Notes: generated from the sequence alone by a model not told the origin. Shown: positions 1 to 64,000, numbered from the stretch's first letter. The stretch is DNA of 64,000 nt from an uncultured Veillonellaceae bacterium (GCA_963805085.1 CAWDTA010000002.1:1888001-1952000), one strand, 5' to 3'. Made by a program: numbers and translations.

Positions 1-925
1 ATATTATAAAGGAGCAGATTTGAGCTGGCTACCTGCGATGGAATCAAAAAAATATACTTTTAAAAACTCAAGCGGCACAACACAAGACGAAATGACGACG
101 ATGAAAGAATTAGGAGTTAATGCAGTTAGATTGAGACTATGGGTTAATCCTTCAAGTGACGTCTACAGTGGTATGTGCAATGAAACTCAAGTAATTGGAA
201 TGGCAAAACGAGCAAAAGCTATAGGTGCTGATATCATGCTAGATCTACATTATAGCGATACATGGGCAGATCCAGGAGCCCAGACAATACCAGCTGCTTG
301 GTCAACTTGTACTACGATGTCTGCATTAGGGACGCAGGTGTACAATTATACTTATCAAGTGATGACTAATATGAAAAATGCCGGTGTAACGCCTACTTGG
401 GTACAAATAGGCAATGAGATTAATTCAGGTTTAATATGGCCTCTCGGAAATACTTCAAATGGTTTCGCCAATGTTGCATGGCTAATTAACTCTGGTTATA
501 ATGCTGTTAAAGCTGTAAGTAGCTCAACTAAATGCATCGTCCATTTAGCAAATGGCTATAATAATACTACTTTTAGATGGTTTTTTGATGGGCTGAAAGC
601 AGCTGGTGGCAATTGGGATATTATAGGGATGTCACTTTATCCGACGGCAAGTAATTATACTACCTATAACAGCCAATGCTTAACGAATATGAAGGACATG
701 CTATCTAGATATGATACAAATGTAGTGATTGCTGAAGCTGGGTTTGCCTATAATGATCCAACAACTGCTGCTAAATTTCTTGCACAGCTTAAAACTAATG
801 TTAAAGCTGTAGGAGGTGTCGGAATATTCTATTGGGAACCTGAATGTTATAATTGGAACAGTTATGGTATGGGCGCAACAGATCCCTCGACTAAAAAACC
901 AACAAGTGCTATGCCTGCATACTAA
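1..925 (+). CDS. GH53 endo-beta-1,4-galactanase (5' end lies outside the window)
   Basis: Frame is open back to base 2 (YYKGADLSWL, the GH53 N-terminal motif); VRLRLWVNP, DLHYSDTWADPG, VQIGNEI, GIFYWEP motifs. Confidence 0.9.
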   Translation, partial: YYKGADLSWLPAMESKKYTFKNSSGTTQDEMTTMKELGVNAVRLRLWVNPSSDVYSGMCNETQVIGMAKRAKAIGADIMLDLHYSDTWADPGAQTIPAAWSTCTTMSALGTQVYNYTYQVMTNMKNAGVTPTWVQIGNEINSGLIWPLGNTSNGFANVAWLINSGYNAVKAVSSSTKCIVHLANGYNNTTFRWFFDGLKAAGGNWDIIGMSLYPTASNYTTYNSQCLTNMKDMLSRYDTNVVIAEAGFAYNDPTTAAKFLAQLKTNVKAVGGVGIFYWEPECYNWNSYGMGATDPSTKKPTSAMPAY

Positions 926-1041
926 GAAGTTCAATCTAAACATAATGTAATTTCTTGTAATTTAATAAAACTATATGCTTCTATTATTCTGAGGGCGTTA
1001 TGCCTTATTAGATAAGGTATATGTAGGCATATTGAAGCCAT

Positions 1042-1080
1042 TAATCACTATGGAGTTACAGCTCTGTAGTGATTTTTTTC
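1042..1080 (+). terminator. Intrinsic terminator after GH53
   Basis: AATCACTA...TAGTGATT stem followed by T-run. Confidence 0.65.
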
Positions 1081-1136
1081 TTGTTAATGTTCATTATACA
1101 GGATGATTCAGATTAGGTGATCATTTTCTAGTTAAA

Positions 1137-1174
1137 CCCGTTTAAAAAAGAATATTAAATAAATGTATATAAGT
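1137..1174 (+). promoter_or_regulatory. Alternative-sigma promoter-like motif, copy 1
   Basis: CCCG-TTTAAA(1141-1146)-N17-TGTATA(1164-1169)TAAGT; one of four copies in 1-5.3 kb. Confidence 0.7.
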
Positions 1175-1261
1175 AAAATCTAATATATAGGGAAAAAAAT
1201 AATGAAAAAAATAGTTCCTTAGCTATATTGGTTTTTAGAAATTTAGAAGGGTTGTGTAAAA

Positions 1262-2263
1262 ATGTCTACTTATAATGTAACGACTTACTCAGATCTAAAA
1301 AGCAAGGTGGCAGCAGCAGGATCAGGAGATACAATTTATATTGGAGCTTCGATTACTTGTACTGCTCAAATCGTATTGAGTGGTAGTGGTATCACTCTAA
1401 CGGCAAAAAGCGGAGTAACCCCTGTTCTTGATTTTTCGGCTATATCCAGTATTAACTCAGGTTCAGCTGGTATTGGAATCTATGTAACAGGCAGTAATAA
1501 TACGATTAGTGGCCTTATCGTACAAAAAGCTGGTGATAATGGACTGAAAATTGAAGGTGCTAGTAATACGGTGCAAAACTGTATCTTCCGTTATAACGGA
1601 GATACAGGTCTACAGATATCCAAGTCTACAGCTAAAAAAAATACGATCAAGTATTGTGATTCCTATCGAAATTGTGATAAAGCAACGAGTGGTGGAAATG
1701 CGGACGGCTTTGCCTGTAAGTTGAGTGCTGGTGCAGGCAATTCATTTATTGGTTGCCGAGCTTTCCAAAATTCTGATGATGGTTGGGACAGTTATGATAT
1801 GAATAATGATGTTACATATACCGATTGTATTACTTGGCATAATGGAGACGCGAGTATAACTACTTATGCTGGTAATGGCAATGGTTTTAAACTTGGCTCT
1901 AAAGGTGCCACTGGAAAACGGACAATGACTCGCTGTATCGCGTGGGATACAAAATATAGCGGTAAAAAAGGATTTGATCAAAACAATGGGGTTGGAGTAG
2001 TAACATTAACCAACTGCCTGTCTTTTGACAATGTGATTGGCTATCAGCTGGATGATGCTACAAGTCTTACTATGACAAACTGTAGAGAGTTTAATTGCAC
2101 TTCCTCCGATTCTCTTCCTTCTGGTGTAACTGTTACGAAGATTACGGATACAGCTAAACAAGCTTCAATTCGTAGTGCAATTAAAACTGCGTGCAATAAA
2201 ATTTTATCCAATTGCGAAAATAATATCATTACTGGAGCAATCACTTTGAATATATGGAGCTAA
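1262..2263 (+). CDS. Polysaccharide lyase family 9 (pectate lyase PelL-like, beta-helix), no signal peptide
   Basis: GGNADGFACKL, NSDDGWD, GNGNGFKLG PL9 motifs. Confidence 0.85.
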   Translation: MSTYNVTTYSDLKSKVAAAGSGDTIYIGASITCTAQIVLSGSGITLTAKSGVTPVLDFSAISSINSGSAGIGIYVTGSNNTISGLIVQKAGDNGLKIEGASNTVQNCIFRYNGDTGLQISKSTAKKNTIKYCDSYRNCDKATSGGNADGFACKLSAGAGNSFIGCRAFQNSDDGWDSYDMNNDVTYTDCITWHNGDASITTYAGNGNGFKLGSKGATGKRTMTRCIAWDTKYSGKKGFDQNNGVGVVTLTNCLSFDNVIGYQLDDATSLTMTNCREFNCTSSDSLPSGVTVTKITDTAKQASIRSAIKTACNKILSNCENNIITGAITLNIWS

Positions 2264-2332
2264 TAGCTAAAAATAGTTATTACAGGCGTTGCAAAAAGTT
2301 TTGGAAAAATAATTAGAAAATACTATGAGTTT

Positions 2333-2358
2333 GCCCCTAGCTTAGGCTAGGGGTTTTT
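2333..2358 (+). terminator. Intrinsic terminator
   Basis: GCCCCTAGC-TTAG-GCTAGGGGT stem plus T-run. Confidence 0.8.
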
Positions 2359-2595
2359 AATTTTTATCAGGTTAATTTCAAACTTGAAAGCGTGTATGAA
2401 AAATAATGTATGTAAAAATTGCAATGAAAAATATGATACGGTATATATTTTGTCACAACAGAGATCTTTAAATAATCGGAAAGTAAAGGGGCGATTGTAT
2501 AGTTAAGATACGTTATGAAATATAGAAAAATTCACCTATATTAATCGTTAATTTACTTTTTTTAGTAGTAAAATTACCATTTTAGACAAGACATA

Positions 2596-2624
2596 TTGAA
2601 ATAATAGAAAATTGTAATTATAAT
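2596..2624 (+). promoter_or_regulatory. SigmaA-type promoter upstream of the sigma-factor unit
   Basis: TTGAAA-N17-TATAAT; AT-rich context lowers specificity. Confidence 0.45.
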
Positions 2625-2759
2625 TAAATATAACTGGTAAAAATGTAAAAATATTCAATCAAATAAGACGTAAAATATGAAATTATCAAATAATTTTTAT
2701 ATTTGTACATTTTGAGAACAAATTGCATGGGGGTAATGAAAAAAAAGTAAAAGTAAAAT

Positions 2760-2791
2760 TAGCTGCTTAATTTAGAGCGGCTTTTTGTTTT
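2760..2791 (+). terminator. Terminator-like hairpin between the sigmaA promoter and motif copy 2
   Basis: AGCTGCTT-AATTT-AGAGCGGCT stem followed by TTTTGTTTT. Confidence 0.55.
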
Positions 2792-2863
2792 CTTTAGTAG
2801 CTGATGGCGAAATTAAGTTAGAGATAACGTCGAAAAAAATTTTTTTATATAATTGTGGGTTGA

Positions 2864-2901
2864 CCCGTTTAAAAAAGCATCTTTAAAAAATGTATATAAG
2901 T
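2864..2901 (+). promoter_or_regulatory. Alternative-sigma promoter-like motif, copy 2 (upstream of the sigma gene)
   Basis: CCCG-TTTAAA(2868-2873)-N17-TGTATA(2891-2896)TAAGT. Confidence 0.7.
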
Positions 2902-2986
2902 AGAAGCCAATATTTAACAGAATAAATTAAAAGTATTTTGTTATAGCGGCTTTACAAAAACATTAAAAATTTGGGAGGCGATTTAA

Positions 2987-3187
2987 ATGGTATACAATCA
3001 AGATTTATCTAGAAATAGTGGGGTGAATGGTAGAAAAGACTTGATCGTATCACAAGAAAACCAACTTATTTTTGTTAATAGTAAGAATATTTCTAAAAAT
3101 GTCAAATTTACGTGCGTTATTAAGAAAGCGTTTACTAATAGTATAAAAAATAATAGAAATGCAGAAAAATCATGGGTACAGTGTTAG
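2987..3187 (+). CDS. 66-aa ORF, possibly the frameshifted N-terminus of the sigma factor
   Basis: Strong SD (GGGAGG); starts MVYNQDLS like the GH51 (MSYNQDLS); overlaps the sigma ORF in another frame. Confidence 0.5.
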   Translation: MVYNQDLSRNSGVNGRKDLIVSQENQLIFVNSKNISKNVKFTCVIKKAFTNSIKNNRNAEKSWVQC

Positions 3188-3678
3188 ATTTTGAACCACT
3201 AGTGCGTAAATACACTTGGAATAAATCAGAGGATGTAAGGGCGGAAGCCTGGTTAGCAGTAGTGGAGGCAACAAAATTATATGATTCTACGAAGGGAGTA
3301 CCATTTGCTGGTTATGTAAAAAGCAAAGTCAAATATTCAGTTTGGAATATGGTTAGGAAGCAGCAAAGGAAATGCCAGTATGAAGTGGCTATTGAGGGGG
3401 ATGGTGATAATGAAGAAAATAGTCTACTTGATACATTACAAAGCAGCACAAATGTTTCAGATGAGGTTGAGAAGAAGTTTTTGACTGAAGAATTACAAGC
3501 AGCTATTAATATGCTGCCAGAACGTCAGCGGATTGCTGTACTTAAAACTGTAGCTTGGAACTTTAGTCAAACAGAAACTGCAGCAGCATTGGGGGTAACG
3601 CCACAAGCAATATTTAATTTGCGCAATCGTGGGTTGGCCCGTTTAAAAAAAACGGCCTGTATGAATGTATATAATTAA
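3172..3678 (+). CDS. Short sigma-70-family RNA polymerase sigma factor (regions 2 and 4 only)
   Basis: Region 2 FEPLVRKY...AWLAVVEATKLYDSTKGVPFAGYV; region 4 LPERQR...SQTETAAALGVTPQAIFNLRNRGLARLKK. Confidence 0.85.
   Translation: MGTVLDFEPLVRKYTWNKSEDVRAEAWLAVVEATKLYDSTKGVPFAGYVKSKVKYSVWNMVRKQQRKCQYEVAIEGDGDNEENSLLDTLQSSTNVSDEVEKKFLTEELQAAINMLPERQRIAVLKTVAWNFSQTETAAALGVTPQAIFNLRNRGLARLKKTACMNVYN
3638..3674 (+). promoter_or_regulatory. Alternative-sigma promoter-like motif, copy 3 (inside the sigma gene 3' end)
   Basis: CCCG-TTTAAA(3642-3647)-N18-TGTATA(3666-3671)TAA. Confidence 0.65.
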
Positions 3679-3824
3679 AGCCAATATACATAGAAAAATT
3701 TAATGAAAAGGTTCTGGACTATTGAAAGCAATAAGAAAGGTGTATGTTGATGGGGAAACGATAAAGAGTTTCATATATATTAAAGTTTCTTTTTTTAATT
3801 AATAAAGTAATAGGAGTGTTGATT

Positions 3825-5009
3825 ATGAGTGATTTATACGTATCTAATTCAGGAAGTGCCAGTAATGCAGGTACTGTGAGTAGCCCGCTTACTCTTGTTG
3901 CGGCAATTACAAAGGTTGCTGCAGGCGGGACAATTTACATGATGTCAGGAACATATAGTTATGCTACTCAAATAACGATTGAGCGTGGCAATAATGGAAC
4001 TTCAGGTAGTTACAAAAGCATTAAGCCATACAACTCTGGAACCGTAATCTTAGACTTTTCTTCCCAGACGTATGGAGATCCTTCGAGTGTAAGTAATCCT
4101 AGAGGACTGCAGATCAACGGCAATTACTGGCATATAAAAGGACTTGCTGTAAAAGGCGCTGCTGACAATGGTATTTTTATCGGAGGGAGCTATAACAAAA
4201 TAGAACTTTGTGAAACTTATGCGAATAGAGACTCAGGCTTGCAGTTAGGAAGATATATCTCCACCGCCGCAGAAAGTGAATGGCCAGCATATAACGAAAT
4301 CCTGAATTGTACTTCTCATGATAATTCTGACCCTGATAATGGCGAGGATGCGGATGGTTTTGCTTGCAAGCTGACTACAGGTGAAGGCAACGTATTTAGC
4401 GGTTGCATTTCCTATAATAATGTTGATGACGGTTGGGATCTATATACAAAATCTGCCACTGGTGCTATTGGCGTTGTAACTATAAAAGACTGTGTAGCCT
4501 ATAATAACGGTGTAACTTCTAGTGGGACAAGTACGGCAAACAGTGATGGTAATGGATTTAAATTAGGTGGTGACAAAGTAGCTGTTAACCATATAGTGAA
4601 AAATTGTATAGCCTTCAATAACAAAAAGCATGGATTTACCTATAATAGTAACCCAGGCTCTATCACGTTAACAAATTGTACAAGCTATAACAACGGAACT
4701 ACATCAGGAAGCAATTTTTCTTTTGATAAAGGTATGCATGTATTTACTAATTTATTATCTTATAAAGCTAGTTCAAGTGATAAGACAAGCGGTACTGATG
4801 TAAATAGTTCAAATGTATGGTGGAAAAATTCAAAAACTACAAATGCAAATGGGTTAGCTTGTAATGATGCAGACTTTGTTAGCCTTACTCCAGCCGTAAC
4901 TAGAAATACGGATGGTTCCATTAATTTAGGAAACTTTTTAAAACTTGCTGCTGGTAGTGACCTGATTGGTGCAGGCACTCCAAGTGGCACTAATATTGGA
5001 GCTAGATAG
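3825..5009 (+). CDS. Polysaccharide lyase family 9 (pectate/rhamnogalacturonan lyase), no signal peptide
   Basis: GEDADGFACKL, NVDDGWDLY, DGNGFKLGG motifs; ATG at 3825 follows AGGAG. Confidence 0.88.
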   Translation: MSDLYVSNSGSASNAGTVSSPLTLVAAITKVAAGGTIYMMSGTYSYATQITIERGNNGTSGSYKSIKPYNSGTVILDFSSQTYGDPSSVSNPRGLQINGNYWHIKGLAVKGAADNGIFIGGSYNKIELCETYANRDSGLQLGRYISTAAESEWPAYNEILNCTSHDNSDPDNGEDADGFACKLTTGEGNVFSGCISYNNVDDGWDLYTKSATGAIGVVTIKDCVAYNNGVTSSGTSTANSDGNGFKLGGDKVAVNHIVKNCIAFNNKKHGFTYNSNPGSITLTNCTSYNNGTTSGSNFSFDKGMHVFTNLLSYKASSSDKTSGTDVNSSNVWWKNSKTTNANGLACNDADFVSLTPAVTRNTDGSINLGNFLKLAAGSDLIGAGTPSGTNIGAR

Positions 5010-5055
5010 ATTTATATAATTTGGATGGTATGTCAAATTCGATTTTTCTCAACAT

Positions 5056-5088
5056 ACCCGGTATCTTAGGACGCCGGGTTTTATTTTA
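5056..5088 (+). terminator. Intrinsic terminator
   Basis: ACCCGGT...GCCGGGT stem plus T-run. Confidence 0.7.
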
Positions 5089-5139
5089 TATCTAGTTTAA
5101 TGACCAATTCGGGACAATACTTCGAATTTTTTATTTTTA

Positions 5140-5177
5140 CCCGTTTAAAAAAATTTTTTAAATCAATGTATATAAGT
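5140..5177 (+). promoter_or_regulatory. Alternative-sigma promoter-like motif, copy 4
   Basis: CCCG-TTTAAA(5144-5149)-N17-TGTATA(5167-5172)TAAGT. Confidence 0.7.
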
Positions 5178-5266
5178 ATAAGCCAATATACAAGGAAAAA
5201 ACACAATTTGATAAGAGTTCCTTAGCTATATTGGCTTTTATTAGGAATTTCTGGAGGCGATTTTAA

Positions 5267-7777
5267 ATGTCTTACAATCAAGATTTATCTGCAGATAAGA
5301 CAGATATTAATAATTGTAAAAACGGGGTTGCTTTGGAACTGGAAGTAAATACAGATCAGATAGGTATAAACATTAGTCCTGATCTTTATGGAATATTTTT
5401 TGAAGATATAAATCATGCTGCAGATGGTGGCTTATATGCAGAATTAATTCAAAATCGCTCTTTTGAGGATGATTCAACAACACCTAAACATTGGTCATTA
5501 GTAAAGACAGGAACAGCTGAAGGTACAATGACTCTTGATGATACTGTTCTTTTAAACAGCGTTCAGTCGAGATCGTTACGTCTTGATGTAACAACGGCAG
5601 ACCCAGCTGGAAGCATTGGTATAGCAAACGAAGGTTATTGGGGGATAAGCGTAAAAAAAGGAATACAATATAATTTATCATTCTTTGCTAAAGCTAGCAG
5701 TGATTTTTCAGGAGATATAACAGCTAGTCTCCAAAGCGCTGCTGGACAAACTGTTTATGGACAGATAGTACTATCAAGTATAGCTACAGAGTGGGAAAAG
5801 TATATTGTGACAATTACTTCAAACGGAACTGACCAAAATGCAGTATTTGTATTATCAATAAATACAGTAGGCTCAGTATGGTTTGATGTGGTCTCGCTGT
5901 TTCCGCCGACGTTTAATAATAGACCTAATGGACTAAGAGAAGATCTAGTAAACATGATAAAAGAGATGAAGCCTAGGTTTATGAGATTTCCAGGAGGATG
6001 CTTTGTTGAAGGAGCGGCTATGGCAACTGCGTTCAGGTGGAAAACTACGATTGGAAAGATAGAAGAAAGAGCAGGACATCAAAATCTTTGGGGTTACCAT
6101 ACAACTGATGGTATGGGATATCATGAATTCCTGCAACTTTCTGAAGACCTTGGTGCAGAACCATTGTATGTTATCAATATTGGGATAGCCCACAAAGATA
6201 ACATCCCGCTGGAGGAACTTGATTCTTGGGTACAAGAGGCTCTTGATGCTATAGAGTATGCAAATGGGGATATTACAACAACATATGGTGCGATGAGAGC
6301 AGCCAATGGTCATTATGAATCTTTTAATTTAAAATATATTGAAATCGGTAATGAAAATAATCAACATAGCACCACGGATAACAGAAGTAATCTTTATGGT
6401 GACAGATATATCAAGTTTTATAATGCGATAAAGAATAAGTATCCCGAAATATATACGATAGGCAATGTTGAAGCATGGGGGACAGATACACCTTCATGGC
6501 AATATTCACATCCAGTGGAATTGGTTGACGAGCACTATTATAGAGGGACACAATGGTTTATCAATAAGGCTAATAAGTATGACAGTTATGATAGAAACAG
6601 TCATAATATTTATGTAGGAGAATATGCGGTTACTACGACTCTTGACTGTGGAAAAGGAAATTTAAATGCAGCTATAGGGGAAGCCGCTTTCATGACAGGA
6701 CTTGAAAAAAATTCTGATATTGTAAAAATGGCTTCTTATGCACCATTATTGGTTAATACAAATGATCGAGCGTGGAATCCGGATGCAATTGTTTACAATG
6801 CTTACGATGTGTATGGAACACCATCTTATTATGTACAAAAAATGTTTGCCAACAACCTAGGTAGTTTTATTTTACCTACAACGTTAAAATTTTTGAATAG
6901 TACTACGGATACTACTTCTACTTCGGCTAGGCAGATTGTGGGACAAGTAGGAATTGGCAGCTGGGATACAGCAGTGAGTTATAATAATGTTTCAGTTACG
7001 AAAAATAGTGATAGCAGTATTTTCCTAACGAATGATTTTTCAGAAGATGCACCTAACTGGAAGGTGATAAGTGGTACTTGGAGTCTAACGTATAATCAAA
7101 CCAATACTACTGTAGAGCCTGGAATGATAGTTGCTGGAAGTAGTGATTGGAATAATTACACACTGGAGCTAACAGCGAAGAAGATGAGTGGCAGCGAAGG
7201 AATGATGATTTACTTTGGATTTTTAGATGGTGATAATTCTTATGATTTAAATCTTGGCGGGTGGAAAAATACTCTGCATGCTATACAAAAAAATGATAAT
7301 GGAAGCACATCATTACTTGCTAGTCAAGCCGGATCGATTAAAGCAGGTCAAAGTTATAAAATTAAGGTAGTCGTTTCTGGAACAAATATTAAGGCTTATT
7401 TGGATGACCAATTATTATTTGATGTAACTGATTCATCGCCATTAAAACCAGCTACTCGTGATCCATTATATTTTGTCACAAGTAAGGATACTGAGTCAGG
7501 AGATATTATCATGAAAGTAGTAAATCCTAACGACAAAGATGGTAAGGCTGTGATAAGAATTAACGGAAAAGATAAAATTTTAGGCGGGACAGCAAGCGTG
7601 CTCACTTCAAATAATATTGCCGATGAAAATTCATTTGCAAACCCATTAAAAGTAGTTCCTGTTGACAGTCAATTTGTAAGTTGTGGTGAATCAAACCAAT
7701 TTAACTATATATTTTCTAAGAATTCGATAACTGTATTAAGATTAGAAACGCATGGAAATCATATAATAATTAAATAA
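5267..7777 (+). CDS. GH51 alpha-L-arabinofuranosidase with accessory beta-sandwich domains, no signal peptide
   Basis: GIFFEDINHAADGGLYAELIQNRSFE, RFPGGC, EIGNEN, VDEHYY, YVGEYA, MASYAPL. Confidence 0.92.
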   Translation: MSYNQDLSADKTDINNCKNGVALELEVNTDQIGINISPDLYGIFFEDINHAADGGLYAELIQNRSFEDDSTTPKHWSLVKTGTAEGTMTLDDTVLLNSVQSRSLRLDVTTADPAGSIGIANEGYWGISVKKGIQYNLSFFAKASSDFSGDITASLQSAAGQTVYGQIVLSSIATEWEKYIVTITSNGTDQNAVFVLSINTVGSVWFDVVSLFPPTFNNRPNGLREDLVNMIKEMKPRFMRFPGGCFVEGAAMATAFRWKTTIGKIEERAGHQNLWGYHTTDGMGYHEFLQLSEDLGAEPLYVINIGIAHKDNIPLEELDSWVQEALDAIEYANGDITTTYGAMRAANGHYESFNLKYIEIGNENNQHSTTDNRSNLYGDRYIKFYNAIKNKYPEIYTIGNVEAWGTDTPSWQYSHPVELVDEHYYRGTQWFINKANKYDSYDRNSHNIYVGEYAVTTTLDCGKGNLNAAIGEAAFMTGLEKNSDIVKMASYAPLLVNTNDRAWNPDAIVYNAYDVYGTPSYYVQKMFANNLGSFILPTTLKFLNSTTDTTSTSARQIVGQVGIGSWDTAVSYNNVSVTKNSDSSIFLTNDFSEDAPNWKVISGTWSLTYNQTNTTVEPGMIVAGSSDWNNYTLELTAKKMSGSEGMMIYFGFLDGDNSYDLNLGGWKNTLHAIQKNDNGSTSLLASQAGSIKAGQSYKIKVVVSGTNIKAYLDDQLLFDVTDSSPLKPATRDPLYFVTSKDTESGDIIMKVVNPNDKDGKAVIRINGKDKILGGTASVLTSNNIADENSFANPLKVVPVDSQFVSCGESNQFNYIFSKNSITVLRLETHGNHIIIK

Positions 7778-7800
7778 TTGGTAGTCTTTAGTTTTAACAA

Positions 7801-7849
7801 TAAAAAGTGGTATAAATTAGCTAGAAATAGCTGTTTATACCACTTTTTA
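7801..7849. terminator. Bidirectional terminator between convergent genes
   Basis: TAAAAAGTGGTATAAA...TTTATACCACTTTTTA inverted repeat. Confidence 0.8.
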
Positions 7850-7921
7850 GTTGCATTTATAGCATTTTATTTTTTATATTTCAGTTATTATTATAAAAGA
7901 ATGTTTCACTCTTTTTGGCGT

Positions 7922-8869
7922 TTATGTGCATTGACCGCAACTGTTGCAATCACTGGAAGTGCAGTTGCTTTTTTCGGTACGTTTCGTGGACATAATCGTA
8001 ACCTTAATATCGGACAACGGATAACGATGGTCAGTGGAGTCGGTAATGATGACATCGGTCTTTGTAAAGGTTAAGGTAAGGGGCAAAGTGATCGTGTCGT
8101 TGTCATCAAGGGGATTCATTTTTTCAATGGGTTTGATTAAATCGACGGTTTCTTTTGTTGTGAGCATGAACTGATCGATCGTTTTTATGGATACAATATC
8201 CCCAGTTTCACTGAATTGGAGAGAATTACGGTCAGCGTGGATGCCAATGCTTTGCGGATCAAAAGCATTGATTTTGCCAATTGGCGTTGTTACTGGTGTC
8301 GGTCTAGCCGGTTCCACGGAGGTTATGTTGCCTTGCTGATCCAAGGAAAAGCCGGTTTTTACAGCAATAGTACCAACTGGTGTTGCAAGGTCTATCACTT
8401 CTGCTGGCTGCAGAGTTAAACTATATAGTTGTCCTGTTTCATAAAAATGCAGGCTGATAATTTTGGCAGTGAATTTTGCAAAATCGAAATCGAAGGTAAA
8501 GGGGCGCGCTAATTCACTTTCTTGGCTTTCTGACCAATAGCCACTGAGCCTGCCATTTAAGGGGAAGATTCTTTTGAGGGCACCTGTCGGGTAAAAAGTG
8601 ATGAATTCAGCGGGGATTTTGCCAAATGGCGTTTGGATTTGGGTGCTTGCTTCGAGAGAAATGCTTTTTAAATCCCCTGATTCATAAAAGGTTAGGGAAT
8701 TGATATATTTACGGCGCAAGTCATCATAATGATACTGCGGTACTAAGTCACCAACCTTTGTTTTGATAATGTTTTTTTCTTGAAGAATGCAACCCGCTAA
8801 GGTACCATTGTTATGATATTCTTCACGAGTACAATCCATGAGTGTACCGTAGTTTGTTTCAATGTTCAT
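7922..8869 (-). CDS. Hypothetical protein with internal beta repeats and a Cys-rich tail
   Basis: Repeated (F/Y)Y.xG.L.SI.L and I.TP.G.I motifs; C-terminal CTSSDCNSCGQC; 12 bp downstream of anfO. Confidence 0.8.
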   Translation of the reverse strand: MNIETNYGTLMDCTREEYHNNGTLAGCILQEKNIIKTKVGDLVPQYHYDDLRRKYINSLTFYESGDLKSISLEASTQIQTPFGKIPAEFITFYPTGALKRIFPLNGRLSGYWSESQESELARPFTFDFDFAKFTAKIISLHFYETGQLYSLTLQPAEVIDLATPVGTIAVKTGFSLDQQGNITSVEPARPTPVTTPIGKINAFDPQSIGIHADRNSLQFSETGDIVSIKTIDQFMLTTKETVDLIKPIEKMNPLDDNDTITLPLTLTFTKTDVIITDSTDHRYPLSDIKVTIMSTKRTEKSNCTSSDCNSCGQCT

Positions 8870-8881
8870 AGTTAATCATCC

Positions 8882-9514
8882 TTAATATTTACAGATTTTT
8901 TTTGTGATTGTTACAAGCATCGCTGAACCACTTTTTTTATTGACAATGTCAAAAACGCTTTTGTATTCAGTATTTTCTAACCAAGGTGGTAAGTGTGAGC
9001 AGAGCATATCCAATTTGATAAAGGGAGTATTGTGTAAAAAGGGCTGTAAGGCTTTTTTTGATGAAATATCAGGGCGGTTCGCTTGCAATTGAATGAGATC
9101 CAAAAAATAAATGCCATCAACAGTCTCAATGGGAGTGGTTGGTATCGCTTCATTTCGCTCGATATTTTCCGTATTGTTAATGATATCCATAAAAATGTCA
9201 TTAAGAACCGTTTTCTGAAAAGTAGGCACTTCAAATATATGAAAGCCCATACGATCAAAAACGTTGTACACAAGGCCAGTAATGGACTGACTGACAATGA
9301 TATTACAATCATCTAACTTGGTAATTAAATTGCGTACTTGATTCCTAATTTCCTGCAGGTTAGTCGATAAATCAATTTGATAAGGAATTTCTTTTCTCGC
9401 GATCCAATCAGTATCTCGTTTTTCAAAGACCATAAGCGTATCCGCTTGGGTTAACTTAGCAAGGTCACTTTTTCCTTTGAAAGTTACAGCAATTTTCTCT
9501 GCCATATCATTCAC
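8882..9514 (-). CDS. anfO: Nitrogenase accessory protein AnfO family
   Basis: KIAV...EIPY...LDDCNIIV...GLVYNVFDRMGFHIFEV and SSKKALQPFL...CSHLPPWL match AnfO family motifs as I recall them. Confidence 0.75.
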   Translation of the reverse strand: MNDMAEKIAVTFKGKSDLAKLTQADTLMVFEKRDTDWIARKEIPYQIDLSTNLQEIRNQVRNLITKLDDCNIIVSQSITGLVYNVFDRMGFHIFEVPTFQKTVLNDIFMDIINNTENIERNEAIPTTPIETVDGIYFLDLIQLQANRPDISSKKALQPFLHNTPFIKLDMLCSHLPPWLENTEYKSVFDIVNKKSGSAMLVTITKKICKY

Positions 9515-9769
9515 TACCTTTCTGTACGATTTAAAGTTTGTATAATTTTAATAATATAACGATGTGTACACAAAAAGTCAATAATTAAAAATGTATACAA
9601 AATTTTTTTAAAAAATGTAAAATGTATATTTTTGTCGAAAACAAAAGTCTTTTAGGTGGAAACGTTAATTTTTAAAGTGGAAAATAGGATGGCTTAAATT
9701 TAAAAATCATTTCATTTTTAGATCAGAATATTGTGATAATTTATTGGGTTTTTTGCATAAAAATGGCCA

Positions 9770-9798
9770 TTGACAGAGGGAATCTTTTAAATTATAGT
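9770..9798 (+). promoter_or_regulatory. SigmaA promoter of the nif operon
   Basis: TTGACA-N17-TATAGT. Confidence 0.7.
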
Positions 9799-9874
9799 TA
9801 CCGTATAAACAATTCACACAAAAACATTTTAAGTTTTTAAAAAATATTGCTTAAAAAATTAATAAGGTAGTGCT

Positions 9875-9932
9875 AAGACAAAGACAGTCTTGATTATAAG
9901 CTTTCGCTATAATTAAGACTGTCTTTTGCTTT
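9875..9932 (+). promoter_or_regulatory. Leader terminator/attenuator upstream of nifH
   Basis: AAAGACAGTCTTGATTATA...TATAATTAAGACTGTCTTT stem plus T-rich tail between promoter and nifH. Confidence 0.65.
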
Positions 9933-10005
9933 CTAAGGTATAAAGTACAAATCATTTCCACCTTAATTTGGTGGTGATGGTACTTTAAATAAAAAAATTA
10001 AGTGA

Positions 10006-10848
<843 letters not shown>

Positions 10849-10900
10849 GGTTAAATAGCAAATTTAAGTAAAAGAGCAATTTTGAGAGGAGCTAACTATT

Positions 10901-11224
10901 ATGATCATGATTAGAGCCATTGTTAGACCGGAGAAATCTAATGTTGTATTATCGGAGCTTTCTGATGCTGGGTATTCTGGGGTAACCAAAGAAGAAGTAT
11001 ATGGTCGCGGTCGCCAAAAAGGAATCATTGTCGGTGAGGTGCATTATGATGAATTACCGAAAGAACTTTTAATCATTTTTGCTAATGATGAAGATAAAGA
11101 TGATATTATCAAAATCATTTTGAAAAATGCAAAAACAGGTGAGGGCAATTTCGGTGATGGACGTATTTTTGTGAGTCCAGTACTGGAAGCATATACGATC
11201 AGTTCAGGCAAAGCTGGCTTATAA
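10901..11224 (+). CDS. nifI1: PII-family nitrogen regulator NifI1
   Basis: PII motifs GRGRQKG, GDGRIFV; position between nifH and nifD. Confidence 0.9.
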   Translation: MIMIRAIVRPEKSNVVLSELSDAGYSGVTKEEVYGRGRQKGIIVGEVHYDELPKELLIIFANDEDKDDIIKIILKNAKTGEGNFGDGRIFVSPVLEAYTISSGKAGL

Positions 11225-11243
11225 GAGAAGGGGTGGCTATATA

Positions 11244-11648
11244 ATGAGAGAAATTATGGCTTTTATACGGATGAATATGGTAAACCCAACCAAGCAGGCA
11301 CTTGCCAAAGCTGGGTATCCGGCGTTTAACTTTTCAAAAGCTGTAGGCCGTGGCAAGAAGCCACTGGCTACAAAAGCAATCGAAGTCATCATGGGCAATG
11401 CCGGTTCTGTACCTGCCGATTCGATTGGTGAACATTTGTCGGAAGGGACGCGGCTCGTATCAAAACGTGCCTTTACTCTAATTGTTGATGATGAGCAAGT
11501 AGAATTGGCAGTGAAAACGATTATCAAGGTAAATCAGACAGGAAATCCTGGCGATGGTAGAATCTTTGTTATGCCAGTGATGGAAGGCTACAATATTAGA
11601 ACAGGTGAATGTCGTGAGCGAGAAAGCGATTTGACAGATAGGAGGTAA
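11244..11648 (+). CDS. nifI2: PII-family nitrogen regulator NifI2
   Basis: Long T-loop PII, GNPGDGRIFV; second PII gene after nifH. Confidence 0.9.
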   Translation: MREIMAFIRMNMVNPTKQALAKAGYPAFNFSKAVGRGKKPLATKAIEVIMGNAGSVPADSIGEHLSEGTRLVSKRAFTLIVDDEQVELAVKTIIKVNQTGNPGDGRIFVMPVMEGYNIRTGECRERESDLTDRR

Positions 11649-13246
11649 TGGCTGTGGATAAACGTACGAAAATTTTAGATAAATATTCTGCACGGGTTTT
11701 TAAAAACCGTAAAGATCATATTATTGAGCTAGAAGATGTTGCGAACGCGCAAAGCATCGCAGCCAATAGCCGAGCAATACCAGGGGTTATGACAAATCGC
11801 GGCTGTTGTTATGCTGGCTGTAAAGGTGTTGTTTTAGGCCCATTAAAGGATGTTGTAGTTATTACACATGGCCCAATTGGTTGTGGCTTCTATACTTGGG
11901 GAACACGTCGTAATAAAGCAAAAGCAAGTGATAATGGCAAGAACTTTATTGAATATAGTTTTTCCACTGATATGCAAGAACCAGATATCGTATTTGGTGG
12001 GGAAAAGAAATTAAAGCAAGCAATTACCGAAGCGGTTGAGATTTTCAAACCAGAATGTATTATGATTTGTTCCACCTGTCCAGTTGGGCTAATCGGTGAC
12101 GATATTCATGCAGTAGCGACTTGGACAGAAGAAACATATAAAATAAAATGCGTTGCTTATAGTTGTGAAGGTTATAAAGGGGTCAGTCAATCAGCTGGTC
12201 ACCATATCGCCAATAATAGTTTAATGAAATATGTTATTGGTACAGGGGATAAGGCGCCAACACAAAAATTCTCCATAAATATTTTGGGTGAATATAATAT
12301 TGGTGGCGATGGCTGGGAAACTTCTCGTATCTTAAAAAGAATTGGTTATGAAGTGATTTCGGTATTTACTGGTGATGGTAGTTATGAAGAAATAAAAAAT
12401 GCGCATACAGCAAACTTAAATTTAGTGCAATGTCATCGTTCTATCAACTACATTGCAGAAATGATGAAAACAAAGTATGGCATTGATTGGATCAAAGTTA
12501 ACTTTATCGGTGTCGATGAAACAATTCGTTCCTTGCGCGAAATGGCAACGTATTTTGGTGATGCTGATTTAACCGCACGGACAGAAGCTGTTATCGAAGA
12601 TGAGCTTGCAAATATTGCTGATGATATGGCATATTATAAATCAAAATTGCAAGGGAAAAAGGCTGGTTTATTCTGCGGTGGTTCACGTTCCCATCACTAT
12701 CAAAATTTACTTGCTGACCTAGGCGTAGAAACCGTCGTAGCCGGCTACGAATTTGCGCATCGCGATGATTATGAAGGCAGGGAAGTGCTTCCTACCATCA
12801 AAACAGATGCCGATAGTAAAAATATCGAAGAAATGACAGTTACACCAGATGAAAGACATTTCCGCTTACTTTTGACCCAGGAAAAATTCGAACAATTGTC
12901 TAAGGCAATTGATTTAGAAGCGTATGCTGGGATGATTAAAGATATGGGTAATGGTACAGTGGTAATCGACGATTTTAATCATTATGAAACTGAACAATTA
13001 ATAGAATTATTCAAACCTGATATTTTCTATTCAGGCATTAAAGATAAATATATTATTCAAAAAATCGGAGTTGTATCGCGGCAGTTGCATTCCTATGATT
13101 ATAGCGGCCCTTATGCTGGATTTAAAGGAGCAGTTAATTTCGCTAGAGATACGACGATGGGAATTTTCACACCTGCGTGGAATTATGTAACTCCACCATG
13201 GCGCACGCTGCCAACGCTAGAAGGAAAGATTGGAGGTGAGGAGTAA
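11648..13246 (+). CDS. nifD: Nitrogenase MoFe protein alpha chain (clostridial group II)
   Basis: RGCCYAGCKGVV, HGPIGC, VQCHRS and QLHSYDY cofactor ligands; group II insertion. Confidence 0.97.
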   Translation: MAVDKRTKILDKYSARVFKNRKDHIIELEDVANAQSIAANSRAIPGVMTNRGCCYAGCKGVVLGPLKDVVVITHGPIGCGFYTWGTRRNKAKASDNGKNFIEYSFSTDMQEPDIVFGGEKKLKQAITEAVEIFKPECIMICSTCPVGLIGDDIHAVATWTEETYKIKCVAYSCEGYKGVSQSAGHHIANNSLMKYVIGTGDKAPTQKFSINILGEYNIGGDGWETSRILKRIGYEVISVFTGDGSYEEIKNAHTANLNLVQCHRSINYIAEMMKTKYGIDWIKVNFIGVDETIRSLREMATYFGDADLTARTEAVIEDELANIADDMAYYKSKLQGKKAGLFCGGSRSHHYQNLLADLGVETVVAGYEFAHRDDYEGREVLPTIKTDADSKNIEEMTVTPDERHFRLLLTQEKFEQLSKAIDLEAYAGMIKDMGNGTVVIDDFNHYETEQLIELFKPDIFYSGIKDKYIIQKIGVVSRQLHSYDYSGPYAGFKGAVNFARDTTMGIFTPAWNYVTPPWRTLPTLEGKIGGEE

Positions 13247-14610
13247 TGCTAGACTTAACTCCAAAAGAAATAATTGAACGTAAAGGGCTAAGGATTAATC
13301 CTTGCAAAACTTGTCAACCGGTTGGTGCGATCTATGCGGCGCTTGGTGTGCATAAATGTATGCCACATAGCCATGGTTCACAAGGTTGCGTATCCTTTCA
13401 TCGTATGTTTTTATCCAGACATTTTAAAGAGCCAGCAATTGCTTCCACGAGCTCTTTCACCGAAGGAACTTCAGTATTTGGCGGCGGTAGTAATGTAAAA
13501 ACAGCAGTTAAAAATGTTTTCGACATTTATAATCCTGATATTATTGCGATTCACACCACTTGTTTGAGTGAAACGATTGGTGATGACCTCAACACCTATA
13601 TTCAACAGATGGAAATACCAGAAGGAAAAATCGTGTTGCATAGTAATACGCCAAGTTATGCTGGTTCGCATATCAGCGGTTATTTCAATATGATGAGTGG
13701 TTTCATCAAATATTTAGCGAAGAATACCGGAGTAGATAATGGTAAAATCGGTATTTTCCCTGGTTTCACCAATCCCGGCGATATGCGTGAAATGAAGAAA
13801 ATCGCTAAACTATTAGGTGCTGATTTTACGATGTTCCCTGACACCAGTGGTGTTATGGATGCACCGATGACTGGCAACTATGAAATGTATCCAAAAGGTG
13901 GTACAACGATTCCTGAAATCATTGGTTTAGGTGACTGTAAAAAAGTATTGGCACTCGGTGAACTTACTAGTATGGAACCAGCAATGGAGTTAAAACGCAA
14001 ATGCGAAGTTGATTTCGATTGTTTACCACTTCCGATTGGAATCGAAGCAACCGATGCATATGTAACAGTATTGTCACATTTCACCAAGAATGAAGTGCCA
14101 TACGCCTTAGAAGAGGAACGTGGACAATTGGTTGATATCATGTTGGATTCCCATGCGTATTATGATAAGAAGACCGTAGCAATTTATGGTGATCCTGATA
14201 CCGTTCTTGGTATTACAAGTTTGGTATTAGAAATGGGCATGATTCCTAAATATGTGCTTACTGGTACGCCAAATGAAAAGTTTACAAAAAAAGCAAATGC
14301 CTTATTTGAGAAATTTGGCGTAACCGATTGTAAAGCAAAAGCGTCGGGAGATTTATTTGAACTTCATCAATGGATCAAAAATGAACCAGTAGATTTATTG
14401 ATTGGTAGTTCCTATGGAAAACAGATTGCAAGAGCAGAGGATATTCCGTTTGTTCGTGCTGGTTTCCCAATCCTTGACCGCTATGTGCATTCTTATATGC
14501 CGATTGTCGGCTACCGAGGTGCCATTCGTTTGGTTGAACTCATTAGCAATGCATTAATGGATCGCCGTGATCGCGATTGTGAAGATGAAGATATGGAACT
14601 TGTAATGTAA
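13246..14610 (+). CDS. nifK: Nitrogenase MoFe protein beta chain
   Basis: NPCKTCQPVGA, HGSQGC, TTCLSETIGDD. Confidence 0.97.
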   Translation: MLDLTPKEIIERKGLRINPCKTCQPVGAIYAALGVHKCMPHSHGSQGCVSFHRMFLSRHFKEPAIASTSSFTEGTSVFGGGSNVKTAVKNVFDIYNPDIIAIHTTCLSETIGDDLNTYIQQMEIPEGKIVLHSNTPSYAGSHISGYFNMMSGFIKYLAKNTGVDNGKIGIFPGFTNPGDMREMKKIAKLLGADFTMFPDTSGVMDAPMTGNYEMYPKGGTTIPEIIGLGDCKKVLALGELTSMEPAMELKRKCEVDFDCLPLPIGIEATDAYVTVLSHFTKNEVPYALEEERGQLVDIMLDSHAYYDKKTVAIYGDPDTVLGITSLVLEMGMIPKYVLTGTPNEKFTKKANALFEKFGVTDCKAKASGDLFELHQWIKNEPVDLLIGSSYGKQIARAEDIPFVRAGFPILDRYVHSYMPIVGYRGAIRLVELISNALMDRRDRDCEDEDMELVM

Positions 14611-14640
14611 AAAAATGTGATGTACAATAAGTAGAGAAAG

Positions 14641-14694
14641 CAAAATAGACTCTTGATACAAAGATGTATTTCATTTGTTCAAGGGTCTATTTTG
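14641..14694 (+). other. Stem-loop between nifK and nifE (stabiliser or partial terminator)
   Basis: CAAAATAGACTCTTGA...TCAAGGGTCTATTTTG inverted repeat. Confidence 0.6.
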
Positions 14695-14724
14695 CTTATT
14701 TTTGTATTTAAAGGAGGGCTAGCG

Positions 14725-16065
14725 ATGGAAGCAAGGATACTTGAGGAGAGAAAACAATCCATTATGGTAAAAGATTTTTGTTGTAGTGGGGATGGAAAGA
14801 GTATTACCTGTGAAAAAGAAAGTGTTTCGGGGGCTGTTAGTCAACGCGCTTGTGTATATTGTGGTGCCCGCGTAGTGCTCAATCCGATTACAGATGCCTA
14901 CCATATCGTTCATGGACCAATTGGCTGTGCAAGTTATACTTGGGATATTCGTGGCAGCCTTTCTAGTGGCAGCGATTTATATCGCAATAGTTTTTCAACA
15001 GATTTAAGAGAAAGAGATGTTATTTTTGGTGGTGAAAAAAGATTAACTGCCGCCATTGATGAAATCGTAGCCAATCATTCACCTAAATTAATTTTCGTGT
15101 ATGCGACCTGTATCGTGGGTGTTATTGGCGATGATATAGAAGCTGTCTGTAAGCAGGCAACGCAAAAGTATAATATCTGTGTAGTTCCAGTGAAAGCACC
15201 AGGTTTCTCTGGTACCAAGACACTTGGCTATAAAATGGCCTGTGATGCTTTAATGCAAGTGATAAAGCCACATGCAAAACCAGAACAAGCGAAAAAAGGA
15301 ATTAATATTTTAGGGGACTTTAACCTGGCTGGTGAAATGTGGATTATTAAAAATTATTTTAAGAAAATCGGGGTCAATGTTGTCTCAACGATCACTGGTG
15401 ATGCTTCTTACGATACCTTGATCAAAGCTTCTCAGGCAGAGCTCAATATCGTGCAATGTGCAGGGTCGAGTACCTATTTGGCCAATCGCATGGAAGATGA
15501 ACTGGCGATACCTTTTTTAAAGGTAAGCTTTTTCGGCGTAGAAGATACGACCAATTCTTTAATGCGGGTTGCCTATGCCATTGGCGATGCAGAGGTCATT
15601 CGCAAGGCACAAGCTTTTACGGAAGTAGAAGCAGCAAAACTACAAGATTTTTTAACAAAATATCGTCGTAATCTCCTCGGTAAAAAAGCAGCAATCTATG
15701 TTGGCGGCGGCTTTAAAGCCATTTCGTTGATTCGTCAGTTTAATGAAATGGGAATCGAAACCGTTGTCGTTGGGACACAGACGGGTAAACAAGAAGATTA
15801 TGCGGTCATTCAAAGTTTGGTGAATGAACATACCGTGATTTTAGATGATGCCAACCCAGCTGAACTAGAAACTTTCATGAAAGAAAAAGGTGCAGATATT
15901 TTGGTTGGTGGCGTCAAAGAGCGGCCGCTTGCTTATAAACTAGGCATTGCCTTTTGTGATCACAATCATGAACGCAAACATGCCTTAGCGGGTTATGAAG
16001 GGGTAATCAATTTTACCAAAGAAATTAACCTGACCATCAACAGTCCAGTTTGGCAGTTATTATAG
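14725..16065 (+). CDS. nifE: FeMo-cofactor scaffold NifE
   Basis: QRACVYCGAR, HGPIGCASY; ATG 14725 after AAGGAGG. Confidence 0.95.
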   Translation: MEARILEERKQSIMVKDFCCSGDGKSITCEKESVSGAVSQRACVYCGARVVLNPITDAYHIVHGPIGCASYTWDIRGSLSSGSDLYRNSFSTDLRERDVIFGGEKRLTAAIDEIVANHSPKLIFVYATCIVGVIGDDIEAVCKQATQKYNICVVPVKAPGFSGTKTLGYKMACDALMQVIKPHAKPEQAKKGINILGDFNLAGEMWIIKNYFKKIGVNVVSTITGDASYDTLIKASQAELNIVQCAGSSTYLANRMEDELAIPFLKVSFFGVEDTTNSLMRVAYAIGDAEVIRKAQAFTEVEAAKLQDFLTKYRRNLLGKKAAIYVGGGFKAISLIRQFNEMGIETVVVGTQTGKQEDYAVIQSLVNEHTVILDDANPAELETFMKEKGADILVGGVKERPLAYKLGIAFCDHNHERKHALAGYEGVINFTKEINLTINSPVWQLL

Positions 16066-16095
16066 TAAAGATGAAAAAAGAGGAGGCTGGTTTCA

Positions 16096-18723
16096 GTGGG
16101 AATCAATTTTACAAATTTGAATGTAAATCCTTGCAAAATGTGTACGCCGATGGGGTCGGTTACCGCGTTATATGGCATAAAAAAATGTATGTCGATTTTA
16201 CATGGCTCACAAGGCTGTAGTACCTATATACGTCGCCATATGGCAACGCATTATAATGAACCAGTTGATATCGCTTCCTCCTCCCTAACGGAAGAAGGCA
16301 CTGTATTTGGCGGTGCAAGCAATCTGATTAAGGGTTTAGAAAATCTCATTCGCTTATATAATCCCGAAGTGATCGGTGTATCTACCACTTGTTTGGCAGA
16401 AACCATCGGTGAGGATATCAAAGCGATTATTAAAAATTTTTATACAGCAAATCCTGACTGTAAGGTAAAAATCATTCCAGTTTCGACAGCTGGCTACGCT
16501 GGTACGCAATATGAAGGTTTTTTTAAAGCTTTACAAGCTGTGGTAGCAAATGTAGAAATGGCTATGGAAAAAAATAATAAAATCAATATCATTACGGGGT
16601 TGATTTCACCAGCAGATACGCGTTATCTAAAACAATTACTAGACGGCTTAGGTGTTTCCTATATTTTATTGCCTGATTTAGCGGAAAATTTAGATGGCGT
16701 CCATGTTGATGTTTATAATAGATTGCCAAGTGAAGGAACCTCGCTAGAAGAAATTAGTCAAATGGCTGGAGCCAAATTTACGATAGAACTATCTACCTTT
16801 GTTAGCGATGATATTTCTCCAGCAAAATATCTAGCTGACCATTATGGTGTCCCTTATCAAAGAATGGATTTGCCGGTAGGTTTGCAGGCGACCGATGCGT
16901 TTATTAAGCAAATTGTAGAATTGGGCGGCGTTATTTCACCAGAATTAACTAAGGAACGTGGGCGTTATCTTGATGCGATGGTAGATTCTCATAAATACAA
17001 TGCCCTTGGCAGAGCAACGGTATTTGGTGAACCTGATTTCGTCAAAGCGATCATCAACCTATGCTGTGAAAATGGTATCGTCCCAGTGGTGAGTGCGACA
17101 GGTGCTGCTTGCAGTAAGTTTCAAGAAAAAATTGAAGGACCCATCAAGAAAGTTGCCGCAGGCCTTTTTGTCGAAAGCTATGTAATGGTTGACGATGCTG
17201 ATTTTGAAACAATTGAGCAGTTAACCTTAGATTTAAAAGCAAATGTTATGATCGGTAATTCTGATGCCCGGAGGATTTCAGAGAAACATTCGATAGATCT
17301 TGTCCGCTGTGCGTTCCCGATCCATGATCGCGTGGGCGGGCAACGAATACAAATGATTGGTTACGCTGGTTCTTTACAATTACTCGATCGTATTTCGAAT
17401 ACACTGCTAGGAGCAAAAGAAAGTACTTTCCGTGAAGAACTCTACGAGAAATATTATACTGGCAGTGATAAAAAATCGCCACAGGCGATTCATGAGGTGA
17501 CGAAGATGAATACACAAGAAATTATTGCACAAAAAACGGCAACCCATCCCTGTTATAATTGCGGCGCTGGTAAATATGCGAGAATTCATTTACCAATTGC
17601 ACCAAAATGTAATGTCCAATGCAATTATTGTGTTAGAAAATATGATTGTCCAAATGAAAGTCGTCCTGGTGTTACTACAGAAATTCTTACACCAGAAGAG
17701 GCATTCCAAAAATATGTTATCGTAAAAGAAAAAATGCCAAATTTAAAAGTGGTCGGCATTGCTGGGCCTGGGGATTCATTGGCGAATTTTGAACAAACCA
17801 AAGAAACGTTAACACTCATCAAAGAATATGATCCCCAAGTAACGTTTTGCTTATCAACAAATGGTTTGATGTTGCCACTTTACGCCCAAGAGCTAATTGA
17901 TTTAGGTGTTACCCATGTAACGATTACTTTAAATGCCATCGATCCAAAAATCGGGGCGAAAATCTATAAATATGTAGATTATATGGGCGTTCGCTATACG
18001 GGGGAAAGTGGCGCAGGCATTTTGATTGGTAATCAATTGGCTGGATTAAAATATCTGACGAGTCGTGGTATTATTTGTAAGGTAAACACAGTTATGTTAA
18101 AAGGTGTGAATGATGATCATATCGAAACTGTCGTGAAAAAAGTGAAAGAACTTGGTTGTGAAATCACCAATATCATGCAGCTTATTCCAGTAGCTGGTAG
18201 TGCCTTTGAAGATATGCCGCTTGTGAATAACAAAGAAATTACGGTGATGCGTAAACAATGCGAAGTACACATCAAACAAATGTATCATTGCAAGCAATGT
18301 CGCGCTGACGCAATTGGTACACTAGACAATGATGTTTCCATTGAATATCGTGGGTGTACAGAGACTTCTAGTGGCAAAGAGAAAACCGTAGAATCAAAAC
18401 GCTTTGCTGTGGCGACGAAAAGTGGTATGCTAGTCGATCAGCATTTCGGGCACGCTAGTGAATTTTATATTTATGAAAGCGACGGTAAAACGGCTAAATT
18501 TATTGAACGTCGGAATGTTGAAAAGTATTGTACAGGGGTGGAACACTGTGAGGATAAAGCAAGTAAGATTGACAATATTTTAACTGCGGTGAAAGATTGT
18601 CACAGTGTGCTGGCGCTGCGCATTGGTGATTCACCATCAAAACGATTACAAGATATGGGCATTGGTATCGTTGTTACGTATGATCGTATTGAAGATGCTG
18701 TGAAAAAGGCAGCCAATCAATAA
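16096..18723 (+). CDS. nifN-B: NifN-NifB fusion (scaffold + radical SAM + NifX-like domain)
   Basis: N-terminal NPCKMCTPMG/HGSQGC; HPC; CNVQCNYC radical-SAM motif; C-terminal VDQHFGHA. Confidence 0.93.
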   Translation: MGINFTNLNVNPCKMCTPMGSVTALYGIKKCMSILHGSQGCSTYIRRHMATHYNEPVDIASSSLTEEGTVFGGASNLIKGLENLIRLYNPEVIGVSTTCLAETIGEDIKAIIKNFYTANPDCKVKIIPVSTAGYAGTQYEGFFKALQAVVANVEMAMEKNNKINIITGLISPADTRYLKQLLDGLGVSYILLPDLAENLDGVHVDVYNRLPSEGTSLEEISQMAGAKFTIELSTFVSDDISPAKYLADHYGVPYQRMDLPVGLQATDAFIKQIVELGGVISPELTKERGRYLDAMVDSHKYNALGRATVFGEPDFVKAIINLCCENGIVPVVSATGAACSKFQEKIEGPIKKVAAGLFVESYVMVDDADFETIEQLTLDLKANVMIGNSDARRISEKHSIDLVRCAFPIHDRVGGQRIQMIGYAGSLQLLDRISNTLLGAKESTFREELYEKYYTGSDKKSPQAIHEVTKMNTQEIIAQKTATHPCYNCGAGKYARIHLPIAPKCNVQCNYCVRKYDCPNESRPGVTTEILTPEEAFQKYVIVKEKMPNLKVVGIAGPGDSLANFEQTKETLTLIKEYDPQVTFCLSTNGLMLPLYAQELIDLGVTHVTITLNAIDPKIGAKIYKYVDYMGVRYTGESGAGILIGNQLAGLKYLTSRGIICKVNTVMLKGVNDDHIETVVKKVKELGCEITNIMQLIPVAGSAFEDMPLVNNKEITVMRKQCEVHIKQMYHCKQCRADAIGTLDNDVSIEYRGCTETSSGKEKTVESKRFAVATKSGMLVDQHFGHASEFYIYESDGKTAKFIERRNVEKYCTGVEHCEDKASKIDNILTAVKDCHSVLALRIGDSPSKRLQDMGIGIVVTYDRIEDAVKKAANQ

Positions 18724-18747
18724 GTTAATTTTAGTGAGGTGGGAGAA

Positions 18748-19701
18748 ATGATATGTATCACAGATAATACGCTGGCTTGTCTTGATGCATACGAGGCAAC
18801 GCCAAAAGAGCTGCATGAGCTATTAGAGTTATTATTAACTTTGCCGATTCGTTCGATTGAAATGTCGATCCAGGCTTATGAAAAGCTTATTTCCCTTGCA
18901 CCACTGCCTGAATTTGAAAATTATTTGTTGAAAATAAATAATTTATGTGAATTGAAAAAATACCAAGGGTTTGCTGGTTATCTGTTTCCGGCGTCTAGTT
19001 TTGGCAATGTTGGCAATGCTACCTATGAAATTAATTTTAAAAATGATCAAGATATCGGTTATAATGAAGAATGTATCCAAGGTTTGCGGATGATTGGTTT
19101 TGCTGATCGTATCTGCACAGACGTTGCCAGTGAATTTAAACATATTTTATCGACAAAAATGAAATTTGAAATTTGTCCGCAAAATGATTTTTTCTGTGCT
19201 ACTGCCTTAGCGGTGGAATGGTGTCGGTTAGGGGGGGAAAAGCTGGTAGCTAGTTTTACTGGTATCGGTAATCAGGCGAGTTTAGAGGAAGTGCTGCTAG
19301 CTTTACACCTCGAAAAACAACAGGAACTTACAGAGAATATCAGTTGTTTTGAACGGATGAAACAAGTATTTGAGCAGATTACTGGTAAAAAAATAGCAAA
19401 AAACAAAGCCATTATTGGCGAGGAAATTTTTTGCGTGGAAGCTGGTATTCATGTCGATGGCATTGTGAAAAACCCTAAAATTTATGAGCCTTATCCACCA
19501 GAACTCGTAGGTAGTAAACGGCGCGTGATCATGGGGAAACATTCTGGCAAGAGTGCTATTTTAGCTAAATTAAGTGAATTGAAAATTGCCAAAGCGAGTG
19601 TGGATGTAGAAAAATTATTGCTAGCTGTAAAGCAAAAAAGTGTAGAAAAACAACAGAGCTTAACTGATGAGGAATTTATTGAGCTGATCAAGGTGGTGTA
19701 G
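18748..19701 (+). CDS. nifV: Homocitrate synthase omega subunit (degenerate N-terminal barrel)
   Basis: EAGIHVDG...YEPYPPELVG...MGKHSGK C-terminal homocitrate-synthase motifs; split nifV as in Clostridium pasteurianum. Confidence 0.8.
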   Translation: MICITDNTLACLDAYEATPKELHELLELLLTLPIRSIEMSIQAYEKLISLAPLPEFENYLLKINNLCELKKYQGFAGYLFPASSFGNVGNATYEINFKNDQDIGYNEECIQGLRMIGFADRICTDVASEFKHILSTKMKFEICPQNDFFCATALAVEWCRLGGEKLVASFTGIGNQASLEEVLLALHLEKQQELTENISCFERMKQVFEQITGKKIAKNKAIIGEEIFCVEAGIHVDGIVKNPKIYEPYPPELVGSKRRVIMGKHSGKSAILAKLSELKIAKASVDVEKLLLAVKQKSVEKQQSLTDEEFIELIKVV

Positions 19702-19703
19702 CA

Positions 19704-20504
19704 ATGAAAGAGCCGCGACATATTGTTGATACTACCTTGCGAGATGGCGAGCAAAGTCCTGGACTCGCTTTTCGTAAGCGGGATAAGTTAACCATTGCAA
19801 AGTTACTAGATGACGCCAACGTTTATCAAATTGAGGCTGGAATTCCGGCAATGGGCAATTTAGAAAAGGAAGCAATCCTAGCAATAAAAGATAGCTGTAA
19901 ACATTCGCTCATATCCACCTGGAATCGTATTAATAAAGCCGATATTCAGCATTCGTTTGATTGTCAGCCAGATCTGATTCATATTAGCGTTCCCGTATCA
20001 ACGGCGCAGATCTATGAAAAACTGCGCAAAGATAAAACTTGGCTCAAAGAAAATATGGTTGCTTGCGTCGAATTTGCCAGAGAAAAAGGCTATCCAGTAA
20101 CCGTTGGCTTTGAAGATGCCTCAAGGGCGGAGCTAGAATTTATGTTAGAGTTGGCCAAAATCCTGAAACGTTATGAAGTTCGTTATATTCGCTTTGCTGA
20201 TACAGTTGGGATTTTAACGCCTGCAAGTACAGAGCAAAAGATCAAAGCAATCATTGAGGATACAGGAATGGAGATTGAATTTCATGCCCATAATGATCTC
20301 GGCATGGCGGTGGCCAATTCCATTTCAGCGGCAAAAGCTGGCGCGAAATTTATTGATACAACCATTGCTGGAATTGGTGAACGTACTGGTAATTGTGATT
20401 TTATGCAATTTATTTACACGGCGAGTACCTTATATGATATTTCTACCGATTTCAGAGCTGCGCAAGCGGTGACAAAGCAAGTAGAAAAGATCGTGCGAAA
20501 ATAA
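19704..20504 (+). CDS. nifV: Homocitrate synthase alpha subunit
   Basis: DTTLRDGEQ, HAHNDLGMA, GIGERTGN. Confidence 0.88.
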   Translation: MKEPRHIVDTTLRDGEQSPGLAFRKRDKLTIAKLLDDANVYQIEAGIPAMGNLEKEAILAIKDSCKHSLISTWNRINKADIQHSFDCQPDLIHISVPVSTAQIYEKLRKDKTWLKENMVACVEFAREKGYPVTVGFEDASRAELEFMLELAKILKRYEVRYIRFADTVGILTPASTEQKIKAIIEDTGMEIEFHAHNDLGMAVANSISAAKAGAKFIDTTIAGIGERTGNCDFMQFIYTASTLYDISTDFRAAQAVTKQVEKIVRK

Positions 20505-20520
20505 GAAGGAGTGAATCTTG

Positions 20521-21336
20521 ATGAAAAAACAAAAGTTTATGATGGTATTATGTGCTTTATTCTTATTATTCACAGTATTGTTAGCTGGGTGTGGCAATGA
20601 TGCTGAGAAAAAAGAAGCGGCGGCTCCGGCACCAGCCAAAGAAAAGGTAGAAATCTTCGTCTCTGCAGCTGCTAGTCTAACGGACGTAATGAAAGAAATC
20701 GCCCAAATGTATAACAAAGAAAATCCCAATGTGAAATTAACCTTTAGCTTTGGTGCTAGTGGAGCCTTGCAAACGGCAATTGAGCAAGGCGCACCGTCAG
20801 ATATTTTTCTTTCCGCCGCGCAAAAGCAAATGGATGCGTTAGATAAAGGCGGATTACTTGCTGATGGCACGAAGAAAAACTTGCTGATTAATAAAGTGGT
20901 ATTGATTACCCCAAAAGACAGTAAAGCTGGCATTGTAGATTTTAAAGATATCAACACCGATAAAGTAAAACGGATCGCACTTGGTGAACCAAAAGGTGTA
21001 CCGGTTGGACAGTATTCGGAAGAAATCTTTAAATCATTAAACATTCTAGATGAAGCAAAAGCAAAAGCTGCGTACGGTTCTGATGTGCGCCAAGTGCTAA
21101 CTTGGGTAGAATCTGGCGAAGTGGATTGTGGAATTGTTTATGCAACTGATGCTGCAACTTCCCAAAAAATTACGGTAGTTGCTGAAGCGCCAGAAGGCAG
21201 TCATAAACCAGTGATTTATCCAGAAGCAGTTTTGAAATCTAGTAAAAATATGGAACAGGCAAAAGCATTTTTAGATTATTTATCGAGACCAGAAGTGGGC
21301 AAAGTATTTGAAAAATATGGATTTAAATTGAACTAA
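20521..21336 (+). CDS. modA: Molybdate ABC transporter substrate-binding lipoprotein
   Basis: LAGC lipobox; SAAASL, FGASGAL, GIVYATDA. Confidence 0.95.
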   Translation: MKKQKFMMVLCALFLLFTVLLAGCGNDAEKKEAAAPAPAKEKVEIFVSAAASLTDVMKEIAQMYNKENPNVKLTFSFGASGALQTAIEQGAPSDIFLSAAQKQMDALDKGGLLADGTKKNLLINKVVLITPKDSKAGIVDFKDINTDKVKRIALGEPKGVPVGQYSEEIFKSLNILDEAKAKAAYGSDVRQVLTWVESGEVDCGIVYATDAATSQKITVVAEAPEGSHKPVIYPEAVLKSSKNMEQAKAFLDYLSRPEVGKVFEKYGFKLN

Positions 21337-22016
21337 TGGATTTATCACCGTTTATTATATCCTTAAAAACGGCATTCCTCGCGACCTTGATTACTTTTTT
21401 TCTCGGCATTTATGCTGCCCACTGCGTCGTGAAGATGAAACGATTTCAAGGCGTGATGGATACGATTTTTACGCTACCGATGGTTTTACCACCAACAGTA
21501 GTAGGATTTTTTCTACTGTTGCTTTTTGGTAGAAACAGTTTCATTGGAAAAATTCTGCTTAGCTTTGATCTTACCTTTGTGTTTTCGTGGGAAGCAACGG
21601 TCGTATCGGCGGTCGTTGTTTCATTACCACTGATGTATCGGACGACTAGAGGAGCATTCGAACAAATTGATAAGAATATTATTTATGCGGCAAGAACGCT
21701 TGGTATATCGGAGACAAAAATATTTTGGCATGTGATATTGCCGAATGCTTGGTATGGTATAATAGGCGGTGTAATCCTATCTTTTACTAGAGCATTGGGC
21801 GAATTTGGGGCAACGATTATGGTCGCTGGAAATATTCCAGGGCGGACCCAAACGATGTCTACCGCCATTTATTCTGCAGTACAAGCAGGCGACAATGAAA
21901 CCGCTTTTCAATGGGTGATCGTGGTCGTATTGATCTCTTTTGCCGTGATTATGCTTATGAATTATTGGACAAGTAACCATTTGAAACGAATGAGAAAACT
22001 GTCAAAGAAAAAGTGA
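21336..22016 (+). CDS. modB: Molybdate ABC transporter permease
   Basis: LPMVLPPTVVGF, RALGEFGAT. Confidence 0.95.
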   Translation: MDLSPFIISLKTAFLATLITFFLGIYAAHCVVKMKRFQGVMDTIFTLPMVLPPTVVGFFLLLLFGRNSFIGKILLSFDLTFVFSWEATVVSAVVVSLPLMYRTTRGAFEQIDKNIIYAARTLGISETKIFWHVILPNAWYGIIGGVILSFTRALGEFGATIMVAGNIPGRTQTMSTAIYSAVQAGDNETAFQWVIVVVLISFAVIMLMNYWTSNHLKRMRKLSKKK

Positions 22017-22017
22017 G

Positions 22018-23067
22018 GTGCTGACAGTGGCGTTGTCTGTTGATATCAAAAAGAACTTAGGCGATTTTGATTTAAATATAAAATTTCGAGCAGATCAAGA
22101 AGTGCTTGCTTTGCTAGGTGCTTCCGGATGTGGGAAAAGCATGACCTTAAAATGTATCGCGGGGATTGAAACGCCAGATTGTGGGGTCATCAAACTTGAT
22201 GATCATGTTTTATTCGACAGTGAGCGCAAGATTAATTTACCACCGCAAAAGCGGAAGGTGGGTTATCTTTTTCAAAACTATGCTTTGTTTCCCAATATGA
22301 CCGTAGTGGAAAATATCGCTTTTGTCGTTCAGGGAACAAAACAAGAAAAGCGTAAAGTTGTAACAGAAAAAGTAAAAATGTTTTGTCTAGAAGGGTTAGA
22401 ACATCTTTATCCCTTGCAATTATCGGGCGGGCAGCAACAGCGGGTTGCTTTCGCTCGTATCTTGGCGTCAGAGACAAAACTGCTGATGTTAGACGAACCA
22501 TTTTCAGCCTTGGATAGTTATTTGAAGTGGCAAGTAGAGCAAGAATTAACGAGTTTATTAGAAAAATATAATCGCGCTACTTTATTTGTTTCGCATAATC
22601 GTGATGAAGTATACCGGATTTGCGATCGCATTGCGGTGATGTCCAACGGCAATATCGATACGGTTCGGACAAAATATGATTTGTTTGAATCACCAGAAAC
22701 TTTGGCGGGAACAATACTTACTGGCTGTAAAAATATTTCGACGGCAAAAAAAATCAATGATCATGTCGTATTTGCGGAAGAATGGGGACTCCAGTTACAA
22801 GTTGATCGCCCAGTGCCTGACAATGTACAATATGTTGGCTTTCGGGCTCACTTCTTTTCGTTTGTTAAGCATGAAAAAAATGCATTTGAAGTTGAGATTG
22901 TCAAAGTAGTGGAGGATACATTTTCTTTTATCGTCATGATTCGACCGAAAGGTTTGGATGTTACACCGCTTCGTTGGGAGCTAGAAAAAGCACAATGGCA
23001 GAGTCTTGATAAAACGAAACTTTTTTTAAGTATCCCTGAAGATAAAATTATATTAATGAAGAAATGA
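22018..23067 (+). CDS. modC: Molybdate ABC transporter ATPase
   Basis: GASGCGKS, LSGGQQQR, LDEPFSALD; follows modB. Confidence 0.9.
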   Translation: MLTVALSVDIKKNLGDFDLNIKFRADQEVLALLGASGCGKSMTLKCIAGIETPDCGVIKLDDHVLFDSERKINLPPQKRKVGYLFQNYALFPNMTVVENIAFVVQGTKQEKRKVVTEKVKMFCLEGLEHLYPLQLSGGQQQRVAFARILASETKLLMLDEPFSALDSYLKWQVEQELTSLLEKYNRATLFVSHNRDEVYRICDRIAVMSNGNIDTVRTKYDLFESPETLAGTILTGCKNISTAKKINDHVVFAEEWGLQLQVDRPVPDNVQYVGFRAHFFSFVKHEKNAFEVEIVKVVEDTFSFIVMIRPKGLDVTPLRWELEKAQWQSLDKTKLFLSIPEDKIILMKK

Positions 23068-23078
23068 GGGGTAAACAA

Positions 23079-23288
23079 ATGAAAATTAGTGCAAGAAATC
23101 AATTAAAAGGTACTGTGGTATCTATTCAAGAAGGTGCAGTCAATGCAATCGTTGGCATAAAAATTGCTAGCGGTGATATTGTAACTGCAACAGTATCGAT
23201 GTCTTCTGTAAAAGAATTGGGCTTAGAAGTTGGTAAAGAAGCGTATGCCATCATCAAAGCAACATCAGTGATGGTTGGGGTAGAATAG
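23079..23288 (+). CDS. mop: Molybdenum-binding Mop/TOBE protein
   Basis: MKISARNQLKG...AIIKATSVMV. Confidence 0.9.
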   Translation: MKISARNQLKGTVVSIQEGAVNAIVGIKIASGDIVTATVSMSSVKELGLEVGKEAYAIIKATSVMVGVE

Positions 23289-23353
23289 CATAAGTAAATA
23301 GAAAAGGCATGCAGGCATAAGAGTTGGAAAACTGTGAATAAAAGATATGCTAT

Positions 23354-23399
23354 GATCGCTGAGTCAATCAATAATGAAGGGCTTGGCGATCTTTATTTT
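23354..23399 (+). terminator. Terminator ending the nif-mod operon
   Basis: GATCGCTGAGTC...GGCTTGGCGATC stem plus TTTATTTT. Confidence 0.6.
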
Positions 23400-23527
23400 C
23401 GTTGTGCTGTGTTTTCAACTGGCACAGATTTTTGCATCTCAATGCGCAAGAGCTCTTGAAAAAAACTATTACTGAAATTTTCTGTACAAACTGATATGAT
23501 TAAATCAAACAAGACGTACGGAGGTGA

Positions 23528-25600
23528 TTGTATTTGGAACTAAAAACCAGACTTGTATATATCATGAATCGTCTGAATAATGTGAAAAATGGCGAGCATA
23601 TCAAAATTTTCCTTGCTGAGTTAGATATAACCCAGCGAACTTTTTATTATGATATGGAGCAGATCAATGACTGGCTTGCTACGAATGGCCTTGGCAAAAT
23701 GCTCATCTCTAACCAACAAGTCTACTTGGAAATAAATAACCAGTCTGCATTCCAAAATATGCTTTCTAAAACGCAAAGCTATTACTTTTCTGTTTCCGAC
23801 CGCAGAGCCATGGAAATAATTTATATAGCTTTATATCATGACGTCGTCACCATTGATAAACTCAGAGCTTTTTTCTATGTAAGCAAGAATACGATCTTGT
23901 CTGATATCAAAGCATGGAAATCGCTGTTAAAAGATTGGAACATTACGATTTCTAGCACAGTTAAAACGGGATATGTTTTCAAAGGGTCGGAAACCGCTAT
24001 TAGAAAACTGATCAGTAAGCAATTGACATTGCTCCTATCTAATCTATGTGTGAGAGCAATATTATCTGAGACTTTAGTGTCGTTCACCCATAATGACATA
24101 GACTTTTTTGAGATAAGCCGCTGTCTTATCAAGCAATATGCAAAAGACATAAAAGGAGATTTATTTTTAAACGATATCGATATGGAATGCATGCTTATCT
24201 TAGTTTCATGGATAAGAAGCATGAAAGGTTATACGTTTGAAATAAACCCTGACGAAAAAGCCACCCTCTTCAATACAGCTTCTTATCGTTCACTAAAATT
24301 AAGCCTCAAAAAATTGGTTCTGCATAACATGCATATACCAACCTCAGAGATATATTATCTGATCCCTTTATTTCTAGGAATACGAACGACTGATTTTGTC
24401 TCAGAAGAGCAGGAAGATACTTATATCATGGATTTCACCAAAGAGTTAGTACACAATTTTGAATGTGTTGCCTGCATTTCGTTCCTAAACAAGGAGCGTC
24501 TATATCATCAACTATCTTTTCATATTAGACCGCTGTACTACCGCCTGAAATATGGCATCATATCTCCGAATCCTTTAGTAAGCAATATCCAGAAAACATA
24601 CTCCTATATATATGAGTTTACCGCACGAGCTTTAGCAAAAACCAACAATGATCTATCCAGCATGATAACTACAGATGAAATAGCTTACTTATGCGTATAC
24701 TTTGCCAGTCATTTAAATTATAAAAAAATCGTTAGTACCAGTCAGAAACGGAAAGGTAAGATATTAATCGTAGTCGGAACGAACATGGCGCAAGCCATGC
24801 TGATTCAGGAGCAATTGACGAGTTTATTCAATGACCGTTTCGATTACGAAAAAATTTCTATCGGCCGGCTAAAAAACTGGATGCTCAACGATTATGTATT
24901 AGTCGTAACTACAATAGCATTCAAAAATCTTTCGACGTATAGTAACGTTATTTGTGTCGATCCTTTTATCAATGACAGCAGTAAAAGAAAAATCATTGAT
25001 GTTATTGAATCTAAAGGTTGTGTTCCACGGTATGATGAACGTATCCGCAAAGTCATAGATGTAACAAAAAATCATTGTACTGGTGAAATCGAAGAGGATG
25101 AGCTGTATTTTGAATTATTTCGACTATTTTATAATGAAGAAAAGCATAGTCCTTTCATGTCCTATACCGAAAACATTCGTGAAAAGCTGGAAAAAGGGAA
25201 AGTTCTGACCGTCTCTTTGGCAAGCAATTGGAAAGATATCTTAGAAACAGCTTGTAAACAAATCGGAGGTCGACATTATACTAAACGCACCTTCGAAAGA
25301 TTGTTAAATTTATTGCAGCGCCGTAAAGGGAAAGTTTATCAAATAAGCTCGGAGGTATTGTGTATTTGCTGCCCTATGCAGGGTGAAAGTCATAGAAAGA
25401 TAGACATTTCAGTCGTGGTCTCCCAAAACGATATAGAATTTCTCGATGGGAATAAAGGAAAAATACTATTATTTATCGCTACCATAGATAATTATTCACA
25501 TTGGTCATTGCTCATGGATACATATCAATACTTAGAAAACGAAGAGCATATTGCCGGCATGATCGAAACCTTTAGCATATGTCATGAGGAAATATTATAG
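23528..25600 (+). CDS. PRD-containing transcriptional regulator (MtlR/LicR-like)
   Basis: Two N-terminal HTH-like segments, PRD motif HIRP...NPL...DEIAYL..YF, EIIB-like and EIIA-like tail; precedes PTS genes. Confidence 0.8.
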   Translation: MYLELKTRLVYIMNRLNNVKNGEHIKIFLAELDITQRTFYYDMEQINDWLATNGLGKMLISNQQVYLEINNQSAFQNMLSKTQSYYFSVSDRRAMEIIYIALYHDVVTIDKLRAFFYVSKNTILSDIKAWKSLLKDWNITISSTVKTGYVFKGSETAIRKLISKQLTLLLSNLCVRAILSETLVSFTHNDIDFFEISRCLIKQYAKDIKGDLFLNDIDMECMLILVSWIRSMKGYTFEINPDEKATLFNTASYRSLKLSLKKLVLHNMHIPTSEIYYLIPLFLGIRTTDFVSEEQEDTYIMDFTKELVHNFECVACISFLNKERLYHQLSFHIRPLYYRLKYGIISPNPLVSNIQKTYSYIYEFTARALAKTNNDLSSMITTDEIAYLCVYFASHLNYKKIVSTSQKRKGKILIVVGTNMAQAMLIQEQLTSLFNDRFDYEKISIGRLKNWMLNDYVLVVTTIAFKNLSTYSNVICVDPFINDSSKRKIIDVIESKGCVPRYDERIRKVIDVTKNHCTGEIEEDELYFELFRLFYNEEKHSPFMSYTENIREKLEKGKVLTVSLASNWKDILETACKQIGGRHYTKRTFERLLNLLQRRKGKVYQISSEVLCICCPMQGESHRKIDISVVVSQNDIEFLDGNKGKILLFIATIDNYSHWSLLMDTYQYLENEEHIAGMIETFSICHEEIL

Positions 25601-25610
25601 GAGGGATAGC

Positions 25611-26012
25611 ATGGATAAAATGAAGCATTGTATATATTGCGGGAAAGTTACCTTGAGAATACGCCCTTTCATACTGAATCCACACGCTGACGATGAACTA
25701 CATTGTTGTTCAGCCGAATGCCTGACTAGGGCTAAAAAGTTTTTAGAATGGGATATGAAGAATAGAACTCGCGCATTCTTACTGCTTGCTATTTGCGTAA
25801 TAGCGAATTTATTGTCATTCGGTTTTTACTGGACTGGCGTAGAACAATTTTTACCAATGCTGTTCATGGGGGGCATCGTTATTATTTATCCTCTGGTTTT
25901 TATGAGGTATTCCTCCTATCAACCGCTGGGCATTCACAAAGTAACTAAAATCGTGAGAACCTTCGGGTTCCTATTCATGGCATTGAGTTTATTTTATATG
26001 GTTTTTCCTTGA
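25611..26012 (+). CDS. Small membrane protein with N-terminal Cys cluster
   Basis: CIYCGK...HCCSAEC followed by three hydrophobic segments; SD GGAGG. Confidence 0.7.
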   Translation: MDKMKHCIYCGKVTLRIRPFILNPHADDELHCCSAECLTRAKKFLEWDMKNRTRAFLLLAICVIANLLSFGFYWTGVEQFLPMLFMGGIVIIYPLVFMRYSSYQPLGIHKVTKIVRTFGFLFMALSLFYMVFP

Positions 26013-26147
26013 CTGCATTTATAAGTGATTAAGCACAAATTTTAGTAGAAATCTGATTATTCTGAATTGCAAAACATTGCTCTTTTTTATTCCAGCCCAT
26101 ATTGATAAACTAAACATGTAGGAAAAAGGCAAAGGAGGGAAGAAAAA

Positions 26148-26606
26148 TTGGAATTGCTAAATAAAGATCTGATCAAAATCGACGCTGCTGTGAATTCAGC
26201 TGAAGAATGTATCAGATTAGCCGGAGATCTCTTTCTCAGATACGGCTATGTAAAGGAAGGATACAGCGAAGCAGTGATTGAGCGTGAAAAAACCTATCCG
26301 ACAGGGTTGCCCGGCAAAGACATCTGTATCGCGATCCCCCATACGAACAACAAGCTGGTCAATCAGCCTGCGATTGGGGTAATCATACCGCAAGAGCCGG
26401 TCGAATTCTGCATGATGGGCAACAAAGACCAAATATTGTCATGCGAAGTGATCATCCCATTGGTGGTAAAAGATTCAGAAATGCAATTATCAACGCTGAA
26501 AAAGATGTCTCGCATAATCCAAGATGGAGAGCTTTTAAAAAAAATTAAAAATGCACGTTCCCCGGAAGAAGTATTGTGTTATCTGAAAATATTAGATGAA
26601 GATTGA
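26148..26606 (+). CDS. PTS EIIA (galactitol/fructose-mannitol type)
   Basis: REKTYPTGL...IAIPHT. Confidence 0.92.
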   Translation: MELLNKDLIKIDAAVNSAEECIRLAGDLFLRYGYVKEGYSEAVIEREKTYPTGLPGKDICIAIPHTNNKLVNQPAIGVIIPQEPVEFCMMGNKDQILSCEVIIPLVVKDSEMQLSTLKKMSRIIQDGELLKKIKNARSPEEVLCYLKILDED

Positions 26607-26640
26607 TTTTAAGTAAGGATCTTGAAAGGAGTTGTTTATC

Positions 26641-26940
26641 ATGAGACCTGTAAAGATTTTATCTGTTTGTGGTTCCGGTACGGTTAGCTCCGCAATGTTA
26701 TCATTAAAATTATCGGATATTTTAGAGGAAAACGGATATAGTGTTGAATCAACGGAAGTCAGTCCAGGTGGCGTTCCAGGTGCAATGAGCTCAGGCAAAT
26801 ATGACCTCATCGCATATACCAGTCCTGTAGAAGGTGATTTCGGCGTACCCAAGCTCAATGCCACAGGTTTCCTTGTCGGTATCAACGAAGATGAATTTGT
26901 TGAAGAATTGCTTGGCGTAGTAGGAAAATTAAAATTATGA
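26641..26940 (+). CDS. PTS EIIB (galactitol family)
   Basis: VCGSGTVSS phosphorylation loop. Confidence 0.9.
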   Translation: MRPVKILSVCGSGTVSSAMLSLKLSDILEENGYSVESTEVSPGGVPGAMSSGKYDLIAYTSPVEGDFGVPKLNATGFLVGINEDEFVEELLGVVGKLKL

Positions 26941-26977
26941 TCAATGGCCAATATCATTTTAAAGGAGGCGTATCATT

Positions 26978-28399
26978 ATGTGGGAAGGATTAAAATTATT
27001 TTTTGATACCTTTGGCAGCTATATCATGGTGCCAATCATTTTGTTCGTTATCGCATTGGTATTCAAGGCACCTGTAAAAAAGGCTTTTATGTCTGCCGTA
27101 TTGGCCGGTGTAGGTTTAAAAGGTATGGAATTTATCACCAAAGCTTTCGGGGCAGTTTTATCTCCCTTGGTACAAAGATTGGTTGATATAACAGGGATCA
27201 ACCTGCCTGTTATCGACATTGGCTGGCAAGCCGTGGCTTCTGTAGCATATTCTACAGATATAGGTTTGATGTATATCGGCGTAGGTTTAATATTTCAAGT
27301 TTTCCTCTATTTAATAAAATGGACTGATATTTTTATGCCATCTGATTTGTGGAACAACTATTCCATATTTGTCTGGGGTTCTTTATTCCTGCAAATAACG
27401 GGTAATTTACCTATAGCGTTTGGCTTGATGCTCTTTATCAACTTAGTAGTTTTATTGATAGCCGAGGTGGTACAAAAAAGATGGTCTTCCTATTATGGAT
27501 ATCCCGGCTGTGCAATGACTGCGCCGCATCATATGGGCGATGCGCCGATGTATCTGGTTCTGGATTTCGTTTTGGGGCGATTGGGGTTCGATAAAATAAA
27601 TGTACGTCCTGAATCTATCAAGCAAAAATTCGGCTTTTTAGGTGAACCTATGTATGTCGGTATCATCGTTGGGCTGATCTTAGGTATTATCGGCAATATC
27701 AATATTTTAGGAACGATGAAAGCGTGGGGGCAAATAGCGAATGTTGCTATCACCTGTTCAGCTGTTATGGCCATCTTCCCCAAAGTTGCAGGCTTGTTCG
27801 CATCTGCATTCACCACCATCACTGACTATTCAAGAAAAACGCTCAAAAATAGCAAGTATGGCAAAGATAGAGAGTTCATCATCGCTGTGAATGATGCTCT
27901 GGGATATGGTGAGATAGCTACATTGACTACCGGCCTTTTGGTTATCCCGTTCGCCGTGCTGCTAGCATTTGTTGTCCCTGGAAATCTCGTCATTCCCTTA
28001 ATGGTACTTCCATCGCTGCCATATATGGTCGAAGTTCCTGTATGTCTTAGTAATGGTAACATAGCAAAATCAGCAGTTGCAGCGTGTATCGTATTTGCCT
28101 GCAAGCTTCTTATGGCTTCCTCGTGGGCTGCGGTTTTCACAAAAATCGCAACGCAAGTTGGATTTGAAGTTACGACTGGAAGTGTATTGATCATAGGTTT
28201 TATCATGTCAAACTGTACTGCTGGCCTGATTACATATGCCTTTATGACCTTTAATCCAGTCGTTATAGTGGCCGTTGTTATCATATATCTGGTGGCGTTC
28301 CTATTGTTCAAAAAGAACAAGCATGCTGTATGGGACTATTTAGAAAGTAATGCGTTTCGTTATCAAAAACTGAATGGTGAAGCAGCAAATAATACTTGA
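26978..28399 (+). CDS. PTS EIIC (galactitol family)
   Basis: DIGW, DLWN, GFLGEP motifs; many TM segments. Confidence 0.9.
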   Translation: MWEGLKLFFDTFGSYIMVPIILFVIALVFKAPVKKAFMSAVLAGVGLKGMEFITKAFGAVLSPLVQRLVDITGINLPVIDIGWQAVASVAYSTDIGLMYIGVGLIFQVFLYLIKWTDIFMPSDLWNNYSIFVWGSLFLQITGNLPIAFGLMLFINLVVLLIAEVVQKRWSSYYGYPGCAMTAPHHMGDAPMYLVLDFVLGRLGFDKINVRPESIKQKFGFLGEPMYVGIIVGLILGIIGNINILGTMKAWGQIANVAITCSAVMAIFPKVAGLFASAFTTITDYSRKTLKNSKYGKDREFIIAVNDALGYGEIATLTTGLLVIPFAVLLAFVVPGNLVIPLMVLPSLPYMVEVPVCLSNGNIAKSAVAACIVFACKLLMASSWAAVFTKIATQVGFEVTTGSVLIIGFIMSNCTAGLITYAFMTFNPVVIVAVVIIYLVAFLLFKKNKHAVWDYLESNAFRYQKLNGEAANNT

Positions 28400-28430
28400 T
28401 CATTTACGTGATCATTCATAGGAGGATAAG

Positions 28431-29489
28431 ATGATGAAAATAGTAGTAGTTGGTGATCTTATTGTCAGTTGCGAGCTGCTGGCAGAAGCTGCTAAAGAGC
28501 TCAAGCCAAACGAAAATATCACAATAAAAACGATCTATTGGCCGGCAAAAGACCGAAAAGATTTTCAAAAAAAAGCTCTTCATTTAGAAACTGATGGTCC
28601 AGAGGCAGAGCAAGCACCACCAGAACTTTACGAAGAAATCGTGGATGCGGAAATTCTCTTAGTCCATTTTTGCCCTGTATCTGCTGACTTGATAGGAAAA
28701 GGCAAAAAGCTTAAACTCATCGGGACTTGCCGCGGCGGGATGGAGCATGTTGATGTATCTGCTGCAACGAAAGCGGGCATCCCCGTTATTCACGTCATAA
28801 GAAATGCCGAGGCAACATCCGATTTTGCCATTGGTCTTATGTTCGCTGAAACGCGTAACATCGCTCGTGCACATGCTGCGTTAAAAAATGGTGTTTGGCG
28901 CAAAGAATATGTAAATTCTAAGTACACAACAACATTTAGACAAATGACATTAGGGGTTGTAGGGCTCGGTCATATCGGCAAATTAGTAGCGGAAAAAGCA
29001 CTTGGCATAGGCATGAAGGTAATTGCCTTCGATCCTTATATTTCGCAGGAAATGATAAACGATAAAGGCTTGCATGTAAAAATGACAGATAAGGAAACGT
29101 TATTCAAAACAGCTGATATCATTACGTTGCACCTTCGTCTTACACCAGAGACTGAAAACAGTATCAATAAAACAGTGATTGATCTAATGAAACCGACTGC
29201 GTATCTGATAAATACTTCACGTGCAAGAGTAGTAAGCAAAGAAGATCTAATCGATGCGCTGCAAAATAAACGTATAGGCGGCGCTGCTTTGGATGTATTC
29301 TGGGAAGAGCCGATACCAGAAAATGATCCTCTGCTAAAGTTAGATAATGTTACGATTACGCCTCATAATGCTGGCAATGTAGTGGATGCTTTGCCTCGCT
29401 CACCAATGCTTCTCATCGATACAATCAGACATTTTTGGGAGACCGGAAAAAGTGATATGGTAGTTAACCTAAAAAATTTGAAACAATAA
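28431..29489 (+). CDS. D-isomer-specific 2-hydroxyacid dehydrogenase family protein
   Basis: GVVGLGHIG, INTSRA, GAALDVF, TPHNAG. Confidence 0.9.
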   Translation: MMKIVVVGDLIVSCELLAEAAKELKPNENITIKTIYWPAKDRKDFQKKALHLETDGPEAEQAPPELYEEIVDAEILLVHFCPVSADLIGKGKKLKLIGTCRGGMEHVDVSAATKAGIPVIHVIRNAEATSDFAIGLMFAETRNIARAHAALKNGVWRKEYVNSKYTTTFRQMTLGVVGLGHIGKLVAEKALGIGMKVIAFDPYISQEMINDKGLHVKMTDKETLFKTADIITLHLRLTPETENSINKTVIDLMKPTAYLINTSRARVVSKEDLIDALQNKRIGGAALDVFWEEPIPENDPLLKLDNVTITPHNAGNVVDALPRSPMLLIDTIRHFWETGKSDMVVNLKNLKQ

Positions 29490-29505
29490 GGATGGTAATA
29501 GAATA

Positions 29506-30156
29506 ATGTTAATGGAGAAAGAACGTTGTCAAATTGTAGAATATGGTGAAAAAATGAGCTCAACTGGACTCAGCAAAGGAACCAGTGGTAATATAAGCGT
29601 TTATAACCATGAAACAAAATACATGGCGATCAGTCCGTCGGGTATCGGCTATTTTGAAACGGAACCGCAAGATGTCGTTATCATGGATCTGGACGGAAAC
29701 ATCATTGATGGTGATCGTAAACCATCAAGTGAACATAACATACATTCAAATTTTTATAAAGCAAAACCTGATATGGAAGCTGTTGTGCATACTCACTCTA
29801 CTTTTTGTTCCACTTTAGCATGTATGCATTTGCCAATCAATGCGGTTCACTATGTTATCGGGGGCGCAGGGGCAGCAACCGTCCCTTGTGCGGAATATGC
29901 GACCTTCGGCACTTTTGAATTGGCAAAAAATGCAATTGATGCCTGTGGAAAAAGCAAAGCCGTATTGCTTGCCAATCACGGTCTCGTAACTTGCGGTATC
30001 AATTTGGCAAAAGCTTTCGGACTGGCTGTAAACATGGAATTTGTCGCTGAAATGCAGTGGCGTTCCCTGTGTGCGGGTAAACCAGTGATTATTGATGATA
30101 ACGAAATGGCGCATGTGATGGAAGAGTTTAAAACTTACGGTCAAGTAAAAAAATAA
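29506..30156 (+). CDS. Class II aldolase, L-fuculose-1-phosphate aldolase-like
   Basis: GTSGNIS, PSSE, VHTHS, LLANHG. Confidence 0.88.
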   Translation: MLMEKERCQIVEYGEKMSSTGLSKGTSGNISVYNHETKYMAISPSGIGYFETEPQDVVIMDLDGNIIDGDRKPSSEHNIHSNFYKAKPDMEAVVHTHSTFCSTLACMHLPINAVHYVIGGAGAATVPCAEYATFGTFELAKNAIDACGKSKAVLLANHGLVTCGINLAKAFGLAVNMEFVAEMQWRSLCAGKPVIIDDNEMAHVMEEFKTYGQVKK

Positions 30157-30235
30157 TACATACTAAAAATATACGATATAAGCATTGGTTTTCATGTTTA
30201 TATCGTATATTTTATCCTGATAAAGGGGTGAGCAG

Positions 30236-31261
30236 ATGTTAAGAGCTGTCTTATATAAAGAAAAGGATTTAAGGATAGAAGAAATCCCCATTCCTGAAAT
30301 CGGCCCTGACGAGGTTCTGATAAAAAACAAAATTTCGATCACATGCGGTACAGATGTGAAAACATATAACCGAGGGTATCCGCTATTAAAACCGCCGCAC
30401 CCATTCGGTCATGAATATTCCGGTGTGATAGCTAAAATAGGCAAAGACGTTAACGGTTTCAAAGAAGGTGATCGTGTAGCTGTCCATAATACAGCTCCCT
30501 GTAACGAATGCTACTACTGTAAAAAAGGTGTGCCTTCCATGTGCGAGAATATGCTTTTCAACCGCGGCAGTTATGCTGAATATGTCAAAGTTCCCTCACG
30601 TATCGTAAAGCAAAATATGTTCGCTATGCCTGACATTATGACGCATAAAACAGCTGCGCTCATGGAACCTCTTTCGTGTGCCGTCTATGGAATATCACAC
30701 TGCCCTATCGAATTAGGCGATTATGTCGTTGTCAACGGTGCCGGTCCCATAGGTCTGATGTTCATACGCTTAGCGGTGATGAAAGGTGCCAAAGTCATTG
30801 CTACCGATATGACCCAAAGCAGGCTAGACTTAGCGATGAAATTAGGCGCCTATAAAACGGTCAATATGTCTTCGGTAACGGATGGTGTAGTTGCGGTAAA
30901 AGGATTGACCGATAACCTGCGTGGCGCAGATGTTGTTATCGAAGCAACAGGCTTGGTCCAAGTATGGAACGATAGTATAAAAATGGCTCGTAAAGGCGGT
31001 TTTGTTCTATTATTCGGCGGAACTAAACAAAATATGCTTTTTGAAGTAGACACTACGCTTTTACATTACTCGCAATTGACGATCAAAGGTGTTTTCCATA
31101 CCACGCCGCGTCATGTTGCGGAAGCCTTTGAATTATTAAAGATGAACGTTATATCGTCCGATGATTTTATTCAAAATGACTATTCGTTAAAAGATATAAG
31201 CAGTGCACTAGAAGAGCATGCTGCGCATAAAGTCATAAAAAATTGTATCGTGTATGATTGA
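30236..31261 (+). CDS. Zinc-dependent polyol/alcohol dehydrogenase
   Basis: CGTD, GHE, CNECYYC...C, GAGPIG. Confidence 0.92.
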   Translation: MLRAVLYKEKDLRIEEIPIPEIGPDEVLIKNKISITCGTDVKTYNRGYPLLKPPHPFGHEYSGVIAKIGKDVNGFKEGDRVAVHNTAPCNECYYCKKGVPSMCENMLFNRGSYAEYVKVPSRIVKQNMFAMPDIMTHKTAALMEPLSCAVYGISHCPIELGDYVVVNGAGPIGLMFIRLAVMKGAKVIATDMTQSRLDLAMKLGAYKTVNMSSVTDGVVAVKGLTDNLRGADVVIEATGLVQVWNDSIKMARKGGFVLLFGGTKQNMLFEVDTTLLHYSQLTIKGVFHTTPRHVAEAFELLKMNVISSDDFIQNDYSLKDISSALEEHAAHKVIKNCIVYD

Positions 31262-31280
31262 TAAATTGGGAGGAGAAAAA

Positions 31281-32474
31281 ATGTATTCGATAAAATTAGG
31301 TTGCGACAAAATATTTTATGGAAAAGATTCAATAAAAACACTGCATAATTTGCCTGGTAAAGACAAAAAAGCGTTTATTGTTATGAGCGGAACGATACTA
31401 GAAGAAATCGGTTCATTAAAAATCGTTACAGAAGTACTCGAACATGCCGGTTTCAAATGGCAGACGTATACAGATGTAGAGCCGGAGCCCAGCTTCAATA
31501 CTATAAAAAAAGGGGTTAAAGCCATGTCTGACTTTGCGCCGGATTGGATTATCGGTTTTGGCGGTGGATCTGCAATGGATGCTGCAAAGGCGATGTGGGT
31601 CTTTTATGAAAATCCGGAATATAAGGAACTTGATGATGTTATGCCGCCCAAAATCATCAATAACCTTAAAGTCAAAGCCCGTATCGCTTGCATACCTACA
31701 TCCGCCGGTACTGGCAGTGAAGCAACACGCGCTGCATTGATAAAAGATACTGATAAAAAGAAAAAGTATTCCATACGAGATATGAATGGACGCATGATAC
31801 CTGATGTAGCTATCCTTGATCCTATTTTCACAGTATCTATGCCGAAAAGCTTGACGGCAGCCTCCGGTATGGATGCAATAACACATGCTATAGAATCCTA
31901 TGTGACGCCAATTGCAAATCCATTTTCAGATGCAATGGCCATTTCTTCATTTATCAACGGCTATCATAATATTTTAAAAACCTATGAACACGGAGACGAT
32001 CTAGAGGCGCGAGAAAAAATGTTAGCGGCTGCCTGCATGGGGGGAATTGCATTCTCAAACTGCGCGCTAGGCATCGTACATAGTGTCGCACACACATTTG
32101 GAGCAGAATATGACATACCGCATGGCTTGGCCAATGCAATTATGCTGCCATATGGAATAAAATTCAATGACAAAGATGAAAGGGTACATGCCCGTTATAC
32201 TGAGCTGGCAAAAATGGTTGGTCAAGATTCTTTATATGATGCTATTGTAAAACTCAATCAAAATCTTGCGATACCACATTCAATGAAAGAAGCGATAAAA
32301 AAAGACGATGATGTAGAAAACAAAATTGATATGCTTGCCGAAAAAGCGATGCAGGATGTCTGCACTCCATTCACTCCCATCAAACCTTCACTTGATGAGA
32401 TGAAACAGTTGATTCTTGCTGTTTACGCAGGGGATGTATCTATGATAGTAGGATTTATAAGACTAGGCAAATAA
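31281..32474 (+). CDS. Iron-containing alcohol dehydrogenase
   Basis: GGGSAMDAAK, PTSAGTGSE, DAITHAIE, HGLANA. Confidence 0.92.
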   Translation: MYSIKLGCDKIFYGKDSIKTLHNLPGKDKKAFIVMSGTILEEIGSLKIVTEVLEHAGFKWQTYTDVEPEPSFNTIKKGVKAMSDFAPDWIIGFGGGSAMDAAKAMWVFYENPEYKELDDVMPPKIINNLKVKARIACIPTSAGTGSEATRAALIKDTDKKKKYSIRDMNGRMIPDVAILDPIFTVSMPKSLTAASGMDAITHAIESYVTPIANPFSDAMAISSFINGYHNILKTYEHGDDLEAREKMLAAACMGGIAFSNCALGIVHSVAHTFGAEYDIPHGLANAIMLPYGIKFNDKDERVHARYTELAKMVGQDSLYDAIVKLNQNLAIPHSMKEAIKKDDDVENKIDMLAEKAMQDVCTPFTPIKPSLDEMKQLILAVYAGDVSMIVGFIRLGK

Positions 32475-32515
32475 ATATTGGGCGTGCCGATTTGCGGCAC
32501 GCCCAATATTTATTT
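32469..32515. terminator. Bidirectional terminator
   Basis: AAATAAATATTGGGCGTGCCG-ATTTG-CGGCACGCCCAATATTTATTT perfect inverted repeat. Confidence 0.9.
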
Positions 32516-32576
32516 GTTTAAGTATCTATTATAGAGTTTTTCAATATTAAATAGTAAAGATTTTGTTTGACGAAAT

Positions 32577-33983
32577 TTATGCATAATAAAGGCAATTGTT
32601 AATATAATCTGCAAGCTCTTTTTGATTTTTTAGTTTTGGTTTTGGTGGTGTTTGTTCGTAAGCTGGTAAACGTTTTTTGATAAATTGTGTATCAATATTT
32701 CCAGTACAGAAACAAGTATCAGCTAAGATGCGTTTGTGAAGTGCAATCGTTGTCTTGACACCGTCAACTTTGAATTCATTTAAAGCTCGTTGCATGATTT
32801 TAATTGCATCACCGCGCGTACGCCCGTGAGCAACAACTTTGGCCATAAGTGAATCGTAGTATGGCTCAATGGAAAGACCAGCAGATACGCCACTATCAAC
32901 ACGAACTCTTGGACCACCTGGTTCATGATAGAAATCAATTAAGCCAGGGGAAGGTAAGAAGTTATTATCAGGATCTTCCGCATTGATACGGCATTCAATC
33001 GCATGACCGATAAATTGGATATCATCTTGACTTTTATTGAGTGGTTCACCAGAGGCGATTCTCAGTTGGCGACGAACTAAATCGATCCCCGTAATTGCTT
33101 CTGTAATCGCATGCTCCACTTGAATGCGTGGATTGATTTCCATAAAGAAGAATTTTCCTGTTTTTACATCCATCAAGAATTCTACGGTACCAACATTCGT
33201 GTAATGAATGCTTTTACCTGCTTTAATCGCAAGGGCGCCAAGTTTATTACGCATATCGTTGGTTAAAGCAGTAGAAGGAGCTTCTTCGAGAATTTTTTGG
33301 TTGCGACGCTGAAGCGAACATTCACGTTCGCCAAGATGAATGATATTGCCATAGTTATCCGCCATAATTTGTACTTCAATATGACGAGACTTTTCAATAT
33401 AATGTTCGAAGTAGAAAGAAGTTTTTGTTACATCAACGATTTGTAATATGCTCGCTAGTTCTTCTTCATTATAAATGACGAACATTGATTTGCCGCCGCC
33501 ACCAGACACTGGCTTTATAATTACCGGATAGCCAATTTCTTCAGCAATCGCCGGTGCTTCTTCATTGTTTTTAAGAGGTTTACTACCTTTTGTCATCGGT
33601 ATACCAGCCGCGAGCATTGCTTCGCGGGCCACATCTTTATCGCCTACTTGACGGATTGTTTCCGCAAGTGGACCTACCCACACGAGACCAGCATTGGTAA
33701 CTTTTTCGGCAAAATCGGCATTTTCAGATAAAAAACCATAACCAGGATGGATTGCTTCCGCTTTTGTTGCTTTTGCAGCTTCAATAATAGCATCCATATT
33801 TAAATAACTGTGTATTGCATCCGCAGGGCCGATATTATAGGATAGATCGGCTAATTGTACGTGGATAGCTTTTTCATCAACATCTGAGTAAACTGCAACT
33901 GTTTCAATCCCCAATTCTTGACAAGCGCGGATGATACGTACAGCAATTTCACCACGATTTGCGATAAGAAGGCGTTTGAACAT
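32577..33983 (-). CDS. Biotin carboxylase (AccC/PycA-like)
   Basis: ANRGEIAVR, HPGYGFLSEN, RECSLQRRNQK, EINPRIQVEH. Confidence 0.93.
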   Translation of the reverse strand: MFKRLLIANRGEIAVRIIRACQELGIETVAVYSDVDEKAIHVQLADLSYNIGPADAIHSYLNMDAIIEAAKATKAEAIHPGYGFLSENADFAEKVTNAGLVWVGPLAETIRQVGDKDVAREAMLAAGIPMTKGSKPLKNNEEAPAIAEEIGYPVIIKPVSGGGGKSMFVIYNEEELASILQIVDVTKTSFYFEHYIEKSRHIEVQIMADNYGNIIHLGERECSLQRRNQKILEEAPSTALTNDMRNKLGALAIKAGKSIHYTNVGTVEFLMDVKTGKFFFMEINPRIQVEHAITEAITGIDLVRRQLRIASGEPLNKSQDDIQFIGHAIECRINAEDPDNNFLPSPGLIDFYHEPGGPRVRVDSGVSAGLSIEPYYDSLMAKVVAHGRTRGDAIKIMQRALNEFKVDGVKTTIALHKRILADTCFCTGNIDTQFIKKRLPAYEQTPPKPKLKNQKELADYINNCLYYA

Positions 33984-34197
33984 GTAAGTTACCTCCAAAA
34001 TTATTTAAAAATTAATATAATATAATATATTATGTTAAATTATATTATAATGTATTATATTATAATATATTAAGGAAAACAATATAGATTGTGAATGTAT
34101 ACACAAGGTTAAATAAATTAAATTATTCTGATATTTATCATTTGAAAATTAGGTATAATGATTATTTATACTATAAAATTAAATTAAAGAGGCGCGT

Positions 34198-36006
34198 ATG
34201 ACAGAAAAAATCTTAGAGAAATTACAACTTTTACCTGATAAACCAGGTGTGTATATTATGAAAGATGAGCAAGGTAAGATTATCTATGTAGGAAAAGCGA
34301 TTATTTTAAAAAATCGGGTACGTTCCTATTTTCAAAGTAGCCGCAATCATTCCGCCAAAGTACAAGCGATGGTAGCGCGGATTGATGATTTTGAATATAT
34401 CATCACTGGTTCTGAAATCGAAGCGCTTATTTTAGAGTGTAATTTGATTAAGAAGCATCGTCCCAAATATAATATTAGCCTGCGTGATGACAAGACATAT
34501 CCCTATGTAAAAGTGACAACCAATGAAGTTTTCCCTCGTGTTTTTGTCACGAGACAGGTGCAAAAAGATGGTGCGAGATATTTTGGTCCCTATACCAATG
34601 TAGGTGCGGTGCATGAAAGTATCAAATTATTAAGGAAACTTTTTCCCTTGCGCAGCTGTCGGCATTTAGACGCGAAACGTCCTTGCTTGGAGTATCATAT
34701 TAAACGTTGTCTAGCCCCCTGTGCTGGAAAAATTGATGAAAAAGAATATGGTGCAATGATTAAAAGTGTTTGTCTTTTTCTTGAAGGTCGCAGTGAAGCC
34801 GTTGAAAAAGATTTAACGAAACGGATGGAAGCTGCCGCAGCAAATTTTGAATTTGAGCGGGCGGCAAAATTACGTGATCAATTATTGGCGGTAAAAAAAG
34901 TAACGGAGAAGCAAAATATCGTAACTGGATCAGGCGATCAAGATGCCATAGGCATGGCACGCTCCGAGTTTGGCGTATGTATGCAGGTGTTTTTCATTCG
35001 CAGTGGGAAAATGGTCGGACGCGACCATTTTCTGCTTACAGGTAGTGATGGTGAAAGTGATGAAGCGGTATTAACTGCATTTCTAAAGCAATACTATAAT
35101 CAAACCACGTTCATTCCACGGGAAATTTTATTGCCAATCGATTTAACAGAGCAAGCCTTGCTGGCAGAGTGGCTCAGTGAAAAGAAAGAAGCAAAAGTTT
35201 CCGTAGAAACGCCAAAACGTGGAACCAAACGCGATATTGTAACGATGGCGATTGGCAATGCAAAAATTGTTCTGGAAGAACAACTCGCAAAATTAAAAAC
35301 GGCAAATCAGCAAACCGAAGGTGCGGTAGTAGAATTGGGGCAATATCTTCAGTTAGGTAAGCCACCAAATCGTATGGAATGTTTTGATATTTCCCATATC
35401 CAAGGCTCAGAAACGGTTGCTTCGATGGTCGTGTTTGAAGGCGGGATACCAAAAAAAGATGCGTACCGTCGATATAAAATTCAATCGGCAGAAGGAAAAC
35501 CAGATGATTTTAAATCTATGCGCGAGGTTGTGGGACGCCGTTATGGGGAAGCTGCCGCCGATGATTTGCCAGATTTAATTATCATTGATGGTGGCAAGGG
35601 GCAACTCAGTTCGGCACTGGAGATTATTCGGGGAGCCGGGCATTATCAAGTGCCGGTTGTCGGCCTCGCCAAACAGTTTGAATATATCTTTACCGAAGGT
35701 GAAAGCGAACCAGTGATTTTACCACGACATAGTCAAGCTTTATACCTGGTCCAACGCATTCGTGATGAAGCCCATCGCTTTGCGATTACCTATCATCGTA
35801 AGTTGCGTAGCAAACGTAATATGGTCTCCGTGCTTGATCATGTTGTTGGGGTTGGCCCTAAACGCCGCAGGGCACTTTGGGATCATTTTGGTACGCTAAA
35901 TAAGATAAAAGCAGCCAGTGTAGAAGAAATGGCCGCTGTATCGGGGATGAATTTGCCCACAGCGCAAGCAGTTTACAATTTTTTTCAAACTAAAGATCAA
36001 ATGTAG
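34198..36006 (+). CDS. uvrC: Excinuclease ABC subunit C
   Basis: GIY-YIG (PGVY...IYVGKA), ECFDISH, DGGKGQL, RDEAHRFA, HhH. Confidence 0.97.
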   Translation: MTEKILEKLQLLPDKPGVYIMKDEQGKIIYVGKAIILKNRVRSYFQSSRNHSAKVQAMVARIDDFEYIITGSEIEALILECNLIKKHRPKYNISLRDDKTYPYVKVTTNEVFPRVFVTRQVQKDGARYFGPYTNVGAVHESIKLLRKLFPLRSCRHLDAKRPCLEYHIKRCLAPCAGKIDEKEYGAMIKSVCLFLEGRSEAVEKDLTKRMEAAAANFEFERAAKLRDQLLAVKKVTEKQNIVTGSGDQDAIGMARSEFGVCMQVFFIRSGKMVGRDHFLLTGSDGESDEAVLTAFLKQYYNQTTFIPREILLPIDLTEQALLAEWLSEKKEAKVSVETPKRGTKRDIVTMAIGNAKIVLEEQLAKLKTANQQTEGAVVELGQYLQLGKPPNRMECFDISHIQGSETVASMVVFEGGIPKKDAYRRYKIQSAEGKPDDFKSMREVVGRRYGEAAADDLPDLIIIDGGKGQLSSALEIIRGAGHYQVPVVGLAKQFEYIFTEGESEPVILPRHSQALYLVQRIRDEAHRFAITYHRKLRSKRNMVSVLDHVVGVGPKRRRALWDHFGTLNKIKAASVEEMAAVSGMNLPTAQAVYNFFQTKDQM

Positions 36007-36095
36007 TTGTTTTTTAGATAAGTTTGTATTTTGTTCATAAAAAAACTATAATGAAAGTATCTAGGTGATTTTTACTTAATAAGGTGGAACTGTTG

Positions 36096-36950
36096 ATGAA
36101 AATAATTGATTTGCATACACATTCAAATATATCTGATGGTAGTTATACACCCAGTGAGGTTATTAATTTAGCGCATGATGCTGGCATTGATGCCATTGCC
36201 TTAACAGATCATGACACGATAGCCGGGATTAGTGAAGCACAAGCAAAAGCAAAAAAGTTAGGTGTAGAATTTTTACCTGGGATGGAAATGAGTGTGCAAT
36301 TTAAAAGTCGGAGACTGCACATTGTAGCGCTGGGCTTTGATCGTCATCATCCAGCCTTTCAAATGCTATATAAGAAAATTCGTCGAATCAAAGAATCAGG
36401 TGTAGCTGGGGCGGTAGAAAAAATTCGCGCTAAAGATATTGATGTTAGTATGGCGATACTAGAAAAGAACTTTACGACGATTGATAACGTAGACCGTTAT
36501 GCGATTATGCGTTATTTTGTTTCATTAAATATGTTTGATAATGTACAAAAAATCTGGGATAATTATATTAATCCAGCATTTACTGGTTTTGATGCCAATA
36601 TTACTGCCGAAGAAGGTTTTGCAGCTATTAGAGCAGCTGGTGGCATAACATCTCTGGCACATTATCAAAAAAGACTTGGCTTAGGTGGGATGACTAGGTC
36701 TGAGCAAGAAGCGACCATCCAAGAATTAATGGCCTTAGGCTTAGATGGTATGGAAGGCTATTATCCAAATTACAGTGAGGAAGATCAAGACTTTGCTACT
36801 TATCTCATTGATAAATATAAGATGTTACCAACAGGTGGGACAGATTTTCATGGAAAAAATCGTTCCAATGTAGTGCTCGGTACAGGTATAGATAATAATA
36901 TGTCAGTACCCTATGAGTGGTATCAAAATATCGCATATAAATGTAAATAA
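36096..36950 (+). CDS. PHP-domain metal-dependent phosphoesterase
   Basis: DLHTHSNISDG, LTDHDT, GGTDFHG. Confidence 0.92.
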   Translation: MKIIDLHTHSNISDGSYTPSEVINLAHDAGIDAIALTDHDTIAGISEAQAKAKKLGVEFLPGMEMSVQFKSRRLHIVALGFDRHHPAFQMLYKKIRRIKESGVAGAVEKIRAKDIDVSMAILEKNFTTIDNVDRYAIMRYFVSLNMFDNVQKIWDNYINPAFTGFDANITAEEGFAAIRAAGGITSLAHYQKRLGLGGMTRSEQEATIQELMALGLDGMEGYYPNYSEEDQDFATYLIDKYKMLPTGGTDFHGKNRSNVVLGTGIDNNMSVPYEWYQNIAYKCK

Positions 36951-36968
36951 AGTTTAGGAGAAATTACA

Positions 36969-37241
36969 ATGAAAAAAGGAAAATTAATTACGCAATACCA
37001 AGCAGTTTTTTCTATTAGTGATGATAAAACAAATAATATAACGTGGAAACTTGTTAATAGACCGCATGATAGTATTAAAAATGAGATGCATAATCAAGAT
37101 GGACAAGATCAAATATTTGCCACGAGTGATGAATATTTTGAAGTACATATCTTGCAAGGTGATAAGGTTATTGGTAAAGTGGAAGCTATTATGTGTCAGC
37201 ACATTGAATATTATGCAACGGAAAAAGAAAGCTTAGATTAA
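36969..37241 (+). CDS. Hypothetical protein
   Basis: SD AGGAG, operonic spacing after PHP gene, followed by terminator. Confidence 0.6.
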   Translation: MKKGKLITQYQAVFSISDDKTNNITWKLVNRPHDSIKNEMHNQDGQDQIFATSDEYFEVHILQGDKVIGKVEAIMCQHIEYYATEKESLD

Positions 37242-37252
37242 AAGGTTCTAAA

Positions 37253-37299
37253 AAAAGAAACGCGATAGCGGGAAGCAATTCCCCTATCGCGTTTCTTTT
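37253..37299. terminator. Bidirectional terminator
   Basis: AAAAGAAACGCGATAG...CTATCGCGTTTCTTTT. Confidence 0.85.
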
Positions 37300-37351
37300 C
37301 TTAGAGTCTTAATTTATGATCGCTATGGAATAGCAAGATCAATGGCGTCCA

Positions 37352-39353
37352 TTATATCCGAAATTTGCCTAGACTCTTATTTAATTCATTTGCTAAATGC
37401 GCTAAGTCATCGCTTGAAGCGGCAATTTGTTGCATTGCTGCAGATTGCTGCTCTGTAGCGGCCGAAACAGTTTGAGTATGTGCTACGGTTTCATTCATCA
37501 CATGGTTTATTTCGGTAGAAGAAGACTCAATGATATGTCCATCATCAAATAGCGTAGCTACGTTTGACAATACTTGTGAAGTTTTTTGCTGGACATTTTC
37601 AATCAAATGTGAGATTTGCAAAAACTGTGCTTCTGCTTCGTTTACATGTTTCATCCCAAAAGAAACTTCGCTGGAAGCTTGATCAACTGCCGACACAGCA
37701 CCAGATACAGCTTGATTAATTTCATCTATTAATGCAATAATTTGACTGGTTGACTGTTGAGATTGTTCGGCAAGTTTTCGAACTTCATCGGCGACGACGG
37801 CAAAGCCTCGACCTTGTTCACCAGCTCGGGCTGCTTCTATTGCGGCATTTAATGCTAGTAAATTTGTCTGAGCGGCAATGCCAGAAATCATATTTACGAT
37901 TTCACTAATTTTTGCTGTTCCCACAGATAATTTTACCACGGTTTCACTTACATTTTTAGTACTTGTATTAATGCTTTCCATTTGGACTCTAGCAGCTTGC
38001 GCTCTTTCAGTTCCTTTTGTACTGCTTTCCACGGCAAGGTTCGCAGACCCATTCGCTTCTTCGGTATTCCCCTTCATGGTACCAATTTCTTGTATGAAAC
38101 TAGCCATGGTGGTGTTAACTTTGTTAATGGTTGTTTGTCCGTGAATTGTTTCATCTGCTACTTTGGTAACTGCTTCGGCAACTTGAGTCGCTGTTTGCGC
38201 TGATTGATTTGCGCTTTCTTTCAATTGTAAGGAAGAAGTAGCGGTGTGATTTGCAGATTCATTCACTTGTCCAATTAATGACCATAGCTTTTCACGCATC
38301 TGAATCATTGCGATGCGCAACGTTCCCACTTCATCTTTTACCTGGTAATGGGAACGATCTATTGCTTCTAACGTACGATTTTGTTAAATCGCCAGCAGCG
38401 ATTGCACTAGCATATTGGGACATTTCTTTAATTGGTCGTACAATACGCCCAGCAATCCAATTTACGACAAAAGCAGCTAAACCTAAACCGATAAAGAAGA
38501 GTAGAACAAACATCCACGTCAACTGTCTGACTGGAGCAAATTCTTGTGCAGTTGGAGCAATCGTAAACACGCCCCATTTATCCTGGGTTGGAGCAAAAGC
38601 GACAATTGATTCGATACCATCAATTTGTGTAACGATGTAGCCCTTATTGCCTTGCTTGATACTTTCGAGTGCTTGCATCAATTGCTCATTGCCTAAATCT
38701 TTAATGCTGCTCTTCATAATAAGCTCTGCCTTGGGATGACTAACAATCATTCCATCAGGAGCTACCAGCATGCAATAACCAGCTTCGCCAACTTTTGTTT
38801 CACTAAAGCCTTCCGTGAATTTTTCTAGTGGGATACCACCAACGACTGCGCCAATGACACGATTATTAATAGATACTGGAGCAGCACCTACCACAATTGT
38901 TTTGCCTGTGGTCACAGAAACAATTGGATTATCTAAAAATGTCTTACCTTCAGGAAGTCTTTTTACATAACTTAAGGCAGATGCATCCACTAGTTTTCCT
39001 GCGCTGGTCGCAACATCCTTGCCAGACAAGTCCGGTAAGAAACTTACGGGATTCCATTGGGTGTAATCCTCCTGCATGTGCTTTGTGAAGGCAAATTGTA
39101 ACTGTCGATCCGCCTGTAGAGTTGAAAATTGTGCGGCACCTTGTTTTCCGAAAGAATCCATAATCGTTTTTTCACGCTGCATTCTGATATCAAAAGCATT
39201 TGACAATTCTTGCGCCCGAATTTGGAAGCGTTCCTCTAAATTGGTTGTGAGTATTTTCGATGTATTCCAATATGAAATTGCCATTATGCAAAGTAAAATC
39301 ACGGCAATCGTACTAATTATCGGTACTAACAATTGCATTCGCAGACTTTTCAT
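37352..39353 (-). pseudogene. Methyl-accepting chemotaxis protein (dCache-HAMP-MA) split by one extra base
   Basis: 5' ORF has TM-Cache-TM-half HAMP, 3' ORF has [18 protein letters not shown]; removing one base from the T4 run at 38379-38382 restores [22 protein letters not shown]. Confidence 0.88.
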
Positions 39354-39385
39354 CCAAAAACCTCCTACTTATAGACCCATTACAA

Positions 39386-40174
39386 TTATTTTGATTGTTC
39401 TACTTTAGAGAGTTCTTTACTATAATCTTGATTTAAAGAAGCTTGTTGAAATGCATCATTGCTAGGTAAAACCATTCTAAAGTCGGTGATACGCGCAATT
39501 TGGACTTTACCAGATTTGATACCACCATTTAAAATATGCCCACCAGATTTACGATCCTCTGAAATGAAGTGTAAATGATAGCCTGGTACGTTAATTCCGT
39601 TTACGTATTGTGGACATAGAAAACCAACGATGGTTCCTTTGGTTTGTTGAATATCAAAAACAGACTGTGTTTTCGCAGCGTCTGCCAAAGATGGATATGG
39701 TTTTGTTTTCCCTGGGATGCTGCGAGTTTGACCAGTGAATACACCATCAATACGAATCGCATAAATATAATTTTTATCTTTGATAATAGAATCTAAAGCT
39801 TCTTCTAATTCACCAAAAGTTTTTACATCATTAATTTCTCCGGTTTGTTCTGGTTTAAAATTCATAACATTGGCGAAAGGTGTTTTCATTTGATCATTTA
39901 CTAAAATAACTTCACCAGTAGATTTTACTTGATAAAATTTACCGTCTAAGGCAATCATTTCTCCATCAAGTCCCTCGAATGTGCCAATACCAAAATCACC
40001 AGATTTTTTTAATTCTTTCATTGTGACTTGACCATCATAGACACCTTGTAACAAAGCGTTAATTGTAGACACCTGATATAAAGAGTTTAGCGATTGTGCA
40101 CTGGCAACTACTGTGAAAAATAGTAAGCAAGCAACGGCAATAGAAATACGACCAATTGATTTAAGTCTATTCAT
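39386..40174 (-). CDS. budA: Alpha-acetolactate decarboxylase with Sec signal peptide
   Basis: YQVSTINALLQG.YDG, GDFGIGTF, GYHLHF...GGH; N-terminal MNRLK-hydrophobic-ASA. Confidence 0.9.
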   Translation of the reverse strand: MNRLKSIGRISIAVACLLFFTVVASAQSLNSLYQVSTINALLQGVYDGQVTMKELKKSGDFGIGTFEGLDGEMIALDGKFYQVKSTGEVILVNDQMKTPFANVMNFKPEQTGEINDVKTFGELEEALDSIIKDKNYIYAIRIDGVFTGQTRSIPGKTKPYPSLADAAKTQSVFDIQQTKGTIVGFLCPQYVNGINVPGYHLHFISEDRKSGGHILNGGIKSGKVQIARITDFRMVLPSNDAFQQASLNQDYSKELSKVEQSK

Positions 40175-40354
40175 GATTCCATCTCCAACTTATAAAATTT
40201 ACTGAATTTTACCCGTTTAATAGAGTTAGCAAAAAACATAAGAGGGTAAAATAAAGTACCTAATTTTTCATATTTCTGCACAATATAGCAAAATCCTCCT
40301 ACCATAGTTCTTTTCATAAAAAAGGGGACTATAGTAGGAGGATTGCGGCGCTTT

Positions 40355-43147
40355 TTAAACTCGAAATTTTATGATTTTTACGATGTAGCATACTTCATCA
40401 TCATTAATGTTGATATCATATTCCTTGGCTAGTACGTCAATGCTGGTGCGGACACGATCAAAGTCTGATTGATGGTCCTTTTTAAATGAATTAACATTTT
40501 CAAATAAAACAGCATCTTTATGAATACAGCGATCCAGCATACAGCCTGTGTGGACAATGAGATTTAGTATCAAATCTTCATCCTGGGGTACATAGCCAAT
40601 GCTATCAATGAATTTTTTTATATTAATGACAGCGAACTTTGGATTGATATACTTCACGTATTGTTCCAGCATATCTTTGGCTTTTTCATAAATAGTTTTT
40701 GTTGATTGATTCGCAGGTACTGCTTGCTTCCTATTGATATCTAGCAGATGAAGGAAATCTTTTTGGAAGCCTTTATCAAGAAGTTTATTGATGGGGAAAT
40801 AAGGTAAGTTTAAATCGGGATTTATATTGCCAACCACAGCGACTACGTTGTATTTTTGGTTCATTTCTTGTAACTTTTTCTTGGCATCGAGGTAATTCAC
40901 GACGATGATTTCTACTTGATCTTGGTAATTGTCTTTTAATAAATTTTCAAGAATATTTTTAGCAAGAATGCTAGAACCTTGACCAGTGACGCAAACCGAT
41001 AATATTGCTGTTTTGGTATTTTTAGCTGTAAGCGTATTTACTGGAGCTTCAGCAACTAGTGCATGATGTAAGGTATCAAGATCGTCGATTTTATATAAAA
41101 CATTACGGAGAACTTCAAGCACCAACGGGGTTGAAATATTATCAATGGTTTTTATTTTGATACCAGTATCGGCCATTAATTGTTCACCAAAATCTAAAAG
41201 GGAACCCATATCAACCAAGAGCATAACCCCTTTACCACGGTTGAGGGATATGACGGCGCTACGAACCTTGTTGTAGGTTTCGCTGATGGTTGCAGTGAGC
41301 GGCATGTCAATCGCTTTGCCCCATTCGGTATTAAGTAAAGCATTGGCAACATTGACGATACTGGAAGCCGTGGTATCGCCGTGACAGATGACAATCATGC
41401 CGATTTTTGCGTCATTGGGGGATTCGAGTTTGTTATGGGCAAGTAGTAGTGCGAGGAATCCTTTTTCGTCTTCGGGAATTATGACACCAAATTTCTCACT
41501 GAGCTTTTTGACCAGTTCCCTTGCCACCAGAAATTCCTCGGGATTTTCCCGTTTAATTTTTGATAAATGTTGATTTTGGATCACTTTGTCTTCTTCAATT
41601 CGTTTTAGCAAAGCTTGAATATGAAAGGATAAACCGAAAATAAATTTATTATTAAACTTTGTGGTTAATTGATGCTCAGCAAAATCAATCAAATCAGTAG
41701 TAACATCTACAATTTCCTTGGGGACTAACTTATAGAGCATAGTGATGTTGGCGCGCACGGTGTGGAAGTTTTTCATAATGTCACTAAAATAGTGAGATAC
41801 TTCACTTTTTAGTTCTTCATTAATGGTTTCATTACTCAGTCCTTGTGCTTTTAACGTATCTAATTTTTTTACGATTAATTCATAGATGTCATTTTTAACT
41901 TCAAACGGATAGTATTCATGCTCTTTTGTCGGAGAAATGATAATATTTTCCGAGAACATATTTAAATAATTTTTAATGCTGTTTTCTAGTTTTGCATAAT
42001 CAAATAATCCTTCACGAATTTCTTTTGTCAGCATTGGAAAATCAATATTGATTTCTTGATTATTTTGTAGGTGTTGTAAAAAAGCTTTGGCACATAAGAG
42101 TTTTATTTCGGAGCGTAATTGTCCAATGTTACCAACTTTAAAATCATAAATTGCTAGTGATTTTAATACTTCGGGGGCGAGTACAATTTGTTTATTCAGG
42201 TTAACCGCTTCACAGTAGAAAAAATGGTCAATAATTTCGATTTTTTCACTAATTGGTTTTTCAGCAAAGGTAGGCAGGGTAATCGTGACTGGAATACGAC
42301 GAATAAAAGTTGAGAGCAAAGCACCATTAGGTTCTTCGGTCGTGGCGGCAATGATGAGCAATTTGCTGGTTCTTTTTGCGCTGATTTCACCCAAACGATT
42401 ATATTCTCCCTTATCCATAAGGTAAAATAACATTTCTTGTCCATCTGGGGGCAGACGATGAATTTCATCTAAAAATAAGATGCCACCATTTGCCTTCTCG
42501 ACAAGACCAATTTTATCGCGGTCAGCACCAGTAAATGCATTTTTCACATGACCAAATAATTGTGATAACAATAGTTGTGGATTGTTGAAATAGTCAGCAC
42601 AGTTAAAGGTTACAAAAGGGAAATCATCGGGTTTTTTATTTTGCGCTAGCATACCATATTCATGCATTGCCGCGGCGAAGGTCGTTTTACCAACACCGCT
42701 TTCTCCGAGAATTAACGTATGAAGTCCTTTGGGGGGATAGACGATTGCGGCCTTCGCTTGGGCAATCTGATTGAGTAAACTACTATGATTGCCCAACAAG
42801 TGCATAAAGGGATCATCGATTGTTTCTTGTAGTATGGTCGATTCGAAGGCTGCTTTTAATTCACTGAATGAATAACTGTTTTTTCGTTCAAGGGGGTGTT
42901 TCTCTTGGATTGTCTCGATCATCCCATAGGTAAGAAAAGTAACGGGACGGCTATTGATTTTGATTAATCGATCGTCCTTCCACAGCTGATTCAAAATCGT
43001 ACTGGCATTATTTCGCACGATACCGAGTTCATTTTGAATCAAGGTTGCATCGATTCCAGGGTTATCATTTTGTTTCATCGCGTTCATGATGTCCTCATAA
43101 GAGAGTGTCTGTTCGATAAACTGCATAATCATGTCAATTTTTTTCAA
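40355..43147 (-). CDS. Sigma54-dependent PTS-regulated activator (LevR family: HTH-AAA+-PRD-EIIA-PRD)
   Basis: GESGVGKT, NAFTGA, LFLDEIHRL, CHGDTTASS, LLVDMGSL. Confidence 0.92.
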   Translation of the reverse strand: MKKIDMIMQFIEQTLSYEDIMNAMKQNDNPGIDATLIQNELGIVRNNASTILNQLWKDDRLIKINSRPVTFLTYGMIETIQEKHPLERKNSYSFSELKAAFESTILQETIDDPFMHLLGNHSSLLNQIAQAKAAIVYPPKGLHTLILGESGVGKTTFAAAMHEYGMLAQNKKPDDFPFVTFNCADYFNNPQLLLSQLFGHVKNAFTGADRDKIGLVEKANGGILFLDEIHRLPPDGQEMLFYLMDKGEYNRLGEISAKRTSKLLIIAATTEEPNGALLSTFIRRIPVTITLPTFAEKPISEKIEIIDHFFYCEAVNLNKQIVLAPEVLKSLAIYDFKVGNIGQLRSEIKLLCAKAFLQHLQNNQEINIDFPMLTKEIREGLFDYAKLENSIKNYLNMFSENIIISPTKEHEYYPFEVKNDIYELIVKKLDTLKAQGLSNETINEELKSEVSHYFSDIMKNFHTVRANITMLYKLVPKEIVDVTTDLIDFAEHQLTTKFNNKFIFGLSFHIQALLKRIEEDKVIQNQHLSKIKRENPEEFLVARELVKKLSEKFGVIIPEDEKGFLALLLAHNKLESPNDAKIGMIVICHGDTTASSIVNVANALLNTEWGKAIDMPLTATISETYNKVRSAVISLNRGKGVMLLVDMGSLLDFGEQLMADTGIKIKTIDNISTPLVLEVLRNVLYKIDDLDTLHHALVAEAPVNTLTAKNTKTAILSVCVTGQGSSILAKNILENLLKDNYQDQVEIIVVNYLDAKKKLQEMNQKYNVVAVVGNINPDLNLPYFPINKLLDKGFQKDFLHLLDINRKQAVPANQSTKTIYEKAKDMLEQYVKYINPKFAVINIKKFIDSIGYVPQDEDLILNLIVHTGCMLDRCIHKDAVLFENVNSFKKDHQSDFDRVRTSIDVLAKEYDININDDEVCYIVKIIKFRV

Positions 43148-43220
43148 TCAATATCACTCCATACATTTTGCTTGAGCTTCAGTAGTGCTTAATAAAGCAA
43201 GGAAAACTAGGATGAAAACT

Positions 43221-43480
43221 TTATACACTAGATCAATATAGTATTAAAATATTACAAAAAAATATAATTTGCAAGGGATTTGTTCTAAATGAATAAGAAT
43301 AGTACAATATAATCTAGGAGCTTTTAGACGCTAGAGAAACGTCAGGCAACTGAATTACGCACTGTCGTAGTTTTGGTAATGCAAGCAAAATAAAATTATG
43401 CACTAAGTTTTATTTTAATGGTACTGCATAATAAATTATTGCATTATCTGAAAATTCAAGCAATAATAACTTATGCACTA
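43221..43480 (+). promoter_or_regulatory. Repeated TTAYRCACTR boxes, candidate upstream activator sequences
   Basis: TTATACACTA 43221, TTACGCACTG 43355, TTATGCACTA 43396 and 43471. Confidence 0.55.
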
Positions 43481-43483
43481 GTT

Positions 43484-43498
43484 TGGCATGGAATTTGC
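43484..43498 (+). promoter_or_regulatory. Sigma54 -24/-12 promoter
   Basis: TGGCATGGAATTTGC with canonical GG-N10-GC spacing, next to a sigma54 activator gene. Confidence 0.85.
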
Positions 43499-43568
43499 GA
43501 TATAATAGGGCAAGGGATTAACCATCAAATAACAAAGCAAGTATATACAGATAAAGGAGGTGGCAATT

Positions 43569-44030
43569 ATGAGCGAATCACTTTTACATGACGAATTAGT
43601 TTTGTTAGATTGCAGTGCCAATGATAGTGAAGAACTATTAACAAAGTTAGCAGCAATCTTAAAAGAACAAGGCTATGTAAAAGATAGTTATACGCAAGCG
43701 ATTATCGATAGAGAAAAGGTTTTTCCTACAGGCTTAAATACACCTGGAGCGAAAGTGGTCATGCCACACACCGATCCAGTTCATGTAAATAAAGCAGCAA
43801 TTTTAGTTGCAAAGTTGAGGAATCCTGTGCTGTTCAAAGAGATGGGCAACAGTGGAAAATCGGTAGAGGCAAGTCTGGTATTTATGCTAGCCGTGACCGA
43901 TCCCAAAGGGCATTTAGCAACCTTGAGTAAACTGATGTCCATTTTCTCAGATGGGGAAAAACTACTAGGTTTATATAACGCAGAAACAAAAAACGAGATG
44001 ATCAATCAGTTGGATGAAATTTTAGCTTGA
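43569..44030 (+). CDS. PTS EIIA (galactitol type)
   Basis: REKVFPTGL...MPHTD. Confidence 0.92.
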   Translation: MSESLLHDELVLLDCSANDSEELLTKLAAILKEQGYVKDSYTQAIIDREKVFPTGLNTPGAKVVMPHTDPVHVNKAAILVAKLRNPVLFKEMGNSGKSVEASLVFMLAVTDPKGHLATLSKLMSIFSDGEKLLGLYNAETKNEMINQLDEILA

Positions 44031-44076
44031 TGCTTTGCGATAAAAGCTAAAATTTAAAATAAAAAAGGAGTGCTTT

Positions 44077-44361
44077 ATGATGAAAAAAATCTTTGTTGCT
44101 TGTGGTTCCGGCGTGGCAACCTCTCAGACCGTGGCATCTAAAATTGGTAATATGTGTGAAGATGAGGGGCTAAATGTATCAGTAGAAGCTGTGGATATCA
44201 AATCGTTAGAAAGTATTATTGATCAATGTGATATCTATGTGTCTATTGTATCAACCGGGGCTAATAACTGGAACATTCCAACTATCAGTGGAATTCCGTT
44301 CTTGACAGGGATGGGAATGGAGGAGGAATTTGAAAAGTTAAAACAATTTATAGCGCAGTAA
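44077..44361 (+). CDS. PTS EIIB (galactitol family)
   Basis: VACGSGVATS; GIPFLTG. Confidence 0.92.
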   Translation: MMKKIFVACGSGVATSQTVASKIGNMCEDEGLNVSVEAVDIKSLESIIDQCDIYVSIVSTGANNWNIPTISGIPFLTGMGMEEEFEKLKQFIAQ

Positions 44362-44515
44362 GTAAACTATGCAAAGTCGATTCAATAAAAAAAGAGCCTC
44401 CTAGCTCAATGAGCGAAGGAAGCCAAAAAGAAATTATACAAACTAATTATATCATATAAATACAAAATTTTTTAAATTTGATCTTACTAAAATTATATAG
44501 TTAGGAGATGGAAAA

Positions 44516-45862
44516 ATGGAAGCGATATTAAATTATATATTAGGTTTAGGCGCGGCAATTTTCTTACCTGTTATTATGATTGCCTTGGGTTTGGCAATGA
44601 AAATGAAAGTAAAAAGAGCGATTATTGCTGGCTTAACTTTAGGGATAGCCTTTACAGGGATGAACGTAGTTTTAGGATTTATGTTTGATGCGATTAGTCC
44701 TGCGGCTACGGCTTTGGTTCAAAGAACGGGGTTGCAATTAACCGCAATTGACGTTGGCTGGTCGCCAATGGCAGCGATTGCCTGGGCTTGGCCATATGCG
44801 CTGGTCCTATTCCCATTACAAATTATCATCAATTTAATTATGCTAGGGCTTAGATGGACCAACTGTTTAAACGTGGATTTGTGGAATGTATGGGGAAAAA
44901 TCTTCATTGCATCGATGGTTACGGCACTTACAGGAAGTTTACTCTTAGGTTTTTTTGCAGCAGCAGTACAGATTATTTTGGAATTAATCAATGCCGATCT
45001 TACACAAAAACAATTACAACATATCACGAAAATACCTGGAGTAACTTGTACGCATCCAATGGCTTTACAATGTGCATTCTTGGGATTGCTAAATAGGGGA
45101 TTGGATTTTATTCCTGGAGTTAATAAAGTCAATATGAATGCAGCCCAAATGAAAGAAAAGCTTGGTATTTTTGGTGAAAATAGTGTTATGGGCTTCTTGG
45201 TTGGTGGTCTCATCGCTTTCATGGGCGGGTACGAGGTGAAAAAAATATTAATCACTGCCATGCAAGTATCCACAGCACTTGTGTTATTCCCGATGGTTGC
45301 AAAGTTATTCATGCAAGCGTTAGCACCGATTGCTGATGCAACGAGTACTTTCATGAAGAGCAAATTTAAAGGTAGAGAATTCTATGTTGGTCTGGACTGG
45401 CCGTTCTTAGCTGGTCAATCAGAAATTTGGGTAACTGCCATTGTTTTAGTGCCAATTGAATTAATATTGGCTTTGGTAATGAGTCAAATGGGGATGAATA
45501 ATGTAATTCCGTTGGCTTCAATTATCAATGTTGTTGTAGCAGTTCCAGCGCTGATCATCACGGGCGGTAATTTATTCCGCATGATTATTATATCGACCAT
45601 TGCAACACCAGTTTACCTTGCTGTAGCAACTAGTTTCGCGCCGATGATTACTGAAATGGCAGCTACTACAGGTACGCTGCAAGTAAATGCTGGACAATTT
45701 ATCACTTGGATTCAATTGGAGGCACCAGAATTTAGATGGTCAATCGCACATGCGTTAAATGGGGAAATCGGTGGGATTGCAGCACTTGCAGCTTTTGCTG
45801 GAGCCTTTGTTTGGTACTACAAACATATGCAAAAAATTAACGCTGAACTAGATAATAAATAA
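44516..45862 (+). CDS. PTS EIIC (galactitol family)
   Basis: DVGWS, NVDLWN, GIFGE, YVGLDW. Confidence 0.92.
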   Translation: MEAILNYILGLGAAIFLPVIMIALGLAMKMKVKRAIIAGLTLGIAFTGMNVVLGFMFDAISPAATALVQRTGLQLTAIDVGWSPMAAIAWAWPYALVLFPLQIIINLIMLGLRWTNCLNVDLWNVWGKIFIASMVTALTGSLLLGFFAAAVQIILELINADLTQKQLQHITKIPGVTCTHPMALQCAFLGLLNRGLDFIPGVNKVNMNAAQMKEKLGIFGENSVMGFLVGGLIAFMGGYEVKKILITAMQVSTALVLFPMVAKLFMQALAPIADATSTFMKSKFKGREFYVGLDWPFLAGQSEIWVTAIVLVPIELILALVMSQMGMNNVIPLASIINVVVAVPALIITGGNLFRMIIISTIATPVYLAVATSFAPMITEMAATTGTLQVNAGQFITWIQLEAPEFRWSIAHALNGEIGGIAALAAFAGAFVWYYKHMQKINAELDNK

Positions 45863-45875
45863 TATCAGCCTTTAG

Positions 45876-46038
45876 ATAAACTATGGACAGACAGGCCGCG
45901 GGTCGGCGATAAGCACTCATCTGCGCCCTCCGACAAGGTGCTGCTCGTCGACGTACAAAAGTACGACTCCTTCAGAGCTCCTTGCCTAGCATCTGAGTAC
46001 TTCTCACCAACTGGCAGCCTATCTCCGTACTAGTTTAT
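45876..46038. repeat. GC-rich long imperfect hairpin element (MITE/REP-like)
   Basis: ATAAACTA...TAGTTTAT ends, nested AAGCACTCA/TGAGTACTT, CAAGG/CCTTG and apical CGTAC-AAAA-GTACG. Confidence 0.65.
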
Positions 46039-46158
46039 AAGTGGAACGGATTTAGATATTTTCTAAATCATCGACACAAATATTTTATTTTGTCGACAGC
46101 CTGTAATATATATATTGTTTTGTAAGATAAAAAATGTACATGAAATGGAGAGATTTAA

Positions 46159-46824
46159 ATGTTAGAAGAATTAAAACAACAAGTCGTAAAATATGCATTG
46201 AGTGCCGATCGTTCGGGATTGTGCAAACATAGAGCTGGTAACTTTAGTGCCCGAGATCCTAAGACTGGCTATGTGTGTATCACTCCTACGGGTGTAGATA
46301 GAGAAGAATTAAGTTATCATGATATTTGTGTAATTGATTTAGAGGCGAATGTAATTGAAGCAGAAACAGGGCTAAGACCGACCAGTGAATCTTTGATGCA
46401 TTTGGCGGCTTACAAATCTAGACCAGATATCAATGCAGTTGCGCATACGCATTCTCGCTATGCAACTTCGTTTGCAGTACTCAAAAAAGAAATTCCCGCG
46501 ATTGTCTATGAAGTAGCAGCACTTGGTTGTAAAAAAGGTTACATTCCATTGGCACAATATGGCCGTCCAGGTACACCAGAGCTTGCACAAAGTGTTGTGG
46601 AACCATTGCAAATTGCGGATGTTGCTTTAATGGAAAGTCATGGTGTTATCGCGGTAGACAAGGAGTTAAAAGAAGCATTGTTAAAAGCACATTATGTGGA
46701 AGAGTTAGCGGAAATTTACTATCGCACATTGATGATAAATGGTGGGAAAGAGCCACACACGGTGCCATTAGAAGAGTTGCAACAATGGGAATATCCGAAA
46801 GAGATTAAACTGTTGAAAAAATAA
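46159..46824 (+). CDS. Class II aldolase/epimerase (FucA/AraD family)
   Basis: AGNFS, PTSE, AHTHS, MESHG. Confidence 0.88.
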   Translation: MLEELKQQVVKYALSADRSGLCKHRAGNFSARDPKTGYVCITPTGVDREELSYHDICVIDLEANVIEAETGLRPTSESLMHLAAYKSRPDINAVAHTHSRYATSFAVLKKEIPAIVYEVAALGCKKGYIPLAQYGRPGTPELAQSVVEPLQIADVALMESHGVIAVDKELKEALLKAHYVEELAEIYYRTLMINGGKEPHTVPLEELQQWEYPKEIKLLKK

Positions 46825-46837
46825 TAGATTTGGAAGG

Positions 46838-47223
46838 CAGATAAGTTGCAACGAAAATCAGCAAGTCGGCAAAAGGCGAATCTGGGGCTAGTTATGATTC
46901 AAAGACCACAATGAAGGCTAAACTCCCTGCGGTCAGGCAAAAAGCCTTCAAAGCTAAGTAGTAGTAAGATTCGTCTGTATTGCCTTTGTTGAACGATTTT
47001 CTTATGCGACTTATCTTCCTTCTTAGTTGTAGTGAAAAACAGATAAGTTGCAACGAAAATCAGCAAGTCGGCAAAAGGCGAATCTGGGGCTAGTTATGAT
47101 TCAAAGACCACAATGAAGGCTAAACTCCCTGCGGTCAGACAGTGAGCCTTCAAAGCTAAGTGGTAGTAAGATTCATCTGTATTGCCTTTGTTGAAAAATT
47201 TTTCTTATGCAAATTATCTGTTT
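46838..47223. repeat. Two tandem copies (period 202 bp) of a ~180-nt self-complementary element
   Basis: 46838-47016 and 47040-47220 nearly identical; each folds end to end. Confidence 0.9.
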
Positions 47224-47300
47224 ATGGCTAAAGCTTAATGGCAAGGGCTTTACTCTTGTCCGCTATTTTTAGGAAAATAACAAGTGTGAGGAGAAGGAAA

Positions 47301-48305
47301 ATGAAAAAATTAATTAATAAACCGGAAGATTTTGCGCGGGAGACGGTTGAAGGGATCGTTTTGGCTCATCCGGAAAGTTTGAAAATGGTCAATGGAAGCT
47401 TTCATTGTTTGGTACGGGCGGATGAAAAGAAAGCTGGTAAGGTAGCGATTGCTACTGGTGGTGGTTCGGGGCATTTACCTGTATTTCTAGGCTATGTTGG
47501 TTATGGACTTGCCGATGGTGTAACGGTTGGTAATGTATTTGCATCGCCAAGTGCCCAGGCAATGCATGAAGTGGATAAAGCGATACATGCTGGGGCGGGT
47601 GTACTTCATCTTTATGGGCGTTATGGCGGCGATATCATGAATTTCGGTATGGCGGCGGATTTAGCCGAAATGGAAGATATCGAAGTAACGGAAGTTTTGG
47701 TAACCGATGATGTTGCTTCGGCGCCAAAAGGAAAAGAAGATAAACGGCGCGGGGTAGCGGGGCTGGTATTTGCTTATAAAGTAGCCGGTGCGGCAGCAGA
47801 AAAAATGCTTTCGTTAGCGGAAGTAACTAGAATAGCAAAAAAAACAGTAGATCATACCAGAACGATGGGCGTTGCTTTAACCCCTTGTATCGTACCGGAA
47901 GCTGGCAAAGCTACGTTTAGTATTCAGGAAGATGAAATGGAAATTGGGATGGGCATTCATGGTGAACCTGGGATCAATCGCACAAAATTGCAGTCGATTG
48001 ATGATGTTGTAACTGAAATTTTAAATAAAATTATCGAAGATTTACCGTATACTTCTGGTGATGAAGTAGCGATTTTAGTGAATGGTCTTGGTGGAACTCC
48101 GAAAGAAGAATTGTATCTTGCTTATCGCAAAGCACAGCAGATATTAACGAAAAAAGGAATCAAAATTCATCGCAAATATATTGGTGAATATGCGACTTCT
48201 CTTGAGATGGCTGGTATGTCGATTAGTTTATTGAAATTAGATAATGAATTAAAAGAGTTTGTCGATGCACCATGCTATTCGCCATTTTTTGAACAAACGC
48301 GTTAA
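47301..48305 (+). CDS. dhaK: Dihydroxyacetone kinase family subunit K
   Basis: GGGSGH.P, VFASPS, GMGIHGEPG, TSLEMAG. Confidence 0.88.
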   Translation: MKKLINKPEDFARETVEGIVLAHPESLKMVNGSFHCLVRADEKKAGKVAIATGGGSGHLPVFLGYVGYGLADGVTVGNVFASPSAQAMHEVDKAIHAGAGVLHLYGRYGGDIMNFGMAADLAEMEDIEVTEVLVTDDVASAPKGKEDKRRGVAGLVFAYKVAGAAAEKMLSLAEVTRIAKKTVDHTRTMGVALTPCIVPEAGKATFSIQEDEMEIGMGIHGEPGINRTKLQSIDDVVTEILNKIIEDLPYTSGDEVAILVNGLGGTPKEELYLAYRKAQQILTKKGIKIHRKYIGEYATSLEMAGMSISLLKLDNELKEFVDAPCYSPFFEQTR

Positions 48306-48320
48306 GAGGAGCGAGAATAA

Positions 48321-48953
48321 ATGGAAAAAATCACAAAAGAATCTTTAAAAGATATTTTGGGTAATATCGTAAAAATTATGGAAGCGGAAAAAGAATATCT
48401 GATCGAACTTGATAGTGCAATGGGCGATGGTGATTTAGGTCTTACTATGCATACAGGTTTCAATGCTGTTTATGCAGAAATTGATCAACTAGATGAAACA
48501 GATATGGGCAAACTATTTATGAAACTTGGTATGAAAATGAACTCGGTAGTTCCGTCTACTATGGGAACGCTCATTTCTACTTGTTTTGTAAAAGCGGCTC
48601 CAAAAGCAAAAGGTAAAACGGAACTGGCACTTTCTGATATCGTTGAAATGGGGCAGGCTGCGGTGCAGGGGGTTATGGAGCGCGGTAAAAGTAAAGTGGG
48701 TGATAAAACGATGCTTGATGCGCTAGCACCTGCTGTAGAAGCCTTAGGTGTGGCAGAAAAAGCTGGGCAGTCACTGGCTGAGGCTAATATAGCTGCCTAT
48801 CAAGCAACCATTGATGGTGTGGAAAAGACGAAAACAATGCAATCGGTACATGGGAGAGCGGCTTATTATAATGAAAAATCCATTGGTCATCCAGACTCTG
48901 GTGCAGTTGCCGTTATGTTTATCTTTAAAGGTATTCGTCAAAGTTTTGTATAA
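48321..48953 (+). CDS. dhaL: Dihydroxyacetone kinase family subunit L
   Basis: LDSAMGDGDLG, GDKTMLDAL, GRAAY, DSGA. Confidence 0.88.
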   Translation: MEKITKESLKDILGNIVKIMEAEKEYLIELDSAMGDGDLGLTMHTGFNAVYAEIDQLDETDMGKLFMKLGMKMNSVVPSTMGTLISTCFVKAAPKAKGKTELALSDIVEMGQAAVQGVMERGKSKVGDKTMLDALAPAVEALGVAEKAGQSLAEANIAAYQATIDGVEKTKTMQSVHGRAAYYNEKSIGHPDSGAVAVMFIFKGIRQSFV

Positions 48954-49253
48954 CTTAAAAAGCATTGACCGCTTGTACTTCGCAAAAGCTGAGGAGCAAG
49001 CGGTTTTTTTATCGTAGAAAACATTAGCGCCTCAGAGCTTTCATGCATAAAAAATAAAAAGTTGAATATGATAATTTTCGTGTATAGATTAAAGTAAGTA
49101 GAGGAGTATAAAATAGGTTTACAGTGAAATCTTAGAATTATAGATAAAAATATATTAGTCAATATAAATCAAATATATTATAATATAACATAGAGTAAAT
49201 ATTCACAATCTAATAATTGTGATATTGCATAAAATTATTAGGAGGCTTATCAA

Positions 49254-51242
49254 TTGAGTACAATAGATACAAAATCAGTAAATGCAATTCGAATCTTAGC
49301 TGCCGATGCAGTACAAAAAGCAAATTCAGGACATCCAGGATTACCACTTGGCAGTGCAGCAATGGCCTATGAATTATGGGCAAAACACATGAAGCACAAC
49401 CCTAAAAATCCAAAATGGGCCAACAGAGACCGTTTCGTTCTTTCTGGTGGTCATGGATCAACCCTTTTATATTCCCTACTACATTTATTCGGCTACGGTA
49501 ACTTATCCGTAGAAGACTTAGCACAGTTTAGACAAGAAGGTTCCCTAACCCCAGGTCATCCAGAATACGGTCACACCGTTGGTATCGAAGCAACCACCGG
49601 CCCTCTAGGCGCAGGTATGGGCATGGCAGTCGGGATGGCAATGGCAGAAGCACATCTATCCGCTGTATTCAACAAACCAGAATATCCTGTAGTCGACCAC
49701 TATACATACGCATTGGGTGGCGATGGCTGCATGATGGAAGGTATTTCATCCGAAGCCTTCTCACTTGCCGGAACACTAGCATTAGATAAACTCATCGTAC
49801 TATACGATAGCAATAAAATCTCCATCGAAGGCAGTACCGAACTTGCTTTCACCGAAGACGTAGGCAAAAGAATGGAAGCCTTCGGATTCCAAATCCTAAC
49901 CGTAGAAGACGGTAACGACCTAGTCGAAATCGGTAAAGCAATTGAGGCCGCAAAAGCAGAAAAAACAAAACCATCCTTCATTATCGTCAATACACAAATC
50001 GGCTACGGCTGCCCAGCAAAACAAGGCAAAGCCAGCGCACATGGCGAACCACTAGGCGCTGACAACGTAACAGCACTTAAAGAAAACCTCGGTTGGGACA
50101 AACAAGATGCATTCTACGTACCAGACGAAGTATATAAAAACTACAAACAGATTGCTGAACAAAATGCAAAAGTAGAAGAAGAATGGAATGCTCTATTTAC
50201 AAACTACGCAAAAGCATATCCAGAGCAAAAACAATTATGGGACAAATACTATGCAGAAAATCCAGCTAAAGATCTAATCAACGATGAAGCTTTCTGGGCG
50301 TTCCCTGACAAAGCCGATGCTACCAGAAACCTATCTGGTATGGTCATCAACCGCATCAAAGATATTCTGCCAAACTTCATCGGTGGTAGTGCAGACCTTG
50401 CACCATCGAACAAAACCAACATGAAAGATGCAGGCGACTACTCCAAAGAAAACTACGCAGGCAGAAACATTCACTTTGGCGTAAGAGAACTATCAATGGC
50501 GGCTATCGGAAATGGACTAGCCTTACATGGCGGACTAAAAGCTTTCGTAGCAACCTTCTTCGTATTTAGCGACTACGTAAAACCAATGGCAAGACTAAGT
50601 GCGCTTATGGGATTACCATTAACTTTCGTACTAACACATGACAGTATCGGTGTAGGCGAAGACGGACCAACCCACGAACCAATCGAACAACTCGCAATGC
50701 TAAGAGCAATGCCAAACTTCACCGTATTTAGACCAGCCGATGCAACCGAAACAATCGCAGGCTGGTACTATGCAATCACAAATCAAACAACACCAACAGG
50801 ACTCGTACTAACTAGACAAAACCTACCACAACTACAAGGCTCAAGCAAAGAAGCCTTAAAAGGTGGTTATATACTACAAGATGCAAATAAAGCACAGGCC
50901 GATGCCATTATCATTGCAAGTGGTTCCGAAGTAGAACTAGCAGTCAATGCAAAAGCAGAGCTAGCCAAAGAAAACATCGACGTAAGAGTCGTAAGTATGC
51001 CATCAATAGATTTATTTGAGCAGCAATCAGAGGCATACAAAGAAAGTGTATTACCGAAAAGAGTAAGAGCCAGAGTAGCAGTAGAAGCAGGAGCAGACTT
51101 TGGCTGGGGTAAATACATTGGCCTCGATGGTAAAACAGTAACAATGCCAGGCTTCGGCGCATCCGCACCAGCAAGCATATTGTTCAAAAAATTTGGCTTT
51201 ACAACTGAGAATGTTGTAAAAACAGTAAAAGAAGTATTATAA
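49254..51242 (+). CDS. tkt: Transketolase
   Basis: SGHPG, TTGPLG, GDGCMMEG, THDSIGVGEDGPTH. Confidence 0.97.
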   Translation: MSTIDTKSVNAIRILAADAVQKANSGHPGLPLGSAAMAYELWAKHMKHNPKNPKWANRDRFVLSGGHGSTLLYSLLHLFGYGNLSVEDLAQFRQEGSLTPGHPEYGHTVGIEATTGPLGAGMGMAVGMAMAEAHLSAVFNKPEYPVVDHYTYALGGDGCMMEGISSEAFSLAGTLALDKLIVLYDSNKISIEGSTELAFTEDVGKRMEAFGFQILTVEDGNDLVEIGKAIEAAKAEKTKPSFIIVNTQIGYGCPAKQGKASAHGEPLGADNVTALKENLGWDKQDAFYVPDEVYKNYKQIAEQNAKVEEEWNALFTNYAKAYPEQKQLWDKYYAENPAKDLINDEAFWAFPDKADATRNLSGMVINRIKDILPNFIGGSADLAPSNKTNMKDAGDYSKENYAGRNIHFGVRELSMAAIGNGLALHGGLKAFVATFFVFSDYVKPMARLSALMGLPLTFVLTHDSIGVGEDGPTHEPIEQLAMLRAMPNFTVFRPADATETIAGWYYAITNQTTPTGLVLTRQNLPQLQGSSKEALKGGYILQDANKAQADAIIIASGSEVELAVNAKAELAKENIDVRVVSMPSIDLFEQQSEAYKESVLPKRVRARVAVEAGADFGWGKYIGLDGKTVTMPGFGASAPASILFKKFGFTTENVVKTVKEVL

Positions 51243-51255
51243 GAATAAGATAAAT

Positions 51256-51295
51256 GAAAAATGCGCTATCGCGATTTGCGATAGCGCATTTTTGT
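51256..51295. terminator. Bidirectional terminator
   Basis: AAAAATGCGCTATCGC...GCGATAGCGCATTTTT. Confidence 0.9.
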
Positions 51296-51372
51296 GTAAA
51301 AAACTATATAAAATTAAGGTTTAACTAACCATTATTTCCATTAAAAATATGATTTATCCTTCATAAACTTAG

Positions 51373-51413
51373 AATCTATTATTTTAAATCTATTATTTTA
51401 AATCTATTATTTT
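51373..51413. repeat. 14-bp tandem repeat x3
   Basis: AATCTATTATTTTA at 51373, 51387, 51401. Confidence 0.75.
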
Positions 51414-51721
51414 TTCATATTCTTTATTTTCTGTAAGGCTTGATTATAAGCAGCATCACTTACATTAAATATTTTTTGAACATCTTTCCACGTATTAGAT
51501 TTTGTTTTCTTTGCTGCAACTGTAGATATTGAATTACTACTTGCAACTGCGATAGCTCCAGCAGATTGTATATCTGAATCAGAATATCCTTTTGCTTTTA
51601 AGGCATCAATTTCTGATTTTGCCTGACTTTCACTAGAAGATGCAAAAACAACTGCATTGGTATTGAAAAAAGTTACCGTTGCAAAAGACAAAAGCATAGA
51701 AAAACATAATGCTACAACCAT
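51407..51721 (-). CDS. Small exported protein of unknown function
   Basis: Hydrophobic N-terminus ending VFA; upstream in-frame KKINKK and SD GGGAGG. Confidence 0.7.
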   Translation of the reverse strand: MVVALCFSMLLSFATVTFFNTNAVVFASSSESQAKSEIDALKAKGYSDSDIQSAGAIAVASSNSISTVAAKKTKSNTWKDVQKIFNVSDAAYNQALQKIKNMKK

Positions 51722-52317
51722 TTTTTTATTTATTTTTTTACGTAAAACCCTCCCGTATATTATAGATTCATAAGTTTATATACAAAAATGAATGAGTTGT
51801 TTTAAGTGTGTACGAAAGTTAGTAGCAGCGCAAACCGTCACCTTGTCTTATATATTTAGTGTTTGCACTTTTATAGTACTAAAGGACCGCCCCCCTAGTC
51901 TTAATAAAAGCTTAGTGTAACAGTCCATTTAGCTATAATTATTATCAAATTATAAAAACTGGTAGCGTGTTTCATACGATACCAGTTTTTATTACGCTCT
52001 TTCTCATAGGACTATATTACTAATTTAACTAAAAACATTGACAAATAGCAGGAAAATGAAAATTAGTTTAGAATTGTGTCAATATAGTAAATTTTTGCAT
52101 GTATTGTAAAGGATTATGAAGATAAACAAGTTAAAATGAATGGAGTCACTATGCAAAAAAATAAATATGATCTCAGAAAAATTAGTACTATTGTCATTGC
52201 TTCTTTTTTTATGCTGCAATTGGGCAATGGGTTTAAAACAGCGAATCAAGTCTTTGGCTTTCAGATTAATTACCAATATTAAGGATTAAATAGGAAAAAA
52301 CTCATGGAGGAGAAAAA

Positions 52318-55300
52318 ATGATAATGCAAATGACGAAGAATAAAGCGAAAATATTTAGAAAAAAAGTGATTGCCCTACTCACAGCAATCACTTTTACATT
52401 GCAGCCCATGCTGGTATCAGCGGAAGTAATCATCGATAAAAATGCCAGTCCAAATCAGCCGACAGTGCAAACTGCGTCCAATGGTGTACCAATTGTAGAT
52501 ATTGCCACGCCTTCTAACGCAGGGATATCTCACAACTACTATCAACAATTCAATGTCGATAAAATTGGCCTTATTTTTAATAATTCCCAAGGCATAAGTA
52601 AAACCCAGCTAGCTGGCTATATCCTAGGAAACCCAAACTTAGCAAACGGAACGGCTAGGATTATCTTAAATGAAGTAACCAGTACCAATCCCAGCTATTT
52701 AAAAGGGTACAGTGAAGTTGCAGGAAGCAATGCCGAAATCATCATCGCCAACCCCAATGGTATTTATGGAGACGGTTTTGGCTTTATCAATGCAAATCGA
52801 GCAATCCTTACAACTGGAAAACCTATCTTTGGCGGTGATGGCAGCTTAGAAGCCTTCAACGTAAATAGGGGTCAAATACAGATTCAAGGAGCTGGTTTAG
52901 ATGCCAGACAAACCGATCAAGTAGACCTGTTAAGTAAAGCAATTGAAGTCAATGCAGGTATTTGGGCAAAAAATCTCAATGTAATCGCAGGTAGCAATAC
53001 AATTGACCATAACACATTAGCTACGCAAAAAATAGAAACTGATCAGCCGCAAGAGCTAGTCGCTGTTGATGTAGGCGCACTAGGCGGTATGTATGCCAAT
53101 AAAATTAAGCTTATTGGTACAGAAACAGGTGTAGGTGTAAATCTTGGTGGAGATCTTTTAGCACAAAATAATATAGAAGTCAGCTCAGACGGTAACATAA
53201 AGTTACTAGGGAATACCTCTGCTAAAGGAGATATCAACTTAGCTGCCCAAAATGATATTGCGATAAGTGGAATAGTGAGTGCCGAGAAGAATATCAATTT
53301 GAGCAGTCAAGGACAAATCAATAATACTAGTAACCTGATTGCAGGAGAAAACAATACAATTGTAGCAAAATCTCTAATTTCCACTGGTAATATTGGTGCT
53401 GGAATTAGCAGTGATAATACACTAAAAGAAACTGGAAATCTTTCCATTTCCACAGTAGAAACCACTACTTTGCATGGCAATAATATAGCAGGGGGCAATC
53501 TATCCGTGCAAGGTGCCGCAATTGACCTGTCAGGAGCCACGACCACCGCTGGCGGCAATGTCAGTCTCACTGCAACTGCAGGCGATATTAACAATACTGG
53601 AGCTACTTTGCAAACCGATGGGGAGCTGTCAATAAAGGCTGCCCAAACTATAAAAAATGACAAAAATACAAATGGTACTGCTGGGCAAATTACGGCAAAT
53701 GCAGTTAACATTACGGCACAAAACATTAGTAACCGTGGCGGAAGTATGCAGCAGTCTGGTACAGGCGAAACTACTTTGACGGCTGCGAATAGTATAGATA
53801 ATACTGGTGGTATAATTGAAACCAATGGTTCGACTTTAAATATAAATAGTGATTCTATAGACAATACACAAGGGCAAATCCTTTACGCTGGTAGTGGAAA
53901 ACTCACAATGAACACTACAAACGGGATAATAAACAATAGCGGTAAAATAACGACAAATGGGCAATTAGACGTAATTGCTACGAATATAACCAATACAGGC
54001 GGTTCCATCACTACCCAGCAGGATATGAATATAAATAGCACAAGCGTAGTCAATGACCAGGGAACGGTGGTTGCTGGCGGGGCTATTAATGTCAATACCC
54101 AAAGCTTGAGCAATCAACAAGGCGCAGTCCAAGCAGGCAAAAGCCTTACCGTTACTGCACGGAGCATTGCTAACCAGAATGGTAGCATTACCAGTCTGGA
54201 TAATAGTGGACTGGCTATGAATGCGTTGCAAACCATTGATAATACCGCGGGTACGATCGGCGGTAATGGGGATGTGAAATTGACAGCATCTTCGCTCGTG
54301 AATAGCGCAGGCAAGGTACTTGCGAAAAAAGATATCAATGCAAATATTTCAGATAGCCTAGATAATACCAATGGTAAGATTACGGCTGAACAGGATGTCA
54401 ATATTGGAAAAACAGCAGCAACCTCTGTGATAAAAACTTCGCAGGGCAGCATGAGCGCAGGGAATAATCTCTTAGTAAATGCAGCTTCGTTTAATATTGC
54501 TGGCGGCAAATTGGTGGCGAATCGCGATATTAATTTAACAGGTAATAATTTAGTTGGCGCAGGTGTCATCACATCCGGACAGGATATCAACTTCAACCTG
54601 AATGGAGATTTTACATATTCATCTGGAATGAACTTCACCGCCAACCGAGATTTGAATTTTAATGTAGCAAATCTAACGAACTACAGCAAACTGTCTGCTG
54701 TACGCAATCTCAAGGTTTCGGCAACCAATGTTACCAATGGCACTGGTGCTACACTGCAAGGTGGAACAGGGCTAACTATTAGCGCTGCTGGTGATTTAAC
54801 TAACAGTGGTACGGTGCAGAGCAGTGATGTTAATCTATCCGGTAATACGATCACCAATACCGGTGCAGTCTTTGGGGATACGTTGACCGTCACAGCAGAT
54901 ACTGTGCAAAATAACGGTGATAAAGCGGTCATTGCAGCAACAAAAGAAGCGAATTTTTATGCGAAGACATCACTGGAAAATAAAGATGGTGCTTCGATTT
55001 ATAGCAGTGGCAATATAAATATTGCTGGTAGCTCAAAGAAGGATAACAATGGCGAATATGTAGATAAAACCAATACAGTGTTAAATCAATCTGCGACTAT
55101 AGAAGCAGAAAAAGATATCAATATAAGTGCAAATACGTTGACGAATAAGAAACGAGAATTTACTACAGAGCAGCAAGTTGTATCGGATGAGATATATATT
55201 ACTCCAGATGATCATGGTAAAATAGGTTTTTGGCCTAGTACTGGTATAATTTTTAAAAATAGGAATGATGAATATAGTAAGTATATGGTATCAGGATCGT

Positions 55301-58300
55301 TATGGAAAAAGCAAATTGGGACAGGTACTAGTAATCGTGGACAGAGTAGTCCTATAAGTTATCCAATATATGGATATGGGGCAACGTTTCTCGTAGGACA
55401 AACAATAACAGAAACAAAAATTACCAAGGACTCCCCGGAAGGGAAAATTATCTCTGCTCATAACATAAAACTACAAACTGATACTATAACCAATGATAAT
55501 AGTTCAATTTTAGCTGGTGGTAGTCTTAATGCAGTGGGAACGGTTAATAATACAGCAACAGGATATACTCGTGTTACTACGCAGCATTTTGCAGATTTAA
55601 TCAATTATACTGACAAAGGATATAAGAAAAAGACCTATGATGAAAACGCTTATGCACAACTTCCAGGACAAACAGCTATCTTCAGTGGCGGTCAAGCAGT
55701 TAACATCCAAGGGACAAATATTAATAATATCACTACTTCTCCGGTAAATACCCCGACAATTAACAGCAGTGTTCCGATTGAAAATACCCAAACATTGCTG
55801 CCAGTAGCCAAGGATACGAATACGACTTCGGCTAAACAGACGGTTGCTACTCAAATTACACTTCCATCAAATGCGATGTTTAAAATCAATACGGAACCAA
55901 GTGCGCATTATTTGGTAGAAACCGATTCCCGATTTACCAACTATGGAAACTTTGTTTCCAGCGATTATATGCTGGAAAAATTGAATATTGATCCAGCTAA
56001 GACAGCAAAACGTCTAGGTGATGGCTTTTATGAACAAAAATTGGTGCGTGAACAAGTCACCGAACTTACTGGACGATATACATTAAGCGGCTACTCTTCG
56101 GCAGAAGAACAATATAAGGCGCTACTAACCAATGGTGTAACCTATGCAAAAGAGTTCAATCTACAGGTAGGCGTAGCCTTAACTGCCGATCAGATGGCAA
56201 ACCTGACCTCGGATATTGTGTGGCTGATAGAAAAAGAAGTAAATGGGCAGAAGGTACTCGTGCCTCAAGTGTATCTCGCTCCTTCAAAAAATATTGAGCT
56301 TAAGGCTAATGGTGCAGTGATTGCGGCAGATAATGTACAGATTACTGCCAGTGGCGACGTCAAGAATGCTGGGGCGATTAAAGCTACTGAAAGTGTAAAT
56401 ATACAAGCCGTAAATATCGCTAACTATGGCGGCAACATTGATGGCGGCAAGAGCACACAGCTAACTGCGGATAAAAATATCCTTAATATTGGTGGTTCTA
56501 TCAATGGTGATCAGACCCAGGTAACAGCGGGTGGGGATGTTAAAAATGAAACCATATCCTCTACCAGAACTTTACCGTTTATGACACAAACAACCGCTGG
56601 TAATACTGCAAGTATCAATGCAAGAGAGAATCTGACTATTAAAGCAGGGCAAGATATTTCTAACACTGGAGCGCAGATCACTGCGGGAAAAGATGTCACC
56701 ATCACCGCAGATGGAAACTTTACATCTGATAGTGTAAAAGAACAAGAACGCATTTCATTTGAAAAATCATCCTACCTAGACGATAACGTGAACAATGTAG
56801 TTAGTGGTATTCATGGAGGTAACAATGTAAGTATTACTTCTGGGAAAGATACCAATTTACAGGGAGCACAGATTACAGCTGATCATGATCTGACTGTAGC
56901 AGCTGGCGGCAATGTTAATGTCTCTGCGGTGAAAGATGAAGATCATTTTGCTGAAAAGTCATCTAATAGGTTATCTAAAGTAAAATCTTCCTCCAAAGAT
57001 GATGTAAGTAATATCGTAAGCCATATGCAAGGAGGTAACAATGTAAGTATTACCTCGGGTAAAGATACAAATTTACAAGGAGCGCAGGTTACAGCAGGTA
57101 CTGACCTTACTGTGTTGGCCGGTGGTAATATCAATATTTCCGCTGTGAAAGACGAGACAATTTCTGATGAAACAGTTGGAATCAGTCATGGCTGGAAGAG
57201 AACCAGAACGGATGATGAGACCGTTATTGGCAGTACTCTCCAAGGTGGCGGAGCAGTCACAGTGAAGACTACCTCAAAACTTCCCGATGGAACTACGATA
57301 CCTGATGCTGAAAATCGCGGGAATATTACCATTGCAGGCAGTACCATCGAAAGTGATAAGAGTAAGGTAACCATTACAGCAGAGAAAGATCTTACGATAC
57401 AAGAAGTCACAGAAAAACATGAATCCCTAGTACAGACGCATACCAAACATAAGGGAGCTTTTTCTAGTAAGACTACTGATACAATGGATCATTCGTTGAT
57501 TAACGAGGTGAAAGGCAGCACTATCTCTGGCGATGAGGTAGCTGTCTCCTCTGGTAAAGACTTGACAGTGAAAGGCAGTAATGTTGTTGGAACAAAGGAT
57601 GTAACACTTACTGCTTCCGATGATGTCAACATTACCAGTGCCAAAGAAACAGGCAATGATGAACACTATTCCTATACAAAAAAATCTGGTCTTTTCAGCG
57701 GTGGCGGGCTAGGCTTTACCATAGGAACGCAAAGTACGAAAACAACAACCGATGAAAAAACATTAGATCAAGTTGGCAGTACGGTTGGTTCGATTGATGG
57801 AAATGTAACTGTCACTGCTGGTAATAAGGCAAATAGTGCGGGTACGGCATTTGTTACTGGTGAAGATTTAAACATTAAAGGTAAAGACGTTACCATTGAT
57901 AACACGATCAATACGGTTGATAGTCAGACCAAATACGAATTCAAACAAACAGGACTTAGCGTATCCTTAGGTGGCGGTGTTGTCGATACTGGAAAGAGCG
58001 CCTTAAACAATATTGATCGTGCAGGTGAAGTAAAAGACGAACGGCTTAAAACGCTTCACGAATATCAAGCTTATAAAGATATTGAAAAAATCAAAGATGC
58101 CAAGGGAAACTTGAACTCAGGCGTTGCTGTTAGCGTCAGCATCGGCAGCACGAAAATATCATCTGAACAGACTGAGCATGTAGAGACTGTCAATACCTCT
58201 GACATTAGTGCAGGTGGCAATGTAAAAATTAAAGCCACTGACGGCGACTTGAACCTGAAAGGAACGAAAATTGATGCGGTAGATATCACCCTAGATGCGA

Positions 58301-59892
58301 AAAAAGATCTCAATATTGAAGCGGCAGAGAACAAACAGCAGACGACGAGTCATACAAGTTCCTCTTCCTGGTCAGTAGGAGGTTCAGTTGGATTAGCCAA
58401 CAAAGGTGTTAGTTACTTTGGACAGTTTAATTCTGCGAAGGGCAATGAAAATGGAGATGCTACCACGAATACGGAAAGCGTAATTAATGCGAGTGGTACC
58501 TTGACAATGAATTCGGGTAAGGACACTAACATTGATGGTTCTCAGGTAAAAGGAGACAAAATAGTAGCTGATATCAAAGGTGACCTGAACATAGCCAGCA
58601 AGCAGGATACAGATAACTATACAGAGAATAACAAAAGTACAGGATTTGGATTTAGTACTGAGAAAGTAGGAGGAAAACCTCTAGAACCTGGTCAGCAGGG
58701 GCCGATCAATAAAACCACGACGACTACAAACGTAACTGGCTCTTCTAGTAAAGGAGAAACCGATTCTACGTATGCCAGTGTAACAGATCAAGCAGGTATC
58801 TTTGCAGGTAAGGACGGATTTGATATCAATGTAGGCAAAAATACCGATCTAAAAGGTGCGGTCATTTCGAGTGATGCTACGCCAGATAAGAATAAGATCA
58901 GCACAGATACGCTAACTTTCTCCAATATGGAAAACAGGGCGAAATATAACTCAAGTAATACGGGGCGAAGTTATAACACAGATCCTAAGGCTAAATTAAA
59001 TGAACAGGGATTTATTCCTACTGCTAGTATGCCTGTATCTGGCGATGCCAGTAGTACAACGAAGTCCGCAATTTCACTAGGTAAGATTGAGGTGAAGAGT
59101 AATCCAAATCAAGATATTAGCGGACTTAGTAGAGATACTACCAATTCATTGAACGCATTAGGAAAAATATTTGACAAACAAACGGTTAAAGAACGACAGG
59201 AATTAGCAGGTTTATTTGGTCAAGTGGCATTTGAAGAAATTCATAAGTTAAGTGTAAAGAATGGGTGGAAAGATGGAGATCCTCAAAAAGTAGCACTCCA
59301 TGCTCTAGTTGGTGGAATAATGTCTGAGCTTACTGGAAGTGGGTTTATAGCTGGTGCTGAAGGTGCAGGCTTCAATGAACTTGTACAGAAGGAATTGTCG
59401 AAGATCACAGATCCTGCACTCCGTCAGTGGGCTAGTTATATTATAGGATCAGCTACTGGTACAACAGGTCGCATTGTTGCGTTATATGGAACGAAGTATA
59501 ATGATCTTGCTAGTTTAGCATTAGAGATACCAGGAGTGAAAGCGCTTTTAGCGGCAGCAGGAATTGTAATTGTTATAGATGCTGGAGTGCAAGTTTTAAA
59601 GAATGAAGCAGGAGAAGTGATAGCTAGTTGGTCTCCAACAGTAGGTGGCTGGATAGATAGTGCGGGAGATACCATAGATGATTTGGTTTATTGGGCAAAA
59701 CAGTCAGGAAAAGAAAAAGCTAATGATGTTCCATCATGGGCAAAAGGAAATCAGCCAACTGAAGAAGAAAGTGGCAAGGACTTTGCAAAACGTTTAATGG
59801 ATGAAAAGTACGGTGAGGGTAATTATGATAAGGGACCAGGATCTGAATATAATAAAATTAGAAAATGGGGAGATAGAGGGTTTAATAAGTAA
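52318..59892 (+). CDS. CdiA-like filamentous haemagglutinin (TpsA) with C-terminal toxin domain
   Basis: Signal peptide, TPS domain (ILNEV, ANPNGI), FHA repeats, LGDGFYEQKLV region, pre-toxin helices ending TKYN, short divergent C-terminus. Confidence 0.92.
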   Translation: MIMQMTKNKAKIFRKKVIALLTAITFTLQPMLVSAEVIIDKNASPNQPTVQTASNGVPIVDIATPSNAGISHNYYQQFNVDKIGLIFNNSQGISKTQLAGYILGNPNLANGTARIILNEVTSTNPSYLKGYSEVAGSNAEIIIANPNGIYGDGFGFINANRAILTTGKPIFGGDGSLEAFNVNRGQIQIQGAGLDARQTDQVDLLSKAIEVNAGIWAKNLNVIAGSNTIDHNTLATQKIETDQPQELVAVDVGALGGMYANKIKLIGTETGVGVNLGGDLLAQNNIEVSSDGNIKLLGNTSAKGDINLAAQNDIAISGIVSAEKNINLSSQGQINNTSNLIAGENNTIVAKSLISTGNIGAGISSDNTLKETGNLSISTVETTTLHGNNIAGGNLSVQGAAIDLSGATTTAGGNVSLTATAGDINNTGATLQTDGELSIKAAQTIKNDKNTNGTAGQITANAVNITAQNISNRGGSMQQSGTGETTLTAANSIDNTGGIIETNGSTLNINSDSIDNTQGQILYAGSGKLTMNTTNGIINNSGKITTNGQLDVIATNITNTGGSITTQQDMNINSTSVVNDQGTVVAGGAINVNTQSLSNQQGAVQAGKSLTVTARSIANQNGSITSLDNSGLAMNALQTIDNTAGTIGGNGDVKLTASSLVNSAGKVLAKKDINANISDSLDNTNGKITAEQDVNIGKTAATSVIKTSQGSMSAGNNLLVNAASFNIAGGKLVANRDINLTGNNLVGAGVITSGQDINFNLNGDFTYSSGMNFTANRDLNFNVANLTNYSKLSAVRNLKVSATNVTNGTGATLQGGTGLTISAAGDLTNSGTVQSSDVNLSGNTITNTGAVFGDTLTVTADTVQNNGDKAVIAATKEANFYAKTSLENKDGASIYSSGNINIAGSSKKDNNGEYVDKTNTVLNQSATIEAEKDINISANTLTNKKREFTTEQQVVSDEIYITPDDHGKIGFWPSTGIIFKNRNDEYSKYMVSGSLWKKQIGTGTSNRGQSSPISYPIYGYGATFLVGQTITETKITKDSPEGKIISAHNIKLQTDTITNDNSSILAGGSLNAVGTVNNTATGYTRVTTQHFADLINYTDKGYKKKTYDENAYAQLPGQTAIFSGGQAVNIQGTNINNITTSPVNTPTINSSVPIENTQTLLPVAKDTNTTSAKQTVATQITLPSNAMFKINTEPSAHYLVETDSRFTNYGNFVSSDYMLEKLNIDPAKTAKRLGDGFYEQKLVREQVTELTGRYTLSGYSSAEEQYKALLTNGVTYAKEFNLQVGVALTADQMANLTSDIVWLIEKEVNGQKVLVPQVYLAPSKNIELKANGAVIAADNVQITASGDVKNAGAIKATESVNIQAVNIANYGGNIDGGKSTQLTADKNILNIGGSINGDQTQVTAGGDVKNETISSTRTLPFMTQTTAGNTASINARENLTIKAGQDISNTGAQITAGKDVTITADGNFTSDSVKEQERISFEKSSYLDDNVNNVVSGIHGGNNVSITSGKDTNLQGAQITADHDLTVAAGGNVNVSAVKDEDHFAEKSSNRLSKVKSSSKDDVSNIVSHMQGGNNVSITSGKDTNLQGAQVTAGTDLTVLAGGNINISAVKDETISDETVGISHGWKRTRTDDETVIGSTLQGGGAVTVKTTSKLPDGTTIPDAENRGNITIAGSTIESDKSKVTITAEKDLTIQEVTEKHESLVQTHTKHKGAFSSKTTDTMDHSLINEVKGSTISGDEVAVSSGKDLTVKGSNVVGTKDVTLTASDDVNITSAKETGNDEHYSYTKKSGLFSGGGLGFTIGTQSTKTTTDEKTLDQVGSTVGSIDGNVTVTAGNKANSAGTAFVTGEDLNIKGKDVTIDNTINTVDSQTKYEFKQTGLSVSLGGGVVDTGKSALNNIDRAGEVKDERLKTLHEYQAYKDIEKIKDAKGNLNSGVAVSVSIGSTKISSEQTEHVETVNTSDISAGGNVKIKATDGDLNLKGTKIDAVDITLDAKKDLNIEAAENKQQTTSHTSSSSWSVGGSVGLANKGVSYFGQFNSAKGNENGDATTNTESVINASGTLTMNSGKDTNIDGSQVKGDKIVADIKGDLNIASKQDTDNYTENNKSTGFGFSTEKVGGKPLEPGQQGPINKTTTTTNVTGSSSKGETDSTYASVTDQAGIFAGKDGFDINVGKNTDLKGAVISSDATPDKNKISTDTLTFSNMENRAKYNSSNTGRSYNTDPKAKLNEQGFIPTASMPVSGDASSTTKSAISLGKIEVKSNPNQDISGLSRDTTNSLNALGKIFDKQTVKERQELAGLFGQVAFEEIHKLSVKNGWKDGDPQKVALHALVGGIMSELTGSGFIAGAEGAGFNELVQKELSKITDPALRQWASYIIGSATGTTGRIVALYGTKYNDLASLALEIPGVKALLAAAGIVIVIDAGVQVLKNEAGEVIASWSPTVGGWIDSAGDTIDDLVYWAKQSGKEKANDVPSWAKGNQPTEEESGKDFAKRLMDEKYGEGNYDKGPGSEYNKIRKWGDRGFNK

Positions 59893-59907
59893 ATGGAGGT
59901 TTTTGAT

Positions 59908-60144
59908 ATGGGAGTAGTATATATTCTTCAACATAGTTATGAAGTGGGGGAAGATGGACAATTTGATGAGATAAAAATGATAGGAGTTTATTCTTCCAGA
60001 GAAAATGCAGAAAAAACAATAGCTCGTTATAAAATGCTTTCAGGTTTTAAAGATTATCCTACAAGTTGCTTTTATATTAGTAAATATGAAATAGATAAAG
60101 ATCATTGGACAGATGGTTTTATTAAACCTGATGAAGCATTATAG
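59908..60144 (+). CDS. Putative cognate immunity protein
   Basis: Small acidic gene 15 bp after the toxin stop with SD GGAGG; K.IGVYSS...GF...W..GF pattern. Confidence 0.75.
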   Translation: MGVVYILQHSYEVGEDGQFDEIKMIGVYSSRENAEKTIARYKMLSGFKDYPTSCFYISKYEIDKDHWTDGFIKPDEAL

Positions 60145-60170
60145 ATTTGAGTTGTAAGAAGTGATAAAAT

Positions 60171-60210
60171 AAGCGAGGTCAGTGGACGTAAAAATCCGCT
60201 AACCTCGCTT
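60171..60210. terminator. Hairpin terminator, copy 1
   Basis: AAGCGAGGTCAGTGGA...TCCGCTAACCTCGCTT. Confidence 0.75.
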
Positions 60211-60310
60211 GTTTCTTATAGTGTCTTCTAGTGACACCTAATTCATAGGTAATAAATTCCTATTAACAATACCATTTCAATTAATCTAGAAAGTCTGAGT
60301 AACTCTGAAT

Positions 60311-60478
60311 TTAAAACGATTTCGACTCATTACCTCCACAAAACGGACAACTACCCCCATATCCATTACCAGAGCAATTAGAACAATAAGTACCACCACA
60401 TTCTTTGCATTTCATCAAAGAACCCATACAAGGTGCATCACTACCACAATTCGGACATTTTCTCACAGTATCATACAT
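60311..60478 (-). CDS. 55-aa Cys-rich zinc-finger-like protein, copy 1 (absent from ORF track)
   Basis: MYDTVRKCPNCGSDAPCMGSLMKCKECGGTYCSNCSGNGYGGSCPFCGGNESKSF; SD AAGGAGG; four CxxC. Confidence 0.82.
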   Translation of the reverse strand: MYDTVRKCPNCGSDAPCMGSLMKCKECGGTYCSNCSGNGYGGSCPFCGGNESKSF

Positions 60479-60585
60479 ATCAATAAAACCTCCTTTTTAA
60501 TAAGAATAATTCTAATATATCAAGTATTGTTGTAAACGAAAACGTTAAAATTGATGTTGAATAAAATATCATCAATCTAGTTATA

Positions 60586-61413
60586 GACAGAAGGGACGTT
60601 CCTTTTTTGACAACAAGATGATATACTCGTTGTAAGAGGTGATAAAAATGTCGAGAGAAGCAAGAAAATTAAGTAAAAGTGGATTTTATCATATAGTATT
60701 TCGAGGAATCAATCATCAAAATATCTTTGAAGAAGAACAAGATTTTGAATATATGCTAGAGATATTCAAAAAATTAAAACAAGAAATGCAGTTTGAAATA
60801 CATGCATATTGCTTAATGACAAATCACGTACATATTTTATTAAAAGAAAGTCAAACAGGAGACATATCAACAATATTAAAAAGGTTACTAACAAAATATG
60901 TAATGAAATTTAATAAAAAATATCAAAGAAGCGGAGCTTTGATAGGAAGTAGATATAAAAGTAAAGTGGTAGAAGTAGACGAATACTTTATTCCATTGAT
61001 AGTATATATTCATCAAAACCCATTAAGAGCAGGAATCGTAAAAAAGCTAGAAAACTATAGATATAGTAGTTACTGTGAATATATAGGGAAAAGAAAATTT
61101 GTCGATGTAAAATTATCCTTAGAAATGTTAGGGAAAAAAGAATGGGTTAAAGCACATCAGCAATTGGTAGAAAATAAATTTCAAGTAGAAGGTCGTAAAA
61201 AGCTAAGTGAAGAAGAAATTCGGCAGAAAATCCTAAAAGATACGAATAATATAGAACCGCAAGGAATAGGAACACTCGAAAAAACAGAAAGAGATAGAAT
61301 ACTACAAAAGTTAAAAAACTCGGGATTATCAATAAGAGAAATAGAACGAGCAACAGGGATATCAAGAGGGATTGTAGCTAAAAGTTGACGAAAAAGGAAC
61401 GTCCCCTAGTGTC
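60586..61413 (+). mobile_element. Y1/HUH transposase unit bounded by inverted REP-like palindromes
   Basis: Left GACAGAA-GGGACGTTCCTTTTT-TGACAAC (60586-60614); right (61384-61413) reverse complement GACACTAG-GGGACGTTCCTTTTT-CGTCAAC. Confidence 0.7.
60648..61388 (+). CDS. Y1 HUH transposase (RAYT/TnpA-REP-like) with C-terminal HTH, copy 1
   Basis: YHIVFRG, YCLMTNHVHILL (HUH), YIHQNP, YRYSSY, GLSIREIERATGISRG. Confidence 0.88.
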   Translation: MSREARKLSKSGFYHIVFRGINHQNIFEEEQDFEYMLEIFKKLKQEMQFEIHAYCLMTNHVHILLKESQTGDISTILKRLLTKYVMKFNKKYQRSGALIGSRYKSKVVEVDEYFIPLIVYIHQNPLRAGIVKKLENYRYSSYCEYIGKRKFVDVKLSLEMLGKKEWVKAHQQLVENKFQVEGRKKLSEEEIRQKILKDTNNIEPQGIGTLEKTERDRILQKLKNSGLSIREIERATGISRGIVAKS

Positions 61414-61414
61414 C

Positions 61415-62083
61415 TCAAATGTGTTCAATTAGTGCTGCCATCGGCATGTTAGCGATATCTTCGGTAGAAAGAAAATCAGTTAAAACCGAAGAAGCGGCAG
61501 CGCCATAGTTATTAGAAAAGGGCTGCTTATCATCGTCGAGAATAGAAAACTCACTAAATTTAAGAAAGATGTTTGAAAGCATATAGGTTTTCTCACGAGT
61601 AAGAGAACGAGCTATATGTAATCGATGGCGAGTTAGACGCTGCAAAGCTAAAAATTGACTGCCGCGCCAAGAAGCAGAGGTAATTCTGCCAACTCTAGCA
61701 AAATCAGCGATAATAAAAGAATCAATTGCATCAGTTTTGCCTAGACCGATATAAGACTTTTTGTAATTGGCAACCATCTTGGGATTTATACAGTAAACAT
61801 GAGTGTCAAATGGCATCAATAATTCACAGGAAGATAAGTAGTTAGCTATGTGAATACCATAGAAAGATGTAGATTCTAAGGCAACAACCAGCTTATTAAG
61901 ATCATGATTTTCAGAAAAAAAATCATGAAACTTTTTAGCCATTTCAACTGCACCTGGTTGATTATTGGGCACAGTAAATCGCAACAGTTTTTGCTCTTCA
62001 AAATCAATAGCGCAAACGACATTTTCGCGGGAACTTATGTCAATTCCCACAAACAAAGTAGAAAGAAGATCCGCCTTCTTCAT
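61415..62083 (-). pseudogene. IS110 transposase, N-terminal DEDD domain only
   Basis: FVGIDIS, ALESTSFY, INP, KTDAIDS; stops after 222 aa without the C-terminal Tnp domain. Confidence 0.88.
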
Positions 62084-62099
62084 AGAAATGTCACCACCT

Positions 62100-62415
62100 T
62101 TCTGGCTGAGAATAAGAAAGATAGAAAAGGAATACCCTGATCTTATTCACTGACCGCAGCCTCGCATAATAAGCATTCATCTGTGAAAGTAAATTTGCTG
62201 GAAAGCTTTCGCCAAGAGACGCAACATCTGTGTAAGCGGTATTTGATGAATAAGGCAGGCGTCAAGCTTTAAAAGCAATAACCAAAAGGTTTCGCAAGGA
62301 GGATAAGACGTTACCTTTGCTAAAATCTCTTAGAAATATTTTAGCATCAAGGGATTCCTTTAAGCATTAAAAAATAAAAAATAAGTTTTGTAAACAATGG
62401 CGGATTATTGTTTAC
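62100..62415 (-). ncRNA. Candidate IS110 bridge RNA
   Basis: Non-coding region upstream of IS110 transposase containing a 13/14 inverted match to the element end and a 7-nt match to the flanking target. Confidence 0.55.
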
Positions 62416-62444
62416 AAAACTTATTATACGAGGAGGAATAATAA

Positions 62445-62750
62445 ATGAAAAAAACAGTAACACTTAAGTATAGTGAAGACGATATACTCGAAATTGTAAC
62501 AGAATATATGGCGGAAAAATATAAGTTCGGAGAGTATCGTTCTAAATCGATGATTTTTGGAACTCCTGGAAAAGATTTAAGATTAGTAGCTACCATTGGA
62601 GATTTAGACGATGAAAGTATTAGAGATAAAAATTTGGAAGAAGTTGATTTAAAAATTGATTATAATGGAGAACATTCAAAAATTAAAGGTATGGATAAAA
62701 ATGATTTATTAATGCTAAAAAATCGGATGAAAGATTTAAAAGAAATTTAG
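62445..62750 (+). CDS. Hypothetical 101-aa protein (possible orphan immunity gene)
   Basis: SD AGGAGG; occupies the same position before the hairpin/zinc-finger module as the immunity gene does. Confidence 0.65.
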   Translation: MKKTVTLKYSEDDILEIVTEYMAEKYKFGEYRSKSMIFGTPGKDLRLVATIGDLDDESIRDKNLEEVDLKIDYNGEHSKIKGMDKNDLLMLKNRMKDLKEI

Positions 62751-62817
62751 GATAAGTGATATTTTTCAGTGTTTCAAAAATTCGAATATTGTCTATACAG
62801 GAGAAAATAGGTAAATA

Positions 62818-62860
62818 AAAACGAGGTCAGTGGACGTAAAAAATCCACTGACCTCGTTTT
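62818..62860. terminator. Hairpin terminator, copy 2
   Basis: AAAACGAGGTCAGTGGA...TCCACTGACCTCGTTTT; compensatory change relative to copy 1. Confidence 0.8.
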
Positions 62861-62958
62861 CATCTCAGGTGCTCTCTAGTGATACTTAATTAATAGGTAA
62901 TAAATTCCTACAAACAATACAATTTCAATTAATCTAGAAAATCTGAGTAACTCTGAAT

Positions 62959-63126
62959 TTAAAAAGACTTAGACTCATTACCTCCACAAAATGGACAACT
63001 ACCCCCATATCCATTACCAGAGCAATTAGAACAATAAGTACCACCACATTCTTTGCATTTCATCAAAGAACCCATACAAGGTGCATCACTACCACAATTC
63101 GGACATTTTCTCACAGTATCATACAT
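62959..63126 (-). CDS. 55-aa Cys-rich zinc-finger-like protein, copy 2
   Basis: Same protein as copy 1; the four nucleotide differences I can see are all synonymous. Confidence 0.82.
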   Translation of the reverse strand: MYDTVRKCPNCGSDAPCMGSLMKCKECGGTYCSNCSGNGYGGSCPFCGGNESKSF

Positions 63127-63295
63127 ATCAATAAAACCTCCTTTTTAATAAGAATAATTCTAATATATCAAGTATTGTTGTAAACGAAAACGTTAAAATT
63201 GATGTTGAATAAAATATCATCAATCTAGTTATAGACAGAAGGGACGTTCCTTTTTTGACAACAAGATGATATACTCGTTGTAAGAGGTGATAAAA

Positions 63296-64000
63296 ATGTC
63301 GAGAGAAGCAAGAAAATTAAGTAAAAGTGGATTTTATCATATAGTATTTCGAGGAATCAATCATCAAAATATCTTTGAAGAAGAACAAGATTTTGAATAT
63401 ATGCTAGAGATATTCAAAAAATTAAAACAAGAAATGCAGTTTGAAATACATGCATATTGCTTAATGACAAATCACGTACATATTTTATTAAAAGAAAGTC
63501 AAACAGGAGACATATCAACAATATTAAAAAGGTTACTAACAAAATATGTAATGAAATTTAATAAAAAATATCAAAGAAGCGGAGCTTTGATAGGAAGTAG
63601 ATATAAAAGTAAAGTGGTAGAAGTAGACGAATACTTTATTCCATTGATAGTATATATTCATCAAAACCCATTAAGAGCAGGAATCGTAAAAAAGCTAGAA
63701 AACTATAGATATAGTAGTTACTGTGAATATATAGGGAAAAGAAAATTTGTCGATGTAAAATTATCCTTAGAAATGTTAGGGAAAAAAGAATGGGTTAAAG
63801 CACATCAGCAATTGGTAGAAAATAAATTTCAAGTAGAAGGTCGTAAAAAGCTAAGTGAAGAAGAAATTCGGCAGAAAATCCTAAAAGATACGAATAATAT
63901 AGAACCGCAAGGAATAGGAACACTCGAAAAAACAGAAAGAGATAGAATACTACAAAAGTTAAAAAACTCGGGATTATCAATAAGAGAAATAGAACGAGCA
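63296..64000 (+). CDS. Y1 HUH transposase, copy 2 (cut by the window end)
   Basis: Sequence matches 60648 onward; left palindrome at 63234-63262. Confidence 0.88.
   Translation, partial: MSREARKLSKSGFYHIVFRGINHQNIFEEEQDFEYMLEIFKKLKQEMQFEIHAYCLMTNHVHILLKESQTGDISTILKRLLTKYVMKFNKKYQRSGALIGSRYKSKVVEVDEYFIPLIVYIHQNPLRAGIVKKLENYRYSSYCEYIGKRKFVDVKLSLEMLGKKEWVKAHQQLVENKFQVEGRKKLSEEEIRQKILKDTNNIEPQGIGTLEKTERDRILQKLKNSGLSIREIERA

Follow-up and report, generated by a model that had tools for sequence, protein, structure and literature searches.

Prophage morons are self-contained units of promoter, gene and terminator. The ChiR-ChiWXYZ system of Serratia reportedly exports chitinase by way of a lysis cassette, in a manner comparable to type 10 secretion. 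In the type 10 system of Yersinia entomophaga (RoeA-YenLC), one regulator is described as controlling both a phage-derived lysis cassette and scattered cargo genes whose products lack signal peptides (PMC10847048). Group 5 sigma factors (TcdR, BotR, TetR, UviA and TpeR) are described as short, autoregulated and encoded on mobile DNA, with a holin and an endolysin in the system (PMC4885068, PMC9527704). The residues SRQ in region 4.2 mark this group, and its -35 box is given as TTTACA (PMC4031146). SigS of Staphylococcus aureus is reported to transcribe sroAB, which encode DUF1659 and DUF2922 proteins, in vitro (bioRxiv 10.1101/2022.10.19.512975), and the atypical sigma factor SigO-RsoA (YvrI-YvrHa) of Bacillus subtilis to transcribe yvrJ (PMC8103513).

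Here, we analyze a stretch of 64,000 nucleotides ("the window") from the genome of an uncultured Veillonellaceae bacterium (G000). It encodes a short sigma factor among plant-wall enzymes. We propose that the locus belongs to a phage-captured sigma regulon that was domesticated for lysis-type enzyme release, with the short sigma as a local amplifier. From sequence comparisons, we give this reading a probability of roughly 0.58.

Results

The locus

All genes, promoter copies and leaders in the window that we describe are on the + strand, as are the terminator-like hairpins behind the first two enzyme genes. The first gene encodes a GH53 endo-galactanase of 310 amino acids without a signal peptide (2..925; PF07745, E = 7e-92). 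It starts 8 bases 5' of the window and is followed by a terminator-like hairpin (1043..1074). Just 5' of the window, ahead of this gene, are a weaker fifth local copy of the promoter (G000 C2:1887865) and a hairpin (1887897-1887968). Promoter copy 1 (1137..1172) has a putative -35 box GTTTAA at 1140-1145 and a putative -10 box AAATGT at 1161-1166. It leads into an intact 5' hairpin leader (1172..1245), which is identified by pairing counts and by our model R1 (64.8 bits, with this sequence in the training set), and then into PL9-1, a PL9-like pectate lyase of 333 amino acids (1262..2263; PF22842, with NF041899 below its cut-off) that has no hydrophobic N-terminus. A terminator-like hairpin (2333..2354) and another terminator-like site (2761-2782) follow.

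Copy 2 (2864..2899) has a shortened hairpin leader (2897..2960), which folds and is missed by model R1 at E = 0.05. Next is an upstream ORF of 66 codons (2987..3187), which has a strong ribosome-binding site and a beginning like that of the GH51 gene, and whose stop overlaps the start of the sigma gene (3172..3678). The product, of 168 amino acids, is a sigma-70 factor with regions 2 and 4, as identified by Pfam, TIGR02937 (above cut-off), alignment, a structural model with fold search, and the tree. Copy 3 (3638..3674) is embedded in the final sigma codons, including those for ARLKK; this would be the ancestral position in the family. Its leader (3675..3740) is decayed, and a relative's contig has 10 extra bases there, inserted behind 3714. 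PL9-2, a PelX-like PL9 pectate lyase of 394 amino acids without a signal peptide (3825..5009; NF041903, E = 2e-54, below cut-off), is followed by a candidate terminator seen by eye only (about 5056-5090). Copy 4 (5140..5175) and a second intact leader (5175..5248; R1 69.7 bits, also in the training set) precede a GH51 alpha-L-arabinofuranosidase of 836 amino acids with a CBM4/9 module and no hydrophobic N-terminus (5267..7777).

The putative promoter motif

The original prediction described CCCG-TTTAAA-N17/17/18/17-TGTATATAA at 1137, 2864, 3638 and 5140, and we recovered these positions and spacers. The core TTTAAA-N16-19-TGTATA matches the window five times, versus a mean of 0.23 and a maximum of 2 in 100 shuffles. 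The original prediction found no complete copy elsewhere in the window, and all four copies of the full form in the 4.2-Mb genome are inside the window. We do not include CCCG in the consensus because it is local to these four copies and matches the sigma's own codons. Without CCCG, the motif has 18 matches across the genome, versus 1 for the reversed pattern. A scan with a matrix found 20 sites at 28 bits or above (18 of which were used to train the matrix), versus none in the reversed genome at 23 bits or above. The -35 TTTAAA is present at all 18 seed sites, and among relatives its fifth position is A or T, never C in the rows that we read. The conserved core for the family is GTTTAA-N15/16-GAATGT; instead of the TGTATA that was first proposed, the conserved -10 core is (G)AATGT. 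The proposal of a -35/-10 pair holds up otherwise, as the element appears to behave like such a promoter for the window sigma's family.

The idea of a dedicated sigma factor with a pectin regulon is not supported by the genome-wide view. The motif's roughly 20 genomic copies precede tail-fibre-like, FN3, protease, mannanase and lysis genes, and a pectinesterase, a GH28 and a GDSL esterase are encoded elsewhere in the genome without the motif. The motif had also been expected only alongside the sigma gene, and we found it in genomes and near-complete prophage records with no short sigma detected, which contradicts that part of the original prediction.

We considered other readers of the motif. 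A consensus scan for housekeeping-type promoters omitted the four copies and gave no excess (39 versus 31.9 +/- 6.7). SigH shares GAAT at -10 with the motif and has a different -35, so we rejected it. The text in the leader that resembles a sigma-28 promoter (GCCGATAT-like) has the wrong spacing and corresponds to the hairpin's 5' arm. The genome also encodes a separate UviA-like sigma (C3:38609-39127), which we consider a less likely reader: across genomes, the motif tracks the DUF1659-linked sigma family. We consider it very probable that a Negativicutes family of small sigma factors reads the motif as its promoter.

The sigma factor family

By alignment and tree, the window sigma is a shortened branch of this Negativicutes family, whose members have about 190 amino acids. 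It lacks their first helix; the short sigmas form one clade (100/99); and region 4.2 is nearly identical in the short and long forms (GVTPQA). The genome also encodes a full-length chromosomal member of 189 amino acids. Membership in group 5, with TcdR, BotR and UviA, had been suggested. We found no BLAST similarity to UviA (BLASTP E = 5.4), the window sigma has GVTPQAI instead of SRQ, and it falls in a separate clade in a phylogeny where UviA is a long branch. TIGR03209 (BotR), a group 5 model, matches G000 only at C3:38657-39067 and not at the window gene. Among annotated phages and plasmids, all sigma matches were weak and generic, and the 52 records that matched include no Clostridium plasmid. 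Against PRK06759, which we take to be the NCBIfam family that contains SigS, the full-length paralog scores 33 bits versus a cut-off of 133, and the window gene was not listed.

A family sigma is encoded directly upstream of DUF1659 in 16 of 30 DUF1659-positive genomes (the window sigma gene itself has no DUF1659 neighbor). Of 28 loci from Negativicutes, 17 have the motif core upstream of DUF1659, G000's own DUF1659 gene among them, as against 179 matches genome-wide; this loose core was chosen post hoc, after the sequences had been seen, and a stricter preset pattern gave 12/29. The genomes, like the hairpin rows below, are mutually related, so these counts overstate independence. The core is often inside the 3' end of the 190-aa sigma gene. 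Loci where the sigma ends before it or is not linked have it too, which shows that it is more than a coding artefact. Outside Negativicutes, the link between sigma and DUF1659 was seen at 4 of 30 loci, and these 30, read by eye, have other sequences upstream of DUF1659.

The short sigma has 16 intact relatives (66-96% identity), a confident two-domain predicted structure (pLDDT 82), and dN/dS of 0.14-0.25 in four comparisons, which indicates purifying selection. The original prediction of self-activation is plausible because a motif copy is upstream of the short sigma and the gene is under purifying selection (dN/dS 0.14, 0.25). The PL9-sigma-PL9 island is kept, together with its copies, in Pelosinus baikalensis and in G001; copy 2 is in the same place in both. 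In P. baikalensis, the strict motif is found only at the island (2 matches).

The short sigma has no ribosome-binding site of its own. The 66-codon ORF has the same length and the same overlap with the sigma in three genomes (dN/dS 0.73), and in P0005 the two form a single in-frame fusion. The joint chance that frame and overlap would be retained is about 0.04, considering substitutions alone. This ORF is probably a translational-coupling leader for the sigma. A separate idea, that copy 2 is the decayed 3' end of a sigma gene, was not established (upstream alignment score 48, versus a maximum of 50.5 for 300 random windows).

The hairpin leader

Each window copy is followed by a hairpin leader, which is partly decayed behind copies 2 and 3. 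The stem covaries: in the alignment, 89% of cells are paired (35-50% in slid controls), and there are 30 double changes, versus 14.3 when shuffled. The hairpin is found in 20 of 151 genomes, and the promoter core is just upstream in 27 of the 28 new matches that we examined. We rejected a known RNA family, as Rfam gave no match above its gathering score: 900-5500 of the window gave six matches (E up to 5), whose scores fell far short of gathering and none of which is on the intact hairpins. The 5' stem-loop probably stabilizes the mRNA.

Prophages and lysis cassettes

Related bacteria carry prophages in which the motif stands ahead of lysis cassettes and, joined to the hairpin, ahead of accessory genes. 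The motif is directly ahead of lysis cassettes in G004 (a PF05105 holin and an amidase), in G027, in an IMG/VR provirus, and twice in G000. In most genomes with such prophages, we saw only the full-length chromosomal sigma. Five of the six motif matches in G034 are at the 3' ends of short sigma copies, with two directly behind prophage lysis modules.

Of the two lysis-like cassettes with the motif in G000, the second has a degenerate -10. Their endolysins match PHROG families (E = 7e-33 and 8e-62). Ahead of both is a gene for 57 amino acids, with no match in Pfam; a slightly longer reading has a weak match to a PHROG of unknown function. Its position and its one hydrophobic helix make it a putative holin. 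The PF05105 holin was found in G004 only, and no spanin-like gene was recognised in the G000 cassettes. These lysis genes are far from the window locus, among prophage remnants.

Cargo enzymes

By a simple hydropathy rule, 22 of the 25 ORFs that come first after a G000 site lack a hydrophobic N-terminus. GH53 and PL9-2 align to begin at the cleavage site, where the signal peptides of their nearest relatives end. Among the GH53 homologs listed, 119 of 120 have an N-terminal extension of at least 15 residues relative to the window protein. A GH48 begins at its mature domain and carries a CBM3. Clostridium and Paenibacillus secrete their relatives of these enzymes, and the lack of signal peptides here looks like a secondary loss. 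Two cargo genes, for a GH43 and a C39-like peptidase, retain theirs. Among other signal-less or candidate enzymes (GH9, GH44, GH10, GH62 and GH30), none has the core within 350 bases, and a hairpin match precedes GH30.

In one metatranscriptome run, 0.14 of the sequence words were present. A relative's contigs (about 90-94% alike) cover 2-757, 1208-1884, 1973-2353, 2925-5022, 5132-5430 and 5414-7726 and start shortly below copies 1 and 2. Neither starts nor strand can be read from the contigs of a single study, which may also derive from DNA, so we draw no conclusion from the uncovered gaps (823-1096, 2467-2740 and 7947-8200).

Alternative explanations

The promoter assignment could be right without any dedicated release. 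The cassette would then be a strong conditional expression unit, and the enzymes would act in the cytoplasm on imported oligosaccharides, or would escape only at cell death from another cause, for example sporulation or prophage induction. The unlinked lysis genes, among prophage remnants, are consistent with this. Also, a cytoplasmic location is possible for GH51 and exo-type PL9 enzymes, and other pectin enzymes in this genome have N-termini that resemble signal peptides (by eye), with a TatC gene present. But GH53, GH26, GH30 and GH48 are families that act on polymers, the GH48 has its CBM3, and two unrelated enzymes have lost their signal peptides precisely at the cleavage site, with the coding sequences under purifying selection. 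We view this account as rather improbable, and we lean slightly towards lysis-type release.

Two other explanations concern the short sigma. In the original prediction, it is self-activating and reads only the window locus, with its own specificity (the TATATAA extension); the chromosomal sigma would read the DUF1659 and phage promoters. The conserved island, the strict pattern's confinement to it in P. baikalensis (which fits a local role), and the single clade under purifying selection speak for this. Yet G004, in which we detected no short sigma, has seven copies of the extended form of the motif, and G000 has 14 outside of the CCCG copies; region 4.2 hardly differs between short and long forms; and the window sigma is outside group 5. 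We consider this unlikely. Conversely, the short sigma might be a barely translated passenger of the captured promoter, with only the chromosomal sigma being important. It does lack a ribosome-binding site and the first helix, and several of the copies in prophages are broken (G034 C38, G034 C21, G040, G295 and IMG/VR G045). Its low dN/dS, its intact relatives, its confident structural model and the maintained frame and overlap of the upstream ORF make this idea very doubtful.

Discussion

We favor a phage-captured regulon with lysis-type release, which might have arisen and might work as follows. The ancestral target of the sigma family would be the DUF1659-DUF2922 pair, and the conserved element in the final sigma codons would be the promoter in the ancestral layout. 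Temperate phages would have taken up this promoter, in some cases together with a sigma shortened at its N-terminus. The layout in which they place it before lysis cassettes or, with the stem-loop, before accessory genes is observed, and we infer its function. The cassette of promoter, hairpin and ribosome-binding site would then have been put before plant-wall enzymes, with loss of signal peptides (seen for GH53 and PL9-2). When a family sigma is activated, most likely the chromosomal one first, the enzymes, the short sigma and the lysis cassettes would be made together. The short sigma would add a positive feedback loop via copies 2 and 3, and the folded cytoplasmic enzymes may exit by holin/endolysin-dependent release, as in type 10 secretion.

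A more ambitious version is tentative, and we would bet against it as a whole. In it, an undescribed Negativicutes sigma would have its promoter in its own last codons; phages would have captured this promoter, put their lysis and accessory genes under the host's sigma, and added a shared structured leader; and one lineage would have turned this into lysis-based export of plant-wall enzymes, with the cassette replacing signal peptides. The shortened, translationally coupled sigma would be a bistable switch that yields a suicidal, enzyme-delivering subpopulation.

The motif offers a concrete promoter and regulon for the widespread and little-studied sigma-DUF1659-DUF2922 module. It also suggests that temperate phages of diderm Firmicutes pass control of lysis to an alternative sigma of the host. 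And it would give holin-type export a traceable origin: the phage promoter, leader and lysis genes are retained, and foreign secreted enzymes are inserted minus their signal peptides. Because Pelosinus species are culturable and carry the island, each step is testable. In the open-access main texts that we searched, we found no description of such a phage-captured sigma and enzyme-release system.

Compared by description, SigS is also a small sigma with regions 2 and 4 that is tied to a DUF1659-DUF2922 pair. Physical linkage to DUF1659 and a single promoter motif common to both characterize the Negativicutes family; the accessible part of the SigS report mentions no phage or enzyme cargo. YvrJ genes are often found together with DUF1659-DUF2922. 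SigO-RsoA is split into two proteins, whereas regions 2 and 4 are in one chain here. Like morons, the phage units are single genes with their own promoter and terminator, behind the lysis modules of temperate phages. Unlike morons, they share a single alternative-sigma promoter and a single structured leader, and that promoter also precedes the lysis cassette itself. Type 10 secretion resembles our proposal in its signal-less cargo and endolysins, with co-regulation here seen as a common motif. It differs in that here a sigma factor would be the regulator in a diderm Firmicute host, a common promoter-hairpin cassette precedes each cargo gene, signal peptides were apparently removed secondarily, and no spanin was recognised in G000.

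As for group 5, the protein family is different, with TPQ for SRQ and a -35 of GTTTAA for TTTACA, and here the targets are scattered across the genome, with carbohydrate enzymes and phage proteins as cargo. As in group 5, a short sigma is upstream of signal-less cargo, and putative holin and endolysin genes are in the system; the window sigma has a motif copy before its gene and putative targets flanking it, with most copies elsewhere in the genome. As an analogy of function (a sigma, a putative holin and signal-less cargo), the comparison to TcdR is better than the original prediction knew.

A promoter-like motif spread across the genome

A pattern scan of the window recovered the four predicted CCCG-type copies of a -35/-10-like motif (CCCG-TTTAAA, a spacer, and a TGTATA-type box). 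These lie at 1137, 2864, 3638, and 5140, with spacers of 17, 17, 18, and 17 nucleotides. The motif core matches five times in the window, versus 0.23 matches expected. The window genes at motif copies encode a GH53, two PL9-like lyases (PL9-1 and PL9-2), a 168-amino-acid sigma factor with regions 2 and 4 (the short sigma, 3172..3678), and a GH51; the copy 5' of GH53 is weaker and lies immediately outside the window. In the source genome the CCCG form occurs in the window only, but without CCCG the motif is found genome-wide (18 matches, versus one with the reversed pattern). A matrix scan, with a matrix that was trained on 18 of the resulting sites, gave 20 sites of at least 28 bits.

The first genes behind these copies encode tail-collar, gp53-like, and other tail-fibre-like proteins, FN3 proteins, a papain-family protease, a C39-like peptidase, GH26, GH43, an MCRA-family protein, unknown proteins, and, at a lower motif score, GH48. 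Furthermore, there is no core within 350 bases of the pectinesterase, GH28, or GDSL esterase genes on contig C4. Therefore, the gene set is not defined by pectin, as had been proposed. GH53 is missing between uvrA and PL9-1 in a genome of the same genus (G001), and both GH53 and GH51 are missing from the PL9-sigma-PL9 island of Pelosinus baikalensis, so the units are gained and lost singly.

The genome also contains two enzyme clusters of a kind unusual in Negativicutes. The one at C2:1669001-1678000 is for cellulases (GH48-GH9-GH44, with CBM3 modules), and its GH48 begins where the mature domain does; the one at C5:36001-56000 is for xylanases (GH62, GH11, GH10, GH30, and GH43). Reading of ORFs in the window also identified a complete nitrogenase cluster accompanied by mod transporter genes at 10012-20504 (nifH, two PII genes, nifD, K, E, a fused N-B, and two nifV-like genes) and, at 52318-59892, a filamentous-haemagglutinin-like protein of 2524 amino acids with a variable C-terminal end, which is probably a contact-dependent inhibition protein.

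A hairpin leader and cargo without signal peptides

A 74-base hairpin begins immediately 3' of the -10 box and leaves the ribosome-binding site outside. Across 36 sequences, 89.2% of cells are paired (35-50% in slid controls) and there are 30 double changes, versus 14.3 in shuffles; because the structure was derived from these same related sequences, these figures are not a probability. The hairpin model has 17 matches in the source genome. Of 151 genomes from 63 genera, 20 genomes from 9 genera have a match. Among 29 new matches in the fetched loci, the strict preset motif is upstream of 12, and a looser core is upstream of 27 of 28 (one edge case was left out). The hairpin is absent at the lysis and DUF1659 promoters and has no match in Rfam. 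Its position suggests that it is a 5' stabiliser.

By a simple hydropathy rule, 22 of the 25 first ORFs behind the sites in the source genome lack a hydrophobic N-terminus. Among the best 120 of 5375 homologs of GH53, 119 have an N-terminal extension of at least 15 residues, which is signal-peptide-like in 112. The nearest of those listed are 80-88% identical (this includes a Clostridium protein), and the window GH53 starts at their cleavage site. For PL9-2, 102 of the best 120 homologs (of 3402) have an extension and 78 have a signal-peptide-like one; among the matches listed, the six closest also lack a signal peptide, and those named are from Massilibacillus and Pelosinus. The signal-less window enzymes are under purifying selection.

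Association with phage lysis cassettes

In the source genome, a phage tail remnant ends with a strong copy (C3:293264) and, 3' of it, genes for a 57-amino-acid protein with a single helix and for an endolysin. A degenerate copy (C2:1774465) lies 5' of a small gene homologous to the single-helix one and of an amidase gene, flanked by four cassette genes. The remnant (C3:273500-295000) contains tail proteins, central fibre J, and a fibre, is broken up by unrelated genes, and terminates in the lysis-like cassette with the motif. We found no head genes in the 56 kb covered; it is a decayed prophage or a tailocin.

In IMG/VR, a search for exact occurrences of the pattern found 13 stretches, spread over seven contigs. 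Among the matches listed, a layout of tail genes, then a lysis cassette, then one or more motif-hairpin-accessory-gene units recurs in these contigs and in six compared genomes (G004, G027, G031, G034, G196, and G249). The accessory genes encode LamG, FN3-like, or tail-fibre-like proteins. In G004, G027, and one provirus, again among the matches listed, the motif lies without the hairpin immediately 5' of the lysis cassette. In G034 and G196, a short sigma is between the lysis cassette and the cargo; several of these phage-located copies are broken. In G027, the motif (L185:5298) is also 5' of a prophage gene that has no Pfam match but looks by eye like a late activator of the ArpU type, so late phage genes might be linked to the family sigma.

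Which sigma factor reads the motif?

The short sigma had been proposed to be a group 5 (TcdR/BotR-like) factor. It has no similarity to UviA and no match to the BotR model, and it lacks SRQ, a group 5 marker according to PMC4031146. In a midpoint-rooted tree of 72 rows, in which UviA is a long branch and SigS has no row, the short sigma falls in a different clade: 14 rows of short forms (support 100/99), inside a DUF1659-linked family. UviA pairs instead with another gene of the source genome, C3:38609-39127 (support 100/99). This separate UviA/TcdR-like sigma, on the minus strand, has a weak match to TIGR03209; its neighbours are a tandem run of three paralogs of unknown function and a putatively motif-driven gene for 570 amino acids.

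The source genome also encodes a full-length, 189-amino-acid member of the DUF1659-linked family (C2:1808953), which is 37% identical to the short sigma. Among the 20 genomes with hairpin cassettes, 18 have a full-length match (E 1e-20) and only three have a second, short match; G196 has the short form at its cassette. G004 has seven strict motif matches, and a search of it for the short sigma found none. No sigma relative is encoded in three virus records that are at least 90% complete (0/3). The chromosomal sigma is therefore likely the general reader. In G039, the single hairpin match examined lacks the motif.

At E 0.001, sigma relatives occur in 38 of 41 genomes from the class, and many are other sigma types. 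Among the matches listed, close relatives are about 190 amino acids long and many have RLKK...GMY at the C-terminus, encoded by CGTTTAAAA...GGAATGTA. The sigma is directly 5' of DUF1659 in 16 of 30 DUF1659-positive genomes, by comparison of coordinates. At 17 of 28 loci, the DUF1659 start has a core, GTT(T/G)A(A/T)-N15/16-(G)AATG(T/G), no more than 75 bases away; this pattern was picked after inspection, and two short-flank loci were excluded. The core is also present where the sigma ends earlier or is unlinked, as in the source genome itself. What is conserved is therefore the DNA element, and copy 3, inside the 3' end of the short sigma, shows the ancestral arrangement. At 30 loci outside the class, the sequence 5' of DUF1659 is different by eye, and four have a family sigma. 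According to a preprint on Staphylococcus aureus (bioRxiv 10.1101/2022.10.19.512975), SigS transcribes a DUF1659-DUF2922 pair in vitro, and DNA damage induces sigS.

A conserved leader lies 5' of the full-length sigma (L003:8880-8955, on C2), and relatives have it at the corresponding position. Reading by eye recognised it at 20 of 23 loci: it consists of GCGCTAA, a palindrome centred on CCGG, and an overlapping hairpin that takes in the ribosome-binding site. This may be a switch for the entire regulon.

The short sigma gene

The short sigma looks still functional, judging from dN/dS (0.14 and 0.25), 16 intact relatives, and a predicted model with two domains that matches sigma structures. 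It is 94% identical to the sigma in a Massilibacillus record and 80% identical to that of P. baikalensis, which places the window in a Negativicutes genome close to these two. The gene lacks its own ribosome-binding site. Its start is overlapped by a 66-codon ORF with a strong one, and the length and overlap are kept in the source genome, G001, and P. baikalensis despite sequence drift (joint chance ~0.04). Translational coupling would be the simplest reading. A five-A run between the two, at 3165-3169, puts them out of frame. Since a relative (P0005) has them fused, this run might allow phase variation or frameshifting. Also, a near-consensus housekeeping promoter (TTGAAA-17-TATAAT, 11/12; 2596-2624) and then a terminator-like hairpin (2761-2782) precede the sigma unit, and these could provide basal read-through or a small RNA.

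Proposed mechanism and comparison with known systems

The analysis shows that the motif is conserved and that it goes with the sigma family, with DUF1659, with lysis cassettes, and with cargo; it also shows the hairpin and the loss of signal peptides. We propose that the motif acts as a promoter, that both the short and full-length sigma would read it, and that copies 2 and 3 would give feedback on the short sigma. The cargo enzymes would then be released by holin and endolysin, as modelled on Yersinia entomophaga or on clostridial sigma-holin-cargo loci. Several points speak against this mechanism: the small gene (57 amino acids) does not belong to a recognised holin family, the source genome showed no spanin, two cargo genes retain a signal peptide, several signal-less enzymes lack the motif, and P. 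baikalensis has the strict motif at the island only.

We found no account of the motif promoter, leader, or regulon in searches of the open-access literature. In Y. entomophaga, cargo without signal peptides and a lysis cassette are under one and the same regulator (PMC10847048), and clostridial loci combine sigma, holin, and cargo (PMC9527704 and PMC4885068). The proposed regulon would work similarly to a type 10 secretion regulon. It would also work similarly to those of group 5 sigma factors, but its sigma is not a member of that group.
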